Assembly: GCA_020725555.1 (NCBI GenBank)
Contig: DYEU01000018.1
Coordinates: 79,113 to 143,112 of the forward strand
Source of the DNA: Desulfatibacillum sp.
GTDB lineage: Bacteria > Desulfobacterota > Desulfobacteria > Desulfobacterales > SpSt-501
Reading direction: 5' to 3'
DNA length: 64,000 bases
Of the stretch, positions 1-64,000 are shown in pieces. The first letter of the stretch is position 1. Every line of letters starts with the position of its first letter. Under the pieces are notes generated by a model, which was not told the DNA's origin, made no database searches, and was given only the letters and a program-made list of their open reading frames with translations. The position numbers were made by a program, and so were the translations under genes.

Positions 1-30
1 TCATGGTCCCTGTCCTCTGCGGCGCCGCGA

Positions 31-981
31 TCAGCGGATGAAATCGTTCGGGTCGTTGGGCCGGTAGTGATCGAGCGCCGGCCGCACCTCGAGGCTCAGC
101 CCGGCTTCCCAGCCGAAGAGCTCGAGGCAGTCCTTTTCGAGTTTTTTTGTGAACAGGCGCATGTTGATCCCCACGGGGCAGGCGCGCTCGCAGGCGCCGC
201 AGTCCGTGCAGCGGCCGGCGCAGTGGTAGGCCCGCAGGAAATGGAAGGTGCGCACGTCGACCGGGTCCTGGCCCTTGCCCACCCACTGCGGCCGCGACTC
301 GTCCACGAAGCAGGTCGGGCAATAGCACAGGGGGCAGGCGTTGCGGCAGGCGTAGCAGCGGATGCACGGGGCGAGCAGGTCCTCGAAGTACTTCCAGCGC
401 TGCTCGGGCGACATCGCCTCGACGGCGCGCACGTCGGCGTAGCGGTCCACGCCCTGCTGCTCCTCGACCGGCTCGCCCGCCAGCTCGTCGTGGATCACCG
501 GGTTGCGGTGGGTGCAGAGGCTGCAGTTGTGCTGGAGCACGTCGGCCTTCTCGAAGGTCCGGGTGAAGCCCTCGCCCTCGGCGGTGATCGCGGTCTCGGT
601 TTCGTGCACGCGCAGGATCTCGCCGGGGCATTTCATCGCGATCTTGCGCTTGTCCGCCATCCCGCGGCAGGGGACCCCGATCACCACGAGCTGCTCGCGG
701 CGGATCTTGTTCTCCAGGATGTGCGTCACGAGGTTGCGCGAATCGCAGCCCTTGGCGACGATCCCGATCTTCTTTTCCTTGCGGTCGGTCACGTAGTTCG
801 CCAGGTTGATGCCGCAGTGGCTGTCCCAGACGAGGAGCCCCGCCTCGGCGGGCTTGCGCACGAAGCAGGGCTCGTTCATCATCGGGATCGTTCCCTGGCG
901 GAAGCCGATCACCATCTCCACCGCCCCGCTGGCAAGCAGCCGCGCGGCGGTCTCGCGGAGGATTTCGGTCGTGCTCGTCAT
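31..981 (-). CDS. FrhB/FdhB-like iron-sulfur protein (F420-hydrogenase beta-like domain plus two [4Fe-4S] ferredoxin motifs), distal gene of the hdrA-mvhD operon
   Basis: 316-aa ORF with Cys motifs CIRCYACRNACPLCYC and CTDCGACERACP. Its ATG lies 1 nt after the mvhD stop. A further minus-strand ATG at position 4 suggests the operon continues off the window. Confidence 0.75.
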   Translation of the reverse strand: MTSTTEILRETAARLLASGAVEMVIGFRQGTIPMMNEPCFVRKPAEAGLLVWDSHCGINLANYVTDRKEKKIGIVAKGCDSRNLVTHILENKIRREQLVVIGVPCRGMADKRKIAMKCPGEILRVHETETAITAEGEGFTRTFEKADVLQHNCSLCTHRNPVIHDELAGEPVEEQQGVDRYADVRAVEAMSPEQRWKYFEDLLAPCIRCYACRNACPLCYCPTCFVDESRPQWVGKGQDPVDVRTFHFLRAYHCAGRCTDCGACERACPVGINMRLFTKKLEKDCLELFGWEAGLSLEVRPALDHYRPNDPNDFIR

Positions 982-982
982 G

Positions 983-1414
983 TCAGGCGACCTCGGCCAG
1001 TGGCTTGATGAAGCGCGTGTTCGGGCCGAGCGCGCGCACGGCCTCGGTGACCTGGGCGGCCACGGTGACGAACTTCGTCGACTCGGCCGAGGAGATCCAG
1101 GAGAACTGGAGGCGTCCGGGCTCGATCCCCATGTGCTCCATCAGGTTCTTGAACAGCGCGAATTTGCGACGGGCGTAGTAATTACCTTCCAGGTAATGGC
1201 ATTCCCCGGGGTGTCACCCGGAGACCCAGACGCCGTCGGCCCCCTCCCGCAGGGCGGCGAGGAAAAAGTTGGGGCTCATGCGGCCGGTGCAGGGAATGCG
1301 GATCACGCGGATGTGGGGCGGGTACTCCATGCGGCCGACCCCGGCGAGGTCCGCGGCCCCGTAACTGCACCAGTTGCACAGGAACGCGACGATCTTGGGC
1401 TCCCAGTCCGACAT
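983..1414 (-). CDS. mvhD: MvhD-like (methyl-viologen-reducing hydrogenase delta subunit family) selenoprotein; in-frame UGA at 1214-1216 read as Sec
   Basis: The last 66 codons of ORF 1214..3721 ([25 protein letters not shown]...ADGVWVSG) stop at TGA 1214-1216. The same frame continues [18 protein letters not shown]...KPLAEVA to TGA 983-985. The joined 143 codons reproduce the MvhD G-C-H-P-G-x-C-H-Y motif with UGA at the first Cys position. Confidence 0.85.
1181..1197 (-). promoter_or_regulatory. candidate bacterial SECIS hairpin for the mvhD UGA
   Basis: RNA AUUACC-UGGAA-GGUAAU (6-bp perfect stem, 5-nt loop) starts 17 nt after the UGA. The loop occupies UGA+23..+27. Confidence 0.55.
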
Positions 1415-1428
1415 CTCGCTGCCTCCTC

Positions 1429-4400
1429 TCATACCGCTTCGCGCAGGCTGAAGATCTGGGCGAAGATCTGGTCGTTGTCGAAGCCTTTCAGGTGGATGGC
1501 CCCCGAGCGGCAGGAGGCCACGCACAGGCCGCAGCCCTTGCACAGGACGGGGTTGATCTGCGCGCGCTCGGCGAAGGGCCCCTTCTCGATCCAGGAGGGG
1601 GCCGAGTAGGGGCAGATCGACACGCACACCCCGCAGCGGCTGCACATCCGCGGGTCCACCTCGGCGACCGTGCCGCTCGTGTAGAGCGTCTTGCGCGCCA
1701 GCAGGGTGACCGCGCGGGAGGCCGCCGCCTGGCCCTGGGCGATCGCCTCGTCGATCGGCTTGGGGTAATGGGCGAGCCCGCAGAGGAAGACCCCGTCGGT
1801 GGCGAACTCCGAGGGGCCGAGCTTGGCGTGCCGCTCGACGAAGAAGCCGTCGGCGTTCAGGGGGACCTTGAAGAACTGGGCGAGGGCCTCGTTCTCCTGC
1901 GGCAGGATCGCCGTCGCCAGGGTCAAGAGATCGGCTTCGAGCTCGAGCTCGCGGCCGAGGATGGGGTCGAAGACGCGGACGAGGAGCCGGCCGCCCTCGA
2001 GGCGCACCTCGGGTTTGCGCTCGCGGGAGAAGCGCACGAAGATCACCCCCAGCTCGCGCGCCTTTTTGTAGAGCAGCTCCCGCTCCCCGTAGGTGCGCAG
2101 GTCCCGGTAGAGAACGAAGACGTTCATCTCCGGGTTCATCTCCTTGAGGTGGATCGCGTTGTCCACGCTGTGGGTGCAGCAGACGCGCGAGCAGTAGGGG
2201 CGCTCGGGCTCCCGGGAGCCCACGCACTGGATGAAGACGGCGCTCGCGAGCCGGCCGAGCGCCGGGTCGCCCTCGAGGATCCTGCGGTCGAGCTCGAGGC
2301 TGGTCAGGATGCGCGGGTCGGTCCCGTACCCGTACTCGCTCGGCCGGTAGGGCCGGCCGCCGGTGGCGAGGATGGCGACCCCGTGCTCGATCACCTGGCT
2401 GCCGCCCGCCCCCTCGAGGGTCGTCTTGAAGTTGCCGACGAAGCCCTCCACCCGGCAGATCGAGGCCCCGCGGTGCACCTGGATCCGGGGGTCGGCCTCG
2501 ACCTCGGCGATCATGGAGGAGAGCAGCTCCGGCACGGGCTCCCCGCGCGCCGTGCGGTAGAGGTTCCGGGCCTGCCCCCCGAGACGGTCTTCCTTCTCGA
2601 CGAGATGGACCGCGTAGCCCTGCCGCGCCAGGCTGCGGGCCGCGGCCATGCCCGCCAGCCCGCCGCCGACGACGAGGGCGCTCTGGTGGATTTCGAGCTC
2701 CGCCTCGCGCAGCGGGGAGAGCAGCGCCGCCTTTTCGACCGCCATGCGCACGAGGTCCTTCGCCTTGCGCGTGGCCAGCTCGGGGGCGTTCTTGTGCACC
2801 CAGGAGTCCTGGTTGCGGATGTTCGCCATCTCGAAGAGGTACTTGTTCAACCCGGCGTTGACGAGCGTCTCCTGGAAGAGCGGCTCGTGGGTCTTCGGCG
2901 TGCAGGCCGCGACCACGACCCGGTTCAGGTTCTTCTCGCGGATGATCTTGGAGATGGTCTCCTGGGTGTCCTGGGAACAGGAATAGAGGTTGTCGGTGGC
3001 GAACTCGACGTAGGGCAGGCTCTTGGCGTACTCGGCGACCGCCGGGACGTCGACGACGCCGGCGATGTTGGTCCCGCAGCGGCAGACGAACACCCCGATC
3101 CGCGGCCGCTCGTTTGCCACGTTCACCTCGGGGACCTTCTCCTTCGTGCGGGTCCGGGTGCCCCGGGCGGGGGCGAGGACCTCGCCGGCGGCCATCGCCG
3201 CCGCGCTCGCGTCGATCACCGACTGGGGGATGTCCTTGGGGCCCTGGAAGGCGCCGCAGACGTAGATGCCCGCGCGCGAGGAGGCGACGGGGGTGAGGCT
3301 CGCGGTGCGGCAGAAGCGCCCCGGGGTGAGTTCGAGACCCAGGCGCCGCGCGAGATCGAGAACCCCCGGGGAGACCTCCATGCCGATCGAGAGCACCACG
3401 AGGTCGAAGACCTCGGTGTGGAGGCTTCCGTCCTCGGCGATGTAGCGCACCTCGAGGTCGTCGGTCGTCCCCACCGGGGTCACCGAGTGCACCCGGCTGC
3501 GGATGAAGCGCACGCCGTGGCGTTCGCGGGCGTCGTCGTAGAAGCGCTCGAATTCCTTGCCGTGGGTGCGCATGTCCATGAAGAAGACCGCGCAGTCGAG
3601 CCCCGGGCCCACGTGCTCCTTGGCGATCACGGCCTCCTTGACCGCGTACATGCAGCAGACCGCGGAGCAGTAAGCGTTGTCGCAGCGGTTGAGGTCGCGC
3701 GAGCCCACGCACTGGAACCAAGCGATCTTCTTCGGGTCCCGGCCGTCCTTGGAGAGCCGCTTCACGTGGCCCTGCGTGGGCCCCGAGGCGGAGAGCATGC
3801 GCTCGAACTCCATGGCGGTCATCACGTTGGGCAGCTTCGCGTACTGGTAGTTGTCATAGCGCGCCGGGTCGAAGGGCACGAACCCCGGGGCGAGCACCAC
3901 CGCGCCCACGCGCACCGTGGAGGTGACCGGCTTCTGGTCGAAATCCACGGCCCCCGTCGGGCAGATCTTCTTGCAGGCGCCGCATTTGCCCTTCTGGAGG
4001 AAGATGCACTCCTCGGGGTCGATGGCGTACTTGAGCGGCACGGCCTGCGGGTACTCCACGTAGGCCGCCTTGCGCTTGGAGAGCCCCATGTTGTAGGTGT
4101 CGACGGTCTTCTTGGGGCATTTCTCGGCGCAGGCGCCGCAGCCGATGCACTTCTCGATGTCGATGTAGCGGGGGTGCTGCAGGAGCTCGACTTCGAAGTC
4201 CCCCGCCTCGCCCCGGATGTCCTGGACCTCGGTGAGCGTTTTCAGCTCGATGTTCAGATGCCGGCCGACCTCGACCAGTTTGGGCGAGATGATTCACATC
4301 GCGCAGTCGCAGGTGGGAAAGGTCTTGTCCAGCTGCGACATGACGCCCCCGATGGAGGGCCCTTTTTCCACGAGGTAGACGTAGTAGCCCGCATCGGCGA

Positions 4401-4473
4401 GATCCAGCGCGGCTTGCATGCCGGCGATCCCGCCGCCGACCACCATGGCCGAACCGATGAGTTCCTTTGGCAT
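1429..4473 (-). CDS. hdrA: large HdrA-like heterodisulfide reductase subunit A flavoprotein (about 1014 codons), selenoprotein; in-frame UGA at 4294-4296 read as Sec
   Basis: ORF 4294..4611 from its Met47 ([28 protein letters not shown] upstream) ends ...[11 protein letters not shown] at TGA 4294-4296. The frame continues [14 protein letters not shown]... straight into ORF 1429..4089. The HdrA signature FPT-x-DC-x-x-C-I-x-x-PK has UGA at the last Cys. There is a second GGGLAGM dinucleotide fold and C-terminal [12 protein letters not shown] / [11 protein letters not shown] motifs. Confidence 0.88.
4261..4278 (-). promoter_or_regulatory. candidate SECIS hairpin for the hdrA UGA
   Basis: RNA CUGGUC-GAGGUC-GGCCGG (6-bp stem including 2 G-U pairs, loop containing GGUC). 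The loop occupies UGA+22..+27, the same distance as in the other two candidates. Confidence 0.35.
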
Positions 4474-4725
4474 CGCTCTTGACTCTCCTTCGCAGAGGAA
4501 CAGCGCTTTGGGTTTCGGGGCGGCCCCGGCGCCCCCCGGCCTTGTGCCGGGGCGGCGGAAACCGGCGCCCTCCGGCCCCCGGCGGCCCCGTCGGCGGCCG
4601 GCCCGGGGCAACGGCGCGCCAAGGGGCCATCTCTACGCGCAGCCGTCGGGATTGTCAATAGAGATCGGACCGTTCCGGGCGTTGAGCCGCGCCCGCTCCG
4701 TGTGCTATCAGGGCCCATCTCGGCC

Positions 4726-5721
4726 ATGAGCGCACCCTGCCCCCCCCACCCCGCGCCGCGCGCCGGCGATCGCGCCGCCCCCCGCGTGATCGTCCTCTGC
4801 GGCCCGACCGCCGCGGGCAAGACCGCCGTCGGCATCGCGCTCGCCCGCGAGCTGGGCGGGGAGATCGTCGGCGCGGACGCGATGCAGGTCTACCGCCGCA
4901 TGGACATCGGCACGGCCAAGCCGACCCCGGCCGAGCGCGCGCTCGTCCCCCATCACCTGATCGACGTCGTCGAGCCCGACGAGCCCTTCGACGCCGCGCG
5001 CTACGCCGCCCTCGCGCGGCGGGCCGTGGCCGACATCCGCCGCCGCGGGAAGGTCCCCCTTGTCGTGGGGGGGACCGGTCTCTACATCAAGGCCCTGCTC
5101 CACGGGATCTTCCCCGGCCCGGCGGGGGACCCGGCGGTGCGGCTGCGGCTTGCGGCCGAACTCGCCGCCCGGGGGGTGGAGGCGCTGCATGCGCGGCTGG
5201 CGCACGGCGACCCCGAAACCGCCCGGCGGCTCCACCCGCGCGACACCGCGCGCATCCTGCGCGCCCTCGAGGTCCTGGAGACGACCGGCCGGCCAATCTC
5301 CGCCTTCCAGCAGGACCACCGCTTCGCCGACTCCCCCTATGCCTCCCTGATCCTCGGCCTCGAAATCGAGCGGCCGCTTCTTTATGCGCGCATCGACCGG
5401 CGGGTGGAGGAGATGCTCGCGGCGGGGCTCGAAGAGGAGGTGCGCGGCCTTCTCGCCGCCGGCTTCTCCCCCCGCCTCAAGCCGATGCAGTCCCTCGGCT
5501 ACCGCCACGTCGCCGCCTGGCTCGAGGGCCGGCTCTCCCGCGAGGAGGCCGTGCGCACGATGAAGCGCGACACGCGGCGCTACGCCAAGCGCCAGATGAC
5601 CTGGTTCCGCGCGACGGCCGGCATCCGCTGGTTTGCCCCGGCGGAGTTCCCCGCGATCGCCGCCGCCTGCCGGGCCTTCCTCGAGCCCGCCCCGCGGACG
5701 GGGCCGCCCGCCGCGCGCTAA
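4726..5721 (+). CDS. miaA: tRNA dimethylallyltransferase
   Basis: P-loop VIVLCGPTAAGKTAVGIALA, then DAMQVYRRMDIGTAKPT and the DxxR/tRNA-binding region. The ORF track starts at GTG 4702; ATG 4726 is the alternative used here. Confidence 0.9.
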   Translation: MSAPCPPHPAPRAGDRAAPRVIVLCGPTAAGKTAVGIALARELGGEIVGADAMQVYRRMDIGTAKPTPAERALVPHHLIDVVEPDEPFDAARYAALARRAVADIRRRGKVPLVVGGTGLYIKALLHGIFPGPAGDPAVRLRLAAELAARGVEALHARLAHGDPETARRLHPRDTARILRALEVLETTGRPISAFQQDHRFADSPYASLILGLEIERPLLYARIDRRVEEMLAAGLEEEVRGLLAAGFSPRLKPMQSLGYRHVAAWLEGRLSREEAVRTMKRDTRRYAKRQMTWFRATAGIRWFAPAEFPAIAAACRAFLEPAPRTGPPAAR

Positions 5722-7001
5722 TCGAGACGCAGCGTCCCCGCCGCGTCGAAGGAGAGCGGCCTCGCCTCCCCCACCTCGGCCTGCGGCAGGGCCGAGAGCT
5801 CGGGGGCGAGCGCGGCGCTCGCCCACCACTCGCCCAGATGCAGCGTGTCGCGCAGGATCACGGCGCGCACGGCCTCGGCCGGGGTGGGGCCCAGGGTGGT
5901 GAAGCAGGCTTGGATCGCCTTGCGGTCGTCGGGCATGCGGATGGGGATGAAGGCCTTGTGGAGGGAAAGGCTGGTGAGCGCGTTCATCACCGTCGCCTCG
6001 TAATCCATGGCGCGGAAGACGGCCTCGGTGATGAAGTCGGCGTTTCCCAGACCGATCGCGTTTCCGCCCGTCGCCGGCGACAGCCCCAGGACGGCGACCC
6101 GGGTGGCGCGCAGGATCTCCGAGAAATCGCTTTCCATCAGGTCGAAGGCCCGGCCGGTGACGTTCGGGTCCATGCCCGCCCCGCTCAGATCCTTGCCGAT
6201 CCGGCCGATCACCAGGACGTCGAGCGTGCGGAAGGGCAGCCGCGGGATCAGCTCGTTGGCGAGCCGGTTCAGGCGGGATTCCTCCTCGAGCAGCCGCTCG
6301 GCGAAGACGGCCTCGATCCGCGCCGGCTCGTCGTGGGCGTCCTCGACGACGGCGACCCCGAAGCGGAAATTCGCCGCCCGGGCGAGCGCCGTCCCCATCT
6401 CGCGGAGCAGCGGGAAAAACCCGTATTTCATCGCGTAGCGGTGGAAGGCGAGCGCCCCCTCGTGCTTGCCCAGCCCCACGCAGAGCATCTTGAGGATCCC
6501 CGACTCGGCCGGGCCGCGGAACTTGGAGTGCGGCTTGATGCGGTTCAGCACGATCGCGTGGTCGAGGGCGAGGGCGTCCTCGGCGTAGAAGAGCGGGACC
6601 TCGCCCAGGACGGTGCCGACCCGCCGCACGGCGAGCGAGGAGACGACCGGCGCGCCGCAGGTCTCCTCGGTGACCCCCAAGCGCTGGAGCACCGCCGCCT
6701 GCCCCTCGGCCGTCGCCCCGCCGTGGCTGCCCATGGCGGGCAGGATCACGGGCCGCGCCCCCGCCTCCCGCAGCACGCGGCAGCTCTCGCGCACGAACTC
6801 GGCCAGGCGGCGGATCCCGCGGCTGCCGACGCCGAGGCCCACGCGGTCCCCGGGCCGCACGCCGGCGGCGGCGAGCGCCTCGCGCAGCACGCGGCGAAGC
6901 TCGCCCACGGGGTCGGCGAGCCCCCGGTGCGGGTAGCGCAGGCGCACGCGGTGAAAGGGCGGGAAGTCGAAGGCGTTCTCGATGAAGGGCGGATAGCGCA
7001 T
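5718..7001 (-). CDS. DUF2088 / lactate-racemase-N-terminal-like domain protein
   Basis: Recognised by eye from conserved blocks VGSRGI...PAMGSHGGATAEGQ...GVTEE...NRIKPHSKFRG..ESGILKM..VGLGKHEGA. The ORF track start is TTG 7031; ATG 7001 is preceded by GGGGAG. Confidence 0.6.
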   Translation of the reverse strand: MRYPPFIENAFDFPPFHRVRLRYPHRGLADPVGELRRVLREALAAAGVRPGDRVGLGVGSRGIRRLAEFVRESCRVLREAGARPVILPAMGSHGGATAEGQAAVLQRLGVTEETCGAPVVSSLAVRRVGTVLGEVPLFYAEDALALDHAIVLNRIKPHSKFRGPAESGILKMLCVGLGKHEGALAFHRYAMKYGFFPLLREMGTALARAANFRFGVAVVEDAHDEPARIEAVFAERLLEEESRLNRLANELIPRLPFRTLDVLVIGRIGKDLSGAGMDPNVTGRAFDLMESDFSEILRATRVAVLGLSPATGGNAIGLGNADFITEAVFRAMDYEATVMNALTSLSLHKAFIPIRMPDDRKAIQACFTTLGPTPAEAVRAVILRDTLHLGEWWASAALAPELSALPQAEVGEARPLSFDAAGTLRLD

Positions 7002-7058
7002 GGGCTCCCCCGGGGCGCCGCGCACCGGCAAGGGGCGGCCGCGGCGCCGGCGGCTCGT

Positions 7059-7460
7059 TTACGGTCGGGGCGGCGGCTCGGCGAGCAGCCGCAGGCCGGA
7101 GACGAAGCTCTCGAACTCGGGATCCCCGACCGGCTCCCAGGGCCGGCTCGGCAGAAACTGCAGAAAGGACGACGTCCCGGGGCTGAAGACCTTGCCCGAC
7201 TGGATGCGCGGCGCCGGCAGCCGGTACTTGAACCCCTCGCCCAGGTCCAGCCAGAGGTCGAGCTCGTCTGCCTCCTCGAGCAGCTCAACGAGGAGCAGCG
7301 GCCGGAGGCGGCCGCGGCCGGAGAGGGTGCGCCGGCCCCCGCGGCCCTCGGCGACCTCGAGCACGGCCTCCTCGAGCGCAACCCCCACCGGCGCGGCGCG
7401 GCGCACGAGAAAGGCGCGCTCGATCCCGTAACGGCCCTCGGCAAAGGGGATCCAGTCCAT
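7059..7460 (-). CDS. hypothetical protein (133 aa)
   Basis: Internal ATG of ORF 7059..7772 (MDWIPFAEGRYGIERAF...) preceded by GGAGGAGG. The upstream part of that ORF is Arg/Pro-rich noise. I recognised no family. Confidence 0.5.
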   Translation of the reverse strand: MDWIPFAEGRYGIERAFLVRRAAPVGVALEEAVLEVAEGRGGRRTLSGRGRLRPLLLVELLEEADELDLWLDLGEGFKYRLPAPRIQSGKVFSPGTSSFLQFLPSRPWEPVGDPEFESFVSGLRLLAEPPPRP

Positions 7461-7656
7461 CGGCCTCCTCCGCGGCGCATCGGGCGGACCCGGAAGCCCT
7501 TCCGGCCGCCTTTTTGTTGCTTGTACGCCGATTTCCGCCCGCGGATCAAGCCGGCGGCGCGCCCGCTTGAAACGCCCGGCGGTTCGCTGGTAGTGTTTCC
7601 CTTCCCGCGGAACGGGGATCCCCCCGGCGGGAGGAAACGCGATCGGGAGGTGCGTC

Positions 7657-9486
7657 ATGTACGGCTGGTGCGGCAGGATCCTGCGGGTGGACCTCACCCG
7701 CGGGCGGATCACGACCGAGGCGCTCGACCCCGGGATCGCCCGGGACTGGATCGGCGGCCGGGGCTTCGGCATCCACTACCTCCGGCGGGAGGTCCCCCCC
7801 GCGTGCGACCCCTTAGGCCCCGAAAACAAGGTGGTGCTGGCCACGGGGCCGCTCACGGGGACGGCGGCGCCGACCGGCGCGCGCTACGTCGCGACGACCC
7901 GCTCCCCGCTCACGGGGGCGATCACCTGCTCCAACTCCGGCGGCTTTTTCCCCGCGGAGCTCAAGAAAAGCGGCTGGGACGCCGTGATCGTGGAGGGCAG
8001 CGCCCCCGCGCCGGTCTACCTCTGGATCGACGGGGAGCGGGCCGAGCTGCGGCCCGCCGGCCACTTCTGGGGGAAGACCACCCACGAGACCGACGACCTG
8101 CTGCGCGCGGAAACCCACGCCGAGGCCAAAACCGCGGTCATCGGGCCCGCGGGCGAGCGCCGCGTGCGCTTCGCCGCCCTGATGAACGACCGTGACCGCG
8201 CCGCCGGCCGCGCGGGGGTGGGCGCCGTCTTCGGGGCGAAGCACCTCAAGGGCATCGCCGTGCGCGGCGAGGGCGAAGTCGCCCTGGCGGACCCGGCGGC
8301 CTTCAAGGCCGCCAACGCCGCCTTCCGCGGCCGCTTCAAGGAAAAGACCCGCGACAACCCGCCCCCCCTCCGGCTGCACGGCACGGCGATCACCGTCGTC
8401 GGCACCCAGAGCCACGGGGTCTTCCCCACGCGCAACTTCCGCGAGGGCCAGTTCGAGGGCTGGGAGGCGATCTACGGCGAGACCCTGACCCGGAAGTACC
8501 TCGTGCGGCCCAAGGCCTGCTTCAGCTGCCCGATCGCCTGCGGCCGGGTGACCCGCATCCCGGAGGGGCCCTACCGGGGGGAGGGCGAGGGGCCGGAGTA
8601 TGAGACGGTCTACGCCCTCGGCTCCAACTGCGGCGTGGACGACCTCGCCGCGCTCACCAAGGCGAACTACCTCTGCAACGAGCTCGGCCTGGACACGATC
8701 AGCATGGGCGGGGCGATCGCCTGCGCCATGGAGCTCTTCGAGCGCGGGCTGCTGACGGAGGCCGAGACGGGGATGGCCCTGCGCTGGGGCGACGGGGCCG
8801 CACTCGTCGAGCTGACCCGCCGCACCGGGTTGCGCGAGGGCTTCGGCGACCTTCTCGCCGAGGGCAGCCTGCGGCTCGCCGCCCGCTGCGGGGCCCCCGA
8901 GCTCGCCATGGTCGCCAAGGGGCTCGATTTCGCGGGCTATGACCCGCGCGGCGAGCAGGGCATGGGGCTCGCCTACGCCACCTCGCCGATCGGCGGCTCG
9001 CACATGCGCGGGGATCCCGCCTATTTCGAGCTCCTCGGGGTGCCGGTCGCGGCCGACCCGCACAGCTGGGAGGACAAGCCGCCGCTGATCGCCAAGTGGC
9101 AGGACGTCTTCTGCGTGATCGACGCGGCCGGGCTGTGCGTCTTCTTCAGCGTGCGCTACCTCGTCGAGCCGGACCTGATGATCCGCCCGGTCGGCATCAC
9201 CGAGCTCCTCAACGGGGCGACCGGCGCCGGCTACACCCCCGAGGAGGTGGAGCGGATCGGCGAGCGCATCTTCAACGCCGAGCGCCTCTACATCCTCGCC
9301 GCCGGCTTCGGCCGCAAGGACGACACGCTGCCGCCGCGGATCCTCAAGGAACCCATGCCCTCGGGCCCGGCAAAGGGTCTCGTCTGCCGCCTGGAAGAGA
9401 TGCTCGGGCCCTACTACCGGGTGCGCGGCTGGAGCGCGGAGGGGGTGCCGACGCGGGAGAAACTCGCCTCCCTGGGCCTTCTGTGA
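7657..9486 (+). CDS. aor: aldehyde:ferredoxin oxidoreductase (tungstopterin AOR family)
   Basis: 609 aa. N-terminus MYGWCGRILRVDLTRGRITTE...GGRGFG and the AOR-family length and blocks (CFSCPIACGR, GLDTISMG). GGGAGG RBS. Confidence 0.92.
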   Translation: MYGWCGRILRVDLTRGRITTEALDPGIARDWIGGRGFGIHYLRREVPPACDPLGPENKVVLATGPLTGTAAPTGARYVATTRSPLTGAITCSNSGGFFPAELKKSGWDAVIVEGSAPAPVYLWIDGERAELRPAGHFWGKTTHETDDLLRAETHAEAKTAVIGPAGERRVRFAALMNDRDRAAGRAGVGAVFGAKHLKGIAVRGEGEVALADPAAFKAANAAFRGRFKEKTRDNPPPLRLHGTAITVVGTQSHGVFPTRNFREGQFEGWEAIYGETLTRKYLVRPKACFSCPIACGRVTRIPEGPYRGEGEGPEYETVYALGSNCGVDDLAALTKANYLCNELGLDTISMGGAIACAMELFERGLLTEAETGMALRWGDGAALVELTRRTGLREGFGDLLAEGSLRLAARCGAPELAMVAKGLDFAGYDPRGEQGMGLAYATSPIGGSHMRGDPAYFELLGVPVAADPHSWEDKPPLIAKWQDVFCVIDAAGLCVFFSVRYLVEPDLMIRPVGITELLNGATGAGYTPEEVERIGERIFNAERLYILAAGFGRKDDTLPPRILKEPMPSGPAKGLVCRLEEMLGPYYRVRGWSAEGVPTREKLASLGLL

Positions 9487-9511
9487 ACCCCGCCGGCGGG
9501 AGGGGCGCGGC

Positions 9512-9739
9512 ATGCGGGTCTCGGTCCAGGCCTTCGCCAACCTCAAGGCCTTCGCGCCCGGGGGCGACGGCGAGGTGTCCCTCCCCGAGGGGGCCACGGT
9601 GCGGGACCTGCTCGCCCGGCTCGCGATCCCGCCCGGGGTCGAGGCCGTGGTGCTCGTGAACGGCCGGCGCGCCGGCGGGGAGCAGCGGCTGTCCGCCGGC
9701 GACCGGCTGGTCCTTTTCCCGCCGATGGAGGGCGGCTGA
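9512..9739 (+). CDS. MoaD/ThiS-family ubiquitin-like sulfur-carrier protein
   Basis: 75 aa ending in ...FPPMEGG (C-terminal Gly-Gly), directly after aor. Confidence 0.8.
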   Translation: MRVSVQAFANLKAFAPGGDGEVSLPEGATVRDLLARLAIPPGVEAVVLVNGRRAGGEQRLSAGDRLVLFPPMEGG

Positions 9740-9746
9740 GGGGCCC

Positions 9747-10568
9747 TCAGGCCGGGGGCTTGAGGGAGAGAATCCGCCGCGCCTCATCCGGGGTCGCGAC
9801 CCCCCGCCCGAACTCGGCCGCCAGCCGCACCATGCGCTCCACGAAGCGCTCGTTCGGCGCGAGCTCCCCCTTGCGGAAATAGATGTTGTCCTCGAGGCCG
9901 ACGCGCACGTGCCCGCCCGTGAGGAGGGCGTGCACGTTCATCGGCAGCTGGGCGGCGCCGATCCCGGCCGCGGTCCAGGTGGAGCCGGGGGGAAGGGCGT
10001 TCTTGAGGTGGACGAGGTTTTCGATCGTGGCCGGGATCGCCCCTTTCAGCCCTAAAACGAAGTCGAAGTGCAGGGGCGGGTCCGCAAGCCCCCGCTCGGC
10101 GAGCTCGACCGCGTTGCGCACCATGCTGACGTCGAAGATCTCCATCTCGGGCTTGATCCCGTAGGCCTTCATGTCGCGGGCGAGCCGCTCGATCAGCTCG
10201 GGGGAGTTCGCATAGACCGTGTCCGGGAAATTGACCGAGCCGGTGGTGAGGCTCGCCATCTCCGGGCGCAGCGCGAGCCGGTCGGAGCGCTGCTCGTAGG
10301 CCATCCCGGCGCGGCCGCCGGTGGAGATCTGGACGATGAGCCGCGTGCGCTCCCGCAGCCCCTGGCAGATCTCCTCGAAGAGGCGGAACTCGGTCGAGGG
10401 CGACTCGTCTTTCGGGTTGCGCGCGTGGACGTGGATCACGGCCGCCCCGGCCTGCTCGCAGCGCACCCCGGCCGCCACGATCTCCTCGGGGGTGATCGGG
10501 ACGTAGGGGGTCTTCGTACGCGTGGGCAGCGATCCGGTGACGGCCACGGTGATGACGAGCTTCTCCAT
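9747..10568 (-). CDS. 3-keto-5-aminohexanoate cleavage enzyme family (BKACE/DUF849) protein
   Basis: From the internal Met47 of ORF 9747..10706: MEKLVITVAVTGSLPTRTKTPYVPITPEEI...VIHVHARNP. The upstream 46 codons start at TTG and are Arg-rich. Confidence 0.85.
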   Translation of the reverse strand: MEKLVITVAVTGSLPTRTKTPYVPITPEEIVAAGVRCEQAGAAVIHVHARNPKDESPSTEFRLFEEICQGLRERTRLIVQISTGGRAGMAYEQRSDRLALRPEMASLTTGSVNFPDTVYANSPELIERLARDMKAYGIKPEMEIFDVSMVRNAVELAERGLADPPLHFDFVLGLKGAIPATIENLVHLKNALPPGSTWTAAGIGAAQLPMNVHALLTGGHVRVGLEDNIYFRKGELAPNERFVERMVRLAAEFGRGVATPDEARRILSLKPPA

Positions 10569-10796
10569 GAGGCCTCCCTGGCGTCGGGTTCGGCCCCGGG
10601 CCGCGGGGGCGCGGCCCGGGGCGAGGCGGCGACTATAGCCGGGGGCGGAGTCCCGCGTCAACCGCCGCCGGGAGAGCCGATTGACAAGCTTGGTGGAATC
10701 GGGCAAGGTACATCCTTTTCGCTTTCGGTCACCCCCACCGGCCCGGGGGATCGCGAGGGGGGCCGGGAAACCCGTTCACCCGAAAGGAGGGTCAGC

Positions 10797-11978
10797 ATGA
10801 ACAGGAAGCGCACAGGGATCGCCATCGGGCTCGTGCTCGCACTCGCGTTCTGCGGCGCCGCCGCCGCCCAGGACACGGTCAAGATCGGGGTCGTCGGCCC
10901 GCGCACGGGCCCCGCGGCCGCAACCGGCGCGGCCTTCGACGAGGGCATCAAGCTCGCCGTCGACTACGTGAACGGCAAGGGCGGCGTCCTCGGCAAGAAG
11001 CTCGAGGTGGCCTTCGAGGACACCGCCGGCGCCCCCGACAAGGCGGCCTCGGGCTTCGAGCGCCTGGTCACCCGCGACAAGGTCGTGATGGTCCTCGGGG
11101 AGAGCCACTCCTCCTCGGCGCTCGCCCAGATCGAGGTGGCCAACCGCCTGAAGGTCCCCTTCGTCGTCGTCGAGGCCTGGGCCGATGAGATCACGGCCAA
11201 GAACTACCGCTACGTCTTCCGCGCCGGCCCCTCGAACTCCGGGGTCGTCAACCAGACCATCGCCCAGTGGGTCAAGGCCGAAACCTTCAAGCGCGCCTAC
11301 GTGATCGCCGAGAACACCGACTGGGGCATCGGCATCGGCAAGCTGACCGAGAACGCGCTCGCCAAGGCGGGCATCCCCTACGAGTCGATGATCACCGAGC
11401 GCAACAGCCAGGACCACTACGTCGAACTCACCAAGATCAAGGCCTTCAAGCCCGACGTGGTCCTGGCCTACATTTACGGCGTGGGCCTGCACTACTTCGT
11501 CGCCCAAGCCGGCGAAACCGGCGTGAGCCCCAAGGCGGTCGTCCTCGACGGCGCCGGCCCCCCCAGCCTGTGGCCCGACTACTGGAAGAACGTCGGCGAC
11601 TACGGCGACCTCGAGTGCTTCGTCTCCTCGATGCACGAGAAGGTGGAGCTCACCCCGCTGGCCAAGTACTTCCGCGAGGCCTACACGAAGAAATTCGGCA
11701 AGGCGCCGACCGACTACAAGTCGCGCTCGATCTTCGACGGCATCCTGATCGCCGCCGACGCGATCAACCGCGCCAAGGCGACCGACGCCGAGAAGCTCGT
11801 GGAGGCGCTCGAGAAGACGAACCTCGAGACCACCCGCGGCACGGCCAAGTTCGGCCTGACCAAGGGCGGGCCCGAATACCACCAGTGGATGCCGCCGATG
11901 CTCGTCATCCAGTGGCAGAACAAGCAGCAGGTCGTGCTCTACCCGACGCAGGCGGCGACCGGAAAGCTCAAGCGGTAA
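10797..11978 (+). CDS. ABC transporter substrate-binding protein, LivK/branched-chain amino acid family
   Basis: Internal ATG of ORF 10068..11978 after AAAGGAGG. Signal peptide MNRKRTGIAIGLVLALAFCGAAAAQ followed by the DTVKIGVVGPRTGPAA motif. Confidence 0.9.
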   Translation: MNRKRTGIAIGLVLALAFCGAAAAQDTVKIGVVGPRTGPAAATGAAFDEGIKLAVDYVNGKGGVLGKKLEVAFEDTAGAPDKAASGFERLVTRDKVVMVLGESHSSSALAQIEVANRLKVPFVVVEAWADEITAKNYRYVFRAGPSNSGVVNQTIAQWVKAETFKRAYVIAENTDWGIGIGKLTENALAKAGIPYESMITERNSQDHYVELTKIKAFKPDVVLAYIYGVGLHYFVAQAGETGVSPKAVVLDGAGPPSLWPDYWKNVGDYGDLECFVSSMHEKVELTPLAKYFREAYTKKFGKAPTDYKSRSIFDGILIAADAINRAKATDAEKLVEALEKTNLETTRGTAKFGLTKGGPEYHQWMPPMLVIQWQNKQQVVLYPTQAATGKLKR

Positions 11979-12074
11979 CCCCGCACCCGGACGGCCGGGC
12001 CGGGCCGGGGGGATCCCGGAACCGGGAGGCCCCGCCCCGCGACCCGGCCGCTCCCCGAGGAAGGAGTCCCGCAC

Positions 12075-12932
12075 ATGCTCGCCATCTCGGTCATGAACGG
12101 CCTGGTCATGGGCGTGATCTACGCGCTCGCGGCCCTCGGCGTCTCCCTCGTGGTCGGCATCATGAACGTCATCAACTTCGCCCACGGGGAGCTCTACATC
12201 CTGGCCGGCTACTTCAGCTTCCTCTTCGCCTCCGTCCTCGGGCTGCCCGTCGCGCCGGCGATGGCCCTCGCCGTGGCCCTGGTCTTTCTCTTCGGCCTCC
12301 TGATCGAGCGGCTCCTCATCCGGCCGACCTACGGCAACGACATGTACTCGCTGATCCTCACCTTCATCCTCTCGATCGTGCTCCAGAACGCGTTTCTCCT
12401 GATCTTCGGGCCCTACCCGAACAAGCCGCCGCTCTGGGTCCGCGGGGCGAGCGACATCTTCGGGCTCTTCTCCTACGGCAACCAGCGCCTGGCTGCGCTC
12501 CTGAGCGGCGCGGTGCTGATCGCCGCCGTCTTTCTCCTCATCCAGAAGACCTGGTTCGGCCGCATCGTGCGCGCGACGAGCCAGGACCGCGGCATGGCCG
12601 AGTGGAACGGGGTGAACACGACCCGCCTCAACATGCTGAGCTTCGGGCTGGGCTGCGCCCTCGCCGCCGCCGCCGGGGTGATCCTGAGCCCCGTCTTCCC
12701 CGTGACACCCACGGCCGGGGTGCCGATCGCGCTCACCGCCTTCGTCGTCGTCGTCCTCGGCGGCATGGGCTCCCTGTGGGGCTGCGTCGTGGGCGGGCTG
12801 CTCCTCGGGCTGGTCGAAAACCTGGGGGCGGCGTTCGTCTCCTCGGGCTACAAGAACGTTTTCGGCTTCATCATTCTCATCCTGGTGCTGCTCATCCGGC
12901 CCGCCGGCCTCTTCGGGCGGGCGAAGCTCTGA
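12075..12932 (+). CDS. livH: branched-chain amino acid ABC transporter permease (LivH-like)
   Basis: 285-aa polytopic protein in a livKHMGF-type order. Confidence 0.88.
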   Translation: MLAISVMNGLVMGVIYALAALGVSLVVGIMNVINFAHGELYILAGYFSFLFASVLGLPVAPAMALAVALVFLFGLLIERLLIRPTYGNDMYSLILTFILSIVLQNAFLLIFGPYPNKPPLWVRGASDIFGLFSYGNQRLAALLSGAVLIAAVFLLIQKTWFGRIVRATSQDRGMAEWNGVNTTRLNMLSFGLGCALAAAAGVILSPVFPVTPTAGVPIALTAFVVVVLGGMGSLWGCVVGGLLLGLVENLGAAFVSSGYKNVFGFIILILVLLIRPAGLFGRAKL

Positions 12933-12983
12933 TCGGGCCGCCCCCCGGCCGGCCGCGAAACGACACCGGAACAGGACGCCTCC

Positions 12984-13904
12984 ATGATCTCCTCTTCGAA
13001 ATGGATCGGACCCGCGGTGCTGGCGGGCATGTGTCTGTTGCCGCTGCCGCTGGGCATCTACCCGCAGCACGTCCTGATCGTGAGCCTCTTTTACGTCATG
13101 ATGGCCGCGAGCTGGAACCTGCTTGCCGGGTACACCGGCCAGGTCTCCTTCGGGCATGCCGCGATGGCCGGCATCGGGGCCTACACCTCGGGCATTCTCG
13201 CGGCCAAGGCGGGGGTGAACCCCTGGGTCGGGGTCGCCGCCGGGACCCTCCTCGCCGCCCTCCTCGGGCTCGGCCTCGGGGCGCTCTGCCTCAAGATGGG
13301 GGGCATCTACCTTTCGCTCACGACGCTCGCCTTCTCGCAGATCCTGCACATCATCATCGTGAACGAGTACGAGGTGACCCGCGGCACGATGGGGCTGCAG
13401 GTCCCCGGACTCACGGCCGAATACTCCAAGCTGACCTACTACTACATCCTGCTCGCCGCCACCGTGCTCGTCCTCTTCATCCTCTACCGCATGATCCATT
13501 CCAACCTGGGGCTGAGTTTCCGCGCAGTGCAGAACGACGAGACGGCGGCGCGTGCGGTGGGCGTGCGCGTGCTGCACCTGCGGGTCCTCGCCTTCACCGT
13601 GGCGAGCGCCATGGCCGGGTTCGCCGGCGGGCTCTACGGGCACTACCTGCTCCTCATCACCCCGGAGATCCCCTCGCTCGACCTGCAGTTCTACGTGCTC
13701 GCCATGACGGTGATCGGCGGCATGGGCTCCTTTGTGGGCCCGATCGTCGGGGCCTTCGCCATCAACATCCTGGCGGAGAAGATCCGGGACTACGGGGAGT
13801 ACCACGTGCTCGTCTTCGGGCTGATCGCGCTCGTCGTGGCGCGGTTCGCCCCCGAGGGGCTGACCGGCGTGTGGCGCTCGCTTGGCCGCAGGCGCACCCC
13901 CTGA
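12984..13904 (+). CDS. livM: branched-chain amino acid ABC transporter permease (LivM-like)
   Basis: 306-aa polytopic protein; GQVSFGHAAMAGIGAY block. Confidence 0.88.
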   Translation: MISSSKWIGPAVLAGMCLLPLPLGIYPQHVLIVSLFYVMMAASWNLLAGYTGQVSFGHAAMAGIGAYTSGILAAKAGVNPWVGVAAGTLLAALLGLGLGALCLKMGGIYLSLTTLAFSQILHIIIVNEYEVTRGTMGLQVPGLTAEYSKLTYYYILLAATVLVLFILYRMIHSNLGLSFRAVQNDETAARAVGVRVLHLRVLAFTVASAMAGFAGGLYGHYLLLITPEIPSLDLQFYVLAMTVIGGMGSFVGPIVGAFAINILAEKIRDYGEYHVLVFGLIALVVARFAPEGLTGVWRSLGRRRTP

Positions 13905-13953
13905 GGGGCGGGCGCGCGAACCCGGCGGCAGGGGAGTCGGAGGGGGAGAAACG

Positions 13954-14670
13954 ATGCTCCTGGAAGGACGGAAGATTTCCAAACGCTTCGGGGGGGTCCA
14001 GGCGTTGAGCGAGGTGGACTTCCACGTGGAGGCGGGATCGATCACCGCCCTCATCGGGCCGAACGGCGCGGGCAAGACCACCCTCTTCAACATCGTCGCC
14101 GGCGCGATCAAGCCCTCCTCGGGGCAGACCGTTTTCGAGGGCCGGGAGATCACCGGGCTGCCGGCGGACGAGATCTGCCGCCGCGGGATCGCCCGCACCT
14201 TCCAGATCGTCCGGCCCTTTGCGACGATGACCTGCCTCGAGAACGTGCTCGTCGCGGCCGTCAACCGCCATCCCCGGCGGCCGCGCGCCGCGCTCGAGCC
14301 CGGTGCACGCGATCTGCTCGCCCAGGTGGGGCTCGCCGATCTCGCCGGCCAGGAGGCGCGGCACCTCAACGTCGTCCAGAAAAAGCTCCTCGAGCTCGCG
14401 CGCGCGCTCGCCACCGAGCCGCGGCTGCTGCTCCTCGACGAGGTGCTCGGGGGGCTGAACACCCAGGAGATCCTGCAGGCGGTGGAGCAGATCCGCCGCC
14501 TGCGCGACCGCGCGGGGATCACGATCCTGTGGATCGAGCACGTCATGGGGGCCATCATGCAGGCGGCCGACCGCGTGATCGTGCTCGACCAGGGCCGGGT
14601 GCTGACCGCGGCCCCGCCGCGCGAGGTGGTGAGCGACCCGCGGGTCATCCGGGCCTACTTGGGGGAATGA
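13954..14670 (+). CDS. livG: ABC transporter ATP-binding protein (LivG-like)
   Basis: From Met25 of ORF 13882..14670: MLLEGRKISKRFGGVQAL, Walker A GPNGAGKTT. GGAGGGGGAG RBS. Confidence 0.9.
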   Translation: MLLEGRKISKRFGGVQALSEVDFHVEAGSITALIGPNGAGKTTLFNIVAGAIKPSSGQTVFEGREITGLPADEICRRGIARTFQIVRPFATMTCLENVLVAAVNRHPRRPRAALEPGARDLLAQVGLADLAGQEARHLNVVQKKLLELARALATEPRLLLLDEVLGGLNTQEILQAVEQIRRLRDRAGITILWIEHVMGAIMQAADRVIVLDQGRVLTAAPPREVVSDPRVIRAYLGE

Positions 14671-14674
14671 AACC

Positions 14675-15385
<711 letters not shown>

Positions 15386-15428
15386 GCACAGCCGGCGGCG
15401 TTGCCTTCCGGGCCCTGCTTCGGATAGG

Positions 15429-18131
<2,703 letters not shown>

Positions 18132-18210
18132 CTTCATGAAACGGGCGGCCGCGCCGCCCCGCCGGGCACCGCGATCCTCCCTCTCCCCGCATTGAAGAAA
18201 GGATGATCCG

Positions 18211-18675
18211 ATGGCCATGCAAAAGATCCTCCTGCCCTACAATTTCACCCCCCTCGACGGGCGCGCCCTGAAATTCGTAAGCGAAACCTTCGGCCCCCCC
18301 CGGGACGCGGAGGTGACCCTCCTCCACCTCTACACCCCCCCGCCGCGGGTGGAGACGATGGACAGCCTGGTCACGGGCAAGCTGAAGGGAAGCCTCGCCC
18401 AGATTTCGCAGGAGGTCGCCCAGCTCGAAGCGCGGCTCGAGGACGTGCGGGGCCTGCTCGCGGAGCGCGGGTTCGCCCCCGGGCGGGTGAAGGCCGTCTT
18501 CGCCCCGCGCCGCAAAGACATCGCCGAGGAGATCATCGAGCAGGTCGCCCGAGGCCAATTCGACGTGGTGGTGCTCAACCGCCGGGCGGGGCGGGTCACC
18601 CGCTTTTTCTCCGGCAGCGTCTCCCAGAAAGTCCTGGCCGCGCTGAGCGACACGACCGTGTGCGTGGTGTGCTGA
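18211..18675 (+). CDS. universal stress protein (UspA) family
   Basis: 154 aa; ...DVVVLNRRAGRVTRFFSGSVSQKVL, a Usp-type ATP-binding tail. Confidence 0.8.
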   Translation: MAMQKILLPYNFTPLDGRALKFVSETFGPPRDAEVTLLHLYTPPPRVETMDSLVTGKLKGSLAQISQEVAQLEARLEDVRGLLAERGFAPGRVKAVFAPRRKDIAEEIIEQVARGQFDVVVLNRRAGRVTRFFSGSVSQKVLAALSDTTVCVVC

Positions 18676-18710
18676 CCCGGGCGCTTTGCCCGCAGGAGGA
18701 GGTCTTCGCG

Positions 18711-19274
18711 ATGGAACTCCAGAGAAAAATCGACTTCGGCGTCTTCAAGCTCGTCTTCCGCGCCATGGCGGAATCGGACGACCTGGAGATCATGGCCAAC
18801 CATTTCGCCCAGCTGCTGGCGGCTTCGCTGGCGATCAAGGGCTGTGTCATTTTCGTTCTGAACCCCCAGACCGGCGAGCTCGAGCACCTGGCGAGCTTCG
18901 GGCTCAGCATGAACTACCTCCACAAGGGGCCCGTCAAGCGCGACCGCAGCCTGGCCGAGAGCATCCTCGGCAAACCCACGGTCATCCGCGACACCCAGCA
19001 CACGGACCGCCTGCAGTACCCCGAGGACGCGAAAAAGGAAGGCATCCGCGCCATCGTCTCCATCCCCATCCTCTTCTCCGGCAAGGTGATCGGGGCCCTG
19101 CGGCTCTACCACCGCGAGGTCTGGGACATCCCCGAGGAGGACGTCGACTCCCTGATGGTCCTCGCCGAGGGGCTCGGGCTCGCCATGACCTACACGCGGA
19201 CCGTGAGCGCCCTCAAGAGCATCCGCCAGACCGTCCTCGACCTCCACGGCGTCTGGACGATGGAGCCGCAGTGA
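18711..19274 (+). CDS. GAF domain-containing protein
   Basis: Internal ATG (MELQRKIDFGVFKL...) after CAGGAGGAGG. ...IRAIVSIPILFSGKVIGALRLY is a GAF-like core. Confidence 0.7.
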   Translation: MELQRKIDFGVFKLVFRAMAESDDLEIMANHFAQLLAASLAIKGCVIFVLNPQTGELEHLASFGLSMNYLHKGPVKRDRSLAESILGKPTVIRDTQHTDRLQYPEDAKKEGIRAIVSIPILFSGKVIGALRLYHREVWDIPEEDVDSLMVLAEGLGLAMTYTRTVSALKSIRQTVLDLHGVWTMEPQ

Positions 19275-19409
19275 GCCCGCCGCCCGGCGAGCCCGCCGAC
19301 CGCGGCCGGCGATTGACACGCCAAGGCGAAGTGCATTAGAAAGAACTCTTTTTTAAGCCGCCTTCGGCGACGCCGGCCGCGGCACCTTCGCTAGCGAGGA
19401 TGTTCGCCC

Positions 19410-20696
19410 ATGGGATCTGCCAGAATGCGCGGCGGAGTCTCGCTGCCGCTCGCCTTCGAGGGCTTCTCCCGCCCCTTTGAGGCCCTGCCCCTGCCTTCCC
19501 GGCTGACCCTGCCCCTGATCCAGGACGAGGGAGGGGTCCTCGAGCCGCGGGTCAAGAAAAACGAGACGGTCCGGGCCGGGCAGATCATCGCCGAGAACCC
19601 CCGCCCGCACATGGCCGCGCTCCACGCCCCGGCCGCGGGGAAAGTGGTGGAGATCGTCTCCTCTTTCCGCGATCTTCGTGGCCGCGCCGTCCCGGCGGTC
19701 GTGATCGAACCCGACGGTACCCCGGCGCAGGCCGAGGCGCCGGCGGCCGATGCCGACCCGGTTTCCTCCGCGGCGGCGCGCGGCCTCGTCGATTTCGACC
19801 GCCGGACCCCGCCGCTCGCCGGCAAGCTGAACGACGCCCTGGGCCGGGGGATCGAGACCCTGATCGTGAACGCCCTCGACCAGGAGCCTTTCCTCTTCAG
19901 CCGCGGCCGGCTGCTCCAGGAGGAAGGGGAAGCCGTCCGGCGGGGAATCAAATCCCTGCGCGCACTGCTCTCCCCCGGCAAGACGGTCCTCGTCGTCGAA
20001 TCGCGCGTTGCGGCCGTGCGGGATGCGGCGAAGGCGGCGGCCGGGGAGGCGGCCTACGTTTTTCCGCTGGCAAACCGCTACCCGCAGGCCGCTCCGCGCA
20101 TGATCGCCCGCGCCGTGCTCGGGGCCGAGATCCCCTACACCGCGGGCGTCACCGTGGCCGATTTCGGCGGCCTGATCGTGGACGTGGAGGCGGCCGCCGC
20201 CCTGGGGCGGGAGGGACCGCTCACGGAGCGTTTCCTCACCGTGAGCGACGGCCGGGGGCGGCGGCACAACGTCCGCGTCGCGCTCGGCACCCCGATCGGC
20301 GAGATCCTCGAGCACGTGGGGATCATCACCCCCGCGGCCGGCGGAAAAATCATCGCCGGCGGCCCGATGAGCGGCCTTGCCGCGGCCGATCCCGGGCTCC
20401 CGGTGACCAAGGAGACGGCGGGCGTCTTCGTCCAGGGGCCCTCCGAGGTCATCCGGCCGGCCGATGCGGTTTGCATCAAGTGCGGCCTGTGCGTCGAGAA
20501 GTGCCCCATGCGCCTGATGCCGTTTCTGATCGCCGGCTTCTCCGAAAAATGCCGCTTCGACGACGCCGAGCGCCACGATCTCTTCGCCTGCATCGAGTGC
20601 GGCTGCTGTGCCTACCTCTGCCCGGTGGGCATCCCGCTCCTGCAGTTCATCCGCTTCGGCAAGCAGCAGATCCTCGCCCGGAGAAACGCCGCATGA
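19410..20696 (+). CDS. rnfC: Rnf electron-transport complex subunit C
   Basis: 428 aa; C-terminal CIKCGLCVEKCP and CIECGCCAYLCP. First gene of the rnfCDGEAB order. Confidence 0.85.
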   Translation: MGSARMRGGVSLPLAFEGFSRPFEALPLPSRLTLPLIQDEGGVLEPRVKKNETVRAGQIIAENPRPHMAALHAPAAGKVVEIVSSFRDLRGRAVPAVVIEPDGTPAQAEAPAADADPVSSAAARGLVDFDRRTPPLAGKLNDALGRGIETLIVNALDQEPFLFSRGRLLQEEGEAVRRGIKSLRALLSPGKTVLVVESRVAAVRDAAKAAAGEAAYVFPLANRYPQAAPRMIARAVLGAEIPYTAGVTVADFGGLIVDVEAAAALGREGPLTERFLTVSDGRGRRHNVRVALGTPIGEILEHVGIITPAAGGKIIAGGPMSGLAAADPGLPVTKETAGVFVQGPSEVIRPADAVCIKCGLCVEKCPMRLMPFLIAGFSEKCRFDDAERHDLFACIECGCCAYLCPVGIPLLQFIRFGKQQILARRNAA

Positions 20697-21694
20697 ACGA
20701 TCCCGCTTTCGTCGTCTCCGCCCCGCCGCACATCCACAGCGGGTATACCGTGCGGCGTCTGATGCTCGCCTCGATCGCCGCCATGCTCCCGCCCCTCGCC
20801 GCCGGGTTCTGGGCCTTCGGGCCCGATGCGCTGCGCGTGGCCGCAATCGCCGTGGCCTCGGCCGCGGCGTGGGATCTCCTGCTGCAGCGGATCTTCGGCA
20901 GGCCGCTTTCGATCGCCGACGGCAGCGCCGCGGCCTACGGGCTCCTGTTCGCCCTGCTCCTTCCCGCAAGCGCCCCCTGGTGGCTCGTCTGCGTGGGCAC
21001 GCTCGTCCTTCTGCTTCTCGGGAAGCACGTCTACGGGGGACTCGGGTGCAACCCGTTCAACGGCGTCCTCATCGCCTACGCCGCCCTGATGCTCTCCTAC
21101 CCCGGGCTGATGCAGGATGTCCCCCCGCCGACCGCGGAGGACATCATGACCGAGTCGGCGCCGCTCGTCGAGCTCAAGGACAAGGGGCCCGAGGACGCCG
21201 AGGCGGCCTTCCCCCTCGCCGAGCTCTGGGTCGGCTCGCGCAAGGTCACGGGGGCGATCGGGGAAATCTCCCCGCTCGCGGTTCTGGCCGGCGGCATCTT
21301 CCTGATCGCGACGCGGACGATCCCCTGGATCATCCCGGCCGCGTTCCTCGCCGGCCTGGCCGCCCTCTCCGGGTTGTTCCGGCTCCTCGATCCCGAAACC
21401 TACGCCTCCCCGCTCTTTCATCTCCTGGCGGGGGGGGCGTTTCTCTCCGCGTTCCTGATCGCGCCGGACTGGCCGACCTCGCCCGTAACGCGGGCGGGGC
21501 GGCTCGTCTACGGCCTGCTCGCGGGGGCGCTCGCCTTCGCCATCCGCGCCTGGTCGCAGTGGCCGGAAGGGGCCTATTTCGCGGTCTTTCTCGCCAGCCT
21601 CCTCACCCCGCTCCTCGACCGCCTGCGGCCGGCCGTCTTCGGCGCGCGCTTCACCCGCAGGCGGCCGGTTCGCCACCGGCCCGCGGGGCTCTGA
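20693..21694 (+). CDS. rnfD: Rnf complex subunit D
   Basis: Internal ATG of ORF 20471..21694 forming an ATGA overlap with the rnfC stop. MNDPAFVVSAPPHIHSG N-terminus; polytopic. Confidence 0.9.
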   Translation: MNDPAFVVSAPPHIHSGYTVRRLMLASIAAMLPPLAAGFWAFGPDALRVAAIAVASAAAWDLLLQRIFGRPLSIADGSAAAYGLLFALLLPASAPWWLVCVGTLVLLLLGKHVYGGLGCNPFNGVLIAYAALMLSYPGLMQDVPPPTAEDIMTESAPLVELKDKGPEDAEAAFPLAELWVGSRKVTGAIGEISPLAVLAGGIFLIATRTIPWIIPAAFLAGLAALSGLFRLLDPETYASPLFHLLAGGAFLSAFLIAPDWPTSPVTRAGRLVYGLLAGALAFAIRAWSQWPEGAYFAVFLASLLTPLLDRLRPAVFGARFTRRRPVRHRPAGL

Positions 21695-21766
21695 GGGCGC
21701 AAGAACGGGATCGGCCGAGACCGCGGGCATGCTTCCGCGACACCGTATGCCGAAGGGAGAGTCGCC

Positions 21767-22363
21767 GTGACGCTGCGCGAGATGATCCGCATGATCGTGG
21801 TGTTGACCTGCGTGACGGTGGTCTGCGCCGGCAGCCTGGCCGCCGTCCGCCTGGCCACCCGCGAGCAGATCGACTACCAGCAGATCAAGTTCATCAAGGA
21901 GCCGGCGCTCAAGAAGATCCTCGCCGACTACGAAAACGACCCCGTGGCCGACCGCATCCAGGTCCCGACCGGCAAGGACGCCCGCGGCCGCCCCGTGCAC
22001 ACGACGCTGTTCCCGGCGAAAAAAGGCGGGGAGGTGGTCACGGTGGTGCTCGAGGCGAGCGGGCCGGGCTACAAGGGCCCGATCGGGGTCATGGTGGCGA
22101 TCGACCCCAAGAACGACCGGCTGCAGGGGATCGCCGTCACGACGCATTCGGAGACGCCGGGCATCGGGACCAAGATCATCGACGAGCCCTCCTTCGGCGC
22201 CCAGTTCGCCGGCAAATCGCTGAGCGCCAATTTCCAGCTCGCCTCGGCCGGCGGCGAGATCCAGGCCATCTCCGGGGCCACGATCTCGAGCGGCGGCGTG
22301 AGCCAGGCGGTCGCCCGCGCCGTGGGCATCTACCAGGCCGTCAAGCCGGAGCTGAAATTCTAA
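21767..22363 (+). CDS. rnfG: Rnf complex subunit G (FMN-binding)
   Basis: N-terminal anchor; SGATISSGGV flavinylation-type motif. GTG start after GAAGGGAGAG. Confidence 0.88.
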   Translation: MTLREMIRMIVVLTCVTVVCAGSLAAVRLATREQIDYQQIKFIKEPALKKILADYENDPVADRIQVPTGKDARGRPVHTTLFPAKKGGEVVTVVLEASGPGYKGPIGVMVAIDPKNDRLQGIAVTTHSETPGIGTKIIDEPSFGAQFAGKSLSANFQLASAGGEIQAISGATISSGGVSQAVARAVGIYQAVKPELKF

Positions 22364-22381
22364 CGTCGATCCGGAGGGGTC

Positions 22382-22987
22382 ATGGCCGCACGCATCGTGC
22401 AGGAATTCACCAAGGGGCTCTGGAAGGAGATCGCGCCCCTGCGCTTCGCCCTGGGCATCTGCTCCGCGCTGGCCGTTTCCACCCGCGTGGACAACGCGCT
22501 CGGGCTGGGGATCGCCGTCGTCTTCGTGACCTGCATGAGCAACGTCCTCATCTCGCTCGTCCGGAACCTCGTCCCCGACAAGGTCCGCATCGCCGTGTTC
22601 ATCAGCATCATCGCCACCGCGGTCGTGATCGTGGAGCTCGTGATGCAGGCCTATTTCTACCCGCTCTTCCTCGTGCTGGGCATCTGGATCCCGCTCATCG
22701 TGGTGAACTGCATCGTGCTCGGCCGCGCCGAGGCCTTCGCCCGCAAAAACCCGGTCGCGCTCTCCCTGGCGGACGGGCTGGGCATGGGCCTGGGGTTCAC
22801 GCTCTCGCTGCTCGTCATCGCGAGCATCCGCGAGGTGCTCGGGAGCGGGAGCTGGCTGGGAATCGCGGTCCTCCCCGACGGCTACCCGGGGTTCGGGTTC
22901 CTGCTGCGGCCGCCGGGGGCGTTTGTGATCTTCGGGGTCCTTCTGGCCGCCATGAACGTCGTCTCCAAACGTCTCGAGAAACGGTAA
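22382..22987 (+). CDS. rnfE: Rnf complex subunit E
   Basis: 201-aa polytopic protein, RnfE-type N-terminus ...LWKEIAPLRFALGICSALAV. Confidence 0.9.
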   Translation: MAARIVQEFTKGLWKEIAPLRFALGICSALAVSTRVDNALGLGIAVVFVTCMSNVLISLVRNLVPDKVRIAVFISIIATAVVIVELVMQAYFYPLFLVLGIWIPLIVVNCIVLGRAEAFARKNPVALSLADGLGMGLGFTLSLLVIASIREVLGSGSWLGIAVLPDGYPGFGFLLRPPGAFVIFGVLLAAMNVVSKRLEKR

Positions 22988-23003
22988 CCCGGGAGAAACC
23001 GCC

Positions 23004-23585
23004 GTGCAGGACTACCTTCTGCTGATCATCGCGGCGATGTTCGTCAACAACATCGTCCTGATCCTCTTTCTGGGGAACTGCCCGCTCGTCGGGGTCACGA
23101 GCTCCATGGAGAGCGCCTTCGGCATGGGGGCCGCCGTCGTCTTCGTGACCACGCTCGCGGGGACCGCCTGCTGGATCGTGCAGCGCTTCGCCCTCGAGCC
23201 GCTCGCGCTCGAGTACCTCCAGACCCTCGTCTTCATCCTGATCATCGCGAGCCTCGTGCAGTTCGTGGAGATCGTCCTCCAGAAGGTGGCGCCCCCGCTC
23301 TACCGGACGCTCGGGATCTTCCTGCCCCTGATCACCACCAACTGCATGGTCTTCGGGGCGGCCATCCTGAGCATCAAGCGCGACTACACCTTTTTGCAGA
23401 CCCTCGTGTTCTGCCTCGCCGCCGCCGTGGGCTTCGCGCTCGTCCTGGTCTTCATGGCCGGGCTCCGCGAGCGCATGGAGGTTTCGGGGAGGATCCCCGC
23501 CGCGCTGCAGGGGGTCCCCATCACCATGATCACGGCCGGCATGATGGGGCTGAGTTTCGCCGGCCTGCTCGGTATGGCCCACTAA
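23004..23585 (+). CDS. rnfA: Rnf complex subunit A
   Basis: 193-aa polytopic protein; ...FVNNIVLILFLGNCPLVGV. Confidence 0.9.
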   Translation: MQDYLLLIIAAMFVNNIVLILFLGNCPLVGVTSSMESAFGMGAAVVFVTTLAGTACWIVQRFALEPLALEYLQTLVFILIIASLVQFVEIVLQKVAPPLYRTLGIFLPLITTNCMVFGAAILSIKRDYTFLQTLVFCLAAAVGFALVLVFMAGLRERMEVSGRIPAALQGVPITMITAGMMGLSFAGLLGMAH

Positions 23586-23602
23586 CGCTCAAGGAGCGTC
23601 GC

Positions 23603-24430
23603 ATGGAATCCGTCCTCACCGCCGTGCTCACCCTGGGTGCACTGGCCTTCGCCGCCGGCCTGCTGCTCAGCGTGGCCGCCAAGGTGTTCTACGTCCCGGT
23701 CGACCCGCGGGTGGGGCAGATCGGCGACCTCCTGCCCGGGGCGAACTGCGGCGGCTGCGGCTTCGCGGGCTGCCTGGACCTCGCCGGCGCGATCGTCAGC
23801 GGCCAGACCCCCCCCAACGCCTGCCGCTGCGCCTCGGAGGAAGCCAACCGCCGGATCGCCGCGTTGATCGGCGCGGTGCTCAAGGAGCGGGAGCGCGAGG
23901 TCGCCTGCATCTTCTGCAAGGGGGATGCCGCCCACGCCCGCCTGCGGTTCCGCTACCTCGGCATCGCGGACTGCCGCGCCGCCGAGCTCGTCGCGGGGGG
24001 CGACAAGGCCTGCGCCTACGGGTGCTTGGGCTTGGGCACGTGCGTCAACGCCTGCATCTTCGGCGCCCTGCGGATGGGCGAGGACGGCCTCCCCGTGGTC
24101 AACCCCGACCGCTGCACGGCCTGCGGGGCCTGCGTGCGCATCTGCCCGCGGCGGATCCCGCGCCTGGTGCCCGTTTCCCAAAAAGCGATCGCCTTCTGCT
24201 CCTCCCACGACCCGGGCAAGGTGGTCAAGGAGGTCTGCACGGTGGGCTGCATCGCCTGCGGCCTGTGCAAGAAGGTCTGCCCCGAAAACGCGATCGAGAT
24301 CGTCTCGCTGCTCGCCGTCGTGGACCCGGCGAAATGCACCGGCTGCGGGAAGTGCTTTGAGAAATGCCCGACCGGGATCATCCGGCCGGCCTCGGGCGAG
24401 GCCCCCGCCCGCCGTCAGGCCGCCGCCTGA
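23603..24430 (+). CDS. rnfB: Rnf complex subunit B (polyferredoxin)
   Basis: N-terminal anchor, LPGANCGGCGFAGC motif, several CxxCxxCxxxCP clusters. Confidence 0.9.
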   Translation: MESVLTAVLTLGALAFAAGLLLSVAAKVFYVPVDPRVGQIGDLLPGANCGGCGFAGCLDLAGAIVSGQTPPNACRCASEEANRRIAALIGAVLKEREREVACIFCKGDAAHARLRFRYLGIADCRAAELVAGGDKACAYGCLGLGTCVNACIFGALRMGEDGLPVVNPDRCTACGACVRICPRRIPRLVPVSQKAIAFCSSHDPGKVVKEVCTVGCIACGLCKKVCPENAIEIVSLLAVVDPAKCTGCGKCFEKCPTGIIRPASGEAPARRQAAA

Positions 24431-24454
24431 CGGCCTGAGCCGGGGCAGACCGCG

Positions 24455-24925
24455 ATGGAGCCCCCCGTTTCCTCCCACCCCGCCGACGAAGAGCGCAAGG
24501 CCGGGGAGGTGCTCGCCCTCGAGGGGTCGCGGGCGCGCGTCAAGCTGCGCCGCGGGGAGGGATGCGCCGCCTGCTCCTGCGCCGCCTTCTGCAGCCCGTT
24601 CGGCAAAGACTGGATGGTCGTGAGCGCCGCAAACCCCCTGCGCGCCGGGGTCGGCGACGAGGTCGAAGTCGTCTACCGGGCGGCCGGCAGGACGCGGGCC
24701 GTCGTTCTGCTCTATCTGCTGCCGCTCGCCGCCCTGCTCGCCGGCGCCGTCCTCGGCCAGGCGAGTGCCTTCCTGGGGGACCCCGACCTCTCGGCCGCGG
24801 CGGGCGGCCTTGCGGCAACGGCGGCCTGCTTTCTCCTCCTGCGCCGCTATTCCCGGCGCCGGCTGGAGCGCGACCCGGCCTTCTTCCCCGTGATCGTGGC
24901 GATCCTGAAACCCGCCGCCGGCTGA
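24455..24925 (+). CDS. rseC: RseC/MucC-family (SoxR-reducing system) membrane protein
   Basis: 156 aa; Cys cluster GCAACSCAAFC followed by two hydrophobic helices. Position directly after rnfB. Confidence 0.7.
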   Translation: MEPPVSSHPADEERKAGEVLALEGSRARVKLRRGEGCAACSCAAFCSPFGKDWMVVSAANPLRAGVGDEVEVVYRAAGRTRAVVLLYLLPLAALLAGAVLGQASAFLGDPDLSAAAGGLAATAACFLLLRRYSRRRLERDPAFFPVIVAILKPAAG

Positions 24926-24956
24926 CCCCGCGGTTTCCCCCGGCCCCGCCTTGCGC

Positions 24957-26261
24957 TCAGAGGAACTTCGCCAGCCCCGCGTAATCGGGGGTGAGCGCCC
25001 CGCGGTGGGCGATGACGGCGCGCCTGAGCTCGGGCGGAAGGCGCCAGGCGGCGAAGTCCCCGCGGGGGTCGCTTTGCGCGAGGGCGGGCAGAAGACCGCT
25101 CAGGACACGGCTGAAATCGGTCGAGGATTCGCGCGGGATTTCCGCGGGCAGGATGTCCACGGCCATGACCACCGGGCCCCGGCCCCGCACCCCCTCGCGC
25201 ACGGCCCCGGTCTCGGGCTCGTAGACGTAGAGAGGATCCCCGGGGTCGGTCGCCCGCAGCGTGCACTCCACCGCGCCCCTCACGTCGCAGCTGATGTCCC
25301 CGATCACGCGCAGCCGGGGCCCGGGCCCCGGCCCCCAGAGCCGGCGGCAGCCCTCGAGAGTGAGCAGCCGGGGATAGCGGGCATCCCAGTAGACGCCGTT
25401 CACCCAGACGACGAGCTGCGGGAGGAAGGACTCGAAGACGCTCCGGTAGCCCTCGGCCCCGCGGCGGTAGTAGTCGGCGAGGTCGAAGGGCTCCCCGGAC
25501 GTCTTCGGCACGAAGAGGTCCTCCTCGGCGAAGACCGCCTTGTAGATCCGGCGCGGGTCCGCAAAACGGGAGGGGTCGCCCGCCAGCAACTCCTCCGGCC
25601 GGATCTCGTCCACGGGGAACCGATCGAGGATCTCCTGCGCCCCGCGGGAGACGTTCCCCGTCCCGGTGAAGCCCACGACCAGCGGGTGCACCTCGGGGGG
25701 GACCCCGCGCGCGGCGACGGCCCGGGCCGCTTTCCGCAGATCCTCGTCCGCCGCGTCGAGATCCGCGTAGGTGCGGGCCTGCCGCAGCGCGGCGAAGGGC
25801 GAGGGGATCTGCTCCTCCGCCAGCCGCAACCCGAGCGCCCACAGGGAGTTGATCATCCCCGCCAGGCCGGCGTGCCGGCCGAAGAAAATCAGGCGTCGGT
25901 TGTGTTCGTCCACGATGCGCTCGTAGTCGACGAGCGTCGCCCCCTGCTCCAGGATGCGCCGCAGCATGGGCATGTTGGCGGCCTGGCCCTTGATGACGTG
26001 CGGGAAGAAGAGGTAGGTCTTCCCCGGCTCGATCTTCTCCGGGGGGATCTCCTTGATCCCGACGATCACCTCGCAGTCGGCGAGCGACTCCTGGACGGGA
26101 ACCCCCGCCGCGCGATACTCCGCGTCGGCAAACGCCCTGCGGGCGCTCGACTGCACGACGACCTCGAGCCCCGCCGCCCGGAGACGGGCGGCGTCGGCGG
26201 GAACGAGAGGGGTTCTTCGCTCCCACGGTCCCTTGTCTTCGCTGCGGATTCCGATCTTCAT
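24957..26261 (-). CDS. lysine-ketoglutarate-reductase / saccharopine dehydrogenase (LOR/SDH, AlaDH-PNT-like) family protein
   Basis: Last 434 codons of ORF 24957..27674: MKIGIRSEDKGPWERRTPLVP...VIVGIKEIP...LFFPHVIKGQ..NMP. ATGA-type 4-nt overlap with the upstream gene. Confidence 0.75.
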   Translation of the reverse strand: MKIGIRSEDKGPWERRTPLVPADAARLRAAGLEVVVQSSARRAFADAEYRAAGVPVQESLADCEVIVGIKEIPPEKIEPGKTYLFFPHVIKGQAANMPMLRRILEQGATLVDYERIVDEHNRRLIFFGRHAGLAGMINSLWALGLRLAEEQIPSPFAALRQARTYADLDAADEDLRKAARAVAARGVPPEVHPLVVGFTGTGNVSRGAQEILDRFPVDEIRPEELLAGDPSRFADPRRIYKAVFAEEDLFVPKTSGEPFDLADYYRRGAEGYRSVFESFLPQLVVWVNGVYWDARYPRLLTLEGCRRLWGPGPGPRLRVIGDISCDVRGAVECTLRATDPGDPLYVYEPETGAVREGVRGRGPVVMAVDILPAEIPRESSTDFSRVLSGLLPALAQSDPRGDFAAWRLPPELRRAVIAHRGALTPDYAGLAKFL

Positions 26262-27679
26262 CCCTCGAGACTCCCCGTTCCGCCGCCCTCCGCATCGGGA
26301 GGCGCGGACAGCAGTTCCGCGAGCGCGGCCGCCCCCTCCCGGGGGACGGCGCCCACCGCGGCCAGCACCGCCTCCTGCCTCGCGGCCGAAAAGCAGCCGC
26401 GGCTCAAGTGGCGGAATTTCGCGATCAAGGCCGCGCGGTCCATCGGCCGCGCGGGGTCCCCCGCGGGATGGCGGCAGAGGCGGGCATGGGATCGGCCGCC
26501 GGCGCGCACGAGAACCCGTGCCGCGGTCTCCGCCGGGAAACCCCGGTCGAGCTCGGGGTCGACCCGCAGCGAAACGCGGGAGGCGAGGGCGACCGCCCCC
26601 GGGTGGTGGAGGCTTCCCTCGCGGATCGGCAGCAGGGCCTCCCGCCCCTCCGCCGCGAGCAGCCCGAGGCCGAAGGGTAGGCTGTACTGGGCCGCCTCGA
26701 CGGTGACGGGATCGATCTCGTTGGTCAGCCGCAGGGCGCGCTCGAAGGTGTGGACCTCGACCGATTCGAGGTCCTCGGCCGCGAGGCCCTCCTCGCGCAT
26801 CACCGTCTCCAGGGCCTCGAGCGCCGCGTGGGCCCAGCGGCAGCAGCCGTAGGGCTTGAAATAGACGCCCTCGACGGCGAAGCCCCGGCCCAGCCCCGCG
26901 CGGATGCGGCGGGCGTCGAAGTGGTCCGGGTGATCCAGGATGTCGAGGGGGCCGGTGAACCCGGAGGCGGCGAGCTCCGTCGCCCACAAGCCGGTCAGCA
27001 CCGACCAGGGGATGCCTTCCTTGGCATGGTTGCCCATGAACCGGCTGTAGCCCGCGGCGGAGAGCCCGGGGGAGAGAACCCCGGCCACGGACAGGGCCTC
27101 GGCCGTCCGCCGGCGGTCGAGCCCCCGCAGGCGGCAGGCGGCCGCAGCCGCGCCGTAGGCGCCCCAGCGGCCCGTCGATAGGGTGTCGAGCCGGGCGAAA
27201 TCCCGCGCCGCAGCGACGCGCACGCCGACCTCGTAGCCTGCGGCGATCGCCGCGAGGGTGTCCGGCGCCGGCGAGGCGCTCTCCTGGGCGACGGCGATCA
27301 CGGCGGGCAGCACGGCCGCCCCGGGGTGCCCGCCGGCGGCGCGGTGGCCGTCGTCGAGGTCGAGGGCGCTCGCCGCGGCGCTGTTGGCGAAGGCGGCGGC
27401 GGCGGCTTCGCGGCGGCCGCCCCCGAACCAGAGCCCGGCCGCACCCGGTGCCCCGAGCCGCGCCGCGGTGCGGCGGGCGATTTCGGCCGCGGCCGTCGCC
27501 CGGCCCGCGGCCGCGGCGCCGGCCAGGTCGATCAGGCAGTCGCCGATCTTCTCCCGCACCGGCGCCGGGATCTCCTCCCCCCGCAGCGAAAGGGCGTAGT
27601 CGGCGAGAACCTCCGTCGTCCAGCCGCCCCGTTCCGTCGCGCCGCGGGCCGCGGCTTCGGGAGCGGTCATGCAATCCAC
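26258..27679 (-). CDS. MmgE/PrpD family protein
   Basis: 473 aa; ...ANSAAASALDLDDGHRAAGGHPGAAVLPAV and ...FKPYGCCRWAH blocks typical of the family. Confidence 0.8.
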   Translation of the reverse strand: MDCMTAPEAAARGATERGGWTTEVLADYALSLRGEEIPAPVREKIGDCLIDLAGAAAAGRATAAAEIARRTAARLGAPGAAGLWFGGGRREAAAAAFANSAAASALDLDDGHRAAGGHPGAAVLPAVIAVAQESASPAPDTLAAIAAGYEVGVRVAAARDFARLDTLSTGRWGAYGAAAAACRLRGLDRRRTAEALSVAGVLSPGLSAAGYSRFMGNHAKEGIPWSVLTGLWATELAASGFTGPLDILDHPDHFDARRIRAGLGRGFAVEGVYFKPYGCCRWAHAALEALETVMREEGLAAEDLESVEVHTFERALRLTNEIDPVTVEAAQYSLPFGLGLLAAEGREALLPIREGSLHHPGAVALASRVSLRVDPELDRGFPAETAARVLVRAGGRSHARLCRHPAGDPARPMDRAALIAKFRHLSRGCFSAARQEAVLAAVGAVPREGAAALAELLSAPPDAEGGGTGSLEG

Positions 27680-28842
27680 CGTTCGAAGCGCATGCCGCGG
27701 GCCTCCAGCTCCCGCAGCACCTCGCGGGCGGGGACGTCGCGCACCGGGTTCAAGACACCCGCACCCGCGATCCGTCCCTCCAGGATCATCCGCGCGGCAA
27801 TCGCCGTCGTGAACCCCACGGTGCGGTTCATGGCGAAGAGGCCCGTCTCGAGGTCCCGGGTGTCGATCAGCTGGTGGACCACGCGCCGCGGCCGGCCGTC
27901 CTTCGTCCCCCAGGCCTCCACGCGCAGGATGACGAGGTCACGCTCGTCGTCGCGGAACTGCAGGCGCGGGGTCAGGTGCTCGACGACGAAACGCCGCGGG
28001 GAGATCGCCGCCCCGGCGATCGTTTCCGGCGTCTCGTCCAGGAAGCCGAGCTCGGCCATGACCCACCAGAAGTCGTTGTGCCCCGGCCAGCGCATGGCGA
28101 AGCGGCCCATCTCGCGCAGCTCCGGGCCCAGCCCGAAGAGCCCGATGTAGCGCAACGCATCGCCGTTGTAGTAGGCGTCGAGCTCGCCCACACCCTCGAC
28201 GACCAGGCGGTGGCGGTGTTCCGGCCGCAGCACGTGGCCCGCGGGGATCGCGCCCTCGATCCCGTCGCGCAAAAACCTCGCGGGGCGCATGTAGGCCTTG
28301 AGAACGCCCTCGAAGGTCCAGCTGATCTTGTAGCCGATGGGGTTGTCGCGGGCGCAGCCGGGCTCGGGGAGGCCCGCCCCGTAGGAGCGCATGCCGTGGA
28401 CGCCATCGAGTTCCTCGAGCGCCAGCCGGCCGAGCAGCAGGTCGATCCCCGGGTCCATGCCCATCTCCGGGAGGAGAGGGACCCCGCGCCGGCGCGCCTC
28501 CTCGTCCAGCTCCGCAACCGCCCCCGTGTAGCTCGAGCTCGTATAGGGGGTCCCCTCCTCCAGCGCGGCGGCGGCGACCGCGGGCTGGAAATCGGGCGGC
28601 AGCATGTTGACCACGACCCCCGGCCGGACCTCCCGGATCAGCCGCCGCAAGGCCTCCCCGTCCGCGGCGTCCAGGGGGACCACCCGGGTGCGGCGGAACC
28701 CCCGCCGCGCGGCGTGGGCGGCCGCCCTCTCCCAGGCGGCCTCGGCGACGACGATGCGCACGGGGGCGCTCCAGCGTTCGAGGTCCTCGACGACGGCCTT
28801 GCCCTGAAGGCCCATTCCCAAGACGAGCACGGTGTGCTCCAT
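27667..28842 (-). CDS. saccharopine dehydrogenase (Sacchrp_dh NADP-binding/C-terminal) family protein
   Basis: MEHTVLVLGMGLQGKAV Rossmann start; ...PEMGMDPGIDLLL...IGYKISWTFEGVL. Confidence 0.8.
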   Translation of the reverse strand: MEHTVLVLGMGLQGKAVVEDLERWSAPVRIVVAEAAWERAAAHAARRGFRRTRVVPLDAADGEALRRLIREVRPGVVVNMLPPDFQPAVAAAALEEGTPYTSSSYTGAVAELDEEARRRGVPLLPEMGMDPGIDLLLGRLALEELDGVHGMRSYGAGLPEPGCARDNPIGYKISWTFEGVLKAYMRPARFLRDGIEGAIPAGHVLRPEHRHRLVVEGVGELDAYYNGDALRYIGLFGLGPELREMGRFAMRWPGHNDFWWVMAELGFLDETPETIAGAAISPRRFVVEHLTPRLQFRDDERDLVILRVEAWGTKDGRPRRVVHQLIDTRDLETGLFAMNRTVGFTTAIAARMILEGRIAGAGVLNPVRDVPAREVLRELEARGMRFERWIA

Positions 28843-28864
28843 GGCGTTTTGCCCCTCCTGATCC

Positions 28865-29773
28865 TCAGCGGGGGATGTTCCGCAGGCGTGGGTCGAGGGC
28901 GTCCCGCAGCCCGTCCCCCAGCAGGTTGATCGCGAGGATGGTCAGCATGATCGCCAGCCCCGGCAGCGTGACCAGCCACCAGGCGTCGGTGATGTAGACC
29001 CGCCCCTCGGCGAGCATGCGGCCCCAGGTCGGCATCGGGGGCGGGACCCCCATGCCGAGAAAGGAAAGCCCGCTCTCCCAGATGATGATGTTCGCAACCC
29101 GCACCGTCCCCAACACGAGGACGGGCGAGAGCACGTTGGGGAAGATGTGGCGCCTGAGGATCACGCGGTTGGGGGTCCCGACGCTGCGCGCGGCGGTGAC
29201 GAACTCCTTCTCCTTGATGCTGAGCACGCTCCCCCGCACCGTGCGGGCGTAGGTGACCCAGTCGGAGAGCCCCAGGACCAGGATCAGGTTGAGGATCGAG
29301 TTGCCGAGGACGGCGATCACGGAGATCGTGAGCAGCATGAAGGGGTAGGCCATGAAGACGTCGGCCACGCGCATGATCAGGCTGTCGAGGCGCCCGCCGT
29401 AATAGCCCGAAAGCAGCCCGAGCAGGATCCCCGAACCGCAGGCGACCAGCACCGCGGCGAAGCCGACGAAGAGGCTCACGCGGCTGCCGTGGAGGATGCG
29501 CACGAGGACGTCGCGGCCGAGGTTGTCGGTCCCCAGGGGGTGGGCGAGGCTGCCGCCCTCCTGCCAGCAGGGGGGGGTCAGCCGCGCGAGCAGGTCCTGG
29601 GCCAGCGGGTCGGCGGCGGTGAACCAGGGAAACAGGAGGCTGGTCGCGAGGATGGCGAGCAGCAGCCCGCCGCCGATCACGGCCCCGGGCGAACGGCCGA
29701 GCGCCCGGAGGGTTTCCCCCCACAGGCGCAGGCTCTCGGCCCCCTCGAGCATCCGGCCTGCCGCGGCGCTCAC
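28865..29773 (-). CDS. ABC transporter permease (DppC/OppC type)
   Basis: ...HPLGTDNLGRDVLVRILHGSR... GTG 29773 gives a GTGA overlap with the upstream permease stop; ATG 29752 is the alternative. Confidence 0.85.
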   Translation of the reverse strand: MSAAAGRMLEGAESLRLWGETLRALGRSPGAVIGGGLLLAILATSLLFPWFTAADPLAQDLLARLTPPCWQEGGSLAHPLGTDNLGRDVLVRILHGSRVSLFVGFAAVLVACGSGILLGLLSGYYGGRLDSLIMRVADVFMAYPFMLLTISVIAVLGNSILNLILVLGLSDWVTYARTVRGSVLSIKEKEFVTAARSVGTPNRVILRRHIFPNVLSPVLVLGTVRVANIIIWESGLSFLGMGVPPPMPTWGRMLAEGRVYITDAWWLVTLPGLAIMLTILAINLLGDGLRDALDPRLRNIPR

Positions 29774-30696
29774 GATCCGCCCCCGTAGCTGATCTGCGGG
29801 TCGAGGAGCACGTAGAGCAGGTCGACCAGCAGGTTGATCAGGACGAAGAGCACGGCGAGCACGAGGACCGCGGCCTGGACGAGGGGGTAATCCCGGCTGA
29901 AGATGGCCTGCACGACGAGCCGCCCCACCCCCGGCCAGGCGAAGACGGTCTCGATGATCACCGTCCCGCCGATCAGGAACCCGAACTGCATCCCGGCCAC
30001 GGTGACGAGGGGGATGAGGGCGTTTTTGAGCGCGTGCTTGCCGATGACGAGGCGCTCGCGCAGGCCCTTGGCGCGCGCCGTGCGGACGTAATCCTGCCCG
30101 AGCACCTCGAGCATGACCGAGCGCGTGAGCCGCGCGAACATCGCCAGCAGGCTCAGCCCCAGGGCGAGCGCGGGAAGCACGAGCTGGGCGAAGCTTCCGC
30201 GGCCGGAGGTGGGAAACCACCCCAGGTGCACGGAAAAGAGGAGCACCAGCATGATCCCCAGCCAGAAGTGGGGCATGGAAAGCCCGAAGAGCGCGGCCAG
30301 CATGGAGCCGAGATCGAGAAGCGAGCCGCGCCGCACGGCGGCCAGGATGCCGAGGGGGACGGCGACCGCGAGCGCAAAGAGCATCGCCGCCCCGGCGAGC
30401 TCGAGGCTGGCGGGCAGCCGCTCGAAAATGAGGTCCAGGGCGGGCACGCGGTGCACGAGGGAGACCCCGAGGTCCCCCCGCAGGGCGTGACCGGCGAAAC
30501 GCAGGTACTGGACGGCGAGCGGGTCGTTGAAGCCGAGCTGTTCGCGCAGCGTCTCGACCTCCTCCTTCGAGGCGTCCGGCGGCAGCATGAGCAGGACCGG
30601 GTCCCCGGAGAGGTGGATGAAGAAGAAGCTGATGAGGGAAATGCCGACGGCCACGTAGACCGTGTGCCAGAGGCGTTTGAGAATGTACCGTGCCAT
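29770..30696 (-). CDS. ABC transporter permease (DppB/OppB type)
   Basis: MARYILKRLWHTVYVAVGISLISFFFIHLSGDP N-terminus. Confidence 0.88.
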   Translation of the reverse strand: MARYILKRLWHTVYVAVGISLISFFFIHLSGDPVLLMLPPDASKEEVETLREQLGFNDPLAVQYLRFAGHALRGDLGVSLVHRVPALDLIFERLPASLELAGAAMLFALAVAVPLGILAAVRRGSLLDLGSMLAALFGLSMPHFWLGIMLVLLFSVHLGWFPTSGRGSFAQLVLPALALGLSLLAMFARLTRSVMLEVLGQDYVRTARAKGLRERLVIGKHALKNALIPLVTVAGMQFGFLIGGTVIIETVFAWPGVGRLVVQAIFSRDYPLVQAAVLVLAVLFVLINLLVDLLYVLLDPQISYGGGS

Positions 30697-30765
30697 GCGG
30701 TGCGTTTCCGCTGCGACGATCCCGTCCCCGGGGCGGGGTTCGCGCCGCCCCGGGGACGATCGGCG

Positions 30766-32259
30766 TTACTTGCGCGGCCTGGCCGTGCTCATGATGAGGT
30801 AGCCGTCCCGCAGGCCCTTGTACTCCACCGCGTTCGAAACCGCGTAGACCTCGGGGATGACGTAGAGGTAGACCCAGGGCGCGTCCTCATAGAGGAAGCG
30901 GTCGATCTGATGGTATACCTTGGCGCGCTCGGCGGGGTCGAGGGTCGTGCGGCCCTTTTCGAGCAGCCGGTCGACCGTTTCGTTCTTGTAGTAGTAGTCG
31001 CGGCTCTTCGAGTGGAAGAGCGAGTACATGTAGCGGTCGGGCTCGGGGGCGTCGTCCCAGAAGTAGATGAACATCTGGTGCTGGCGGTTCTTGTAGCGCT
31101 CCCACATCACCGCCCGCTCGTAAGGCTCGAGCTTCACGCGGATCCCGATCTTCCCCAGATCGGCGGCGATGGCCTCGGCCTGCTCCTGGATCTGGGGCAT
31201 GTAGGTGCCGTAGGCGAGCCGCGCCTCGAACCCGTTCGGATAGCCCGCCTCGGCGAGGAGCTTCTTCGCCTTTTCGGGGTCGTAGGGGTAGGGCTTGAGC
31301 GTGGGGTCGGCGCCGAAGGTGCGCGGGCTGATCGGGCCGCGGCAAAGGATGGCCTTGCCCTGGAAGAGCGCCTGGTTGATCAGTTCGCGGTTCACGCCGT
31401 GGTTGACGGCCTGCCGCACGCGCACGTCGTTGAAGGGCTTCTCGTAGGTGTTCAGCCCGAGGTAATTCATGGAGCCCATCTGGTCGGTGAGATAGGCTTT
31501 GCCCGAGGCGAGGATCTTCGGCCGCTGGTGCATGGGGATCCCGCTCACGACGTCGGCTTCGCCCGTGAGCAGGGCGGCGATGCGCGAGGCCTCCTCGGGC
31601 ACGCCGCGGAAGATGAGCCGCTTGTAGGCGGGCTTCGGGCCGTAGTACTTCTCGTAGGCGGTCATGACGACCTCCTGGCCCTTGACCCATCGCTCGAGCC
31701 GGTAGGGCCCGCAGCCCACGGGTTTCAGGTTGTACTCGGCGTCCCCCACCTGCTGGACGTACTTCGGCGGCACGATGAAGAGATACTGCGCGAGCATGTA
31801 GAGCCCGGGGGCGTAGGGCTCGGAGGTGGACATCGTGAAGGTCCGCTCGTCGATCACCTCGACCCCCTTGAAGAGGTTCAGCTTGCCGCGGTGCGGGCTC
31901 TTGAGCGCATCGCCCATCAGCCGCTCAAAGGAAAACTTGACCGCCGCGGCGTCGATCGGCTCGCCGTTGTGGAAGGTCGCCCCCTTCACCAGGGTGAATT
32001 TCCAGGTGAGGTCGTTCAGCTTCTCCCATTTCTCGACCAGACCCGGCTTGACGGTCGCGTCCTCCTGGGGTTTGAGGATCGTGTCGTGGAGGTTGTAGCC
32101 GACGCTCATCGTGGTCTGGATGGAACTCTGCATGATGTCCAGGCCGACGGGCTCGGCCTCCTGCACGACGACGAGCGTGTCCGGGTCCTTGGCCGCCGCG
32201 GGCTGAACCGCAAGGGCCGCGGCCCAGAGAACCGCCAGAATGATTGCCGTCTTGCGCAT
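30766..32259 (-). CDS. ABC transporter substrate-binding protein, family 5 (peptide/nickel/opine type)
   Basis: 497 aa, signal peptide MRKTAIILAVLWAAALAVQPAAA, family-5 length and blocks. Confidence 0.85.
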   Translation of the reverse strand: MRKTAIILAVLWAAALAVQPAAAKDPDTLVVVQEAEPVGLDIMQSSIQTTMSVGYNLHDTILKPQEDATVKPGLVEKWEKLNDLTWKFTLVKGATFHNGEPIDAAAVKFSFERLMGDALKSPHRGKLNLFKGVEVIDERTFTMSTSEPYAPGLYMLAQYLFIVPPKYVQQVGDAEYNLKPVGCGPYRLERWVKGQEVVMTAYEKYYGPKPAYKRLIFRGVPEEASRIAALLTGEADVVSGIPMHQRPKILASGKAYLTDQMGSMNYLGLNTYEKPFNDVRVRQAVNHGVNRELINQALFQGKAILCRGPISPRTFGADPTLKPYPYDPEKAKKLLAEAGYPNGFEARLAYGTYMPQIQEQAEAIAADLGKIGIRVKLEPYERAVMWERYKNRQHQMFIYFWDDAPEPDRYMYSLFHSKSRDYYYKNETVDRLLEKGRTTLDPAERAKVYHQIDRFLYEDAPWVYLYVIPEVYAVSNAVEYKGLRDGYLIMSTARPRK

Positions 32260-33299
32260 CAGGTCCTCCTCTCTTCAGGGGTTGGGGGTGAGGCGCCCGG
32301 CTCGGGCGCCGGGGAAACGGTCTCTCCCGGCGGGGAGCCGCCGTAGAGGTGGCAGCAGACGATCCGGCCGTCGGCCGGTCGGCGCGGCCGGGGGTCCTCC
32401 TCGCGGCAGACGGCCAACGCCTCGGGGCAGCGCGGGTGGAAGCGGCAGCCCGGAGGGGGGTCGATCGGCGAGGGGACGTCCCCCGGCAGCAGGATCCGTG
32501 TTCGCCTGCGGCGCGGGTCGGGAACGGGCACGGCCGAGAGCAGGGCGCGCGTGTAAGGGTGGAGGGGGTTCTCGTAGAGCTCCCGCACCGGCGCCGTTTC
32601 CACGATCCGGCCGAGGTACATGACCCCCACGCGGTGGCTCACGTAGCGGACGACCGCGAGGTCGTGCGAGATGAAGAGCAGCGAGATCCCGAAGCGCCGC
32701 TGGAGCTTGACGATGAGGTTGAGGATCTGGGCGCGCACGGAGACATCGAGCGCCGAGACCGGCTCGTCGCCGACCACCAGCCGCGGCCGCAGCATGAGCG
32801 CCCGCGCGATGCCGATCCGCTGGCGCTGCCCGCCCGAGAACTCGTGGGGGAAGCGGCGCCGGTGCTCCGGGTGCAGCCCCACCACCTCGAGCATCTCCGC
32901 GACCCGCTCGCGCCGCTCGGCGGCGGAGAGCCGTTCGTGGTTGAGCAGCGGCTCCTCCAGGGTGCGCTCGACCGTGAGCCGCGGGTTCAGGGAGCCGAAG
33001 GGGTCCTGGAAGACGATCTGCATCTCGCGCCGCATCCGGCGCAGCCCCTCGGGGTCGAGGGCGAGAACGTTTCGACCGCGGAACCACACGCGGCCCGCGG
33101 TGGGCTCGATCAGCCGCAGAACGGCGAAGCCCGTGGTCGACTTGCCGCACCCCGACTCGCCGACGAGGGCGTAGGTCTCGTTCGGCGCGATCGCGAAGCT
33201 CACCCCGTCGACGGCGTGCACGCGGGCCCCCCGGCCGCCCCACCCCCGGCGCACCCGGTAGTGCTTGACGAGCCCCTCCACGCGCAAGAGCTCATCCAT
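32259..33299 (-). CDS. ABC transporter ATP-binding protein (DppF/OppF type)
   Basis: Walker [18 protein letters not shown]-type signature FSGGQRQRIGIARAL, C-terminal oligopeptide-type extension. Confidence 0.88.
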   Translation of the reverse strand: MDELLRVEGLVKHYRVRRGWGGRGARVHAVDGVSFAIAPNETYALVGESGCGKSTTGFAVLRLIEPTAGRVWFRGRNVLALDPEGLRRMRREMQIVFQDPFGSLNPRLTVERTLEEPLLNHERLSAAERRERVAEMLEVVGLHPEHRRRFPHEFSGGQRQRIGIARALMLRPRLVVGDEPVSALDVSVRAQILNLIVKLQRRFGISLLFISHDLAVVRYVSHRVGVMYLGRIVETAPVRELYENPLHPYTRALLSAVPVPDPRRRRTRILLPGDVPSPIDPPPGCRFHPRCPEALAVCREEDPRPRRPADGRIVCCHLYGGSPPGETVSPAPEPGASPPTPEERRT

Positions 33300-34299
33300 C
33301 CACCGGCCTCCAGCAGGCGACGCGGTGCCCCGGGAGGAGCTCCTCCAGGCGAGGGGCCTCGCGGCGGCAGATCTCCGCCGCCCGCGGGCAGCGCGGCGCG
33401 AAGTGGCACCCCGGGGGCAGGGCGAAGGCGCTCGGCACGACGCCCGGGATCTCGTTCAAGCTCTCGGTTTGAAACGAGGCGTCCGCGCGCGGGATCGAGG
33501 CGAGAAGCCCCCGGGTGTAAGGGTGCAGGGGGGTTTCAAAGAGCGCCGCCGTGGGGGCCTCCTCCACGAGGCGGCCGGTGTACATCACGGCGACCCTCCG
33601 GGTGACCTCGGCCACGACGGCGAGATCGTGGGTGATCAGCAGAATCGCCGTGTGCAGCTCGGCGTTCAGGGAGAGCATCAGATCGAGGATCTGGGCCTGG
33701 ATGCTCACGTCGAGGGCGGTCGTCGGCTCGTCGGCGAGCAGGAGCGCCGGCCGACAGGCGAGCGCGATCGCGATCATCACCCGCTGGCGCATGCCGCCGG
33801 AGAGCTGGAAAGGGTATTCGCGCACCCGCCGCTCGGGGGCGGGCACCCCCACGCGGCCGAGCATCCGGGCGGCGCTCGCGAGGGCCTGGGAACGGCTCTG
33901 CCCGCGGTGGACGCGGTAGACCTCGGCCAGCTGGTCGCCGATCGTGAAGACGGGGTTGAGCGCGGTCATCGGCTCCTGGAAGATCATGCTGATCCGGTTG
34001 CCGCGCAGGGCGAGGATGTCGCGCGGATCGGCCCGGAGCAGGTCGCGGCCCTCGAAGCGGATCTCGCCGCCCGCGAAGAGGGCCGGCGGGACGGGAAGGA
34101 GCCGCAGGATGGAGAGGGCGAGCACGCTCTTGCCGCAGCCCGATTCGCCGACCAGCCCCACGACCTCGCCCGCGGCGACGTCGAGGCTGACCCCGTCCAC
34201 GGCCACGCCCGTCCCCTGCGGCGTGCGGAAGTGGATCTTGAGCCCGCGGATCGAAAGAAGAGGCATCCTCGGATCGGAAGGCGTCACGGCGGCGTTCAC
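33292..34299 (-). CDS. ABC transporter ATP-binding protein (DppD/OppD type)
   Basis: Walker [10 protein letters not shown], signature [12 protein letters not shown]. 8-nt overlap with the next gene. Confidence 0.88.
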
Positions 34300-34393
34300 G
34301 GTTCGGGCCCCGCATCCATCGTGGATCGAACTGTCTAACCGAGCCGCGGCGGATTGTCAAAGAAACGGGGAGGAGCCGCAGGCAGGACGCCCC

Positions 34394-35347
34394 TCAGGAC
34401 CCCCGCCGGCTGGGCGAGAAGGCGAGGCGGAAGCCCAGCCCGGCGCCGTAGTAGTCCTCGGGGAAGCCGAAGCGGCGGCTGCAGCGGGCGCTCCAGTCGT
34501 CGAGGCTCCAGGAGCCGCCGCGGATCACGCGCTCGGTCACCCCGCGCCGCGGGCTGCGCGCCTGCGGCGCAACGGCGACCGCGCCCGGGACGTAGACGTC
34601 CGCGCACCACTCCCAGACGTTGCCGCTCATGTCGTGGAGGCCCAGGCCGTTGGGCGCCTTGCGGCCGACCGGCTGCGTGGTCCCGCCGCTGTTTTCGGCG
34701 TACCAGGCGACGCGGTCGATCTCGTCCCCGCCGGCGTAGAGTTCCCGTTTCCCGCCGGAGCGGGCGGCGTACTCCCACTCGGCCTCGGTCGGGAGCCGGA
34801 ACTCGCCGGGCCCGGGCGAGCGCTCGCGCAGCCGGCGGATGAACTCCTGGACGTCCGCCCAGCTCACCTGTTCCACGGGGTACTCCTCACCGAGGCGGAA
34901 ATGGGAGGGGTTCTCGGCCATGACCTTCACCCACTGCCCCTGGGTCACGGGGGTCTTGGCGAGGTAGAAATCCTCGATGACCACCTCGCGCAGCGGGGTC
35001 TCGTTGTCCCAGCCGACCTCGAAGAGATCGCCCATGGCATAGGCGCCGCCCTTGACAAAGACGAACTCCATGCCGGTCACCGGCTCGACGTAGCGGTCCC
35101 CCGTCTCGCCGGGGCCGCCGGCCGGCCGGCAGTGCGGGCATTCGGAAGCGGCGGGCGGGAGGAGGCGTCCGCAGGCGGCGCAGGCCAAGCGCCGGCCGCA
35201 GCCGGGGCAGCGCTTCCAGTGGGGCTTGATGTCGCGGCCGCAGCCGGGGCAGCGCGACTCCGCGAGCGGCCGCTCGCAGGCGGGGCAGAACGTCCACTCC
35301 GGCGCGACGGGTTCGCCGCAACCCGGGCAGCGCAGCGGCTCGGTCAT
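34394..35347 (-). CDS. formylglycine-generating-enzyme (FGE-sulfatase/SUMF1) domain protein with N-terminal multiple zinc ribbons
   Basis: N-terminus CPGCG..CPAC..CPGCG..CPGCG..CAACG..CPHC, then the FGE blocks ...[11 protein letters not shown]...[13 protein letters not shown]...RVIRGGSW. Confidence 0.85.
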
Positions 35348-35438
35348 CGGGGTTCTCCTTCGGCAGGGGCGCCCCCGCGGGGCGTGTTCCGGGGAAATGT
35401 ACGCAAAACGGCCGGTGAATTCAAACCCGGGGGGCGGC

Positions 35439-37289
35439 TCAGGCGGCGGCGTTCAGGGCCTGAAGCAAGGCGCCGGGAAGCTCGGCGGGGCCCTTGCCGA
35501 TGATCGTGAGAAAGCGCTCGGGGACATCGGCCCGCGGCAGCGCGGCGATCTCGTAGCGGCCGCAGACGTATTGCAGGGCAAAGACGCCGGGTGCGTCTCG
35601 AAAGGAGATCAGGCCCTTCGCCCGGAAGATGCGGTCGGGGAGCCCTGCGAGCGCCGCAAGGAGGGCCTCGCGCTCGCAGGGGGCGGTGAGGTGCAGGGTG
35701 CGGCTCCAGAGGCCGGATGCGGCGTGGGTCAGGCCCGCGGCGGGCGCCCTTGCGCCGGATGGCCGCCCCGCCGGCTCGGCGTCGAGGATCCAGGCGGGGT
35801 TCAGGTCCCCCTGGACGGCCGTGAAGCGCGGCGCCGAAGGGTTGATCCCCGCGAGGAGCCGCTCGAGGGCCTCGAGGCCCGCATCGTCCACGAGATCGCG
35901 CTTGTTCACGACGAGGATGTCGGCCGCCCGCACCTGGTCGACCGCGAGCGGCTCCTCGGCGAGCAGCCGCGCCGCGTGCACCGCGTCCACGAGGGTCACG
36001 GTGCAGTCGTAGCGCACGAGCGCGCCCCAGTCGGGCTCCTCCTCGAGCAGGTGGAGCGGGTTGGCGAGCCCCGAGGTCTCGAGGATCACGCAATCGGGGG
36101 AGAAGCGGGCGAGGATCCCGTGCAGCGCGCGCTTGAGGTTCCCCGAGAGCGTGCAGCAGACGCAGCCCTCGTCGATCTCGGTCACCTCGTAGTCGAGGAG
36201 CTTGCCGTCGAGGCCGACCTCGCCGATCTCGTTTTGGATGACGGCGACGAAGCGGTGCCGCTGGCTCTGGTATTCGAGGAAATGCCGCAGGAAGCTCGTC
36301 TTGCCCGCCCCGAGAAAGCCCGTGAGGATGATGAAGGGCGGCCGCTCGTCCACGCCGAGGAGCCGCTTTTCCAGGCTGCGCCCCGGCGTGAGGCCGTGCG
36401 CGCGCCACCACAGGCGCTCCCGGTATTCGGCCGGGGCCCCCTCCTGTCCCCCCGCCTCGAGCGCGGCCCACACCGGCCCCGGTTCGACCAGCGCCGGCTT
36501 CTCGAAGGGAACCGCCCCCCCGGGATCGCCGAACGTGAGGCGGAGCAGGCGGGTCCGGAGGTCGGGGGCAGGGCGGCGAGACGCTTCCCCTTCCCCGGAG
36601 GCGACGATTTCGCAGGCCGGGTGGCGCGATTCCCGCAGCCGTGCCGGGGGGCGGCCGAGTTGGAAGGCGAGCGAGGCGGCCAGGGCCTCGAACAACGGCA
36701 GGGCCGTCTCCCAGGCCGGGAAATCCGCGTCCACCCCGCCCGGGGCGACGAGCCAGCGGACCTCCCCCCCGGCTTCGACGCCGACGCCCGCGGCGGCGAT
36801 CGCGCGCAGGCGCTCCGGGGCCTCGAGGGCCAGCGTCGCCGCCGCCCGGTCGCAGCGCAGCGCCAGGCGGATCACGGCGATTCCGAAGAGATCGGCGAAC
36901 CCCGCCTCCGTGGTGAACCGGCGCACCCGATCGCGGTAGCCCTCGCGCTGGGTTTCGGCCGCGGCCCGGACGGCGAGCGCCTCCACCCGCTCTTCCTCGG
37001 GGTCCGGGAAGTAGCACAGGCCGAAACGCCCGGCGGTCCACCCCGCGGGGGCCTCCTCCGTCTCCTGGAAAAAAACGCCGAAGACGCCGGGGGCGGCGGC
37101 GATCTTGGCCGTCCAGGCTTCCGCAGCCCCCGGGGTGAGGCTCAGCCCGCGCCAGCCCAGCGCGTGCCGCACGGCGGGAACGAAGTGGGCGCGCATGAGA
37201 ATCGCCCGCAGGAACCCGGGCAGGGCGACCCCGGGATCGGAGGCCGGGTCGAGGTGGGCGATCTCCTCGAGCGGGAGCGCCGCGGGCAT
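35439..37289 (-). CDS. CobW/G3E-family GTPase metallochaperone with a ~350-aa N-terminal extension of unknown function
   Basis: Internal ATG 37289 of ORF 35439..37514 ([13 protein letters not shown]...). P-loop GFLGAGKTS, metal motif [24 protein letters not shown], CobW C-terminal domain. Confidence 0.8.
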
Positions 37290-37312
37290 GGGAACAGCCT
37301 CTCGCCCAGGCT

Positions 37313-37705
37313 TCAGTATTCCACCTTCCCGCCCTTGGGCCCGCCCCAGGCGAAGCTCTTGATCCTGCCGTCCTTCCAGCCGAGGGAGAAGATCCGCACC
37401 GTGCCCTTGGCCGCCGGCGAGTCCTTGCACTCCTCCACGCGGGACTCCACGGTGTAGACGGTCAGGCCGCCCTTTTCTTCGGTCTTCTGGAGGACGGGTT
37501 TCGCCATCTCGCACTTGGTGAGCTCAGGGGGCACCACGCCGGGGTCGGCGTATTTCTCCAGCACCGCGGCCCGCTTGGCGCGGTCGGCGAAGGCGTCGAT
37601 CACTTCCTGCATCTGCGGGATGGGCTTCTTCCCCACCACCGCGACCAGAAAGGGAAGCAGGGCGAACACGAGCAGAAAACGCGCCCACGAACGGTTTCGT
37701 TTCAT
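37313..37705 (-). CDS. small signal-anchored/exported hypothetical protein (130 aa)
   Basis: MKRNRSWARFLLVFALLPFLVAVVGKK hydrophobic N-terminus (Met23 of ORF 37313..37771). I recognised no family. Confidence 0.55.
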   Translation of the reverse strand: MKRNRSWARFLLVFALLPFLVAVVGKKPIPQMQEVIDAFADRAKRAAVLEKYADPGVVPPELTKCEMAKPVLQKTEEKGGLTVYTVESRVEECKDSPAAKGTVRIFSLGWKDGRIKSFAWGGPKGGKVEY

Positions 37706-37787
37706 GGAGTCCTCCCCGCGGTGGGGCGGAAGGGGACCCTTCCGCCCCACCGCCTGTTGCGATGTCTTCACGAGAGCCCGGCCCGGT

Positions 37788-38966
37788 TCAGACGTCGATC
37801 CCGTAGCCGATCTTGTCCCCGTTTCCGAGATAGGCCGTGTCCTTCGACCGGTGGCGGGCCGTGCCCTTGATCACGGGGTAGCCCGCCTCGATGAACTTCT
37901 TGGCGCAAAGAATCCCCGTGCAGTGGTTGCAGCCGATCTTCTTGAAGCCGTATTTGCCGAGCGAAAGGACCAGGTCGTCGTACTTGGGGTCCCAGTCCTC
38001 GAAGGGCGAGATGTGGAGACCCCCGTAGATCCCGTAAAGCTGGTCCTTCTCGTACTTGATCTCGCGGAAGGCCGTTTCCGAGAACTGGATGATCCCGAAG
38101 TGGCAGCAGCCGGTGATGCTGACCAGGCCGTGATCCTTCACGTTCACGTAGATCGACTGCTCGCCGTAGACGCGGCAGATGATCGGGACCGGGAAATTGT
38201 AGGTGGCGAGGCCGGGGATGATGCGGTTCAATTCCCCGGATTTCACCTCGACCAGCTTCCCCTTGTGGCCGGCGTCCTTCAGGTACTGCAGCCCCTCGGG
38301 GTAGAATCCCTGGGGATAGTAGGTGGTGATGTTCGGGTTGTACTTGAAGACGACCGGGATCCCCCAGAAGTGGTCGAAATGCTCGTGGGAGATGATGAAG
38401 GCCTCGATCTCGTTGTCCCGGAGCATCCGGTCGATGCCCTCGCGCTTGAAGCACTCGTCCATCCACTTGTAGGACCAGCCGGAGTCGAGCAGGAACTTTC
38501 TCTTGCGGCCGTCCAGCTCCTCGATCTCGATCAGGGCCGCAAAGCCGCCGGCGTTCTCGGGGCTGACCGAGAGCTTTTCGGTCAGCGCCCAGGCCTCCTC
38601 CAGGTTGTTCGGCAGCAGATGCTTGATCTTGGCGATCCCCTTTTCGTAGCTCCCCTTGCCGAGACCCGTCCCGTCGCCGAAGGGCGGCCAGTTGTAGCTG
38701 TACTGGTTGACGAGCAGGCCGCCCGCCTCCTTGATGTCCTTCATGAGGACGGCGTTCTCGAACCAGCTCGTCTCCGAGATGTTCGTCACCTTGACGGATT
38801 TGCAGACGCCGATGTCGGCGAGCTTGCGTTTCACCTCCGGGAAGTAGGATTTCCTCCAGGGGGAATACGAGAACAGCCCCATCCCCAGGACCGTCCCCCC
38901 CATCACGCCCATCGCGGCGCCCTTGAGGAAGCCGCGGCGGCTGATCGTGGTCTTCTCTTCGGACAT
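37788..38966 (-). CDS. Tat-exported MBL-fold metallo-hydrolase (COG1237-like)
   Basis: From Met34 of ORF 37788..39065: MSEEKTTISRRGFLKGAAMGVMG twin-arginine signal, HEHFDH (HxHxDH) motif, later TGCCHFGI and GCNHCTG blocks. Confidence 0.8.
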   Translation of the reverse strand: MSEEKTTISRRGFLKGAAMGVMGGTVLGMGLFSYSPWRKSYFPEVKRKLADIGVCKSVKVTNISETSWFENAVLMKDIKEAGGLLVNQYSYNWPPFGDGTGLGKGSYEKGIAKIKHLLPNNLEEAWALTEKLSVSPENAGGFAALIEIEELDGRKRKFLLDSGWSYKWMDECFKREGIDRMLRDNEIEAFIISHEHFDHFWGIPVVFKYNPNITTYYPQGFYPEGLQYLKDAGHKGKLVEVKSGELNRIIPGLATYNFPVPIICRVYGEQSIYVNVKDHGLVSITGCCHFGIIQFSETAFREIKYEKDQLYGIYGGLHISPFEDWDPKYDDLVLSLGKYGFKKIGCNHCTGILCAKKFIEAGYPVIKGTARHRSKDTAYLGNGDKIGYGIDV

Positions 38967-38989
38967 GGCTCCTCCTTGTCGGGGCACGG

Positions 38990-40402
38990 TCACTTGATGA
39001 CCGTGATGTTCTTGTAGGCCCAGGGCAGCACGCTCAGGGTGATGAAATAGACCGCCACCCCGCACACCGCCCCCACGCCGAGGCCCCAGCCGAGCGCCGG
39101 GTTCCAGCGGACCTCGGAGAGCCGCGCCTGCTCCGCGGCATGCTCGGCCGCGATCTCCTCGGCGGTCTTGGGCACCATCTTCCAGGCCGGCCAGTTGTCC
39201 ATGAACCAGTGGTGGACCAGCCAGATGTTGATCAGCCAGATGGTCGGGATCATGGGGAACTGCTGCTCGTGCATGAAGCCCTTCTGGGTCCCGAGGTAGT
39301 CATGGGAGGTCTTGTAGTAGAAGATGTAAAGCGCGATCGCCGCGGCGAGCGTGATCACCGTGCGCAAAAAGACGTTCACCGGCAGGCTGAAGCGCCGCGG
39401 CCAGTTGTTGCAGTAAAAGGTCAGGAAAAGCGCCGGGACCAGGAAGAAGACCGCCATCTCGCCCACGTGCAGCCAGCGCCAGTCGGGCGCGTTGATGAGG
39501 CGGGTGCCCCGGATCGCCGGGCCCCAGGTCAGCTCCTGGGCGAAGTAGAGGAAGAAGTGCATCGCCCAGGCGATGGCGATGATCCCGAAGAAGGCGACGG
39601 TGCGGCGCAGCCAGTTCGTCCGGATCAGCTTGAAGGGGAAGCGCTCCCAGATCGTCTCGACCAGCCAGACCGTGACCGTGCAGCACATGATCCAGGCGAC
39701 GTGGAAGTTCCCCGACACCGTGTTCGCGAATTTCTCCCAGTAGGGCGGGGCGATCGCGGTGAAGTACTGCCAGGGGTAGTAGAGAATGCCCATGTGCGAG
39801 TGCATGGTCATGAAGTAGATGAGCGTGCTCAGGAAAAAGGTGAAGACGAGGATGCTGATCCCTTTGGCCGGCTGGCTCAGGTTCTGCCAGGGCACCTCCT
39901 CGCAGGCGACCACCCAGGCGGGGCTCAGCCACGAGGCGATGGCCGCGAACATCAGGCAGGCGAGCGAGGCGTACTCGAGGGCGAAGAACTCGGTCATGCG
40001 CGGCAGCTTCATCAACCGCTCGGGGTTGAAGTAGGCGATCCCGAAGTTGCCGAGGACCGACTCGAAGAAGCCCTTGATCAGCACCCACAGAATCACCACC
40101 GAGATCGCCGTCAGCACCGCCCCCTTGACCAGCGGGTGCGTGTTCTCAAGCCAGCTCCGCTTGAAGGGCCAGTAGTTGAAGATGTAGACCATCCAGATCA
40201 GCATGATCAGCCACCAGCGGGTGTACATGTAGCCCACGTAAGGCGTGTACATCCGCAGCCATCCCCGCGGGTCCTGGAAGACCCACCAGCTCGCGTAGAA
40301 CACGGCGAGCGTCAGCACCAGGGCCACGATCGCCGCGATCGGCTGCGGCCAGCGCGGGATGAGCTTTCGTTCCTCCAGATAGCCGGTGCCGTATCGTTCC
40401 AT
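38990..40402 (-). CDS. Trp-rich polytopic membrane protein, family not recognised (470 aa)
   Basis: From Met49 of ORF 38990..40546 (MERYGTGYLEERKL...) after GAGGAAAGGGGG. Many hydrophobic segments. About 32 Trp by hand count. Conserved-looking His (MHSHMG, NFHVAW, WLVHHWF). Confidence 0.7.
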   Translation of the reverse strand: MERYGTGYLEERKLIPRWPQPIAAIVALVLTLAVFYASWWVFQDPRGWLRMYTPYVGYMYTRWWLIMLIWMVYIFNYWPFKRSWLENTHPLVKGAVLTAISVVILWVLIKGFFESVLGNFGIAYFNPERLMKLPRMTEFFALEYASLACLMFAAIASWLSPAWVVACEEVPWQNLSQPAKGISILVFTFFLSTLIYFMTMHSHMGILYYPWQYFTAIAPPYWEKFANTVSGNFHVAWIMCCTVTVWLVETIWERFPFKLIRTNWLRRTVAFFGIIAIAWAMHFFLYFAQELTWGPAIRGTRLINAPDWRWLHVGEMAVFFLVPALFLTFYCNNWPRRFSLPVNVFLRTVITLAAAIALYIFYYKTSHDYLGTQKGFMHEQQFPMIPTIWLINIWLVHHWFMDNWPAWKMVPKTAEEIAAEHAAEQARLSEVRWNPALGWGLGVGAVCGVAVYFITLSVLPWAYKNITVIK

Positions 40403-40463
40403 GAATATCCCCCTTTCCTCTCGGGTGGGTTGGACAAAACCGCCGAACGCCTCGGCGGCGACT

Positions 40464-40778
40464 TTACCCCTCCGGATCTTCAGCCCCGCAAGACGGGCAC
40501 CCCTCCCCGCCTCCCTGCGGCATGGAGGGCGGCGTGCGCCTCGCAAGCTCTCGGTAAATCGCCCGCCTGAGCGCCGCGGGGTCCTTCAACCCCGGCTCGA
40601 GGCCGCGGCATTCGGCTTCGATTGCGAGCAGCGCCGGGCTGAGCTCGGTTTCCGCCGCGCCGCAGAACGGGTCACGGGACGAATCCGACGAGGGGGGGGC
40701 TGCCGCGGCGGCAAGATCCCCCGCCGCCCGGATGCCCCGGCCGAGGAGATCCCTGAAGAACTCTTTGCGGGAAAGCAT
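40464..40778 (-). CDS. small hypothetical protein (104 aa) with Tat-like S-R-K-E-F-F N-terminal motif and C-terminal CPSC
   Basis: From Met47 of ORF 40464..40916: MLSRKEFFRDLLGRGIRAAG...; GAAGGAGGG RBS. Third-position GC is consistent with coding. No family recognised. Confidence 0.45.
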   Translation of the reverse strand: MLSRKEFFRDLLGRGIRAAGDLAAAAAPPSSDSSRDPFCGAAETELSPALLAIEAECRGLEPGLKDPAALRRAIYRELARRTPPSMPQGGGEGCPSCGAEDPEG

Positions 40779-40790
40779 ACCCTCCTTCAC

Positions 40791-40806
40791 AGCAATTGCG
40801 ATGCCA
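40791..40806 (-). promoter_or_regulatory. sigma54 (-24/-12) promoter motif TGGCATCGCAATTGCT
   Basis: Exact match to TGGCA[CT]-N5-TTGC[AT] on the minus strand. It ends 12 nt before ATG 40778, and the intervening 12 nt contain the SD GAAGGAGGG. Confidence 0.6.
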
Positions 40807-40929
40807 CGGCGCAAGAACCCCTTTTTAAGTGCCAACCGCTCGAATCGACATGTTTTTCTTGAATCGCGGCTCCCGAGCGGACAAGGGTTCCCGGGGAAAA
40901 AGGGAACAGAACGCACTCACTTGAATTTC

Positions 40930-41400
40930 TTACGGGTGCAGATTGCCCCCGGGCGAGGGGCTTTCCCGGAAACCGGGCATGCGGAATTTCTCATCCCCCA
41001 ACCGGCCGCTGCGGTAGGCGGCGAACACTTCACGGGCCTCGCCGCTCACCCCGCTGATCACGTCGATCCCCTCGGCTTCAAGGAAGCTGGAGAGGGTCTC
41101 GCTCACCGCGCCGCAGATCACCGTCCGCACCCCGAGACGCTTGATCTCGCCGGCGCGCTGGGAAAGGGAGGCGCCGGCGAAAGAAACCGTGCGCGCCTCG
41201 GCCTCGCCGCCCCCGCGCGGGTCCATCAGGGTGAGGCAGGTGCAGGTGTCGAGGACGGGGGAGACGCGGCCCCGGAACACGGGCACCGCAACCAGGGACT
41301 GCGGCCGGGGAGGGGGGGATGGCGAAGGGGGCTGCGGGAACGCGGGGATCCCAGGTCGTTTCCGGGCGTTTTCGCAGAAGATGCAGGGACGCCTGGCCAT
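40930..41400 (-). CDS. NifX/NifB-type (dinitrogenase FeMo-cofactor-binding-like) domain protein with a 32-aa Cys/Pro-rich N-terminal extension
   Basis: From Met48 of ORF 40930..41541. SLVAVPVFRGRVSPVLD parallels MRIAVAHWQGRISPVFD of gene 60930. ...VICGAVSETLSSFLEAEGIDVISG. Confidence 0.7.
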   Translation of the reverse strand: MARRPCIFCENARKRPGIPAFPQPPSPSPPPRPQSLVAVPVFRGRVSPVLDTCTCLTLMDPRGGGEAEARTVSFAGASLSQRAGEIKRLGVRTVICGAVSETLSSFLEAEGIDVISGVSGEAREVFAAYRSGRLGDEKFRMPGFRESPSPGGNLHP

Positions 41401-41452
41401 CGGACTTCTCCCCCCTTGCCGGAACGGGTCGCCCGCAACCGGTCTCGAGATA

Positions 41453-41468
41453 AGCAACAACCGTTCCC
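41453..41468 (-). promoter_or_regulatory. weak sigma54-like motif GGGAACGGTTGTTGCT upstream of the NifX-like gene
   Basis: GG-N10-GC spacing is correct and the -12 TTGCT is exact. The -24 element matches 4 of 6 positions. About 40 nt of leader to ATG 41400. Confidence 0.3.
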
Positions 41469-43043
41469 GGAAGCCGGGGCCCCCCCGCCGCAACGGGACG
41501 GACTGAAGAACGGACCCGTATAACCCAAAGGATCCGCGCACCCAGGCGTTCGGGGAGTACCGGAGTTAGGCTTCCGGCCGGGGTTGACAGGGAAAGCGAG
41601 AGGGAACAACATGCACCCGACGGTGGGCGAAAATCGCGGGTCGCCCCTGGGGGATTCCATGGAGCCGGTTTGCGAAGAGAACGAGCGGCGCCACCACGAG
41701 CTCATCCTCGACAGCATCGAGGAAGGGGTCTTCACGGTCGACCTCACCTGGCGCATCACCTCCTTCAACCGCGCCGCGGAGAAGATCACCGGCGTCCCGC
41801 GGGCCGAGGCCGTCGGCCGCCCCTGCTTCGAGGTCTTCCGCGCCGACGTCTGCGAAACCGGCTGCATGCTGCGCCGCACGCTCGAGAGCGAAACGCCGGT
41901 CGCCAACGTCCTGGTCCACATTTTCCGCGCCGACAAGAAGCGCATCCCCATCCGCATCAGCACCGCCCTGCTCAGGGACCCCGCGGGCCGGCTGGTCGGG
42001 GGGGTCGAGACGTTTCAGGACGTGAGCGCCCTCCAGGAACTGCGGCGGGCCCTGCAGCGGCAGCACCGCTTCGAGGACATCGTGAGCAAGAACCCGCGCA
42101 TGCTCAAGATCTTCGCCATGCTCCCGCAGGTGGCCGAAAGCGGGAGCACGGTGCTGATCGAGGGGGCGAGCGGGACCGGCAAGGAGCTCGTGGCGCGGGC
42201 GATCCACCACCACAGCCCGCAGCGCGAGGGCCCCTTCGTCGCCGTGAACTGCGGGGCGCTCCCCGACACGCTGATCGAGGCCGAGCTCTTCGGCTACAAG
42301 GCCGGGGCCTTCACCGACGCACGGCGGGACCGGGCCGGCCGCTTCGCCCTGGCCCAGAACGGCACGATCTTTCTCGACGAGATCGGCGACATCTCCCCCG
42401 CGCTCCAGGTGCGGCTGCTGCGGGTGCTCCAGGAGCGGGTCTACGAGCCCCTCGGCGCGGGAAAGCCCGTCCCGACGAACGCCCGGGTGATCGCCGCCAC
42501 GCACCGCGACCTGAGCCGTCTTGTCCGCGAGGAGAAATTCCGCGAGGACCTCTACTTCCGGGTCAACGTCTTCAAGATCGCGCTGCCGCCGCTCGCCGAG
42601 CGCCGCGAGGACATCCCGCTGCTCGTCGAGCACTTCATCGACCGCTTCAACCACCGCAGGGGCCGAAACGTCGCCGGGGTCGCCCGCGAGGCGATGGAAG
42701 CGCTCCTGCACCACGACTGGCCGGGAAACGTGCGCGAGCTCGAAAACGCGATCGAGCACGCCTTCGTCCTCTGCCGCGACGACACGATCCGGCTGGAGGA
42801 TCTGCCCGAGCCTCTCCAGGCGGCCGCCGCATCGGGCCGACCGGCCGCCGCGACCACGCTGCGGGACATCGAGCGGGCGGCGATCCTTGCCGCCCTCGAG
42901 CGCCACGGCGGCCGCAAGCTCGCCGCCGCCCGCGAGCTCGGGGTCGACAAGAACACGCTGCGCCGCAAGATGATCCGCCTCGGCCTGCGGCCGCCCCCCG
43001 CCGCCCGGGGCGTCCGGCCTGACCGGGGCGGGCAACCGGCCCC

Positions 43044-46276
<3,233 letters not shown>

Positions 46277-46280
<4 letters not shown>

Positions 46281-47419
46281 GAGGGGCTCTCCACGCGCAT
46301 CCCGTCGGCCAGGGCGGACGGCGGCTCGACCACGTAACGTTCGCCCTCGGAAAGCCCTGCGAGCACGGCCGCCCGGTCCCCCCCGAGAGGCGCGGTGCGC
46401 ACGAGCCGGAAGCGGGCGATCCCGCTGTCGTCGAGCACGAAGAGGCCGGTCAGCTGCCCGCGGCGCAACAGGGCGGTGAGCGGAACGGCGATCTGCGGCG
46501 CCGCGCCCAGGGGGACGGCGACCCGCACGTAGGCGCCGGGGCGAAGCGCCGCCTCCCGCGGCAGCCGGATCTTGAGCAGCACCGTGCGGCTTGCCGGGTC
46601 GGCGGCGGGGGAGGCACGCTCGATCACGCCGCGATGGCTCGCCTCCCCCGCCTCCACGCGCACGGCCGCGCCGGGCACGGCGGCGTAGGCGGCCGCCTCG
46701 GGGAGGTGCACCGCGACGAGAAGGCCGCCTTCCATCTCCAGCCGCAACAGCGGCCTTCCGGGCGCGGCGAGCTCCCCGGGCTCGACGAGCCGCGCGGCGA
46801 CGAGGCCGTCGTAGGGGGCCGTGAGGCGCGCGTCGGCCGAGGCGGCGCGGGCCAGCGCGAGCGCCGCCTCGGCCCTCCGGACGCCGTCCGCCGCGGCCGC
46901 GGCGACCTCATCGGCCCGGCGCCGCTCGGCCTCGGCCTGGAGCCGGCGGGCCTCGACCTCTTCGTATTCCTGGCGGCTCGTCGCCTCCTTGGCCCACAGG
47001 TCCCGGTAGCGCCTCCAGGTCGCCTCGGCGAGGGCGGCCGCGCTGGCCGCGGCGTCCCGGCCGGCGCGGGCCGCGGCCTCGGCCCGGCGGACCTCGGCCA
47101 GCGCCGCCTCGGCCTCGCGCGCGCGGGCGTCGGCCTGGCGCGGGTCGACGAGCACGAGGAGATCGCCCCGCCGCACGCGGTCCCCCTCGCGCACCCGGAC
47201 CTCGGTCACGGTGCCGAGCGTTTTCGCCGCGATCAGGCCGGAGACCTCGGACTGCACGGTCCCGGCCGCCTCGAATTCCACCGGCTCCGGCGCGGCCCGG
47301 GCCGTTTCGACCGCGGCGCGGATCACCGCCGCCTGCCCCTCGACCCGGCCGGGCTCGATGCGCTCGCCGCAGCCGGCGAGCCAAAGCGCAGCACCGATGA
47401 ACGCCCAGAGCATGCTCAT
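46277..47419 (-). CDS. RND efflux periplasmic adaptor (membrane fusion) subunit
   Basis: Lipobox-like LAGC, Ala/Glu/Arg-rich coiled-coil hairpin, barrel-sandwich blocks. Confidence 0.85.
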
Positions 47420-48831
47420 CGCCCCTCCCCGGGGGGGGACGTCCCGCCCCCCTCGCCTTCTTCCGCCGCGGCCGAAAGCACCCCCGCCGCCCGCTCGAGC
47501 TCGGCGCGGCCGAGCACGAGGTCGTGGCGCGCCTGCAGGAGCAGCCGCCGGGCCTCCTGGAGCGCCGCCCCGGCCGAGAGGAGATCGGCCATGGTCACGA
47601 GACCGGCGGCGTAGCGCTCGGAGACGATCCGCAGCGCCTCCTCGGCCTCCGCGACCGCCGCCGCGGCGACCCCCTCGCGCCGCGCGGCGCTGCCGAAGGC
47701 GTTGTGGGCGCGGCGGACCTCGAGCGCCGCCCGGTCCTCGACCCGCCGTCTCTCGGCCTGGGCCTGCCGCAGGCGGGCCAGGGCCTCGCCCACGGCGGAA
47801 GAGACGGCCAGCCCGGCGAAGAGCGGCAGGCGCACGACGGCGCCCACGGCGTAATGCTCGCCGGCGCTCTCGAAGTCCTCCGAATGGAGCTGCACGTCGC
47901 CCACGAGGTCAAGCCGCGGCAGATGCCCCGCGCGGGCGCGCTCCGTCCGCTCCCGCGCCATCTCCTCCGCAAGCGCCGCCTCCTGGAGATCCGGCCGCTG
48001 CGCGGCGGCGCGGGCGAGCCAGGCGTCGACGGGGTCCGCGTCCCGGATACCGGGCGCGGCGGAGAGCTGCGCCAGGGAATCGGCCGGTTCCCGCGGGATC
48101 TCCCGCCGCCGGCCCATGGCCGTGGCGAGGGCCGCGCGCGCGGTTTCGAGCCGGCTTGCGGCGTCGAGCCGCTGCTGCTCGAGCTCGGCTACCCGGACGC
48201 GCGCGCGCAGGAGGTCCGACTTGACGGAAAGGCCGGCCGCGTGGCGCTCCTCGGCCAGGCGCGCGTGGGCGCGCGCCGCGGAGAGCGCGGCCTCGACGAC
48301 GCCGAGATGGTCGCGGGCGAGGAGCCAGCCGGCGTAGGCGGCGGTCACCTCGGCGATCACCGCCTGGCGCGTGCGCTCGAGGGCGAGATCGGCCGCCCGG
48401 CGGCCGAGACGCGCCTCCTGCCAGCCGTGCCACGTCCGGCCGCCGTCGTAGAGCGTCCAGGCGGCGCTCAGGGAGGCCCCGAAATCGGAACGTGCGTTCG
48501 GCCGGTTGAGGCGGTCGATGTCGAAGTCCTCGGCCGAGAAGCGCTCCTGGTCGAGCTTGCTCGCGAAGACCTCGGGGGGGTGGGTGGTGCGGCGGAAGGA
48601 TCCGCTCGCATCCAGCCGCGGGAGAAACCCGGCACGCTCGCGCACGACCCCCTCCGCGGCGGCCTCGGCCCCCGCCTGCGAGGCCGCGAGCGCCGGGTGC
48701 TCGCGCAGGGCGATCGCGACCGCGCGGGAAAGCGAAAGCGGCGTCATCCCGCCCGCCTCCGCCGGAACGTCGAACCAATGAAGGCAGACCGCGAAAAGCC
48801 ATACGATCAGCAAGACGTTGTTCCTCTCCAT
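47416..48831 (-). CDS. TolC-family outer membrane efflux protein
   Basis: From Met39 of ORF 47416..48945 (MERNNVLLIVWLFAVCL... signal). Repeated TolC-type coiled segments. 4-nt overlap with the adaptor gene. Confidence 0.8.
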   Translation of the reverse strand: MERNNVLLIVWLFAVCLHWFDVPAEAGGMTPLSLSRAVAIALREHPALAASQAGAEAAAEGVVRERAGFLPRLDASGSFRRTTHPPEVFASKLDQERFSAEDFDIDRLNRPNARSDFGASLSAAWTLYDGGRTWHGWQEARLGRRAADLALERTRQAVIAEVTAAYAGWLLARDHLGVVEAALSAARAHARLAEERHAAGLSVKSDLLRARVRVAELEQQRLDAASRLETARAALATAMGRRREIPREPADSLAQLSAAPGIRDADPVDAWLARAAAQRPDLQEAALAEEMARERTERARAGHLPRLDLVGDVQLHSEDFESAGEHYAVGAVVRLPLFAGLAVSSAVGEALARLRQAQAERRRVEDRAALEVRRAHNAFGSAARREGVAAAAVAEAEEALRIVSERYAAGLVTMADLLSAGAALQEARRLLLQARHDLVLGRAELERAAGVLSAAAEEGEGGGTSPPGEGR

Positions 48832-49028
48832 GGCGCATCCTCTGGCGGAGCGTCGGCCCATCCCATACCCGATCGTCTGGCCGCAATCAATCCGCCGGAA
48901 CGGCGACGCCGCCCCCTCACCCGGCGTTTGCCAATTCGGCGGCAATCGCCTATGGAAAGGCTCACCGGCCGCCGGGGGTCGTCCCCCGGCTGTGCGGAAG
49001 AGTTCCTGGATCCGGGGGTGAGGTTCTC

Positions 49029-49457
49029 ATGGAAAAACCGCCGTTCGATTTCTTCCGGGATCATGCGGACGTGTTTCTGGAGATGGCCTTCCGCGCCGAT
49101 CGGCTGGAGCCCCTGGAACACCCCGACGCGGAGGGCCAAAACCGCGGACGCTGCGGCGACACGGCGACGGTCTGGCTCAAGACCGAGGGGGAGCGGATCG
49201 TTCAGGTCGCGCTGCGCGTGGAGGGCTGCCTGCACACGGTCGCCTGCGCCAACGCCGTGGCCGAGCTCGTGGAGGGGAAACCGGTCGCCGAGGCCTGGGA
49301 GCTCACCCCCGAGCGGGTGATCGCCTTTCTCGAGACCCTCCCGCCCGACCATCACCACTGCGCGGAGCTCGCCGTGGGGGCGCTGCACCGTGCGCTCGCC
49401 GATCTCCAGGCCCGCCGGCGGGAGCCCTGGAAAACCCCCTACCGCAAGACCGGATGA
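49029..49457 (+). CDS. NifU/IscU N-terminal-domain-like Fe-S scaffold protein
   Basis: 142 aa with scaffold Cys pattern RCGD...GCLHTVAC...HHCAELA. Confidence 0.7.
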   Translation: MEKPPFDFFRDHADVFLEMAFRADRLEPLEHPDAEGQNRGRCGDTATVWLKTEGERIVQVALRVEGCLHTVACANAVAELVEGKPVAEAWELTPERVIAFLETLPPDHHHCAELAVGALHRALADLQARRREPWKTPYRKTG

Positions 49458-49476
49458 GGCCGCGGCGCCTCCCGCG

Positions 49477-50766
49477 TCAATCGGGAAGCGAGGCGGCGTA
49501 GAGTTCGACGGGGTGGCGGACGGCGATCGCGTCGCCCGCCTGCGAGAGCATGTCGGAAATCTGGAGCATGCAGGCCGGGCAGCCGGTCGCCACCACCTCG
49601 CAGCCGGTCGCGGCGATGCGCGCGCGCTTGAGCCGGCCGATCGCCTTCGACAGCTCGTAGTGCGCGAGGTTGAAGCTTCCGCCCATGCCACAGCAGTCGT
49701 CGGACCCCTCCATCTCCCTCAAGGCCCAACCGCCCGCGGCACGGATCAGCTCCCGCGGCTCGGCGAAGACGCCCAGCGATTTCTTGAGGTGGCAGGGATC
49801 GTGCACGGTGACGACCCGGCCTTCCCGGCCTGCACCGGGCGCCCCCGCGACCCCCAGGCGCCGCACGAGAAACTGCGAGATGTCCATCGTCTTCTCCGCG
49901 AGCGCGCGGGCGCGCGCGGCGACGGGCCCCTCGCAAAGCGCGGGCCAGAGTTTTTTCAGCGTCGCGGTGCAGGTCGCGCAACAGGTGACCAGCACATCGA
50001 AGCGGCCGGGGTCGAACAGATCCAGGTGCCACGCGACCAACCGCCGGAAGGTCGCGAGATCCCCGCCGGAGAGGGCCGGGATGCCGCAGCACCCCTGCCC
50101 CGGGGGGACGAAAACGCCCGCGCCGCGGTGGTCGAGCACGCGCAGGGCGGCTTCGGCCACGGAAGGGAAGATCTTGTCGATCAGGCAGCCGGTGAACAGG
50201 GCGACCCGCGGCCCCCCCTCGCGCGGGGGCGTCTCCCGCGAGGGGCAGCGGCGGTGAAAGGGCTCGGCGGCGAGCGGCCGGAAGTGTCTTCCTGCGAGAA
50301 CCGGCGCCGGGATGCGGCCGCAGGAGGTGCCCACCGTCTCGTTCACCGGCCGGGCGAGGAGTCTCTGGAAGACGGCCGCAAACGCGACGGCGCGGTCCAG
50401 GACCCGGGGATGCGCGAGCAGGCGGCGGAAGATCGCCTTTTTGGCGGGCGAAAGCCCGAGGTAACCCGCGAGAATCGCCCGGGCTTTCAAAAAGATGCCG
50501 AGCGCGTTCACCCCGCTCGGGCATTGGGCGGCGCAGCTGCCGCAGAGGAGACAGCGCTCCAGCCTGGCGCGCACGCCCTCGGGGTCCTCGAGCATCGCCT
50601 GGAGAAGGCCGTCGAGCAAGGCGAGCTTGCCGCGGGCGACGTCGGCCTCGCGGCCGGTCTGGCCGAAGACGGGGCAGACGGCCTGGCACATGCCGCAGCG
50701 CATGCAGACCACGAGTTCCTCTTCCAGCCCCCGCAACAGGCCGCGCAGCGTCGCCAGGTCCGCCAT
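49477..50766 (-). CDS. (Fe-S)-binding CCG-domain oxidoreductase (GlcF/HdrD-like partner of the FAD oxidase)
   Basis: CMRCGMCQAVCP and CLLCGSCAAQCP ferredoxin motifs plus two CCG motifs (GCCGIPA, DCCGMGG). Confidence 0.85.
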   Translation of the reverse strand: MADLATLRGLLRGLEEELVVCMRCGMCQAVCPVFGQTGREADVARGKLALLDGLLQAMLEDPEGVRARLERCLLCGSCAAQCPSGVNALGIFLKARAILAGYLGLSPAKKAIFRRLLAHPRVLDRAVAFAAVFQRLLARPVNETVGTSCGRIPAPVLAGRHFRPLAAEPFHRRCPSRETPPREGGPRVALFTGCLIDKIFPSVAEAALRVLDHRGAGVFVPPGQGCCGIPALSGGDLATFRRLVAWHLDLFDPGRFDVLVTCCATCTATLKKLWPALCEGPVAARARALAEKTMDISQFLVRRLGVAGAPGAGREGRVVTVHDPCHLKKSLGVFAEPRELIRAAGGWALREMEGSDDCCGMGGSFNLAHYELSKAIGRLKRARIAATGCEVVATGCPACMLQISDMLSQAGDAIAVRHPVELYAASLPD

Positions 50767-50803
50767 GGTCTCGGGTTCCTCCCGCTCGAGGGGCCGGCCG
50801 CGC

Positions 50804-52192
50804 TCAGGCCGGGGCCGGGATGATCTTTCCCGGGTTGAGGATGTTTCCGGGGTCGAGCGCCTTCTTGATGCGCTGCGAATAGAGAATCGTGGCCGCGGTT
50901 GTCTCGCGGTCGAGGAAGCAGGCCTTGGCGATCCCCGTGCCGTGCTCCCCGGAGAGGGTCCCCCCCAGGGCCAGCGCGCGGTCGAAGATCGCGGCGATCG
51001 CCCGCTCCACGCGCGCCCACTCTTCCCGGTCGCGCTTGTCCGTCAGGATGGTGGGGTGGAGGTTCCCGTCGCCCGCATGGCCGAAGGTGCCGATCGCGAG
51101 GCGGAATTCCCGCGCGATCTCGTCGATCGCCCGCACCATGTCGGGGATGCGGCTGCGGGGGACGGTTGCGTCCTCGAGGACCAGGGTCGGTTTCAGCTTG
51201 GCGAGCGCGGAGAGCGCGCTGCGGCGGGCTTCCCAGACCTTGTTGCGCTCGGCGGCGCCGCGCGCGACGCGCAGGGATGCGGCTCCGTGCCGGCGGCAGA
51301 GTTCCTCCACGCGCGAGGCGTCCTCGGCCACCTGGGCGGGGTGACCGTCCACCTCGATCAGCAGCAGGGCCGCCGCCTCGACCGGGAGGCCCGCGCGGCT
51401 GTACTCCTCGACGGCGCGGATCGTGAATTGGTCCATGAACTCGAGGGTCGCCGGGACGATGCGCGCGGCGATGATCGCGGCGACCGTCTCCGAGGCGGCC
51501 TCCGGCCGGTCGAAGACCGCCATCATCGCCTGCTGCGCGGCCGGCAACGGGATCAGCTTGAGGGTGATGCGGTGGAAGACCCCCAGGGTGCCCTCCGAGC
51601 CCACCAGCAGGCCGGCCAGGTTGTAGCCGGTCGCGCATTTCACGGTGCGCGAGCCGGTCTTGATCGTCTCGCCGCGGGCGTCGAAGAATTCGAGCCCCAT
51701 GACGTAGTCGCGCGTGACCCCGTACTTCAGCCCTCGGAGGCCGCCCGCGTTCTCGGCGACGTTGCCGCCGAGCGTGGACACGGCCTGGCTGCCCGGGTCC
51801 GGCGGGTAAAAGAGGCCGCGCGCCTGGACGGCGGCGGCGAATTTCGCCGTGACCACGCCGGGCTCGACCACGGCGTAGAGGTCTTCCTCGTTCAGCTCGA
51901 GGATGCGGTTGAGGCCGTTGGTCACGACCACCACCCCGCCGGGCAGGGGAACGGTGCCGCCGCTCAGGTTGGTCCCCGCCCCCCGCACCGTGAGGGGAAT
52001 CCCGTTTTCGCCGCACAGGCGCACCGCGGCGGCGAGCGCCTCCCCCGAGGTCGGCCGCACCACGAGGCCGGGCATCACCTGCTCGAGGGGGGCGGCGTCG
52101 TAGGCGTAGGTCAGCCGGTCGGCCTCGGCGGCAAAGACGGCGTCTTTTCCGAACACGGCTTCGAATTCACGGATCAGGGCTCCGCGGATCAT
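50804..52192 (-). CDS. FAD-binding oxidase (GlcD / D-lactate dehydrogenase family)
   Basis: From Met34 of ORF 50804..52291: MIRGALIREFEAVFG...; RGAGTNLSGG FAD-PCMH motif; C-terminal GTLSGEHGTG and LNPGKI. Confidence 0.88.
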   Translation of the reverse strand: MIRGALIREFEAVFGKDAVFAAEADRLTYAYDAAPLEQVMPGLVVRPTSGEALAAAVRLCGENGIPLTVRGAGTNLSGGTVPLPGGVVVVTNGLNRILELNEEDLYAVVEPGVVTAKFAAAVQARGLFYPPDPGSQAVSTLGGNVAENAGGLRGLKYGVTRDYVMGLEFFDARGETIKTGSRTVKCATGYNLAGLLVGSEGTLGVFHRITLKLIPLPAAQQAMMAVFDRPEAASETVAAIIAARIVPATLEFMDQFTIRAVEEYSRAGLPVEAAALLLIEVDGHPAQVAEDASRVEELCRRHGAASLRVARGAAERNKVWEARRSALSALAKLKPTLVLEDATVPRSRIPDMVRAIDEIAREFRLAIGTFGHAGDGNLHPTILTDKRDREEWARVERAIAAIFDRALALGGTLSGEHGTGIAKACFLDRETTAATILYSQRIKKALDPGNILNPGKIIPAPA

Positions 52193-52250
52193 CGTTGCGG
52201 TCCTTTCCCCCCTGCGGCCGCCGGCCGCACCGCCGGCCGCAGGCATCCCC

Positions 52251-53063
52251 TCAGAGGGGATGGTCGAAGGTGACATGCACGCTCTCGGCACCCGCGAGCG
52301 TGGCGAGCGCCTGCACCTTCTCCACGAGTTTCGGCTTCTCCAGAAGCAGGGTGTGGAGGGAGAAGCCGGTGATGAGGTGCACGCGGGCCGCGCCCCGCTC
52401 CACCGTGACCGTGAAGCGCGGAAACTCCTCGATCAGGTAGGATTCCACCTGGGCTTCGAGAACGCGGTCGTTCAGCAGCCGCTTGGCCTCGGGCGTCATC
52501 CGAAAGGACGGCAAGGCGGCCGCCTCGGCGAGAAGCCGCGCGGCGTCCTCGACCGTCAGGGTCCCGATGTGCAAGAGCACATCGTACAGCCCGGGGTCGG
52601 CCGGGTCCATCCCGTAGAGGCTGAGCGCCCAGCGGCGCCGCTCCTCGTCGTCGCGGAGCACCCGCTCGCGGGCTTTTTCCGCGGTCGACCCCGATTGTTC
52701 CATTTCCTCGCGGATGCGCTCCTCGAGGTCGGCGAAGACCCGGGCCTTCAGGACAGCCGGGATGCCGCGCAGGAAAAAATGGCCGGCGTAGCCGTGGTAG
52801 ACCACGTTGTCCTTCTGCACCTCGCGCAGGAGCGCGGTGCGGATGAAGGCGATGTACTTGCGGCGATCCCGGCCGAGCCGCTCGAGCAGCGAGGGCGCCT
52901 CCTCGATCGCCCGCGTCAGGCGCAGCTCCGGGATGTCGAAGATCTTCGAGGCCTCGAGCAGCACCTCGCGCGAAATGCAGGCGCAGCCCAGCCGGGCCGC
53001 CGCCCGCTCGGCCACCTCGCTGCCGCGCCGGTAGCAGCCGCGGGACACGATGACGATGGCCAT
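52251..53063 (-). CDS. cytidylate-kinase-like family protein
   Basis: From Met109 of ORF 52251..53387 after GGAAGGAGG: MAIVIVSRGCYRRGSEVAERAA...DVLLHIGTLTVEDAARLL. The P-loop looks degenerate. Confidence 0.6.
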   Translation of the reverse strand: MAIVIVSRGCYRRGSEVAERAAARLGCACISREVLLEASKIFDIPELRLTRAIEEAPSLLERLGRDRRKYIAFIRTALLREVQKDNVVYHGYAGHFFLRGIPAVLKARVFADLEERIREEMEQSGSTAEKARERVLRDDEERRRWALSLYGMDPADPGLYDVLLHIGTLTVEDAARLLAEAAALPSFRMTPEAKRLLNDRVLEAQVESYLIEEFPRFTVTVERGAARVHLITGFSLHTLLLEKPKLVEKVQALATLAGAESVHVTFDHPL

Positions 53064-53281
53064 CTCGCCTCCTTCCCGGCGGAGGAGCGCCGCCGGCGGC
53101 GCCCCGTTCCCCCTCGCTTCGGATTCCCCTTTGCTTATATTCGGAAGCGCGGCGTTTGGGAAGCCCCGGGGTTCGATCGGGGCTTTAGCCGCGGCACGGG
53201 GAAGCGTTGTAACCTCGCGCCCCACTCCGGGATCATCAGCAGCCGGGTGTACGGTCCGATCCGGGCCCGAGGGAGGTCCCC

Positions 53282-53479
53282 ATGCCGATCTACGAGTACG
53301 AGTGCCGCCGTTGCGGCGGTGATTTCGAAAAGCTCCTCTTCCCCTCGGAGAGCGAAGAGGAGGTGGCCTGCCCCTGCTGCGGCGCAAAAGACGTCCGCCG
53401 GCGCATCAGTTGCGCAAGCACCCTCACGGGCGGCGGCAAAAGCCTCTGCGGCGGCTCCGGAGCCACGCGCTTTTCCTGA
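53282..53479 (+). CDS. FmdB-family zinc-ribbon protein
   Basis: MPIYEYECRRCG...CPCCG, the classic CxxC-CxxC_SSSS signature. Confidence 0.85.
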   Translation: MPIYEYECRRCGGDFEKLLFPSESEEEVACPCCGAKDVRRRISCASTLTGGGKSLCGGSGATRFS

Positions 53480-53850
53480 GCCCGCTGAATCCTCCCCGGC
53501 GGTCGGCCGGGGGCGAATCGTTGCCAACACCGCGGGGCGCACCGCCCCCGAAGCAGCGCACGGGGCAACGGGCCTGGGGTTCCCCCCTCCACGCCGCACC
53601 CCGACCCGACGGTGCAAGGCCGGGCCGTGACACCCCGGGTGTGCGGTTCCTGCAACCGTGGCCGAAGCGGCACACCGCCCCCGGGGTGCGGCCGTTTCAG
53701 GCCGCGTTGAGAGGGGGAAGGGGTGCGCCCGATCGATCGCCCGACCGGCCCGGCGCGTCGGGCCCGGATCCGGGGGACCCGGTGCGCGCTGCACCCCCGG
53801 GGAAAGCCGCCCTCGGCCCCCTCCCCCCGTGACGACAGGAGGCTTATTCC

Positions 53851-54894
53851 ATGTGGCCGCTGCTGCTGACGCTAAACAAGAATCTCTTCACCGCCATCCC
53901 CGCCATGCTGCTGTTGGGGTTCGGCTGCGGGGTCCTCTGCGACCCCGGCCCGCTCAGGCAGGCGATCGTGCCGCTTACGTTCCTGATGGTCTACCCGATG
54001 ATGGTGACCCTGAAGGTGCGCAAGCTGTTCCAGCGCGGCGGCGGCAAGGCCCAGTGGCTCGCGCAGGCCGTCAACTTCGGGTTCATTCCGTTCGCCGCAC
54101 TGGGGATCGGGCGGCTTTTCTTCCCGGAGGAGCCCTACCTGGCCCTCGGCCTTTTGCTGGCGGGCCTGGTGCCCACCAGCGGCATGACGATTTCCTGGAC
54201 CGGTTTCGCCCGCGGCGACGTGGAAGCCGCGGTCAAGATGACGGTCATCGGCCTGATCCTCGGCTCGCTGGCGACGCCCGTGTACCTCAAGCTCCTGATG
54301 GGCGCCGACATCGACATGGACCTGCGGCTGGTGGTTCGCCAGATTCTGCTGATCGTTTTCGTGCCCATGGCCGCCGGTCATCTGACCCAGAGCCTGCTGC
54401 TGCGCCGGTACGGCCGGGAGGCCTTTCAACAACGGCTGGCGCCGCGCTTTCCGGCGCTGTCGACGCTGGGGGTGCTGGGCATCGTCTTCGTCGCCATGGC
54501 CCTGAAGGCCCGCTCCATCCTGCAATCACCGGAAATCCTGCTCTCCCTGTTTGCGCCGCTTCTGGTCCTCTATGCGCTGAATTTCGCGCTCAGCACCTGG
54601 ATCGGGAAACGCCTGCTGCCGCGCGGGGAGGCCATCGCCCTCGTCTACGGGACCGTGATGCGCAACCTGTCGATCGCCCTGGCGCTGGCCATCAACGCCT
54701 TTGGCCCGCAGGGCGCAGCCGCCGCGCTGGTCGTGGCGCTCGCGTATGTCGTGCAGGTGCAGGCGGCGGCCTGGTACGTGAGGTACACCGACCGCATCTT
54801 CGGCACGGCGGAGACCTTCCCGGCCGGGTCCGCGTTGCCGGCCGCGGTCGAAACGGCGGTTGCCGGGGCCGCCGAGGAGGGGAAGGCCCCCTGA
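53851..54894 (+). CDS. ACR3 / bile-acid:Na+ symporter (SBF-like) family transporter
   Basis: 347-aa polytopic protein; LMVYPMMVTLKV...NFGFIPF...GLLLAGLVPTSGMTISWTGFARGD resembles ACR3/BASS core repeats. AGGAGG RBS. Confidence 0.7.
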   Translation: MWPLLLTLNKNLFTAIPAMLLLGFGCGVLCDPGPLRQAIVPLTFLMVYPMMVTLKVRKLFQRGGGKAQWLAQAVNFGFIPFAALGIGRLFFPEEPYLALGLLLAGLVPTSGMTISWTGFARGDVEAAVKMTVIGLILGSLATPVYLKLLMGADIDMDLRLVVRQILLIVFVPMAAGHLTQSLLLRRYGREAFQQRLAPRFPALSTLGVLGIVFVAMALKARSILQSPEILLSLFAPLLVLYALNFALSTWIGKRLLPRGEAIALVYGTVMRNLSIALALAINAFGPQGAAAALVVALAYVVQVQAAAWYVRYTDRIFGTAETFPAGSALPAAVETAVAGAAEEGKAP

Positions 54895-54960
54895 GGCCCG
54901 AATTCTTTTGGCCCGGTTTCGGCCCTTTCGGCCGGCCTGCAAAGGAGGGACGACCGCGAC

Positions 54961-57047
54961 ATGGGCGCTTGCACCCGTCACCCCGATCGAGAAACGCGCT
55001 TCCAATGCCTGAAGCACGGCATCTGGATGTGCGAGGAATGCCTGGCCTGCCGCGACCCCGAACTGTACTGCAAGCACCGCTCCGCCTGCCCGATCTGGTT
55101 CATGGCAAAACGCCGCCGGCGCCAGGAGCAGGAGGAACAGGCCGCTTCCGCCGCCCGGCGCGTACACGTCAGGTTCGAACCGGAAGGCAAGACCGCCGAG
55201 GTGCCGGCCGGCGCCACCCTCCTGGAAGCCGCGGCGGCAGGAGGCGTCCACGTGAACGCCTCCTGCAGCGGCAAAGGCCTGTGCGGCAAGTGCAAGCGGG
55301 TGGTGGAATCGGGAGAGCTCGACAGGGAACCGACGGCGCTTCTCCGCGATGCGGAAACGCAAAAGCGCTGCGTGCCGGCCTGCCAGAGCCGGCTGCGGGG
55401 CGACGCCGTGGTCCGCATCCCGCCGGAGGCGATCGAGCGCAAGCTGAAGGTGGCCGGGATGGGCCGGGAAGCCACCTCGCGCCTGAAGGGGCGGGTCTGC
55501 CGGATCGATCCCCTGCTGCGGGAAATCCCGCTCGAACTCCCGCCGCCGACGATCGAAGACGCCGTCAGCGACCTGGACCGTATCAACCGCGCGCTCAAGC
55601 AGCACGGCGGTGACAGCGAGAAGCTTCACGTGGGGCTCACGGTGATGCGGCAACTCGCCGAGGCTGTGCGGGAAGGGCACTGGAAAGTGACCGCGTCGGT
55701 TGTCCGGCACGGCGGCTTCGACGAACTGCGGGAGGTTCGTCCCGGCGACGGCAACGAACCCTGCCTGGGGCTGGCCATCGACGTGGGGACCACGACGATC
55801 GTGGTCTATCTCGTGGACATGGCCGACGGCCGGATTCTTGCGGCCACCTCGGGCCACAACCGTCAGGCGGCCTGCGGCGACGACGTCATCAACCGCATCG
55901 TGTGCGCCGAAACGGAGGGGTGCGCAAGTTGAGCGAGATGGCGCTCGCCACCATCAACGGCCTGATCGGCGAGGCACTCGACAGCGCCGGGGCGCACGTG
56001 CGCCGGGTCAAGAACATCGTCGTGGCCGGCAACACGGTCATGACCCACCTGCTCCTGCAGATCGAACCCCGCTACATCCGCCGCACCCCCTACATCCCCA
56101 CGGTCGCGGAGTTTCCGATCCTCGAGGCCGGAACCATCGGACTCAAGGCCCATCCGGCCGCCGCCGTGTTCGTGATGCCCGGACCGGCCAGCTACGTGGG
56201 CGGCGACATCGTCGCCGGCGTCCTCTCCTCCGGCCTGCACCGCGAAGCCCCGCTCACGCTGTTCATTGACGTGGGGACCAACGGAGAAATCGTCCTCGGC
56301 AACCATGAGTGGATGCTGACCGCCGCCTGCAGCGCCGGACCGGCCTTCGAGGGCGGCGGCATCCGCTGGGGCATGCGCGCCGAAGCGGGGGCGATCGAGG
56401 CCGTGCGCATCCATCCCGAGACCGGGGAGCCGCAGATCCGTACCGTCGGCGGGGAGCCGCCGCGGGGGATCTGCGGCACGGGGATGATCGAGCTGATCGC
56501 GGAAATGCTCGCCGCCGGGATCATCGACCGCAGCGGGGCCTTCTCCGCGGACCGCGCCCACCCCCGGGTCCGCCGGATCCAGGACGAGTGGGCCTACATT
56601 CTGGTCCCCGCCGACCGCTCGCCGGTGGAAGAGGACATCGCCTTCAGCGCCTCCGACCTCCGCAACCTTCTCTACAGCAAGGCCGCCGTCTATGCCGGCC
56701 TGCGGACGCTGCTGCGCGAAGCCGGGCTGGAACCAGCCGCGGTGGAGCGCATCTGGATCGCCGGGGGCTTCGGACAATCCCTGGACGTCGACAAGGCGGT
56801 CCGCGTCGGGCTGCTCCCCGACCTGGAGCGCGGCCGCTTCCGCTATCTCGGAAACAGCACGATCGCCGGGGCCTACCTGTCGCTGCTGCCCGAGGCGTCC
56901 CGGCGGCAAGCGCGGGAGATCTGCCGTGCCATGACCTACCTCGATCTCTCCAGCCATCCCGGCTCTATGGAGGAGTTCACGTCGGCCCTGTTTCTGCCGC
57001 ACACCCACCTGGAGGCGTTTCCCAGCGCGACCCGCGCGGGCGCCTGA
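54961..57047 (+). pseudogene. RACo-type corrinoid-activation ASKHA ATPase (B-box-like Zn finger + 2Fe-2S ferredoxin + DUF4445/ASKHA), interrupted by a -1 frameshift in a G4 run near 55917-55920
   Basis: ORF 54961..55932 ends ...ACGDDVINRIVCAETEG-CAS*. ORF 55902..57047 continues in the -1 frame with ...GGVRKLSEMALATINGLIGEAL...FIDVGTNGEIVLG...CSAGPAFEGGGI...ICGTGMIEL. One extra G in gagGGGGtgc would fuse them into one protein of about 695 aa. Confidence 0.8.
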
Positions 57048-57070
57048 CGATTCACCCGGCCGTTGTCGTG

Positions 57071-57093
57071 GCCCGGGGGAGAAACACCCGGGC
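57071..57093. terminator. GC-rich hairpin between convergent genes (possible bidirectional terminator)
   Basis: GCCCGGG-GGAGAAACA-CCCGGGC, a 7-bp stem. No clear U-tract. Confidence 0.25.
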
Positions 57094-57194
57094 ACCCCTC
57101 GTCCGCTTCTTGGATCTTCTCCCGCCCGCGCGCCGGGCGGACCGGATTGCCGGAAAACGAGGCCGACCCCGGGATCCCGTCGGGGAAGAACCCC

Positions 57195-57692
57195 TCATCC
57201 GCCGAAGCGACGTTCGAGGGTGGACCCGCAGCCGGGACACCGCAACTTGAAGCACGGAAGGCCCTGATCCTCCTCGCTGCGGTAGCCGCAGCGCTCGCAG
57301 AAGCACCAGCCTGCGGGGTTGGGGCGGGAGGGGGGGGAGAGGGCCGGGGAAGCAGCAACCTTCTCGGCCGCCGGGGCGGCGTGGGCGGGAAAGGCGGGGA
57401 GGTGGTCCCGAATGGCCCCGCGCCGGCCTTCTTCGATCGCGATGCCGACCGCTTCAAGGACGGCCTTGGCGTTCGGGCCGGCGCTTCCGGTGATCACCCG
57501 CTCCACCCCCGCTGCGACCAGTGCCTCCGCGGCGCGGACGCCGGCACCGCCCGAGGCCTTCGCGCCCGGGTTGGGCTCGACGCGAAACGCCCCGCTTGCG
57601 AGATCCACGATCAAAAAATTCCGGCAGCGTCCGAGCGCGGGCTCGATCGGATCCTCGAGCGAACTTCCCTGGGTGGAAAAGGCGATTTTCAC
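57195..57692 (-). CDS. NifX/NifB-type domain protein fused to a C-terminal zinc ribbon
   Basis: GTG start (VKIAFSTQGSSLEDPIEPALGRCRNFLIVD...) after AAGGAGA. ...VITGSAGPNAKAVLEAVGI. Tail CFCERCG...CPGCG. Confidence 0.75.
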   Translation of the reverse strand: MKIAFSTQGSSLEDPIEPALGRCRNFLIVDLASGAFRVEPNPGAKASGGAGVRAAEALVAAGVERVITGSAGPNAKAVLEAVGIAIEEGRRGAIRDHLPAFPAHAAPAAEKVAASPALSPPSRPNPAGWCFCERCGYRSEEDQGLPCFKLRCPGCGSTLERRFGG

Positions 57693-57813
57693 GCGCGTCT
57701 CCTTGGGGCCGGGATGCAACGAACCGCGCCCGGCCCGGGCGCGAGCCCGCCTGGGCAAGGAGCCGGCCGGCGCTCCGCAGGGTGCGCTTCCGCAACCGGC
57801 CGGCCGCCGCGCG

Positions 57814-59133
57814 TCATTTGGCGGACTCCGGGTGAAACACCGCCACCTCCCTCAGGTCGTCTCCCAGGTAAGCCCGCTCGTTGGGGCCGAGGATCCCCAG
57901 CGCCAGGCAAAGGAGCGTCCAGAGGTGAATCACGTGGTAGCCCCCGCCGTAATGTTCGCTCAGTTCATGGATCTGGGCATGGCAGTTGTGGCAACCGGCG
58001 ATGCAGTACTGCGCGCCGGTCGCCCGGATCTGCTCGTCCTTGAGTCGGCCGAACTCGAGGCGCTGGGCCTTGAACCCCGATTGGAGAAACCCCCCGCCGC
58101 CGCCGCAGCAATAGTTGTTGGAGCGGTTGGGCTGCATGTCGATGAAGTTTTCCTCCCCCACCGCCGTCTTGACCACGAAGCGCAGGTCCTCGGCGATCGG
58201 ATCGCCGTAACTCTTGCGGACGATCTGGCAGGGGTCCTGGACCGTGAACTTGATCTTCAGGTCCCGGTTCCAATCGGCGTTGACCTTGAGCCGGCCCTCC
58301 CGGATCCACCGGGCGTAGTATTCGTAGATGTTTTTGACCGTGAACGTGTGCTCGATCTTGAATTTTTTCAGTCCTTCCAGGACCGAAAAGGTGACGTGCC
58401 CTCACTCGGTGTTGAGAAAGACCTTGCACCCCAACTCTTCGGCCTGCCGGGCCGCCGTCGCCGTGATGTGCTTCCAGGCCGCGTCGTCGCCCAGGAACAT
58501 GCAGTAATTCTCGCCACCCCAGCCCTTGGAGCCGTAGGTCCAGTCCGCACCGGCCAGATGCAGCAGCTTCCACAGGGGCACCATTTCGTCGGGTTCGGTC
58601 ACCGGCTCGCGCGAGTTCTGGTTGAGGAAGAATTCGGCCCCCGCCTTGTCAATGGGCGCCTCCATGGCGGCGAATTCCGGCTGCGCCTCGCGGTACTCCG
58701 CCAAGACGTCTTCGACCACGAAGCGGAAGTCCTCGGGCGAGGCGCCCATGGCGCTGCAGCTGTCGTTGCGCAAGGCCATGTCGCACGAACCGCGGATCCC
58801 TTTCGGGCGCTTTTCCCGGGGCCAGGCGGCACGCACGTTGTAGACCAGCCGTGGAATGTCGATTTTCATCGGGCAGACGTAGATGCATCGCTGGCATTGC
58901 GTGCACATCCAGACCCAGTCCGTGGCGAGGATCTCCTCGTCCAGGCCAAGGGCGGCCATGCGCAGAAACTTGCGCGGGTCCAGGCCCTCCAGCCCCGTCG
59001 CCGGGCAACCCGAGGAGCAGGCGCCGCAGGTGAGGCACAGGTTGAGATGGCCGCCTTCCGGGAGAATCTCCCGGACCTTTTCCATGAATGTCGTGCGTCG
59101 TTTTCCCCCCAAGCGAATGACGGTCTCCTCCAT
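57814..59133 (-). CDS. HdrD-like Fe-S oxidoreductase (2x[4Fe-4S] + two CCG domains), selenoprotein; in-frame UGA at 58402-58404 read as Sec
   Basis: The last 243 codons of ORF 58402..60786 (MEETVIRLGG...CLTCGACSSGCP...CTQCQRCIYVCP...KVFLNTE) stop at TGA. The same frame continues GHVTFSVLEGLKKF... into ORF 57814..58176 (NYCCGGGGG, CIAGCHNC). GAGGAGGAG RBS before ATG 59133. Confidence 0.85.
58365..58389 (-). promoter_or_regulatory. strong candidate SECIS hairpin for the hdrD-like UGA
   Basis: RNA UUUUCGGUCC-UGGAA-GGACUGAAAA (10-bp stem with one G-U pair, 5-nt loop) begins 13 nt after the UGA. The loop occupies UGA+23..+27. Confidence 0.65.
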
Positions 59134-59239
59134 CGGCGCTCCTCCTCGTGGTGGCGGGTGGCGGGGTTCACCCCGGGATTTCCGACCCGGACAAAGGCAA
59201 GTTTCCCCGGCCTGCGCCCGGGGCCTTGGAAGAGAAGCA

Positions 59240-59255
59240 AGCAAGACACATGCCA
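59240..59255 (-). promoter_or_regulatory. sigma54 (-24/-12) promoter TGGCATGTGTCTTGCT upstream of the hdrD-like selenoprotein gene
   Basis: Exact match to TGGCA[CT]-N5-TTGC[AT]. About 95-nt leader to ATG 59133. It lies 112-125 nt downstream of a TTGC-N5-GCAA palindrome and just after the activator gene. Confidence 0.7.
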
Positions 59256-59366
59256 TCCCGCCTCCAAGCGGGGCCGGGGCCGGCGATCGGCGCGGGGGGC
59301 GGGGCATTCGCCGCGGCACCTCGCGGCGGGAGGGGGCACCGCACCGGCGAGGCGGATTCGGCAACC

Positions 59367-59379
59367 TTGCAACATGCAA
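59367..59379. promoter_or_regulatory. palindrome TTGCAACATGCAA (TTGC-N5-GCAA), candidate activator binding site (UAS)
   Basis: Perfect inverted repeat TTGCA-ACA-TGCAA directly after the activator stop codon. It is preceded by GCAACC, giving GCAA-CC-TTGC. Confidence 0.4.
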
Positions 59380-59381
59380 TT

Positions 59382-60743
<1,362 letters not shown>

Positions 60744-60812
60744 GAAGCCTCCTCCGGCCGGCGGGCCATGGCCAAAGACCGTGCATCGTGCATTATAGGA
60801 AATGCTTTATTC

Positions 60813-60825
60813 TTGCATAACGCAA
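60813..60825. promoter_or_regulatory. imperfect palindrome TTGCATAACGCAA (TTGC-N5-GCAA), candidate UAS
   Basis: Lies in the only AT-rich stretch of the divergent intergenic region, 77-89 nt upstream of the -24 element at 60902. Confidence 0.35.
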
Positions 60826-60901
60826 GATGGAAATCCATCCCCGGCGCGGGGTGTGGGCCGCTTCCTGCTGCCCTCGGCCGCGCGGCCCCGTTTTTTCCGT
60901 A

Positions 60902-60917
60902 TGGCACCGCCTTTGCA
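60902..60917 (+). promoter_or_regulatory. sigma54 (-24/-12) promoter TGGCACCGCCTTTGCA
   Basis: Full consensus TGGCAC-N5-TTGCA. It ends exactly 12 nt before ATG 60930. Confidence 0.7.
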
Positions 60918-60929
60918 GGGATACTCGGC

Positions 60930-61331
60930 ATGCGGATTGCTGTCGCCCACTGGCAAGGCCGGATTTCTCCGGTCTTCGATGAAGCGCAGGATCTCTGGGT
61001 GGTGACGGTCGACGGCGGCCGGGAGATCGGGCGCGACCGCCTGCGGCTCAGGACGCGCAACCTCTTGGATCGGGTGCGAATCCTCTGCGAGCAGGAAATC
61101 GAGGTCCTGCTCTGCGGGGCGATCTCCTTTTCCCTGGAGCACGCTCTGGAAGCCGCGGGCATCCGGGTCGTGGGTTTCCTCGCCGGGGAGTGCGAACCGA
61201 TTCTCGTCTCGTTTCTCAACGCCCGCGGCCACGCCGCCGGCCCGGTGCGTTTCGCGACGCGACGGCGATTCCCCCGGCCGGAGCCCCGGCAGGGCAAGGC
61301 CCGCCCGCCGACATCCGGCCGCGGGCGATGA
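60930..61331 (+). CDS. NifX/NifB-type domain protein (133 aa)
   Basis: Last part of ORF 59148..61331: MRIAVAHWQGRISPVFDEAQDLWVV...VLLCGAISFSLEHALEAAGIRVVGF. Confidence 0.75.
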   Translation: MRIAVAHWQGRISPVFDEAQDLWVVTVDGGREIGRDRLRLRTRNLLDRVRILCEQEIEVLLCGAISFSLEHALEAAGIRVVGFLAGECEPILVSFLNARGHAAGPVRFATRRRFPRPEPRQGKARPPTSGRGR

Positions 61332-61363
61332 CCCGCGAAACCTCTACCTGGGAGATGAACGCC

Positions 61364-61981
61364 ATGAAAGTCGCCATCAGCGCCAGCGCACCTTCCCTCG
61401 AGGCCCCGCTGGATCCCCGATTCGGCCGTGCCCCGTGGTTCCTGATCGTCGATCCCGAAACCCTCGCCGTCGAGGAAATCGCCAATCCGGCCGCCTCCGG
61501 TGCCGGCGGCGCCGGCATTGAGGCGGCCCGGGCCATCGCCGCACGGGCGGTAACGAACGTGCTCACCGGCCGCTGCGGCCCGAATGCCGCAGCGGCGTTG
61601 TCCGCCGCGAACATCGTGTTCGTCGAGGGCTGTTCCGGAACGGCGCGCGAAGCCCTCGAGCGCTTTCTCGCCGCAGCCCCTCCGGCCGCGGAGGCCGGGC
61701 CGGCGGCGGGCCGTCCCGCCGCGGACCGCCTGCCGCAACCACCCGGCCCTGGACCCGGCGGCGCACCCCCCATGCGCGGCGGCGGGGGTCGCGGGGGATG
61801 CGGGCGGATGCGCGGCGGCGGCGGAGGACGCGGAGGGGGAGGCGGCGGGAGGGCGGGAAGTTTCGGTCCTCCCCGAACCCCCGTAGGCTCAACCCTCGAG
61901 GAAGAGGCCGAGCGGCTGCGCCGGCGGCTTGCGGAAATCGAAGAGCGTCGCGGAACGCGCATCCCGCCCTCCCGCCGGTGA
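61364..61981 (+). CDS. NifX/NifB-type domain fused to a Gly/Arg-rich linker and C-terminal coiled coil (DUF5320-like tail)
   Basis: From Met59 of ORF 61190..61981: MKVAISASAPSLEAPLDPRFGRAPWFLIVD...VLTGRCGPNAAAAL. Then GGGGRGGCGRMRGGGGGRGGGGGG and LEEEAERLRRRLAEIEERR. Confidence 0.75.
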   Translation: MKVAISASAPSLEAPLDPRFGRAPWFLIVDPETLAVEEIANPAASGAGGAGIEAARAIAARAVTNVLTGRCGPNAAAALSAANIVFVEGCSGTAREALERFLAAAPPAAEAGPAAGRPAADRLPQPPGPGPGGAPPMRGGGGRGGCGRMRGGGGGRGGGGGGRAGSFGPPRTPVGSTLEEEAERLRRRLAEIEERRGTRIPPSRR

Positions 61982-61992
61982 GCGGCAGGGTC

Positions 61993-63000
61993 ATGGCCGC
62001 TCGCCCGCCGCGTCCCCCGGAAGGGGGGTTCCTCTACGGCCCGGTCCCCTCGCGGCGCCTCGGGCGCTCGCTCGGCGTGGATCTCGTCCCGTTCAAGACC
62101 TGCAGCTACGATTGCGTCTACTGCCAGCTCGGGCGCACGACCTGCCGGACGCTCGAGCGCTCGGAGTACGTGCCGACGACGCAGGTCCTCGATGCGATCG
62201 CGGCATTTCGGCGAAGCGGCGCGGCCGCCGATTTCATCGGCATCGCCGGCTCCGGCGAGCCGACGCTGCACGCCGGGATCGGGGACATCATCGCCGGCAT
62301 CCGCCAACGGACGCGCCTCCCGGTCGCCGTGCTCACCAACGGCTCCTTGCTCTGGGACGCGGAGGTGCGGCGGGAGCTCTCCCGGGCGCACGTGGTGATT
62401 CCTTCGCTGGACGCCGGCGGGCCGCGAACCTTCCGTCGCGTCAACCGCCCCCACCCCGGGCTCGCATTCGAAACGGTGGTGGAGGGGCTGGCCGCGTTCG
62501 CCGCCGGGTTCCGGGGAGAGATCTGGCTCGAAGTCATGTTCGTCGCCGGGATCAACACCGACCTGCGCGAGGTCCGCCGCATCGCCCGCCTGGCCGACCG
62601 CATCGGCCCGCGGCGCATCCAGCTCAACACCGTCGTCCGGCCGCCCGCCGAGCGCTTTGCACGCCCCGTCCCGCGGGAAGATCTCGCGCGGCTGGCCCGC
62701 TGCCTGGGCGGGAGGGCGGAATGCATCGCCGACTTCCGACCGGACGCAGAGACCGCGACACCCCGCAGCCGGGCGGGTGAGCGAGCGATTCTGGAATTGC
62801 TCGCCCGCCGCCCCTGTACGGTATCGGGGATCGCCGACGGGCTCGCCATCCATCCTCAGGAAGCCGTGAAGCGCCTGGACGATCTCCTGCGCCGGGGGCT
62901 CGTCGCGGTGAACGAGCGGGACGGCGAGCGCTACTTCGGCCTCAAGCGGATCCGCACGCCGCGGGTCCGCAGCGGCCTTCCGGAAAGGAGCCTTCCATGA
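61993..63000 (+). CDS. radical SAM protein (COG0731-like)
   Basis: From Met66 of ORF 61798..63000: MAARPPRPPEGGFLYGPVPSRRLGRSLGVDLVPFKTCSYDCVYCQ (CxxxCxxC), GSGEPTL. C-terminal winged-helix-like tail. Confidence 0.85.
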   Translation: MAARPPRPPEGGFLYGPVPSRRLGRSLGVDLVPFKTCSYDCVYCQLGRTTCRTLERSEYVPTTQVLDAIAAFRRSGAAADFIGIAGSGEPTLHAGIGDIIAGIRQRTRLPVAVLTNGSLLWDAEVRRELSRAHVVIPSLDAGGPRTFRRVNRPHPGLAFETVVEGLAAFAAGFRGEIWLEVMFVAGINTDLREVRRIARLADRIGPRRIQLNTVVRPPAERFARPVPREDLARLARCLGGRAECIADFRPDAETATPRSRAGERAILELLARRPCTVSGIADGLAIHPQEAVKRLDDLLRRGLVAVNERDGERYFGLKRIRTPRVRSGLPERSLP

Positions 63001-63905
63001 CCCGCACCCCCTCCTCCCCCTCTTCCTCCTGCGGCACCTGCGACCGGCCCGACTGCTCGGCCAAGGCCCCCCGGCCGGGGGAGGGCGAGGCCGAATTCGT
63101 CGAGCGCCGGGAACTCGAGGCACGCCTGTGCCGCATCCGACACCGCATCGTCGTCCTCTCGGGCAAGGGCGGCGTCGGGAAAAGCACGGTGGCCGTCAAC
63201 CTGGCCGCGGGGCTGCTGCAGGAAGGCCACACCGTCGGCCTGCTCGACGTGGACCTTCACGGCCCCAGCATCCCCACGATGCTCGGGCTGGAGCGGCAGC
63301 GTCTCGGCGGCAACGACCGGGAAATCCACCCCGCGGACGTGGGCGGGCTCAAGGTCGTCTCCATCGGCTTCTTTCTGTCCTCGCCGGACGACGCCGTCAT
63401 CTGGCGCGGGCCGCTCAAAATGGGGGCCATCAAGCAGTTTTTAAAGGACGTGGCCTGGGGTGATCTCGATTTCCTGGTGATCGACTCCCCGCCCGGGACC
63501 GGGGACGAACCGCTTTCGGTTTGCCAACTGATCGGGCGCCTGGACGGTGCGGTGATCGTGACCACCCCCCAGCGGGTGGCGGCGGTCGACGTGCGCAAGT
63601 CGATCACGTTCTGCCGCCACCTTCAGGTCCCGGTCCTGGGGGTCGTGGAGAACATGAGCGGTTTTGCCTGCCCGAAGTGCGGGGAGGTGACCCAGATCTT
63701 CCGGACCGGCGGCGGGCGCAGGATCGCCGAGGACATGGGGATCGCCTTCCTCGGGTCGATTCCGCTGGACCCGGCGCTCGCCGACTCCGGCGACGGCGGC
63801 GAGCCCTTCCTCCGCCGCCACGCCGACTCGCCGACGGCGGAGCGGCTGCGACGCTTAATCCGGCCCATCGCCGCGCTCGCCGCCGCAGAGCAGCGGCCGG
63901 CCTGA
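62997..63905 (+). CDS. Mrp/NBP35 (ApbC-like) P-loop ATPase, Fe-S cluster carrier family
   Basis: Deviant Walker A SGKGGVGKST, ...DSPPGTGDE..., CPKCG motif, N-terminal CGTCDRPDC. ATGA overlap with the radical SAM stop. Confidence 0.88.
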   Translation: MTRTPSSPSSSCGTCDRPDCSAKAPRPGEGEAEFVERRELEARLCRIRHRIVVLSGKGGVGKSTVAVNLAAGLLQEGHTVGLLDVDLHGPSIPTMLGLERQRLGGNDREIHPADVGGLKVVSIGFFLSSPDDAVIWRGPLKMGAIKQFLKDVAWGDLDFLVIDSPPGTGDEPLSVCQLIGRLDGAVIVTTPQRVAAVDVRKSITFCRHLQVPVLGVVENMSGFACPKCGEVTQIFRTGGGRRIAEDMGIAFLGSIPLDPALADSGDGGEPFLRRHADSPTAERLRRLIRPIAALAAAEQRPA

Positions 63906-63929
63906 GGCAGAGGGCGCGGGACGGCCCCC

Positions 63930-64000
63930 TCAGGCCGCAGGCACCGCCGGCGTGCCGCCTTCCTCCACCACCGGCAGGCTGACGACGAAGAGACTCCCGC
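63930..64000 (-). CDS. 3' end of a histidine-kinase-like gene (partial, runs off the window)
   Basis: The minus frame reads ...GSLFVVSLPVVEEGGTPAVPAA* with TGA at 63930-63932. G-S-x-F-x-V-x-L-P is the usual HATPase_c terminus. Confidence 0.4.
   Translation of the reverse strand, partial: GSLFVVSLPVVEEGGTPAVPAA

Follow-up and report, generated by a model that had tools for sequence, protein, structure and literature searches.

Several redox enzymes exported via the Tat pathway, such as DmsABC with DmsD, TorA with TorD and the reductive dehalogenase system RdhA/RdhB/RdhT, have a membrane partner as well as a dedicated cytoplasmic escort. The locus described here shares with them a catalytic subunit with a twin-arginine leader, a neighbouring integral membrane protein and an operon that also encodes a cytoplasmic accessory, and the cofactor would presumably be loaded prior to export as well. 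It differs in that the enzyme has a metallo-beta-lactamase (MBL) fold and does not belong to the molybdo-, corrinoid or Fe-S enzymes. Its membrane partner is built of five hairpins without haem or quinone signatures, and as accessory it has a COG0523 GTPase with a novel domain fused to it.

This GTPase shows the P-loop, CxCC, NKxD and CobW_C features of the COG0523/CobW-type G3E GTPases ZigA, YeiR, ZNG1, Nha3 and CobW. In contrast to these, it carries an N-terminal domain of about 315 aa, has a genetic link to a single, specific putative client with a Tat leader and scores far under every NCBIfam equivalog cut-off (score/cut-off: CobW 101/332, ZigA 82/600, PRK11537 100/361). The MBL shares its fold with COG1237 or "DHPS-like" proteins (7dck, 2p4z, TM1679 3h3e; MJ0301-type annotation), and the HxHxDH, TGCxH, GGxH and HC(T/S)G motifs align. 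However, it exceeds them in length by about 140 residues, bears a Tat leader, an N-terminal extension and insertion that are conserved, and extra invariant cysteines, and is always paired with the membrane protein.

TehA/SLAC1 anion channels have a pore surrounded by ten helices, which form five hairpins. Here, the membrane protein likewise has ten core helices in five tandem hairpin repeats, and within each hairpin one helix is far more conserved. This resemblance is one of building plan only: hhalign against E. coli TehA gave a probability of 0.1%, the Pfam search yielded no SLAC1 hit and no TehA/SLAC1 entry is among the best 50 Foldseek hits. On the regulatory side, OrpR (DVU2106) of Desulfovibrio vulgaris Hildenborough (DvH) contains a PAS domain with a [4Fe-4S] Cys triad, and its regulon comprises only two orp operons (PMC8359166).

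The window, a stretch of 64,000 nucleotides from Desulfatibacillum sp. (contig DYEU01000018.1), contains the following genes:

40930-41403, minus strand: NifX-like (Orp-like) small protein with an N-terminal CIFC motif
40464-40778, minus strand: small RK-motif protein, 104 aa, core part 1
38990-40402, minus strand: membrane protein, 470 aa, core part 2
37788-38966, minus strand: Tat-signal MBL, 392 aa, core part 3
37313-37705, minus strand: small periplasmic (exported or anchored) protein, 130 aa
35439-37289, minus strand: N-domain (core part 4) fused to a CobW GTPase, 616 aa
34394-35347, minus strand: double-zinc-ribbon and FGE-domain protein
33292-34299: peptide-type ABC ATPase, next downstream of the FGE-domain gene

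The intergenic gaps measure, in this order, 151, 61, 23, 82, 23, 91 and 94 nt. The first-pass annotation had claimed seven minus-strand genes at 34394-41400, and an ORF check bears these positions out; its domain calls were mostly right, judging from Pfam/NCBIfam scores and from the HxHxDH and CxCC motifs seen in the translations. It had also treated the genes as a single operon, which is not the unit, since the FGE-like gene is present in 6 and the NifX-like gene in about 24 of 86 loci. Furthermore, the cluster holds two sigma54 promoters and therefore at least two transcription units.

The conserved core has four parts, namely the small protein whose N-terminus is twin-arginine-like, the Trp-rich membrane protein, the Tat-signal MBL and the N-domain of about 315 aa. 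The neighbourhood of membrane protein, MBL and CobW GTPase, which the same annotation had proposed to test, is conserved: the three occur in 86, 84 and (as fused GTPase) 75 of the 86 loci, with constant order and strand, in Desulfobacterota, Spirochaetota/Leptospirales, SAR324, Acidobacteria, Planctomycetota and alphaproteobacteria. The arrangement lies far outside what chance would produce, given that 75-86 of 86 independent loci have the core. An MBL of the same subfamily also adjoins distant relatives of the membrane protein (33-43% identity; L086, L088, L091, L093, L094). Beside distant pairs, the small protein is retained as well, and so is an N-domain that stands free. The surrounding genes differ widely from locus to locus, and the module is self-contained; no clue to the substrate was found, and no catabolic genes recur in the neighbourhoods.

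The gene module is real, widely conserved and, as had been claimed before, uncharacterised. Membrane protein, small protein, periplasmic protein and N-domain have no Pfam, NCBIfam or PDB assignment; a search of literature and annotation found no description of this system, and the public names are all generic. We would give an even chance to the reading that the module makes and operates a periplasm-facing metalloenzyme, a Tat-exported, metal-loaded hydrolase with a channel-like membrane partner.

The operon limits bear on a different proposal, in which all seven genes form one operon and the exported enzyme would be the target of a sulfatase-type maturation, with the FGE-like protein as its modifier. 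The FGE-domain gene does follow the GTPase gene on the same strand after 91 nt, it adjoins the fusion gene also in the two closest loci (L001, L002), and its product matches Pfam FGE-sulfatase (3.6e-50) beside the double zinc ribbon. However, it is missing from 80 of the 86 loci, the catalytic Cys pair aligns to SLDDWS so that both cysteines are missing, and the exported enzyme is an MBL and not a type I sulfatase with a C/S-x-P-x-R target motif, which makes this proposal very improbable. The best PDB relative is the T. denticola variable protein 2y3c, and the gene is a neighbour outside the conserved system.

The MBL, the putative exported enzyme, falls just short of the Pfam Lactamase_B cut-off (22.6 vs 22.7 bits) and exceeds that of the Tat signal TIGR01409 (19.2 vs 16.7 bits). 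The earlier claim of a Tat-exported HxHxDH MBL is supported: the leader RR.F[FL]K is kept in 77-81 of 81 sequences, HxHxDH (visible here as SHEHFDH), GCCH and CNHCTG are each present in 81/81, the ligand columns do not vary even among sequences with as little as 48% identity and the ligands of the binuclear site are all intact. Its PDB relatives 7dck, 2p4z and 3h3e are all uncharacterised, and the similarity to these COG1237 structures spans only about 220 of 392 residues (E 1e-13 to 1e-16). The protein represents a distinct subfamily of MBL-fold proteins.

Next to the ligand motifs lie further invariant cysteines (TGCCH, GCNHC, IICRV). These could fit a periplasmic redox or detoxifying enzyme, in which the fold, also used by flavodiiron proteins, would hold a di-iron site or a Cys-ligated cluster and would transform or reduce a small inorganic molecule. 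Tat export would then be needed because of the cluster, as cofactor-loaded proteins typically go through Tat, and the GTPase together with the NifX-like and Mrp-type carriers encoded in some loci would help maturation; control by an OrpR-type redox regulator is in line with this. On the contrary, a flavodoxin, cytochrome or ferredoxin partner is missing from the core, the superfamily of the membrane protein shares no His/Cys throughout that could serve haem or quinone chemistry, most loci do not have a NifX-like gene, and the nearest relatives with a structure belong to the ordinary COG1237-type MBL proteins. We regard this enzyme type as quite unlikely.

The NifX-like protein itself stays under the Pfam cut-off for Nitro_FeMo-Co (23.8 vs 26.3 bits) and matches the C-terminal domain of MrpORP in NCBIfam (4.5e-5). 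It had been proposed as a cluster-binding protein in the maturation of the exported enzyme. It occurs in about 24/86 loci, has its own promoter and is not a proven cluster donor for the MBL; it looks like an Orp-type target of an OrpR-like regulator.

The membrane protein is 71-96% identical among 86/86 loci. Of the "Trp/His-rich" description given before, the first half is correct (6.8% W), the second is not (2.3% H). Profile and structure database searches gave no Pfam or PDB relative. The AF2 model is confident (pLDDT 87.7, pTM 0.86); with it, Foldseek found no PDB match, and the TM-scores of the best 50 hits are all at most about 0.2. Two-helix hairpins, repeated five times in tandem, and an extra C-terminal helix make up the protein, with 8 of 10 repeat pairs scoring 23-32 vs at most 19 for shuffled controls. 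Even-numbered helices are invariant to 53-72% and odd-numbered ones to 18-42%, and periplasmic loops to 65% vs 42% for cytoplasmic loops. Because of the five tandem hairpins and the almost invariant even-numbered helices and periplasmic loops, the membrane partner is read as a putative channel- or transporter-like core. No polar residue is invariant throughout the superfamily, hence conservation does not locate a catalytic or binding site.

JGI and UniRef give other names, calling the membrane protein an AAT/APC amino-acid transporter and the MBL a methanopterin-pathway synthase (7,8-dihydropterin-6-yl-methyl-4-(beta-D-ribofuranosyl)aminobenzene 5'-phosphate synthase). The distant relationship of the MBL to COG1237-type structures fits the latter; nevertheless, the conserved Tat leader rules out a cytoplasmic cofactor pathway, and the similarity is confined to the part of the protein given above. 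The transporter label is unsupported, since none of the 26 family members searched has an amino-acid-permease Pfam hit with the threshold lowered to E ≤ 1, the TM-score to ApcT is 0.11 and a five-hairpin repeat is not the 5+5 inverted repeat of the APC fold. That these annotations are right is hardly credible.

A metal-ion channel or transporter would be another way to read the five hairpins. Here, the set would take up a scarce metal or distribute it when conditions are sulfidic, and no organic substrate would be involved. It would comprise the COG0523 GTPase, periplasmic small proteins that bear Cys, His and Met, the NifX-like protein as a carrier and the MBL as a metal-dependent or metal-binding periplasmic component. 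In the main clade, the loop motif MH[SP]HM is present in 86/86 and the conserved helices contain an invariant CC pair (helix 6), H233, H311, E248, E314 and D306, yet these His, Cys and acidic residues are not kept in the distant relatives that are still paired with an MBL. The tandem periplasmic proteins bear an M.ECM.SHGS motif. Metal-related neighbours, namely ExbB-ExbD-TonB after the GTPase gene in about 7 loci, a CDF-NifX fusion with a P-type ATPase upstream in one locus and Mrp/ParA-type carriers as 5 of 131 upstream neighbours, are sporadic, and the regulators are not of metalloregulator types. Since the intact and invariant binuclear catalytic site of the MBL also argues for an enzyme, metal trafficking is considered unlikely, and the exported hydrolase with a channel-like partner is the reading that we follow.

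For the accessory, the fusion is found in 75/75 loci with enough sequence. Its GTPase part contains the P-loop and matches Pfam cobW (4.6e-42) and CobW_C; CxCC appears as GCVCC, and C.CC and the G3E motifs are each kept in 74/75. The N-terminus is novel as had been stated, with no Pfam or PDB match and no detectable similarity to any solved protein; its length is about 315-320 aa and not 350 aa. Next to distant membrane/MBL pairs, N-domain homologues stand alone without a GTPase. The G3E GTPase, proposed before as the chaperone of the system, is consequently present in the main loci (75/86 fused), but not universally, and the novel domain, not the GTPase, is the conserved accessory. Because it is the sole accessory kept where the GTPase is missing, it may be a system-specific escort or adaptor for the MBL, a role that we infer purely, as structure prediction of the domain failed (pLDDT 34).

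The small RK-motif protein has a twin-arginine-like N-terminus (MLSRKEFFRDLL), a conserved ELSPxLLxxEAExRGL motif and no Pfam match. Its family was found in 39 loci at clustering thresholds, and 96-aa homologues adjoin the distant membrane/MBL pairs. The 130-aa protein, with two invariant Cys, an invariant C-terminal GPKGGKVEY and no Pfam or PDB match, is a frequent accessory, found in 28 loci and, in tandem-duplicated form, in another 13.

The regulatory features lie upstream of and between these genes:

41659..43092, plus strand: OrpR-like sigma54 enhancer-binding protein (PAS + AAA+ + HTH_8)
41602..41617, minus strand: upstream activating sequence (UAS) candidate 1, GGTGCATGTTGTTCCC, about 150 nt upstream of P1
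41454..41468, minus strand: sigma54 promoter-like element P1, GGGAAC-N5-TTGC, upstream of the NifX-like gene
40902..40950: UAS candidates 2a/2b, inverted copies of the 16-mer (40935-40950, plus strand; 40902-40917, minus strand)
40792..40806, minus strand: sigma54 promoter P2, TGGCAT-N5-TTGC, directly 5' of the small-protein gene

The activator (Pfam Sigma54_activat 1.2e-65, PAS_4, HTH_8) could start from 41584, and M 41659 agrees with its relatives. Like DvH OrpR, it combines PAS, AAA+ and HTH domains, its PAS motif C-x8-C-x3-C with E at +2 equals the triad of the [4Fe-4S] sensor, and its gene is divergent from a sigma54-driven NifX-like (Orp-type) gene (PMC8359166), a position kept in 23 loci. 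Unlike in DvH, the membrane/MBL operon is under a second sigma54 promoter, which the same 16-mer precedes, and the DvH binding palindrome was looked for and is missing here. The link to a sigma54 activator, first noted from adjacency, goes further, with two conserved promoters that have a common upstream 16-mer. UAS candidate 1 is the sole zero-mismatch match to GGTGCA-N3-TGTTCCC in the window, and its block is kept in 12 aligned loci; blocks 2a and 2b are both kept upstream of P2 in 12 loci. In L002-L013 and L019, GGGCAC-N5-TTGCT occupies the position that corresponds to P1, and P2, with one mismatch to the consensus, corresponds to TGGCAC-N5-TTGCT in about 20 loci. NifX-like gene and activator are lineage-specific, and about 36 loci have a GntR/FCD regulator and a PAS/GAF protein in place of sigma54, which limits the redox rationale to one clade.

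Anatomy, conservation, pairing, motifs, repeats and promoters of the module are observed; a physical complex of MBL and membrane protein, the identity of the metal and the order of events are what we infer. The MBL would fold in the cytoplasm, where the COG0523 GTPase would pass the metal to it and the N-domain might act as escort; the small protein with its leader-like RK/RR N-terminus may join in, or regulate, this step. Tat would then export the loaded MBL, which would work docked on the 470-aa membrane protein, and the latter would hand the substrate to it or take its product. In this lineage, the OrpR-type activator with its putative Fe-S-binding Cys triad would drive the operon together with sigma54, so that the genes should be expressed when the redox potential is low. 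The periplasm offers little free thiophilic metal under such sulfidic conditions, and this scarcity would explain why the enzyme is loaded in the cytoplasm and then exported by Tat. The module is thus a promising model for the metal loading of a bacterial enzyme ahead of export.

At 0.93-0.96, both module genes have the same GC3 as the host genome, and GC1/GC2 stay low, which points to a long residence under strong purifying selection and not to a recent transfer.

The cluster consists of seven same-strand genes on the minus strand between 34394 and 41403, with a sigma54 activator lying divergently upstream, and here the ORF listing agrees with the first-pass annotation. Gene coordinates were refined by alignment to relatives.

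Genes of the cluster (coordinates, strand, description)
40930-41403, minus: NifX-like gene, weak Nitro_FeMo-Co match
40464-40778, minus: small RK-motif protein gene, no family match
38990-40402, minus: membrane protein gene, no family match
37788-38966, minus: gene of the Tat-signal metallo-beta-lactamase-fold protein (MBL), borderline Lactamase_B match and TIGR01409
37313-37705, minus: exported small protein gene, no family match
35439-37289, minus: N-domain and CobW GTPase gene, Pfam cobW and CobW_C
34394-35347, minus: zinc-ribbon/FGE-fold protein gene, FGE fold at 3.6e-50 and zinc ribbons

No Pfam or NCBIfam family matches the membrane protein, either of the two small proteins or the N-terminal ~320 residues of the GTPase. 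For the latter a novel N-terminus of 350 aa had been described; the absence of a family match stands, and the length is corrected to about 315-320 residues. Furthermore, PDB sequence and profile searches yielded no relative of the membrane protein, of this N-domain or of the exported small protein. The first-pass annotation had recognized no characterized pathway with this composition, and neither the literature searched nor public annotation contains a description of the system.

The flanking genes are unrelated to the system. Directly downstream on the same strand lies a peptide/nickel-type ABC transporter set (30766-34299, minus strand) with two ATPases carrying oligo_HPY tails and a family-5 solute-binding protein, which is not kept beside the system in the closest relative, locus L002. 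Past the activator, an AcrB-type RND efflux pump gene (43044-46280, minus strand) converges on the activator and slightly overlaps its 3' end.

The distribution of the system was assessed over 185,579 species, each represented by one genome, and the membrane protein was found encoded at 162 loci. For the family counts, the best 80 of these were combined with six from contig look-ups into a set of 86 loci, which was analyzed by tblastn and all-against-all ORF clustering.

Occurrence of each family among the 86 loci
Membrane protein: 86/86
MBL, directly downstream of the membrane protein: 84/86
Long GTPase: 75/86, present wherever the locus sequence was sufficient
Small protein, directly upstream of the membrane protein: 39/86 at the clustering thresholds
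Exported small protein: 28/86, and a tandem-duplicated form in 13
NifX-like gene: 24/86
Sigma54 activator: 23/86
FGE-like gene: 6/86

The neighborhood of membrane protein, MBL and CobW-type GTPase, whose conservation the first-pass annotation had proposed to examine, is kept in 86, 84 and 75 of the loci, respectively. The seven-gene composition does not hold as a unit, since the core has four parts and both the NifX-like and the FGE-like genes are found in a minority of loci. For the FGE-like gene, which had been counted as an operon member, the fold match is strong (3.6e-50). Nevertheless, it is not a formylglycine-generating enzyme, as the catalytic, copper-binding C-x-x-x-x-C pair is missing: SLDDWS in the window aligns to CHDSYC of the S. 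coelicolor enzyme (6muj), and among solved structures a Treponema surface protein comes closest. Since both catalytic cysteines are absent and the gene is lacking from 80 of the 86 loci, it is a neighbor rather than a component of the system.

The extent of the core becomes visible in distant relatives, which are rare: a search of the membrane protein against 1.84 billion cluster representatives yielded no more than 151 relatives, mostly fragments. In five loci (L086, L088, L091, L093 and L094) full-length relatives with 33-43% identity adjoin an MBL, which belongs to the window subfamily (38-46% identity). Two of these, L086 and L091, keep two more core genes. One encodes a 96-aa protein of the small-protein family starting with M..RR(D/E)FL, the other a free-standing N-domain protein of 292-320 aa without GTPase, which matches the N-domain of the GTPase in a profile comparison (hhalign probability 98.7-98.8%, E ~1e-16). 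Given the retention of both, the conserved core consists of four parts, namely the small protein, the membrane protein, the MBL and the N-domain, to which the COG0523 GTPase was added, becoming fixed in the main clade. A strict correlation of the HxH loop motif with MBL adjacency was rejected, since an MBL-like gene end also lies upstream in a relative without the motif.

The membrane protein is Trp-rich (6.8%), as had been noted, and with 2.3% His it is not His-rich. Its name 'AAT family amino acid transporter' (APC/AAT) is unsupported, since a Pfam search with 26 diverse members gave no match, amino-acid permease families being absent even at E <= 1, and neither PDB sequences nor structures resemble it. 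AlphaFold2 with a 26-sequence alignment gave a confident model (pLDDT 87.7, pTM 0.86), for which Foldseek found nothing in the PDB at E <= 0.001; the TM-scores were ~0.2 or below, and 0.11 for ApcT. The protein represents a new family without a Pfam entry or a solved analogue.

Every second helix is followed by a W/F-P motif that contains one of the five most conserved prolines of the whole superfamily (P78, P170, P255, P334 and P404). Residues 1-170 align to residues 171-340 with an hhalign probability of 95.6% (E 1.3e-8), and of the ten pairs among the five two-helix units, eight align over almost their full length (scores 23-32), whereas column-shuffled controls reach 19 at most, their means being 9-11. 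This plan recalls that of the five-hairpin channels of the TehA/SLAC1 type. The likeness is limited to the plan, and homology to TehA was rejected, since hhalign assigns a probability of 0.1% against E. coli TehA and TehA/SLAC1 is absent from the Foldseek top 50. By the positive charges and the short basic C-termini of ten-helix relatives, the WP loops are assigned to the cytoplasm. In the main clade, the invariant share amounts to 53-72% in even-numbered helices vs. 18-42% in odd-numbered ones and, on the WP-in topology, to 65% in periplasmic vs. 42% in cytoplasmic loops. This contrast is the pattern expected if five inner helices form a conserved core or pore facing the periplasm. A metal could be the passenger of such a pore, so that the whole system would serve as a metal conduit, which we consider unlikely; the preferred reading, a channel-like partner on which the MBL works, draws on the same five-hairpin plan.

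The unusual five-fold hairpin repeat of this family is accompanied by an extreme sequence constraint. In the window of ~71% GC, the membrane protein and MBL genes show a dip to 62.5%. Their GC3 (0.96 and 0.93) equals that of the neighbors and the host, while GC1 and GC2 are low; therefore the dip is due to a constrained amino-acid sequence, and recent horizontal transfer as its cause was ruled out. A tblastn search with the membrane protein gave no match on plasmids. In the loci in which membrane protein and MBL show 71-96% identity, the N-domain is only 24-76% identical, and across phyla the membrane protein keeps 71-96% identity while the neighboring GTPase drifted to 30-45%. As a side observation, the 90%-identity cluster of the MBL (look-up of 37788-38966) includes, in addition, 470-aa proteins that bear the name of the membrane protein, which suggests fused or mis-called ORFs bridging both genes in some assemblies.

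The MBL had been described as a Tat-exported HxHxDH hydrolase; the motif is borne out, and so is the export as a prediction. The Pfam Lactamase_B score is borderline (22.6 bits vs. a cut-off of 22.7); PDB relatives are found at E 1e-13 to 1e-16. Across 15 sequences with identities as low as 48%, and likewise in 81 of 81 loci, the ligand motifs SHEHFDH, TGCCH, GGLH and CNHC do not vary. With HxHxDH and the downstream His/Asp/His ligands, the protein belongs to the metallo-beta-lactamase superfamily, and H194, H196, D198, H199, H289, H318 and H348 are the invariant ligands of the binuclear site. The only solved relatives, 7dck, 2p4z and 3h3e, are of the COG1237 type and themselves uncharacterized. 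Further invariant cysteines are C287/C288, C346/C349 and C264. Cysteines of this kind bring to mind a periplasmic redox enzyme as the function of the system, a reading we regard as improbable, and more so than the metal conduit.

At its N-terminus the MBL carries the motif ISRRGFLKGAAMGVMGGTVLGMG, and TIGR01409 scores 19.2 vs. a cut-off of 16.7. Of 81 homologues, 77 carry the strict RR.F[FLI][KR] and 77-81 an RR motif. With S/T-R-R-x-F-L-K at the N-terminus followed by a hydrophobic stretch, which define a Tat substrate, export is predicted. Past the hydrophobic region, YSYSPWRK is conserved in 77/81, and hence the leader may remain as an anchor. The public name 'dihydropterin...synthase' was rejected, given the Tat motif conserved in 77/81 homologues.

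The GTPase had been called a CobW-type CxCC protein, and this was confirmed by Pfam (cobW 4.6e-42, CobW_C 9e-9) and by C.CC in 74 of 75 homologues. Together with the P-loop and NKRD (NKxD) in the sequence, these features place it among the COG0523/CobW-type G3E GTPases. The named equivalogs were rejected, since it scores below every curated NCBIfam cut-off (CobW 101 vs. 332, ZigA 82 vs. 600, YeiR-type PRK11537 100 vs. 361). An AlphaFold2 model of the N-domain from three sequences reached a pLDDT of 34, and in large protein searches with this domain two of three gave 1-2 matches only. An Rfam scan for a riboswitch naming the metal found none.

Starting from the observed anatomy, conservation and regulatory elements, we infer a complex, a metal and an escort role. 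In the best-supported reading, the MBL would be metallated in the cytoplasm, then exported by Tat, and would work as an enzyme on the channel-like five-hairpin membrane partner. Escort or metal insertion would fall to the N-domain, alone or together with the GTPase, with participation of the leader-like small protein. A more far-reaching proposal, which we put forward as a serious possibility short of a probable one, is that the membrane protein and its obligate exported MBL form an undescribed membrane-bound periplasmic machine, either an enzyme-channel pair in which hydrolysis of a substrate is coupled to the transit of that substrate through the membrane, or a new metal conduit. In the same proposal, the GTPase would be the first COG0523 chaperone shown to serve solely a Tat-exported client via a new adaptor domain, a step controlled by the small leader-mimicking protein.

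COG0523 GTPases are abundant, yet only a handful of cases with a known client exist. The chaperone of the present system, being joined to a system-specific domain and genetically locked to one candidate client, makes the client question directly testable. If true, a private chaperone for a Tat-exported MBL would offer a clear example for studying how the metal of an exported enzyme is fixed before the periplasm, and the question of metal choice is especially relevant to sulfidic habitats. Since the module is common in sulfate-reducing and syntrophic Desulfobacterota, a periplasmic activity of an important group is at stake.

In the window-type layout, called layout A, the activator and the NifX-like gene precede the operon. 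Two elements have GG at -24 and TGC at -12 in fixed spacing and, since their position is kept across the layout-A loci, are predicted sigma54-dependent promoters (P1 and P2); sigma54-type matches over the whole window are not above chance in number, and the evidence is this positional conservation. A 12-locus alignment revealed a 16-mer, GGTGCA-N3-TGTTCCC, common to both promoters, with one copy upstream of P1 and two inverted copies upstream of P2.

Regulatory elements (coordinates, strand, description)
41454-41468, minus: P1, GGGAAC-N5-TTGC, before the NifX-like gene
40792-40806, minus: P2, TGGCAT-N5-TTGC, before the small-protein gene
41602-41617, minus: 16-mer site, 0 mismatches
40902-40917, minus: 16-mer site, 2 mismatches
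40935-40950, plus: 16-mer site, 2 mismatches

The only perfect TGGCAC-N5-TTGC of the window (60902-60916, plus strand) may be another sigma54 promoter.

The PAS domain of the activator shows C-x8-C-x3-C with an acidic residue at +2, conserved among orthologues. The corresponding residues in OrpR of Desulfovibrio vulgaris Hildenborough are C52, C61 and C65, and position 54 is acidic; there the three cysteines ligate a redox-sensitive [4Fe-4S] cluster and restrict the activity of the regulator to low redox potential (PMC8359166). The cysteine triad, the acidic residue and the domain set (PAS, sigma54 AAA+, HTH) being alike, the activator is predicted to be of the OrpR type, and the system would in this lineage be expressed under strongly reducing conditions. 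In contrast to the OrpR targets of D. vulgaris, the palindrome GGGCGYRTTTTGCGCCC is missing near the window promoters at up to 3 mismatches, and the different 16-mer stands in its place. The NifX-like protein scores 23.8 bits vs. a cut-off of 26.3 for Nitro_FeMo-Co (PF02579), covering profile positions 36-93 only. It also weakly matches the MrpORP C-terminal domain (NCBIfam), and for this reason its gene is best read as a putative Orp-type target of the OrpR-like activator. The membrane protein/MBL operon was added to the regulon of this activator in the present clade.

Layout B accounts for ~36 loci; here the operon is preceded by a PAS/GAF-like protein together with a GntR/FCD regulator. A protein of 310-440 aa without Pfam match lies before the regulator in 28 loci of this layout (L016, L027, L032 and others up to L084; for example L084:7774-8733). 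Its N-terminus is PAS-like, and its GAF-like C-terminus is strongly conserved (YPYEGTIAENI...SIKPIDWALF).

Past the core the genes are heterogeneous: Pfam enrichment among 281 sampled neighbor ORFs revealed no recurrent catabolic pathway, the commonest family being Usp. In ~7 loci from different phyla (L051, L061, L067 and L081/L082 among them), ExbB-ExbD-TonB lie downstream of the GTPase gene and in its orientation (for example L081:15203-16831), and no TonB-dependent receptor was seen nearby. In one Desulfobacterota genome, a cation diffusion facilitator fused to a NifX-like domain (L037:3111-7154) lies upstream of the system and adjoins genes for a P-type cation ATPase and a tandem Usp. In one Desulfosarcina genome the module is present twice (L063 and L064), ~900 kb apart on contig CAXXWQ010000004.1, at ~84-106 kb and 999-1020 kb, with equal similarity scores to the query.

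The family of the exported small protein has an invariant GPK[GS]GKVEY at the extreme C-terminus and two invariant cysteines; many members carry a lipobox, which the window copy does not. In 13 loci (L004, L005, L013, L015, L016, L020, L028, L030, L031, L035, L043, L068 and L072) it is replaced or joined by the tandem-duplicated version (for example L005:13106-13801), which is without Pfam match and contains in each half M.ECM.SHGS, a motif that may bind metal.

Follow-up and report, generated by a model that had tools for sequence, protein, structure and literature searches.

A genus-specific, probably OrpR-type sigma-54 regulon of Desulfatibacillum sp. with an HdrC-HdrB selenoprotein in one arm

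Introduction

Within a stretch of 64,000 nucleotides from Desulfatibacillum sp. (GCA_020725555.1 DYEU01000018.1:79113-143112; hereafter the window), positions 57195-63905 raise the question of what kind of system places a sigma-54 activator gene between two promoters, one reading into a selenoprotein gene and the other into genes for NifX-domain proteins, a radical SAM enzyme and an Mrp ATPase, in a genome (100% complete) in which no nifD was found. The preliminary description of this DNA regarded such clusters as functionally undefined, a view we reject because the activator and the gene set match the orp/OrpR system already studied in Desulfovibrio vulgaris (PMC8359166, PMC3897727, PMC6345978). 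The locus is a genus-specific version of this known ORP/OrpR ("orange protein") gene system of strict anaerobes, and it departs from that system in that one sigma-54 promoter drives a selenium-containing Hdr-like enzyme and not the usual ORP genes. Positions 57195-63905 thus probably constitute an OrpR-type, redox-gated sigma-54 regulon.

Gene content of the two arms

Pfam, NCBIfam and motif searches confirmed the positions described beforehand for the seven genes, the two sigma-54 promoters, the ATGA overlap and the in-frame UGA. The coding features are as follows.

57195-57692, minus strand: NifX (Di-Nase) protein with a C-terminal CxxC...CxxC zinc ribbon (Pfam Nitro_FeMo-Co, 60.6 bits)
57814-59133, minus strand: HdrC-HdrB fusion (HdrD-like) selenoprotein, 439 aa, Sec253 (Pfam Fer4 and CCG domains)
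58365-58389, minus strand: SECIS-like hairpin found by folding, with a stem of 11 bp and a GGA loop, beginning 13 nt after the UGA
58402-58404, minus strand: UGA selenocysteine codon in the motif LNTE-U-GH (in-frame TGA; Cys homologues have TGC here)
59382-60743, minus strand: OrpR-family sigma-54 enhancer-binding protein (Pfam PAS_9, Sigma54_activat, AAA_lid_14, HTH_8)
60930-61331, plus strand: nifX1, NifX-like protein of Orp5/Orp7 type, MRIAVAHWQGRISPVFD... (Pfam, 24.7 bits, just below cut-off)
61364-61981, plus strand: nifX2, NifX domain of orange-protein (Orp8) type, combined with a cationic tail rich in Gly/Arg and a short coiled coil (Pfam, 69.5 bits)
61993-63000, plus strand: radical SAM enzyme with a C-terminal winged helix (CxxxCxxC at C37/C41/C44, KTCSYDCVYCQ)
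62997-63905, plus strand: Mrp/NBP35 Fe-S carrier ATPase (NCBIfam MrpORP, 380.7 bits; cut-off 450)

The four plus-strand genes are an ORP-type set. They can be compared with locus L081, whose orp genes are those of Desulfovibrio (orp5-orp4-orp3-orpR-mrpORP-orp8) and whose NifX proteins resemble those of the window. The 60930 protein resembles the Orp5-position protein of L081 and has an NCBIfam match to the Di-Nase part of MrpORP, while residues 1-101 of the 61364 protein share 49% identity with the ORP-position protein, as befits the Orp8 type. Nitro_FeMo-Co is the only Pfam match of the latter protein at E values up to 0.01; DUF5320, named in the preliminary description for genes of such clusters, is not among its hits. 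Four NifX-type proteins without nitrogenase had also been claimed, and this stands, with two of them, the 60930 protein and the product of a fourth gene at 40930-41250 (minus strand, 24.6 bits), just under the Pfam cut-off of 26.3 bits for the NifX domain (Nitro_FeMo-Co). The Mrp protein covers positions 2-255 of the 365 in the MrpORP profile, a P-loop domain without the Di-Nase domain; its score and the end of the gene at 63905 exclude a two-domain MrpORP. The mrp gene overlaps the radical SAM gene by ATGA (62997-63000) and closes the operon, the next gene being convergent. Positions 57195-63905 encode no MinD-like ATPases of the Orp3/Orp4 type, with two ferredoxin motifs; homologues of these (47% and 34% identity) are found beside DUF134 genes about 19 kb beyond the window end, where no sigma-54 promoter was detected.

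The radical SAM enzyme belongs to an uncharacterised, COG0731-like family whose winged helix bears an invariant RRPC motif. Across 80 loci of this family from many phyla, NifX genes are neighbours in 50, MinD-ferredoxin genes in 42 and Mrp genes in 40, which bears out the expectation that NifX-like genes elsewhere co-occur with both radical SAM and Mrp genes. A strongly EBP-like sigma-54 activator (over 250 bits, a class set by score and not by PAS motif) is near in 20 of the 80.

The constant member of the minus arm is the selenoprotein, which aligns to HdrC at its N-terminus and to HdrB in its C-terminal CCG domain (solved Hdr complexes) and is probably a ferredoxin-dependent disulfide reductase. 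A single in-frame TGA is shared by nearly all orthologues in the order, the homologues without it (L193-L196) have TGC (Cys) at exactly that position, and the hairpin is present in 20 UGA orthologues and missing from the 4 Cys homologues; selB was found in the genome. Assignment to the HmcF, TmcB or DsrK equivalogs was rejected on scores of 168, 160 and 113 bits against cut-offs of 750, 735 and 400, respectively. Behind it, the NifX-zinc-ribbon gene starts with GTG preceded by AAGGAG. The N-terminus of its product is ORP-type, and the ribbon (residues 126-161) matches ribbons adjoining MinD-ferredoxin genes in L081, L090, L092 and L095, a type also found after Orp5 in a canonical orp cluster. 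Co-transcription with hdrD, taken for granted in the preliminary description, is plausible: the gap of 121 nt holds no detectable terminator, but in two sister genomes an opposite-strand gene stands between the two. The remaining cargo varies within the genus: four sister species have a PilZ-like gene and cooS (Ni-CO dehydrogenase) ahead of the selenoprotein gene.

Such a combination might be a dedicated maturation line, in which NifX carriers, the radical SAM enzyme and Mrp build or repair unusual metal centres of the co-regulated enzymes: in the CCG domain the non-cubane [4Fe-4S] clusters, and in the CooS of sister species the Ni-Fe-S C-cluster. In that case a functional link would join the two arms in addition to their co-regulation. 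The HdrCB selenoprotein, CooS and carrier genes do fall under one activator in eight genomes, and in G001 mrp with its promoter and site is directly divergent from hdrD and nifX-zinc-ribbon. MrpORP passes Fe-S clusters to ORP partners in vitro (PMC6345978), and NifB offers a precedent for cooperation between a radical SAM and a NifX domain (PMC8351635). Against this, an HdrD-like gene is near the radical SAM/NifX/Mrp set in 2 of the 80 loci, both of this genus, and almost never outside it; elsewhere in the order the selenoprotein lies within hdrA-mvhD-metF clusters without NifX or Mrp, and the cooS of the present genome is not at the locus. The radical SAM family has only C37, C41, C44 and C275 as invariant cysteines, none conserved for auxiliary clusters, and its fold matches NifB no better than PFL-AE, viperin, TYW1 or MoaA; with no TIGR01290 match either, identity with NifB was rejected. 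We consider a maturation line unlikely. Synteny thus upholds the association of radical SAM, NifX and Mrp genes in many phyla, whereas the proposed link to the selenoprotein is real but narrow: it is limited to this genus and one other family of the order (L041), where a sigma-54 promoter, with a paralogous OrpR-family activator divergent from it, precedes the selenoprotein gene by 60 nt.

Promoters and upstream sites

Evidence for an OrpR-type regulon comes from the DNA flanking the activator gene, which lies between two sigma-54 promoters, each with an upstream palindrome, as does the gene for OrpR.

59240-59255, minus strand: sigma-54 promoter P2, TGGCATGTGTCTTGCT, about 105 nt before the hdrD ATG
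59367-59379, no strand assigned: predicted P2 upstream activator site, palindrome TTGCAACATGCAA, from a TTGC-N5-GCAA search
60782-60792, no strand assigned: second conserved site, TGCATCGTGCA, 32 nt upstream of the main P1 site
60813-60825, no strand assigned: predicted P1 upstream activator site, palindrome TTGCATAACGCAA, 77-89 nt upstream of P1
60902-60917, plus strand: sigma-54 promoter P1, TGGCACCGCCTTTGCA, 12 nt before the nifX1 ATG

The promoter pattern TGGCAY-N5-TTGCW has three matches in the 64 kb (P1, P2 and 40791-40806 on the minus strand), compared to 0.04 expected. The window contains just two copies of TTGC-N5-GCAA, one on each flank of the activator gene and each at activator-site distance from a promoter, and the palindromes upstream of the two promoters have the core TGC-N5-GCA in common. 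Judging from a few Desulfovibrio-like loci, this core may also be shared with the published site of D. vulgaris Hildenborough (DvH). In all eight genus loci the P1 promoter and site keep their geometry despite different downstream genes, with 12-14 nt between P1 and the start codon, and the second site stays at a constant offset. The P2 site, 112-124 nt upstream of P2, comes within 3 nt of the activator stop codon; it is exact in five genus loci, has one mismatch in L031, is degenerate in L030 and is shifted by an insertion in L035. The offset of P2 from the stop codon is constant in seven of the eight, and in the eighth, L035, the spacing between site and P2 is about unchanged despite the insertion. 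The earlier proposal of a dedicated activator between two promoters reading into the named genes is thereby strengthened.

The hdrD promoter could nevertheless be served by another activator, the regulon being the plus arm only and the two arms merely juxtaposed. Sigma-54 activators are numerous in this genome, and a similar PAS motif occurs in at least five of them; the cargo behind P2 varies, and hdrD orthologues of other families adjoin unrelated PAS activators (L042, L044). The sites argue otherwise: the P2 site has the form TGCA-N3-TGCA, the same as the two P1 sites, and of five TGCA-N3-YGCA occurrences in the 64 kb, three are at the activator flanks. Moreover, the geometry of stop codon, site and promoter is constant across the genus whichever gene comes next, which leaves mere juxtaposition a slim chance.

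In an OrpR-type regulon the activator would bind the palindromes with the TGC-N5-GCA core, the one adjoining its own stop codon and the pair ahead of nifX1, and from there switch on sigma-54 RNA polymerase (rpoN was found in the genome) at both P1 and P2. P1 would drive nifX1, nifX2, the radical SAM gene and mrp, whose products would serve as metal-sulfur cluster carriers, a radical SAM enzyme and an Fe-S carrier ATPase, and P2 the variable cargo with the HdrC-HdrB selenoprotein as its constant member. The two arms would presumably be co-expressed.

The activator

The activator combines a PAS domain, a sigma-54 AAA+ domain (Sigma54_activat, 232 bits, Pfam) and a Fis-type HTH, the three-domain architecture of OrpR. 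Its PAS motif, C53-x-D55-x6-C62-x3-C66, has spacing identical to that of the residues defining OrpR in DvH (C52, D/E54, C61 and C65; PMC8359166), and its AAA+ domain carries GAFTDA, a variant of the GAFTGA loop also present in DVU2106 and regarded as an OrpR mark (PMC4641369). Across the phylum the C-x-D-x6-C-x3-C motif is found in 21/21 activators adjoining MrpORP/NifX (ORP-type) clusters and in 0/9 other activators. In DvH OrpR the PAS domain carries a [4Fe-4S] cluster, and the protein works at low redox potential only (PMC8359166); the conserved motif suggests that the PAS domain here likewise binds an Fe-S cluster and senses redox. In a tree, ORP-linked activators form one clade, weakly supported (83/73). 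The 59382-60743 activator is a genus-specific branch, which counts against the OrpR-type reading, and a paralogue in the window (41584-43092) is closer to Desulfovibrio-like OrpR sequences. As at least five activators of the genome share the PAS motif, cross-talk between regulons is possible.

That the PAS cysteines sense a non-redox signal such as CO, sulfide, iron or selenium supply, with the regulon following that signal, is highly improbable: cooS is within the regulon of sister species, another motif-bearing activator adjoins this genome's own cooS, and paralogues in differing gene neighbourhoods attest to an expansion of the family, but DvH OrpR, the sole tested member, answers redox potential and not O2 itself, and its regulon comprises the orp operons only (PMC8359166).

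Comparison with known systems

The closest counterpart of this redox-gated, OrpR-type regulon is orp/OrpR of DvH (DVU2103-DVU2109; PMC8359166, PMC3897727, PMC4641369), where control of two divergent sigma-54 operons by one activator was proven by experiment (PMC8359166, PMC3897727, PMC6345978). Both systems have a single PAS-AAA+-HTH activator with C-x-D/E-x6-C-x3-C and GAFTDA, a sigma-54 promoter on either side of its gene with a palindrome about 90-125 nt upstream, NifX-fold (Di-Nase) proteins and an Mrp/NBP35 ATPase as cargo, and a genome without nitrogenase. Here, however, the HdrC-HdrB selenoprotein (with cooS in sister species) replaces orp5-orp4-orp3 in one arm, a radical SAM gene is inserted before mrp, Mrp is without a Di-Nase domain, and the Orp3/Orp4 homologues are 19 kb off. 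The control regions differ as well: the minus arm runs in the same direction as the activator gene instead of diverging from it, P1 is separated from the start codon by 12 nt, a search between the upstream sites and the promoters revealed no IHF-like site, and the local palindromes read TTGCA-N3-YGCAA, unlike the DvH site GGGCGYRTTTTGCGCCC, which is absent from the window. The missing DvH and IHF-like sites, the distant Orp3/Orp4 homologues and the single-domain Mrp all weigh against the OrpR-type reading.

The best NCBIfam match of the window Mrp is MrpORP (Orp9, DVU2109 / Dde_3202; PMC6345978; NF041136), with which it shares a deviant Walker A motif (GKGGVGKS), a CPKC motif and N-terminal cysteines (CGTCDRPDC), although only the P-loop part of the profile is covered. 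The selenoprotein resembles methanogen HdrC in an N-terminal domain predicted to hold two [4Fe-4S] clusters, and methanogen HdrB in its C-terminal CCG domain (C-x37-CC-x36-CxxC). Unlike HdrB/HdrC, HmcF, TmcB and DsrK, it has a degenerate first CCG-like half, in which, by our reading of the sequence, Sec stands at the position that the second CxxC cysteine occupies in the second half; it also scores far under every equivalog cut-off of the latter three, and its operon includes neither a membrane nor an HdrA partner.

In layout, the only basis of comparison, the 61364-61981 protein recalls the Pyrococcus furiosus thioferrate storage protein IssA (Vaccaro 2017, cited in PMC8351635 and PMC6345978), in joining a NifX-type domain to a cationic Gly/Arg-rich tail (the cationic tail of IssA as described in PMC6345978), but it differs in its terminal coiled coil and in having an orange-protein-type domain at the N-terminus. 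The radical SAM protein, for its part, lacks the NifB model match and the conserved auxiliary-cluster ligands of NifB; yet, as NifB unites radical SAM and NifX domains, so this enzyme is encoded beside NifX-fold carriers, a layout that by analogy suggests action on a carrier-bound cluster.

Organisation of the divergent regulon

The seven-gene layout proposed in the preliminary description was borne out, with each gene at the position described. The genes, promoters and candidate activator sites are listed here.

Features of the regulon, with a further promoter elsewhere in the window (window coordinates)
40791-40806, minus strand: third sigma-54 promoter, far from the regulon
57195-57692, minus strand: gene for a NifX domain with a zinc ribbon (nifX-zinc-ribbon)
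57814-59133, minus strand: HdrD-like gene (hdrD), open only with readthrough of the TGA at 58402-58404
59240-59255, minus strand: sigma-54 promoter P2, before hdrD
59367-59379: candidate activator site for P2, 3 nt from the activator stop codon and 112-124 nt upstream of P2
59382-60743, minus strand: sigma-54 activator with PAS, AAA+ and HTH domains
60782-60792: second candidate P1 site, TGCATCGTGCA, 32 nt further upstream of P1
60813-60825: candidate activator site for P1, 77-89 nt upstream of P1
60902-60917, plus strand: sigma-54 promoter P1, before nifX1
60930-61331, plus strand: NifX-like gene (nifX1)
61364-61981, plus strand: NifX domain with Gly/Arg tail and coiled coil (nifX2)
61993-63000, plus strand: radical SAM enzyme (KTCSYDCVYCQ) with a C-terminal winged helix
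62997-63905, plus strand: Mrp/NBP35 ATPase (mrp)

As the gene downstream of mrp is convergent, the plus-strand operon comprises four genes, and the ATGA coupling proposed within it was confirmed, the ATG of mrp overlapping the stop codon of the radical SAM gene. A promoter/terminator scan detected no sigma-70 promoter and terminators were no commoner than expected by chance; the operon ends were therefore inferred from convergent genes. On the minus strand, hdrD and nifX-zinc-ribbon are separated by 121 nt in the window. In two sister genomes an opposite-strand gene lies between them, and in the nearest relative (locus L029, 10440-10560) nifX-zinc-ribbon is degraded, with about 33 N-terminal residues matching before a stop codon, so that co-transcription of the two genes is only plausible. 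A sigma-54-like sequence before nifX-zinc-ribbon (GGGCGC-N5-GTTGCA) departs from the consensus at three positions and was not found in the orthologues, and we make no claim for it as a promoter. The genome contains both rpoN and selB, and nifD is absent from the whole genome; the preliminary description had noted no nitrogenase genes in the window.

A RACo-like gene at 54961-57047 on the plus strand encodes a 2Fe-2S ferredoxin domain, the RACo linker and middle region and an ASKHA domain, and is interrupted by a frameshift close to a run of G residues at about 55915-55932. It forms one 741-aa open reading frame in L029, and the frameshift reflects either an assembly error or a recent pseudogene.

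Conserved promoters and palindromes flank the activator

The consensus TGGCAY-N5-TTGCW has three matches in the window against 0.04 expected. P1 and P2 both match it, confirming that the activator is flanked by two consensus promoters. The third match, at 40791-40806, was rejected as a member of the regulon, having no TGCA-N3-YGCA sequence nearby and adjoining a paralogous activator. This second OrpR-family activator (41584-43092), which also adjoins a NifX-like gene (40930-41250), probably has its own binding site and regulon, given the lack of a TGCA-N3-YGCA site in its vicinity.

The palindrome TTGC-N5-GCAA occurs exactly twice in 64 kb, at the P2 site and the proximal P1 site, and three of the five matches to TGCA-N3-YGCA in the window are the three sites at the activator flanks. 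The geometry of promoters and sites is retained across eight genomes of the genus. On the P1 side, all eight loci retain both sites and a promoter 12-14 nt ahead of the nifX1 start codon. On the P2 side, the promoter lies about 122 nt from its site, and its offset from the activator stop codon is identical in seven of the loci; the remaining locus, L035, carries an insertion with the spacing about equal. Five loci preserve the site after the stop codon exactly; the L031 copy differs by a single mismatch, that of L030 is degenerate, and in L035 the insertion has shifted it. The 12-14 nt between the end of P1 and the ATG (60902-60932 in the window; L029-L035 in the sister genomes) leave no space for a Shine-Dalgarno sequence, and from this proximity we predict a conserved, nearly leaderless sigma-54 transcript. 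No IHF-like site (WATCAR-N4-TTR, up to two mismatches) was found between the sites and the promoters.

The activator carries the marks of OrpR

The best NCBIfam match of the window's Mrp is MrpORP, and we therefore compared the regulon with the orp cluster of Desulfovibrio vulgaris Hildenborough (DvH). In that organism two divergent sigma-54 operons flank the gene for a single activator, OrpR (DVU2106), which switches on both and senses redox potential via a [4Fe-4S] cluster in its PAS domain (PMC8359166, PMC3897727). In the published work OrpR is marked by the fully conserved PAS cysteines C52, C61 and C65, together with an acidic position 54 and a GAFTDA loop. Identically spaced C53, D55, C62 and C66 occur in the activator of this regulon, which also has GAFTDA. 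The published DvH OrpR site, GGGCGYRTTTTGCGCCC, is absent here, and sites near Desulfovibrio-like clusters, such as GGATGCGTTTTGCACCC, share with the local palindromes only the core TGC-N5-GCA.

When the phylum was sampled for full-length MrpORP genes and their surroundings were examined, the adjoining activators proved to be 54-62% identical to that of the window over nearly their full length. The motif C-x-[DE]-x6-C-x3-C was found in 21 of 21 ORP-linked activators (GAFTDA in 19) and in none of the nine other activators of the same loci. In a phylogenetic tree the motif-bearing activators form one clade with weak support (83/73), divided from the others by long branches; within it the window's activator sits on a genus-specific branch, and the paralogue at 41584-43092 lies nearer to Desulfovibrio-like sequences. 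The family has multiplied in this genome beside differing metalloenzyme loci: at least five of its activators have the cysteine motif in their PAS domain, one adjoining a second ORP-type cluster and one the genome's own cooS. That cooS (contig C30, 136.5-140.2 kb; loci L191 and L101) is 55% identical to the cooS of the sister regulons and lies 1.4 kb from the gene with the PAS motif CHEAFGAPFCGGHC.

ORP-type carriers and a widespread radical SAM family in the plus arm

An orp cluster with the Desulfovibrio gene set (L081) runs, on one strand, orp5 (NifX, Gly/Arg and zinc ribbon), orp4, orp3, orpR, mrpORP and orp8. Set against it, the protein encoded at 61364 is of the orange-protein type (49% identity), that at 60930 is of the Orp5/Orp7 type, and the zinc ribbon of the protein at 57195 matches the ribbon following Orp5. 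Of MrpORP, the window's Mrp matches the P-loop part only, scoring 380.7 bits where the cut-off is 450. Orp3/Orp4-type ATPases lie outside the regulon: their homologues occur some 19 kb beyond the end of the window, at a cluster where no sigma-54 promoter was detected. This second ORP-type cluster (L103; about 14-22 kb beyond the window on contig C12) contains two DUF134 genes, one of them NifX-fused, two Orp3/Orp4-type MinD-ferredoxin ATPases and a NifX protein of the HFGHCE type, with an activator carrying the PAS cysteine motif CRDVFLGVPCLAAC upstream. An flx/hdr-like cluster lies just past the window end (L102).

The family of the radical SAM enzyme is very large: each of the 8000 candidates scored passes an E-value of 1e-10, and members about 50% identical occur across Planctomycetota, Chloroflexota, Myxococcota, Acidobacteriota, Actinomycetota and other phyla, labelled by genome pipelines as wyosine synthetase. 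Comparative synteny was assessed at 80 loci from many phyla, with about 5 kb of flank each. The association with NifX-like genes (50 loci, counted within 3 kb) and with Mrp (40 loci) held, but the proposed link to an HdrD-like gene was seen at only two loci, both of this genus. MinD-ferredoxin ATPases were neighbours at 42 loci and strongly EBP-like sigma-54 activators (above 250 bits, irrespective of the PAS motif) at 20, and single look-ups gave the same pattern. In many phyla, genes of this uncharacterised family regularly adjoin those for NifX, Mrp and MinD-ferredoxin proteins.

Invariant cysteines in the family are limited to CxxxCxxC and one more. A sequence search of the PDB with the radical SAM protein gave no match, and a Foldseek search with its AlphaFold model (pLDDT 77) returned generic radical SAM folds only, PFL-AE, viperin, NifB, TYW1 and MoaA all scoring a TM of about 0.5. 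A NifB-like identity was rejected, the predicted fold being at least as close to PFL-AE or viperin. Some members (P0027, P0045, P0068) carry a fused SAM-dependent methyltransferase domain (514 aa), and one unfused member (L106) adjoins an ArsP-type permease and a methyltransferase.

A selenoprotein and variable cargo in the minus arm

In the HdrD-like protein, an HdrC-like domain carrying two [4Fe-4S] clusters is joined to an HdrB-like part (HdrCB) in which the second CCG domain is intact, and the protein falls far under the cut-offs for HmcF, TmcB and DsrK. Selenocysteine in this protein is well supported. Nearly all hdrD orthologues across the order have a single in-frame TGA, and homologues lacking it have TGC at the same codon (motif LNTE-C-GH). 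Each of the 20 UGA genes inspected has a hairpin of 8-11 bp that begins 13-16 nt past the UGA; the four Cys genes lack it. As an Rfam scan of 57000-64000 (E up to 1) matched no RNA family or SECIS model, the SECIS assignment rests on the fold and the comparison of homologues. In the region 1214-4089, on the minus strand, an MvhD-like open reading frame stops after 72 residues (...IPCTG) and adjoins a large HdrA-like gene; with their in-frame stop codons, both look like further selenoprotein genes.

What lies between P2 and hdrD varies within the genus. This window and L029 have no gene there; L032 and L035 have a small PilZ-like gene without a Pfam match, and L030, L031, L033 and L034 have the PilZ-like gene together with cooS (619 bits on TIGR01702, cut-off 478). 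In genome G001, mrp has its own promoter and site and is divergent from hdrD and nifX-zinc-ribbon. In L031-L034 and L036, a conserved GAF-domain gene (about 200 aa) with its own sigma-54 promoter (TGGCATG-N4-ATTGCT) and two small conserved proteins (87 and 121 aa, no Pfam match) adjoin hdrD; all three are absent from the window.

In other families of the order, orthologues 77-83% identical occur with hdrA, mvhD and metF/metV, and neither NifX nor Mrp was found beside them. In one such family (L041), a sigma-54 promoter lies 60 nt ahead of the selenoprotein gene, with an OrpR-family paralogue in divergent orientation to it.

Discussion

By analogy with OrpR of DvH, the activator would carry an Fe-S cluster and, bound at the palindromes, would open both sigma-54 promoters when the redox potential is low. 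Judging from homology, the plus arm would then supply metal-sulfur carriers, an Fe-S carrier ATPase and the radical SAM enzyme, and the minus arm a ferredoxin-linked disulfide reductase. What is observed comprises the parts and their order, the promoters with their conserved sites, the activator's family marks and the selenocysteine codon. Shared redox gating of oxygen-sensitive metalloproteins is the simplest reading. The two arms may also be linked directly through maturation, a reading whose support is confined to this genus. A further reading, which we consider unlikely, is that in this lineage the OrpR-type switch serves as a redox gate whose cargo can be exchanged, coupling ORP-type carriers to client enzymes that bear unusual metal centres, namely the HdrCB selenoprotein and Ni-CODH; the carriers would then form a hitherto unrecognised assembly or repair line for complex Fe-S centres, the radical SAM enzyme acting on a NifX-fold-held cluster as NifB does.

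The cellular role of the ORP system is unsettled after more than ten years of work, both cell division and Fe-S trafficking having been proposed. The genus offers a natural experiment in this respect, one redox-sensing type of activator and one promoter/site geometry being predicted to drive recognisable redox enzymes beside ORP-type carriers, and the HdrCB selenoprotein, with the Ni-CO dehydrogenase in sister species, is a candidate ORP client or partner. The overall architecture is already known from orp/OrpR; new here are the selenoprotein and cooS cargo, the split cluster layout, the local form of the binding site and the multiplied activator family.

What the first reader, a model, noticed from the sequence alone, without database searches (positions are those of the whole stretch)
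57814..59133. Third in-frame UGA in an HdrD-like CCG-domain Fe-S oxidoreductase, with a 10-bp hairpin downstream
243 codons (two CxxCxxCxxxCP motifs and the first half of a CCG domain) end ...KVFLNTE at TGA 58402-58404. 196 further in-frame codons supply the rest, including NYCCGGGGG and CIAGCHNC. Neither half is a sensible protein alone. The hairpin UUUUCGGUCC-UGGAA-GGACUGAAAA starts 13 nt after the UGA. Fe-S oxidoreductase (GlpC/HdrD-like) selenoproteins have been described in Deltaproteobacteria. This one is also under a consensus sigma54 promoter.
Basis: partly seen in the sequence, partly recalled or inferred. Interest (0 to 1): 0.65.

Follow-up and report, generated by a model that had tools for sequence, protein, structure and literature searches.

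The report
Selenocysteine gene for HdrD-like iron-sulfur reductase
The in-frame UGA is a genuine selenocysteine codon in an already catalogued family of iron-sulfur oxidoreductase selenoproteins of sulfate-reducing bacteria, and the selenocysteine replaces the cysteine that others have proposed as the catalytic residue of DsrK-type reductases.

Summary
Observation confirmed and interpretation supported. On the minus strand, 59133..57814 is one 439-codon gene with a single in-frame TGA (58404..58402). Coding phase runs unbroken across it. All 120 best full-length homologues have Cys there (NTE-C-GH). More than 120 Desulfobacterota genomes carry orthologues (64-83% identical) with TGA at the same codon. 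A hairpin 12 nt downstream (11 bp, GGA loop) is conserved in them with compensatory changes; two close Cys paralogues encode nearly the same peptide but lack it. Two other UGA sites in the window (HdrA, MvhD) can form hairpins with GG at the same offset.

The family is known: the "Fe-S oxidoreductase (GlpC)" selenoprotein, motif UGH (Zhang 2006; 2026 review), and Sec-HdrD4 of Desulfobacterium autotrophicum. New here is the residue mapping. U244 is the Cys of the T/GECGH motif of single-CCG HdrD-like proteins (DsrK, HmcF, TmcB), proposed in 2024 as their catalytic cysteine. The sigma-54 claim is partly supported: one mismatch to consensus, next to a PAS/sigma-54 activator gene, conserved only in a subclade. 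No Sec machinery lies in the window. A new member of a known kind; modest interest.

The parts
57814..59133 (-). Complete selenoprotein gene (439 codons including Sec244, plus stop): an HdrC-HdrB fusion ('HdrD-like') Fe-S protein with two [4Fe-4S] motifs, a degenerate N-terminal CCG-like region carrying Sec, and one intact C-terminal CCG motif
   Evidence: Translation. Pfam Fer4 30-92 and CCG 297-388. PDB: residues 2-102 match HdrC and 287-419 match HdrB. Continuous GC3 phase. Full-length homologues.
58402..58404 (-). UGA codon 244, read as selenocysteine; the column of the T/GECGH cysteine
   Evidence: Cys in 120/120 close homologues and 38/38 diverse relatives, including a bona fide DsrK and HmcF. 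TGA at the same codon in at least 120 genomes.
58365..58389 (-). SECIS-like hairpin: 5' arm 58389-58379, loop GGA 58378-58376, 3' arm 58375-58365. The conserved core stem is 58386-58379 paired with 58375-58368.
   Evidence: Fold. Conserved in 110 distinct orthologous sequences: covariation 0.184 vs 0.068 in shuffles (0/500) and at most 0.048 in slid controls. RNAalifold recovers the stem. Absent from close Cys paralogues.
59139..59147 (-). Shine-Dalgarno-like GAGGAGGAG, 5-7 nt before the ATG at 59133
   Evidence: Read directly from the sequence. Orthologues place the start 243 +/- 2 codons before the TGA.
59240..59255 (-). Sigma-54-type -24/-12 element TGGCATGTGTCTTGCT, ending 106 nt upstream of the ATG
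   Evidence: One mismatch to TGGCAC-N5-TTGCW. All three such motifs in the window lie in intergenic regions next to sigma-54 activator genes. Similar elements in 18/101 orthologous upstream regions vs 4/101 on the opposite strand.
59382..60743 (-). PAS / sigma-54 AAA+ / Fis-type HTH enhancer-binding protein gene, immediately upstream on the same strand; the likely regulator
   Evidence: Pfam. A homologous activator lies within 900 nt upstream in 20/76 orthologous loci, and in the same arrangement in L076.
57195..57692 (-). Downstream gene, possibly co-transcribed: Nitro_FeMo-Co (NifX/NifB-like) domain protein with a C-terminal Cys-rich tail. Not a conserved partner.
   Evidence: Pfam. No terminator-like site in the 121-nt gap. 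Homologue found near the orthologue in only 1 locus.

Best explanation
The gene encodes a soluble selenoprotein of the HdrD-like (HdrC-HdrB fusion) iron-sulfur oxidoreductase superfamily. This is the family catalogued as 'Fe-S oxidoreductase (GlpC)-like selenoprotein', motif UGH.

During translation, the hairpin 12 nt after UGA-244 acts as a bacterial SECIS. SelB carrying Sec-tRNA(Sec) binds its GG-containing apical loop and delivers selenocysteine to the UGA, giving one 439-residue polypeptide.

The protein has two ferredoxin-type [4Fe-4S] sites (Cys33-43 and Cys77-87) and one intact C-terminal CCG motif (C302, C342, C343, C381, C384), of the kind that binds a noncubane [4Fe-4S] cluster in HdrB and DsrK. 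Its N-terminal CCG motif has degenerated. Its only universally conserved cysteine position is occupied by Sec244, in the motif T-E-U-G-H. That position is the T/GECGH cysteine of DsrK, HmcF and TmcB.

Most likely mechanism: electrons pass through the two cubane clusters to the noncubane cluster, and the adjacent selenol acts as the redox-active nucleophile. It attacks a disulfide or (poly)sulfide substrate to form a selenosulfide intermediate, which the cluster resolves in one-electron steps.

Transcription here is probably sigma-54 dependent, under the adjacent PAS-domain activator.

Shown: the UGA/Cys correspondence, the recurrent TGA, the covarying hairpin, the domain architecture, and residue homology to the DsrK/HmcF Cys.
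Inferred: actual Sec insertion, cluster types, the catalytic role of Sec, the substrate, and sigma-54 control.
For: - One open frame with unbroken coding phase across the TGA. No in-frame start for 76 codons after it.
- Cys at the column in 120/120 homologues of 64-75% identity.
- The degenerate pattern L-N-T-E-TGA-G-H-x-T-[YF] hits at least 120 genomes, all Desulfobacterota, and all are full-length orthologues at 64-83% identity.
- Hairpin: 8 core pairs kept. The closing pair is GC:54 / UA:46 / GU:7. Pair 19-37 is UA:86 / GC:12. Pair 21-35 is AU:86 / GU:16 / UA:5 / GC:3 with none unpaired. Covariation is 0.184 vs 0.068 in shuffles (0/500), and slid controls reach at most 0.048. Some compensatory changes alter the encoded amino acid (L/R, L/Q, V/I).
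- Control: the Cys paralogues P0001 and P0002 encode SVRAGIKKF / AFRAGLEKF but keep only 4 of 8 pairs (MFE -4.6 / -7.1), against a Sec-form mean of 7.8 of 8 pairs and -13.7 kcal/mol.
- Same genome: the MvhD UGA hairpin has an identical apex CCU-GGA-AGG with its loop at +27..+29, as in the target. The HdrA UGA can form CUGGUCG-AGGU-CGGCCGG with GG at +27/+28.
- Literature: GlpC selenoprotein family (PMC1794560); motif 'UGH' (PMC13188914); soluble Sec-HdrD4 with non-Sec paralogues in D. autotrophicum (PMC2702500).
- Residue mapping: invariant column in A2. It aligns to the first Cys of TCPHC in the N-terminal CCG domain of PDB 9ojn_A, E = 3e-38. A bona fide DsrK (P0198, 451 bits vs cutoff 400) has GECGH and a bona fide HmcF (P0233, 927 vs 750) has TECGH at this column.
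- The catalytic role of this Cys was proposed in PMC10861901.
- Sigma-54.
Against: - No tRNA-Sec, selA, selB or selD lies in the 64-kb window, so Sec decoding in this organism is only inferred.
- The hairpin's folding energy in the single sequence is not better than shuffles (z = -1.3), and Rfam has no matching model.
- The HdrA hairpin used for the within-genome comparison is not the MFE structure (-10.2 vs -14.3 kcal/mol).
- The catalytic role of the T/GECGH Cys is itself only a published proposal, not demonstrated. The same paper notes the Cys might instead bind the cluster.
- The substrate is unknown. In about a third of orthologous loci the gene sits with metF/metV/hdrA, which points to an electron-relay role in a bifurcating complex. 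That context is absent in this window.
- The sigma-54 element has one mismatch, and the window-wide count of such motifs is not significant by itself (3 vs 0.88 expected; 9/100 shuffles reach 3).
Confidence: 0.88

Rival explanations
1. Sec244 is not a substrate-attacking nucleophile. It is a ligand or tuning residue of the noncubane Fe-S cluster, and the protein serves as the HdrBC-like electron-transfer module of a larger flavin-based bifurcating complex (HdrA / MvhD / MetFV type).
For: MetF (PF02219) or MetV (PF12225) directly follows the orthologue in about 25 of 71 loci, and an HdrA-like flavoprotein lies upstream in 16 of 76. The window encodes Sec-HdrA and Sec-MvhD elsewhere. PMC10861901 notes that the conserved Cys might bind the cluster and generate the open S = 1/2 state.
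Against: In this window the gene is 53 kb from hdrA/mvhD and has no metF/metV neighbour. Sec/Cys pairs in selenoproteins mostly mark redox-active catalytic residues (PMC1976440), although metal-ligand Sec also exists. The two roles are not mutually exclusive.
Confidence: 0.25
2. The UGA acts mainly as a selenium-dependent checkpoint. Without selenium, translation stops and releases a 243-residue HdrC-like ferredoxin fragment that has its own function or is simply degraded.
For: The N-terminal 243 residues contain both complete [4Fe-4S] motifs. Some genomes keep a Cys paralogue in tandem with the Sec gene, consistent with selenium-dependent alternatives. That backup idea was raised for D. autotrophicum.
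Against: The C-terminal 195 codons are under clear coding constraint (GC3 0.86) and are 64-83% conserved across orthologues, so the full-length product is the selected one. None of the 120 Sec-form loci fetched from genomes held a Cys copy within their 8 kb or less.
Confidence: 0.05
3. The TGA is a nonsense mutation or a sequencing error (TGC/TGT to TGA) in a Cys-type gene, that is, a pseudogene or artefact.
For: A single base separates TGA from TGC/TGT. Elsewhere in the window a RACo-like gene shows an apparent frameshift, so the sequence is not guaranteed to be error-free.
Against: TGA is at exactly this codon in at least 120 independent genomes, with full-length conservation on both sides. 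A covarying hairpin occurs only in the TGA forms. The window gene sits inside the largest all-Sec clade, 65 sequences.
Confidence: 0.02
4. These are two separate genes, an HdrC-like and an HdrB-like subunit, abutting at the TGA, as in organisms where HdrC and HdrB are distinct polypeptides.
For: HdrC and HdrB are separate proteins in methanogens (PDB hits). Gene callers split such loci into 243-aa and about 124-aa products.
Against: The split would fall inside the HdrB-like module, at residue 244, not at the HdrC/HdrB boundary near residue 105. There is no in-frame start for 76 codons after the TGA. All Cys homologues are single polypeptides.
Confidence: 0.01

Closest known systems
'Fe-S oxidoreductase (GlpC)-like' selenoprotein family of Deltaproteobacteria (Zhang, Romero, Salinas & Gladyshev 2006, PMC1794560; 2026 review PMC13188914, Sec motif 'UGH'); soluble Sec-containing HdrD4 of Desulfobacterium autotrophicum HRM2 (PMC2702500)
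   Same: A COG0247/GlpC-type protein with two 4Fe-4S motifs plus CCG. One Sec in a U-G-H motif. Found in Desulfobacterota. Cys paralogues coexist. A bacterial SECIS lies just after the UGA.
   Different: [quoted passage not shown] Here the gene stands alone, 53 kb from the Sec-hdrA/mvhD genes, behind a sigma-54-type promoter and a PAS activator gene. Identity to the reference sequence WP_174406253.1 could not be checked.
DsrK, HmcF and TmcB (cytoplasmic HdrD-like subunits of sulfate-reducer membrane complexes; Barbosa et al. PNAS 2024, PMC10861901)
   Same: Two cubane-cluster motifs. Only one intact CCG motif. A strictly conserved Cys from the lost motif within T/GECGH, which is the position occupied by Sec here. 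These are the nearest NCBIfam models.
   Different: Scores are far below the curated cutoffs (168/750, 160/735, 113/400 bits). There is no membrane cytochrome b / NrfD-type partner gene nearby. It has Sec instead of Cys. It carries an additional family-specific invariant Cys211 and Cys117.
HdrB/HdrC of HdrABC-MvhAGD (PDB 5ODC and others) and HdrD of HdrDE
   Same: The N-terminus aligns to HdrC and the C-terminus to the second CCG domain of HdrB. The overall layout is an HdrC-HdrB fusion, as in HdrD.
   Different: HdrB and HdrD have two complete CCG motifs binding two noncubane clusters. Here the first motif is reduced to a single Cys/Sec position.
Mycobacterial EtfD (PDB 9ojn; EMBO J 2026, PMC13083937)
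   Same: The best solved-structure match to the family profile (E = 3e-38, residues 29-413). Its N-terminal CCG domain supplies the residue mapping of Sec244, to the first Cys of its CxxC.
   Different: EtfD is a 1042-residue membrane protein linking ETF to menaquinone. It retains CxxC at that site and is not a selenoprotein.
HdrABC-MvhD-MetFV type methylene-tetrahydrofolate reductase gene clusters (known from acetogens; recalled from my own knowledge of Mock et al. 2014)
   Same: In roughly a third of orthologous loci the Sec-HdrD-like gene is directly followed by metF or metV and lies near an hdrA-like gene.
   Different: This is not the context in the window. The HdrBC role would be played by a fused, single-CCG, Sec-containing protein. 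No biochemical evidence exists.

Membership tests
Fe-S oxidoreductase (GlpC)-like selenoprotein family | In-frame UGA aligned with Cys in homologues | tested here: met
   120/120 close and 38/38 diverse homologues have Cys at the column.
Fe-S oxidoreductase (GlpC)-like selenoprotein family | Sec in the motif U-G-H | tested here: met
   NTE-U-GHV. The motif 'UGH' is listed in PMC13188914.
Fe-S oxidoreductase (GlpC)-like selenoprotein family | COG0247/GlpC-type architecture: 2 x [4Fe-4S] motif plus a cysteine-rich CCG domain | tested here: met
   Pfam Fer4_8 and CCG. HdrC/HdrB matches.
Fe-S oxidoreductase (GlpC)-like selenoprotein family | [quoted passage not shown] | tested here: met
   Hairpin 12 nt after the UGA, loop GGA, with the apical loop starting 23 nt after the UGA. 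It is conserved and covaries. The conserved apical-loop G is mentioned in PMC1794560. The numerical limits of bSECISearch are recalled from memory and were not checked.
Fe-S oxidoreductase (GlpC)-like selenoprotein family | Host genome has the Sec-decoding trait (selA, selB, selC, selD) | tested here: inconclusive
   None of these is in the window. Two other Sec-type UGA sites (HdrA, MvhD) give indirect support.
Fe-S oxidoreductase (GlpC)-like selenoprotein family | Sequence similarity to the reference member WP_174406253.1 | not testable with these tools
Fe-S oxidoreductase (GlpC)-like selenoprotein family | Location in a glpC-hdrA-frhD-frhG-frhA operon (typical but not obligatory) | tested here: not met
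   The neighbours are a sigma-54 activator and a NifX-like gene. The Sec-hdrA/mvhD genes lie 53 kb away.
DsrK / HmcF / TmcB (NCBIfam equivalogs) | Score at or above the curated HMM cutoff | tested here: not met
   HmcF 168 vs 750, TmcB 160 vs 735, DsrK 113 vs 400 bits.
DsrK / HmcF / TmcB (NCBIfam equivalogs) | Single intact CCG motif plus a conserved Cys in T/GECGH | tested here: met
   Invariant C302, C342, C343, C381, C384, with TE(U/C)GH at 242-246. Same column as GECGH in a bona fide DsrK and TECGH in a bona fide HmcF. Feature defined in PMC10861901.
DsrK / HmcF / TmcB (NCBIfam equivalogs) | Adjacent membrane partner genes (DsrM-type cytochrome b and the rest of the complex) | tested here: not met
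   No such genes flank the target.
HdrD (HdrDE) / HdrB | Two complete CX(n)CCGX(n)CXXC motifs | tested here: not met
   Only the C-terminal motif is complete. Pfam detects one CCG domain. The N-terminal region keeps only the U244 position across the superfamily.
GlpC (anaerobic glycerol-3-phosphate dehydrogenase subunit C) | NCBIfam equivalog score at or above cutoff, and glpAB neighbours | tested here: not met
   33.6 vs 278 bits and 28.8 vs 279.9 bits. There are no glpA/glpB genes nearby. 'GlpC' is only a COG label for this family.
Sigma-54-dependent operon | A -24 GG / -12 GC element with correct spacing upstream of the gene, plus a cognate enhancer-binding protein | tested here: met
   TGGCAT-N5-TTGCT at 59255-59240. 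An adjacent PAS/sigma-54/HTH_8 gene. Sequence evidence only: rpoN itself and transcription were not tested.

The most novel reading that the evidence does not exclude
The recurrent natural swap of Sec for Cys at the T/GECGH position, in at least 120 Desulfobacterota genomes, acts as an evolutionary marker. It would indicate that this residue is the redox-active nucleophile of all single-CCG HdrD-like reductases, including DsrK, the terminal reductase subunit of sulfate respiration. The soluble version in this window, controlled by sigma-54 and a PAS activator, would then be a stand-alone selenol-plus-noncubane-cluster reductase acting on a disulfide or polysulfide substrate that is still unidentified. 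No paper in the searchable library links selenocysteine with the ECGH motif.
Probability: 0.4. Interest if true: 0.5.

Novelty: new member of a known kind. Interest (0 to 1): 0.3.

Why it matters
For annotation, this gene and at least 120 orthologues are routinely split into a 243-aa "ferredoxin" and a CCG fragment (see the gene calls). Recognising the UGA as Sec restores one 439-residue enzyme.

For mechanism, Sec sits exactly on the cysteine recently proposed, but not proven, to be catalytic in DsrK, HmcF and TmcB. Sec/Cys pairs usually mark redox-active catalytic residues. That gives independent comparative support for the proposal and suggests a tractable soluble model protein for single-noncubane-cluster disulfide or trisulfide reduction.

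For physiology, the frequent linkage to metF, metV and hdrA in relatives suggests a role in Wood-Ljungdahl-linked electron flow in completely oxidising sulfate reducers. The family itself has been known since 2005-2006, so the finding is confirmatory and not a discovery.

Tried and rejected
- Rfam search at gathering threshold (whole window) and at E up to 10 (58300-58450): no hit. Curated models do not cover this short bacterial SECIS, so this says nothing either way.
- Looking up the 243-aa fragment in the assembly index: not on record. The source organism stays unidentified.
It was rerun with the homologue P0001.
- Internal-repeat mapping of the N-terminal CCG-like region onto the C-terminal CCG domain with hhalign: not significant, because alignment diversity was too low. 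It was replaced by a diverse profile against the PDB.
- A strict sigma-54 pattern upstream of orthologues matched only 5 of 100. So sigma-54 control is not a family trait; relaxed scoring shows it only in a subclade.
- The 410-aa minus-strand ORF at 55863-57095, first taken as a downstream neighbour, translates to junk. It was rejected in favour of a plus-strand RACo-like gene.
- The NifX-like downstream gene as a conserved partner: rejected, with only 1 locus showing it.
- A search for Cys copies inside the 120 Sec-form loci found none. Tandem Sec/Cys pairs were seen only in L121/L122 and L123.
- Structure prediction was not run. The tool returns no coordinates, so distances between Sec244 and the CCG cysteines could not have been measured.
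Full report
**Observation.** The feature lies on the minus strand. The frame that starts at ATG 59133 is preceded by GAGGAGGAG. It runs for 243 sense codons (…LGCKVFLNTE) to TGA 58404-58402, then for 195 more codons (GHVTFSVLEGLKKF…) to the stop at 57816-57814. Pfam finds a 4Fe-4S dicluster domain at residues 30-92 and a CCG domain at 297-388. Third-codon-position GC stays high in one phase from about 57800 to 59000, straight across the TGA. There is therefore no frameshift and no gene boundary there. The first in-frame start codon after the TGA is 76 codons downstream, so the second half cannot be translated on its own. A systematic scan finds exactly three in-frame TGAs in the window with coding signal on both sides, excluding an ordinary stop between two back-to-back transporter genes. 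They are 4296-4294 (FPTCDCAM\*IISPKLVE, in HdrA), 1216-1214 (VSG\*HPGECHY, in an MvhD/VhuD-like protein) and the target.

**Is the UGA a Sec codon?** The 120 best database homologues are single polypeptides of 412-532 aa at 58-75% identity, and all 120 have Cys at the UGA column, in N/S-T-E-C-G-H. Gene callers truncate at UGA, so Sec forms cannot appear in that list. I therefore scanned one genome per species directly with the degenerate DNA pattern for L-N-T-E-TGA-G-H-x-T-[YF]. Every locus encodes a protein that aligns with the window protein through the TGA, at 64-83% identity. That is closer than the best Cys forms. On a neighbour-joining tree of 93 Sec and 120 Cys forms only about three Sec/Cys switches are needed, and the window gene lies in the largest all-Sec clade of 65 sequences. 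A sequencing error or private nonsense mutation is thus excluded.

**SECIS.** In the window the RNA after the UGA is 12 nt of spacer followed by UUUUCGGUCCU-GGA-AGGACUGAAAA (58389-58365). By itself this fold is no better than shuffled sequence (z = -1.3). Across 110 distinct orthologous 48-nt segments, however, the eight core pairs are almost always maintained. The closing pair is G-C in 54 sequences, U-A in 46 and G-U in 7. The bottom core pair is U-A in 86 and G-C in 12. A third pair is A-U 86, G-U 16, U-A 5 and G-C 3, and is never unpaired. The covariation score is 0.184 against 0.068 ± 0.006 for column shuffles (0 of 500 reach it) and at most 0.048 when partners are slid by 1-3 columns. 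RNAalifold recovers the same stem on its own. Several compensatory changes alter the encoded residue (Leu/Arg, Leu/Gln, Val/Ile), so RNA pairing is being selected over protein sequence. As a control, the two closest Cys forms encode almost the same peptide after the Cys (SVRAGIKKF, AFRAGLEKF). They keep only 4 of the 8 pairs and have no hairpin there (MFE -4.6 and -7.1 kcal/mol, against a Sec-form mean of 7.8 pairs and -13.7). Within the same genome, the MvhD-like UGA is followed by AUUACCU-GGA-AGGUAAU. It has the same apex (CCU-GGA-AGG) and its loop is at exactly the same offset (+27 to +29). The HdrA UGA can form CUGGUCG-AGGU-CGGCCGG with GG at +27/+28, although that is not its MFE fold. A shared apical GG at a fixed distance is what one SelB reading three mRNAs would require. 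Rfam has no model that matches.

**What the protein is.** By sequence against the PDB, residues 2-102 match HdrC and residues 287-419 match the second CCG domain of HdrB. The protein is thus an HdrC-HdrB fusion, the layout called HdrD. Invariant cysteines in 213 family members are:
- 33, 36, 39, 43 and 77, 80, 83, 87 (two cubane sites);
- 302, 342, 343, 381, 384 (one complete CCG motif);
- 117, 211 and position 244.

A search of the 50%-identity representative library gave full-length relatives down to 27% identity. In 38 of 38 the column of residue 244 is Cys, within (T/S/G/P)-E-C-G-H, whereas Cys211 is specific to the narrow family. A profile of this alignment hits PDB 9ojn_A at E = 3e-38 over residues 29-413. 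That entry is the mycobacterial EtfD 'iron-sulfur-binding reductase', whose structure papers appear. The match aligns column 244 to the first Cys of T-C-P-H-C, the CxxC of the N-terminal CCG domain. NCBIfam places the protein nearest to HmcF, TmcB and DsrK, but far below their cutoffs (168/750, 160/735, 113/400 bits). Two members of my alignment do pass the cutoffs. P0198 is a DsrK (451 bits vs 400) with GECGH at this column, and P0233 is an HmcF (927 vs 750) with TECGH there.

**Link to published mechanism.** Barbosa et al. (PNAS 2024, PMC10861901) point out that DsrK, HmcF and TmcB have only one CCG motif. They also note that one cysteine of the 'missing' noncubane-cluster motif is strictly conserved in a T/GECGH motif. 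They propose that it is essential for disulfide or trisulfide reduction, or possibly binds the cluster. Sec244 in T-E-U-G-H is that residue. That paper does not mention selenocysteine, and no paper in the searchable library contains both 'selenocysteine' and 'ECGH'. My best mechanistic reading is therefore as follows. Electrons flow through the two cubane clusters to a noncubane [4Fe-4S] cluster at the C-terminal CCG motif. The neighbouring selenol then attacks a disulfide or (poly)sulfide substrate. This is inference from homology. Neither the cluster, the substrate nor Sec insertion has been observed here.

**Is it known?** Yes.
- It recurs in the Olavius symbiont metagenome (PMC1976440).
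- It is listed in 2022 and 2026 reviews, the latter giving its Sec motif as 'UGH'.
- The D. autotrophicum HRM2 genome paper reports a soluble Sec-containing HdrD4 alongside non-Sec paralogues (PMC2702500).

The window gene is a new member of that family. 'GlpC' is only a COG label: the true GlpC models score about 30 bits against cutoffs near 280.

**Genomic context and regulation.** Immediately upstream on the same strand is a PAS / sigma-54-AAA+ / HTH_8 activator gene (59382-60743). Downstream is a Nitro_FeMo-Co (NifX-like) domain gene (57195-57692), with no terminator-like site between it and the target. TGGCAT-N5-TTGCT lies at 59255-59240, ending 106 nt before the ATG. The window-wide count of such motifs (3 vs 0.88 expected) is not significant alone. 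However, all three lie in intergenic regions next to the window's two sigma-54 activator genes. Among orthologues, a homologous activator lies within 900 nt upstream in 20 of 76 loci (usually divergent; same strand in L076). A -24/-12 element scoring at least 9 of 11 occurs upstream in 18 of 101 loci, against 4 of 101 on the opposite strand. Sigma-54 control is thus plausible for a subclade but is not a family trait (strict pattern in only 5 of 100). Other recurrent neighbours of the orthologues are:
- MetF (PF02219) directly downstream in 18 of 71 loci;
- MetV-MetF in about seven more loci;
- an HdrA-like flavoprotein upstream in 16 of 76.

This recalls HdrABC-MvhD-MetFV methylene-tetrahydrofolate reductase clusters (my own knowledge). 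None of these neighbours flanks the window gene. The Sec-hdrA/mvhD genes are 53 kb away.

**Limits.** The window holds no tRNA gene and no selA, selB or selD among the ORFs scanned. The organism is unidentified. The window is 70.5% G+C, whereas the orthologous loci have a median of 51.5% and a maximum of 63.8%.

**Verdict.** This is a correctly recognised member of an already catalogued selenoprotein family. The added value is threefold: a quantified SECIS, a demonstration that the family's Sec form is widespread, and the mapping of Sec onto the proposed catalytic cysteine of DsrK-type reductases. Interest is modest (0.3).

Noticed in passing
window 986-4460, minus strand (TGA at 4296-4294 and 1216-1214): A large HdrA (about 1000 aa) has Sec in [14 protein letters not shown]. 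It is followed by an MvhD/VhuD-like gene with Sec in VSG-U-HPGECHY and then a Fer4 protein (31-981). The MvhD hairpin apex CCU-GGA-AGG and its offset from the UGA are identical to those of the target gene.
   Followed up: partly
window 54961-57047, plus strand (frame change near 55900-55932): A RACo-like corrinoid-protein activator gene is split between two frames. Fer2 + linker + RACo_middle positions 1-50 end at 55932. RACo_middle positions 52-162 + the ASKHA C-terminal domain continue in another frame from 55902. This is an apparent frameshift: a sequencing error, a pseudogene or programmed.
   Followed up: partly
window 60902-60917 (+), 40791-40806 (-), 41584-43092 (+): A perfect sigma-54 motif, TGGCACCGCCTTTGCA, points into a cluster of a NifX-like gene (61190-61981), a radical-SAM+HTH gene (61798-63000) and a NUBPL/Mrp ATPase gene (62997-63905). 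A second PAS/sigma-54 activator (41584-43092) sits beside another sigma-54-like motif. All three motifs in the window flank activator genes.
   Followed up: partly
L121 3924-5250 and 5701-7023; L123 6001-7320 and 7822-9140: In two genomes (Ca. Magnetomoraceae gMMP-15 and an ENA metagenome contig), a Sec-form and a Cys-form copy of this gene sit in tandem. The Cys copies are 80-84% identical to Sec forms and have lost the hairpin. This is consistent with recent Sec-to-Cys conversion after duplication, or with a backup for selenium limitation.
   Followed up: partly
orthologous loci, e.g. L067, L008, L021, L079, L117: The Sec-HdrD-like gene is frequently followed directly by metF and/or metV and lies near an hdrA-like gene, often with a divergent sigma-54 activator. 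Several genomes hold two Sec-type copies in different contexts (e.g. L008/L035, L036/L046, L077/L118, L082/L112).
   Followed up: partly
window 49486-52291, minus strand: A canonical GlpC/HdrD-like protein with two CCG-domain matches and an all-Cys active site (49486-50766) lies next to an FAD-linked oxidase (50804-52291). The pair resembles a lactate or glycolate dehydrogenase. It is only 30% identical to the target over its CCG domain.
   Followed up: no
whole window versus L001-L123: The window is 70.5% G+C, and the target gene 63.2%. The 123 related loci have a median of 51.5% and a maximum of 63.8%. The host is an unusually GC-rich relative, or the gene may have been acquired from a lower-GC lineage. 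The organism was not identified.
   Followed up: no
window 59379-59367, minus strand: A short palindrome, TTGCA-TGT-TGCAA, lies about 110 nt upstream of the -24 element. It is a candidate binding site for the adjacent activator. With 5-nt arms it could easily be chance.
   Followed up: no
window 19410-23585, plus strand: Part of an Rnf complex operon (RnfC-like, an FMN_bind RnfG-like protein and two Rnf-Nqr membrane subunits). Together with an aldehyde:ferredoxin oxidoreductase gene at 7657-9486, this fits a ferredoxin-centred anaerobic energy metabolism.
   Followed up: no

What the first reader, a model, noticed from the sequence alone, without database searches (positions are those of the whole stretch)
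58365..58404. All three UGA sites share hairpin geometry; two share the identical apex CCUGGAAGG at the same codon offset
In mvhD (1181-1197) and the hdrD-like gene (58365-58389) the hairpin apex is the same 9-mer, CC-UGGAA-GG. In both genes it encodes Leu-Glu-Gly at codons +8 to +10 after Sec. In hdrA (4261-4278) the candidate loop GAGGUC occupies the same +22..+27 window. Such fixed spacing is what SelB-dependent recoding requires. The shared apex in two unrelated proteins suggests selection on the RNA rather than on the protein.
Basis: seen in the sequence. Interest (0 to 1): 0.6.

Follow-up and report, generated by a model that had tools for sequence, protein, structure and literature searches.

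The report
Ordinary bacterial selenocysteine insertion hairpins
The three hairpins are real, standard bacterial selenocysteine-insertion signals (SECIS) sitting just after in-frame UGA codons in three already known selenoprotein genes, and the shared 9-base tip is one common version of the published SECIS loop consensus, so the finding is correct but ordinary.

Summary
Three minus-strand genes have an in-frame UGA where homologues have Cys: an HdrD/GlpC-like Fe-S oxidoreductase, mvhD and hdrA. Each UGA is followed by a perfect hairpin with GG at +27/+28, counting the U of UGA as +1. Two of the hairpins carry CCUGGAAGG at +24..+32.

The RNA-selection reading is supported.
- Rare codons build the stems.
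- In 116 Sec orthologues of the Fe-S gene the helix is kept, with covariation at four pairs. Pair 26-30 is G-C in 56, U-A in 48, G-U in 7.
- Synonymous sites inside the helix are nearly frozen.
- Cys homologues lack Leu-Glu and lack the hairpin.

The exact 9-mer is not required. It occurs in 11 of 113 distinct Fe-S orthologue sequences and 56 of 106 mvhD sequences. The shared rule is CC-N-G-(G/U)-N-N'-GG, which is the published bSECIS pattern N1-G-[G|U]-N-N2.

Spacing is a window, not one value. Related contigs combine FdhA (loop G at +23), MvhD (+27) and an HdrA variant (+31).

All three selenoprotein families and the SECIS model are already published. Interest is low. By-products: SECIS-driven amino-acid changes, decayed SECIS remnants in Cys homologues, and the same apex in [NiFeSe] hydrogenase genes.

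The parts
57814..59133 (-). Gene for the HdrD/GlpC-like Fe-S oxidoreductase selenoprotein: 439 aa, Sec at residue 244 in the motif NTE-U-GH, ending in a genuine UGA stop at 57816..57814.
   Evidence: Translation and coordinates. Pfam finds a 4Fe-4S dicluster plus a CCG domain. NCBIfam gives sub-threshold HmcF/TmcB/DsrK/GlpC similarity. 120 full-length Cys homologues and 116 Sec orthologues were found.
58402..58404 (-). In-frame UGA (Sec codon) of the Fe-S oxidoreductase gene.
   Evidence: It aligns with Cys in all 120 homologues and with UGA in 116 orthologues.
58365..58389 (-). SECIS hairpin of the Fe-S oxidoreductase gene. The conserved core helix is +19..+26 paired with +30..+37 (58386..58368). 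The loop G27 G28 A29 is at 58378..58376. The 9-mer CCUGGAAGG is at 58381..58373.
   Evidence: Fold. Covariation on 117 sequences. A covariance model built only from other organisms' hairpins hits this site at 34.6 bits, E = 1e-7. Rare codons TTT, GAA, GGA, AAA and AAA build the stem.
983..1414 (-). mvhD gene (FlpD/VhuD family): 143 aa, Sec at residue 67 in G-U-HPGECHY.
   Evidence: Pfam PF02662 at E = 1.8e-52.
1214..1216 (-). In-frame UGA (Sec codon) of mvhD.
   Evidence: It aligns with Cys in 22 Cys MvhD homologues and with UGA in about 120 metagenomic orthologues.
1181..1197 (-). SECIS hairpin of mvhD: AUUACCU-GGA-AGGUAAU, with loop G27 G28 A29 at 1190..1188 and the 9-mer at 1193..1185.
   Evidence: Fold. 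The rare codons CAT (0.13), GAA (0.17), GGT (0.03) and AAT (0.02) are needed for the stem. GGT and AAT are invariant in 102 orthologues. Pair 26-30 covaries.
1429..4473 (-). hdrA gene: 1014 aa, Sec at residue 60 in CDCAM-U-IISPK.
   Evidence: 55 Sec orthologues were found in the fetched loci.
4294..4296 (-). In-frame UGA (Sec codon) of hdrA.
   Evidence: It aligns with Cys in 3 Cys HdrA and with UGA in 55 Sec HdrA sequences.
4261..4278 (-). SECIS hairpin of hdrA: CUGGUCG-AGGU-CGGCCGG, with G27 G28 at 4270..4269.
   Evidence: Fold. About 35 orthologues carry the identical helix; two more differ only at its last base. Cys HdrA with the same peptide KLVECGRH uses other codons and pairs at only 4 of 7 positions.

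Best explanation
The three hairpins are canonical bacterial selenocysteine insertion sequences (bSECIS). Each lies in the coding region just 3' of an in-frame UGA.

[quoted passage not shown] The ribosome unwinds the lower stem as it approaches. This tethers SelB so that the UGA in the A site is read as Sec instead of stop.

The three genes are known selenoprotein families: Fe-S oxidoreductase-like with a 'UGH' motif, MvhD/VhuD, and HdrA. All three also end in ordinary UGA stops with no such hairpin behind them.

The identical 9-mer in two genes has three causes:
- Both hairpins obey the same apex rule, C24 C25 N26 G27 (G/U)28 N29 N'30 G31 G32.
- Both proteins have a conserved Gly codon at +10. 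This fixes G31 G32 and so forces C24 C25.
- The free positions (pair 26-30 and N29) happen to carry the same allele, U-A and A. That allele is the major one in mvhD and a minor one in the Fe-S gene.

The SECIS overrides protein preference: Leu-Glu at +8/+9 is imposed by the RNA.

Shown here: the structure, its conservation and covariation, the codon bias, and its loss in Cys forms. Inferred: SelB binding and actual Sec insertion.
For: Structure and position.

Fit to the published bSECIS model (PMC13188914, Fig. 2A, read):
- Loops are 3-4 nt and stems 7-11 bp.
- A loop G is followed by G.
- Spacing from UGA to loop is 22-23 nt, inside the 16-37 nt range.

Rare codons build the stems. The geometry is rare in the background (0.33%) and in synonymous resamples (0-3.4%).

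Fe-S gene:
- 116 Sec orthologues were found, from loci of 32-70% G+C.
- 88.6% of cells are paired, against 31-50% when the 3' partners are slid.
- Four pairs covary. Pair 26-30 is GC 56, UA 48, GU 7, AU 1, UG 1. Pair 19-37 is UA 91, GC 13.
- Synonymous entropy is about 0-0.4 bit at codons +7, +8 and +10 to +13, where the varying codon +9 carries the covarying position 30. Outside the helix it is mostly about 1-2 bits.

mvhD: about 120 Sec orthologues were found. Pair 26-30 is U-A, A-U, G-U or U-G, with a pentaloop when unpaired.

hdrA: 55 Sec orthologues were found, with compensatory variants between classes.

Cys homologues lack both Leu-Glu and the hairpin.

The same apex, CCUGGA(U/C)GG at +24..+32, occurs in five [NiFeSe] hydrogenase Sec genes but not in their Cys homologues.

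All three families are listed as known selenoproteins.
Against: - There is no direct evidence of Sec insertion or SelB binding.
- No selA, selB, selC or selD was identified, and the window holds no tRNA.
- Rfam has no matching family.
- Folding energies are not better than shuffled or synonymous controls.
- The mvhD core hairpin alone is only about -5 kcal/mol.
- Most hdrA class-1 helices are identical, so that site has no covariation within its own class.
- A covariance model built from the Fe-S hairpins does not detect the other two sites. What the families share is only a short consensus.
Confidence: 0.93

Rival explanations
1. Protein-level constraint plus chance. Leu-Glu-Gly is needed by both proteins, and the hairpins are incidental products of codon choice.
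For: Gly at +10 is conserved in Cys homologues of all three families. One Cys homologue of the Fe-S protein (P0076, locus L121) encodes Leu-Glu-Gly and keeps CCTGGAAGG. MFE z-scores are unremarkable.
Against: - 119 of 120 Cys Fe-S homologues lack Leu-Glu-Gly and mostly have Trp at +8.
- All 22 Cys MvhD have KN, IN, NT, IT, MH, KS or VS at +8/+9, never LE.
- The stems need strongly disfavoured codons: GGT 0.03, AAT 0.02, GGA 0.05.
- Synonymous sites are frozen only inside the helices.
- Compensatory pair changes alter the amino acids themselves, for example Leu/Arg at +8, and Ser/Ala at +6 together with Lys/Gln at +12.
- L121 has lost the lower stem.
Confidence: 0.02
2. The hairpins are real, selected RNA structures, but they serve something other than SelB recruitment. 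Candidates are ribosome pausing, mRNA stabilisation or binding of another factor.
For: No binding or recoding assay exists for these sequences. Stable coding-region hairpins can slow ribosomes.
Against: The structures occur only behind UGA alleles and decay in Cys alleles. They match every criterion of the published SECIS model, including the loop G-(G/U). Without recoding, all three essential redox proteins would be truncated. No terminator-like feature is predicted at the site.
Confidence: 0.03
3. The identical 9-mer results from recent sequence exchange (gene conversion or shared descent) between the two loci.
For: There is exact identity over 9 nt at the same offset within one genome.
Against: Identity stops at the 9-mer. 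The flanking stems, UUUUCGGU versus CAUUA, are unrelated. Each family carries its own stem across more than 100 genomes. The same apex recurs in [NiFeSe] hydrogenase genes. In the Fe-S family the allele is shared with 10 orthologue sequences from other genomes (11 of 113).
Confidence: 0.01

Closest known systems
Bacterial SECIS consensus model (bSECISearch; Zhang and Gladyshev 2005, as summarised in PMC13188914, Fig. 2A)
   Same: - A stem-loop immediately 3' of the Sec UGA, inside the coding region.
- A 3-9 nt apical loop on a 4-16 bp stem.
- A loop G followed by G/U within the pattern N1-G-[G|U]-N-N2, where N1 and N2 pair. Here that is N26-G27-K28-N29-N'30.
- A spacing of 16-37 nt; here it is 22-23 nt.
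- MFE of -7.5 kcal/mol or lower.
   Different: Nothing essential differs. These families add two C-G pairs directly under the closing pair (CC...GG), and a very strict position of the loop G at +27 in the window's three genes.
E. coli fdhF/fdnG SECIS (from my own knowledge: Huttenhofer, Bock and co-workers; the SelB-SECIS structures from Moorella thermoacetica)
   Same: A coding-region hairpin whose apical loop presents G followed by U/G to the C-terminal winged-helix domains of SelB. Its distance from the UGA matters.
   Different: - E. coli has a GGUC tetraloop with G23/U24 and a bulged U17.
- Here two sites have a GGA triloop (or a UGGAA pentaloop) and one has AGGU. There is no bulge, and the loop G sits 4 nt further downstream, at +27.
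- FdhA genes of relatives keep the E. coli-like +23 G-U/G loop.
Known selenoprotein families: Fe-S oxidoreductase-like (GlpC-like, 'UGH' motif), MvhD/VhuD (PF02662) and HdrA. This includes the four-selenoprotein operon frhA-frhD-hdrA-glpC described for Deltaproteobacteria (PMC13188914).
   Same: The Sec positions and motifs are the same (U-G-H; G-U-H-x-G-[DE]-C-H-Y; C-x-M-U-I). hdrA and mvhD are adjacent. Relatives carry up to four of these Sec genes on one contig (L202).
   Different: In this window the Fe-S oxidoreductase gene lies about 53 kb from hdrA-mvhD, downstream of a sigma-54 activator gene. No [NiFeSe] hydrogenase gene with Sec was seen in the window.

Membership tests
Bacterial SECIS (bSECIS consensus model) | Stem-loop located directly downstream of an in-frame UGA, within the coding sequence | tested here: met
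   All three hairpins start 15-19 nt after the UGA, inside open, coding-like frames.
Bacterial SECIS (bSECIS consensus model) | Apical loop of 3-9 nt on an upper stem of 4-16 bp | tested here: met
   Loops are 3, 3 and 4 nt; perfect stems are 11, 7 and 7 bp.
Bacterial SECIS (bSECIS consensus model) | G in the first two loop positions, usually N1-G-[G|U]-N-N2 with N1 and N2 paired | tested here: met
   The two 9-mer sites read U26-G27-G28-A29-A30; hdrA reads A26-G27-G28-U29. Across orthologues G27 is invariant, position 28 is G or U, and pair 26-30 covaries.
Bacterial SECIS (bSECIS consensus model) | 16-37 nt between the UGA and the apical loop | tested here: met
   The spacing is 23, 23 and 22 nt.
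Bacterial SECIS (bSECIS consensus model) | MFE of -7.5 kcal/mol or lower | tested here: met
   Segment +10..+48 folds at -13.2 (Fe-S gene), -10.7 (mvhD, including outer pairs) and -10.2 (hdrA) kcal/mol. The mvhD core hairpin alone is only about -5.1, so that site passes only with its outer pairs.
Bacterial SECIS (bSECIS consensus model) | UGA aligns with Cys in homologues; the structure is conserved in Sec orthologues and absent from Cys homologues | tested here: met
Bacterial SECIS (bSECIS consensus model) | Binds SelB and directs Sec insertion; the genome encodes selA, selB, selC and selD | not testable with these tools
The window has no tRNA gene, and the source genome could not be identified.
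E. coli fdhF-type SECIS | GGUC tetraloop with G23/U24, a bulged U17, and an 11-nt spacer | tested here: not met
   The loops are GGA, GGA and AGGU with G at +27, and there is no bulge. This is the same kind of element, not the E. coli subtype.
Rfam RNA families (any, including SECIS models) | Covariance-model match | tested here: not met
   No match at the gathering threshold over the whole window, and none at E = 10 or lower around the three sites.
Fe-S oxidoreductase-like selenoprotein ('UGH' family) | U-G-H motif in a protein with a 4Fe-4S dicluster plus a CCG domain | tested here: met
   The motif NTE-U-GH is present. Pfam finds Fer4_8/Fer4_17 and CCG. The family and its motif are listed in PMC13188914. 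The window protein is 81-82% identical to Sec orthologues, against 75% for the best Cys homologue.
MvhD/VhuD selenoprotein | FlpD domain with Sec at the first Cys of G-C-x-x-G-[DE]-C-H-[YF] | tested here: met
   PF02662 at E = 1.8e-52. The motif reads G-U-HPGECHY.
HdrA selenoprotein | HdrA flavoprotein with Sec in D-C-x-M-U-I-[IL]-S-P-K | tested here: met
   The motif reads CDCAM-U-IISPK. Domains. 55 Sec orthologues were found.

The most novel reading that the evidence does not exclude
The genes of the Hdr/Mvh/[NiFeSe]-hydrogenase electron-bifurcation module may share a module-specific SECIS form. These are the Fe-S oxidoreductase, MvhD, the [NiFeSe] hydrogenase large subunit and, more loosely, HdrA.

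The shared form is the apex CC-UGGAN-GG at +24..+32, built on Leu(+8) and a pre-existing conserved Gly(+10) codon. It differs from the +23 loop of FdhA in the same genomes.

The operon is proposed in the literature to have moved between archaea and Deltaproteobacteria, and archaeal SECIS elements lie in the 3'-UTR. If that is right, each coding-region SECIS would have arisen anew in bacteria. All would then have converged on one solution, seeded by a Gly codon ten codons after the redox Cys.
Probability: 0.2. Interest if true: 0.45.

Novelty: already known. Interest (0 to 1): 0.2.

Why it matters
**Annotation.** These three UGAs are Sec codons. Automatic gene callers will split or truncate hdrA, mvhD and the Fe-S oxidoreductase gene here. 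All three also end in true UGA stops.

**A clear teaching example.** The data show how a coding-region RNA signal overrides protein sequence.
- A Trp that is conserved in Cys homologues becomes Leu or Arg.
- Ser/Ala at +6 covaries with Lys/Gln at +12, purely to keep base pairs.

**What it does not do.** It does not change what is known about selenocysteine recoding.

Tried and rejected
- **Rfam.** I scanned at the gathering threshold over the whole window and at E = 10 or lower around the sites. Nothing matched. Short bacterial SECIS hairpins matched no Rfam model here.
- **Folding-energy tests.** I compared against dinucleotide shuffles and synonymous-codon resamples. Neither was significant, because 70% G+C sequence folds about as well by chance. 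I replaced this with a geometry-specific test.
- **Cross-family covariance model.** Model R1, built from 116 Fe-S hairpins of other organisms, finds the window's own site at 34.6 bits. It does not find the mvhD or hdrA sites at E = 10 or lower. A single-family 'genome-specific SECIS model' does not transfer.
- **Other in-frame UGAs.** The sites at 54892 and 12930 are just adjacent genes in the same frame. TGAs with hairpins at 53699 and 38905 are not inside coding frames.
- **Source genome.** Exact-protein look-ups of two window proteins found nothing on record.
- **Terminator reading.** No terminator is predicted at the site.

Full report
**1. What is in the window**

The window is about 70% G+C. 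Numbering below counts the U of UGA as +1. Three minus-strand genes are interrupted by an in-frame UGA:
- An HdrD/GlpC-like Fe-S protein: 59133..57814, 439 aa, UGA at 58404..58402, motif NTE-U-GH.
- mvhD: 1414..983, 143 aa, UGA at 1216..1214, motif G-U-HPGECHY.
- hdrA: 4473..1429, 1014 aa, UGA at 4296..4294, motif CDCAM-U-IISPK.

Pfam assigns a 4Fe-4S dicluster plus CCG domain, FlpD, and flavoprotein/ferredoxin domains respectively. All three genes also end in genuine UGA stops.

I scanned every in-frame TGA with coding-like sequence on both sides. That scan found only these three Sec candidates. Two other hits are adjacent genes in the same frame.

**2. The observation**

- The Fe-S gene has an 11-bp helix, +16..+26 with +30..+40, and loop G27 G28 A29.
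- mvhD has a 7-bp helix, +20..+26 with +30..+36, and the same loop.
- hdrA has a 7-bp helix, +19..+25 with +30..+36, and loop A26 G27 G28 U29.

So GG sits at +27/+28 in all three. CCUGGAAGG occupies +24..+32 in two of them, where it forms part of Leu(+8)-Glu(+9)-Gly(+10).

**3. Is it more than chance?**

Folding energies do not help. Shuffled or synonymously recoded 70% G+C sequence folds about as well.

A structure-specific test does help. I defined the geometry as at least 7 perfect pairs closing a 3-6 nt loop with GG at +27/+28.
- It occurs at 0.33% of 10,498 codon positions in the window's coding ORFs.
- Synonymous resampling of the three peptides reproduces it in 1.2%, 0% and 3.4% of trials.
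- This definition was chosen after seeing the data, so the numbers are indicative only.

The stems are built from codons this genome avoids:
- mvhD uses CAT 0.13, GAA 0.17, GGT 0.03 and AAT 0.02.
- The Fe-S gene uses TTT 0.12, GAA 0.17, GGA 0.05 and AAA 0.14 twice.

**4. Orthologues of the Fe-S gene**

I scanned the genome collection with a DNA pattern for N/T-E-UGA-G-H-x-[ST]-[FY]. Of the 120 hits, 116 are true Sec orthologues, almost all from Desulfobacterales and Desulfobulbales. Their loci range from 32 to 70% G+C.

The hairpin is present in all of them. On the 117-sequence alignment:
- 88.6% of cells are paired, against 31-50% when the 3' partners are slid by 1-3 columns.
- Pair 26-30 is G-C 56, U-A 48, G-U 7, A-U 1, U-G 1.
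- Pair 19-37 is U-A 91, G-C 13.
- Pair 21-35 is A-U 88, G-U 17, U-A 5, G-C 3.
- Pair 22-34 is G-C 104, A-U 2.

These compensatory changes alter amino acids. Leu(CUG)+GCA alternates with Arg(CGG)+GCC. Ser(+6) with Lys(+12) alternates with Ala(+6) with Gln(+12).

Synonymous entropy is about 0-0.4 bit at codons +7, +8 and +10 to +13. The varying codon +9 carries the covarying position 30. Outside the helix the entropy is mostly about 1-2 bits.

A covariance model built only from the other organisms' hairpins recovers the window site at 34.6 bits, E = 1e-7.

**5. Cys homologues of the Fe-S gene**

All 120 best full-length homologues have Cys at the Sec position. At +8 they mostly have Trp, +9 is variable, and only one (P0076) has Leu-Glu-Gly. 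I read the DNA of three Cys relatives:
- L121 (P0076) still carries TCAGTCCTGGAAGG, but its 3' strand has decayed to 6 of 8 pairs.
- L122 and L124 keep 4 of 8 pairs.

These look like SECIS remnants. It does not support protein-only constraint.

**6. mvhD**

Of 123 distinct Sec-mvhD sequences, 106 share the stem CAUUACC/GGUAAU.

Among 102 of these, GGT and AAT are invariant. Gly codons outside the helix, by contrast, show 1.4-1.9 bits of entropy.

Pair 26-30 is U-A 60, A-U 12, U-G 4 or G-U 1. Where it is unpaired (U-C 16, U-U 13) the loop becomes a pentaloop. The loop is GGA, GUA, GUC or GGG.

The 22 Cys MvhD homologues found in the same loci encode KN, IN, NT, IT, MH, KS or VS at +8/+9. None encodes LE, and none has the hairpin.

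**7. hdrA**

I found 55 Sec orthologues.
- The window's type, CUGGUCG-AGGU-CGGCCGG, is identical through the helix in about 35 of them, and two more differ only at its last base.
- Other classes place a GGUC(G) loop at +31..+35, with compensatory stems (GGAUGUC/GACAUCC versus GGAGGCC/GGUCUCC).
- Another class places a GGU loop at +27.
- Cys HdrA with the same peptide (KLVECGRH) uses different codons and pairs at only 4 of 7 positions.

**8. What is actually shared**

The exact 9-mer is present in 11 of 113 Fe-S and 56 of 106 mvhD orthologue sequences. The common rule is C24 C25 N26 G27 (G/U)28 N29 N'30 G31 G32.

This is the published bSECIS consensus. That model has:
- a loop of 3-9 nt and a stem of 4-16 bp;
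- the pattern N1-G-[G|U]-N-N2 with N1 and N2 paired;
- 16-37 nt from the UGA to the loop;
- MFE of -7.5 kcal/mol or lower.

I read it in PMC13188914, Fig. 2A. All three window sites meet all four criteria. The same review lists Fe-S oxidoreductase-like ('UGH'), MvhD/VhuD and HdrA as known selenoprotein families. It also describes a four-selenoprotein operon in Deltaproteobacteria. I saw that operon in L202.

Gly(+10) is conserved in the Cys homologues of all three families. So G31 G32, and through pairing C24 C25, are partly fixed by the protein. The remaining identity, U26-A30 and A29, is a shared allele.

**9. Spacing**

Relatives show that one SelB serves several offsets.
- L140 and similar contigs combine FdhA with MvhD and HdrA. 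FdhA has a 9-bp stem and loop G23-(U/G)24-C25, as in E. coli. MvhD and HdrA have the loop G at +27.
- L210 combines an HdrA variant with its loop at +31 with MvhD and [NiFeSe] hydrogenase at +27.

So 'fixed spacing' is a permitted window, not a single value.

**10. Further family**

Five [NiFeSe] hydrogenase large-subunit genes (DP-U-xSCATH-[RC]-L-D-G) carry CCUGGA(U/C)GG at +24..+32. Their Cys homologues encode L-P-G or I-D-P at these positions, with other codons and no hairpin. This supports an RNA-level apex motif that recurs in unrelated proteins.

**11. Verdict**

These are canonical bacterial SECIS elements in known selenoprotein genes. SelB binding and Sec insertion are inferred from the established mechanism, not shown. 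No Sec machinery gene or tRNA was seen in the window, and the source genome could not be identified.

The finding is already known in kind, and interest is low. The by-products are modest:
- RNA-driven amino-acid covariation.
- Candidate Sec-to-Cys remnants in a family where the review says such reversions are rarely documented.
- A possibly module-specific SECIS form.

Noticed in passing
L121:201-1514 (Cys homologue P0076); also L122 and L124: Cys-containing homologues of the Fe-S oxidoreductase keep parts of the SECIS. L121 has TCAGTCCTGGAAGG with a decayed 3' strand and 6 of 8 pairs. L122 keeps CGGGCTGG. They look like SECIS remnants of Sec-to-Cys reversions. The review PMC13188914 says such reversions are rarely documented in bacteria.
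   Followed up: partly
L135, L164, L186 (two Sec-hdrA each); L210; L140: Single contigs carry Sec genes whose SECIS loop G sits at +23 (FdhA), +27 (MvhD, HdrA class 1, [NiFeSe] hydrogenase) or +31 (HdrA class 2, GGUC loop). One SelB therefore tolerates at least an 8-nt range of spacing.
   Followed up: partly
L181:7495, L196:4377, L202:3093, L210:6050, L225:2891 (start of the UGA; L196 counted from 0): [NiFeSe] hydrogenase large-subunit genes (DP-U-xSCATH-[RC]-L-D-G) have the apex CCUGGA(U/C)GG at +24..+32, with Leu+8 and Gly+10. This is a third unrelated family with the same apex and offset. L202 holds four selenoprotein genes together.
   Followed up: partly
window 58375-58377, 1185-1187 and 4265-4267 (codon +10 of each Sec gene): All three selenoproteins have Gly exactly ten codons after Sec, and the Gly is also conserved in most Cys homologues. 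Its GG forms the first two bases of the 3' strand of the helix. In HdrA class 2 it forms the loop GG instead. It may be a seed for SECIS evolution.
   Followed up: no
Alignment A1 columns 19/37 and 26/30 (window 58386/58368 and 58379/58375): RNA pairing drives correlated amino-acid changes in the Fe-S protein. Ser/Ala at +6 changes with Lys/Gln at +12. Leu/Arg at +8 changes with the third base of the Ala codon at +9. The Trp(+8) that is conserved in Cys forms is absent from the 116 Sec orthologues and the window gene.
   Followed up: yes
L129, L174, L183, L193, L185, L176, L207, L208 (Sec-mvhD, second class): A minority of Sec-mvhD genes (CHY-[GVS]-S-GN) use a different hairpin, GCCACUA-U(G/U)(G/U/C)-UAGUGGC. 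Its loop lies at +24..+26 instead of +27..+29.
   Followed up: no
window 3243-3251 (+) and 13959-13967 (+): There are two further copies of CCTGGAAGG with no UGA context. One lies antisense within hdrA. In total the 9-mer occurs 4 times against 0.93 expected.
   Followed up: no
window 57195-57758 (-), 59382-60743 (-), 55902-57047 (+), 31-981 (-): Gene context:
- A sigma-54-dependent activator gene lies directly upstream of the Fe-S selenoprotein gene.
- A 187-aa ORF with no NCBIfam match and a C-terminal Cys-rich tail lies downstream of it.
- An AcsV-like corrinoid activation gene is nearby.
- A Cys-rich ORF with only weak Fe-S-protein (4Fe-4S ferredoxin-type) matches follows mvhD.
   Followed up: partly
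window 57814-57816, 983-985, 1429-1431: All three selenoprotein genes terminate with UGA. The same codon therefore means Sec and stop within one mRNA, and the only distinguishing feature seen is the hairpin.
   Followed up: partly
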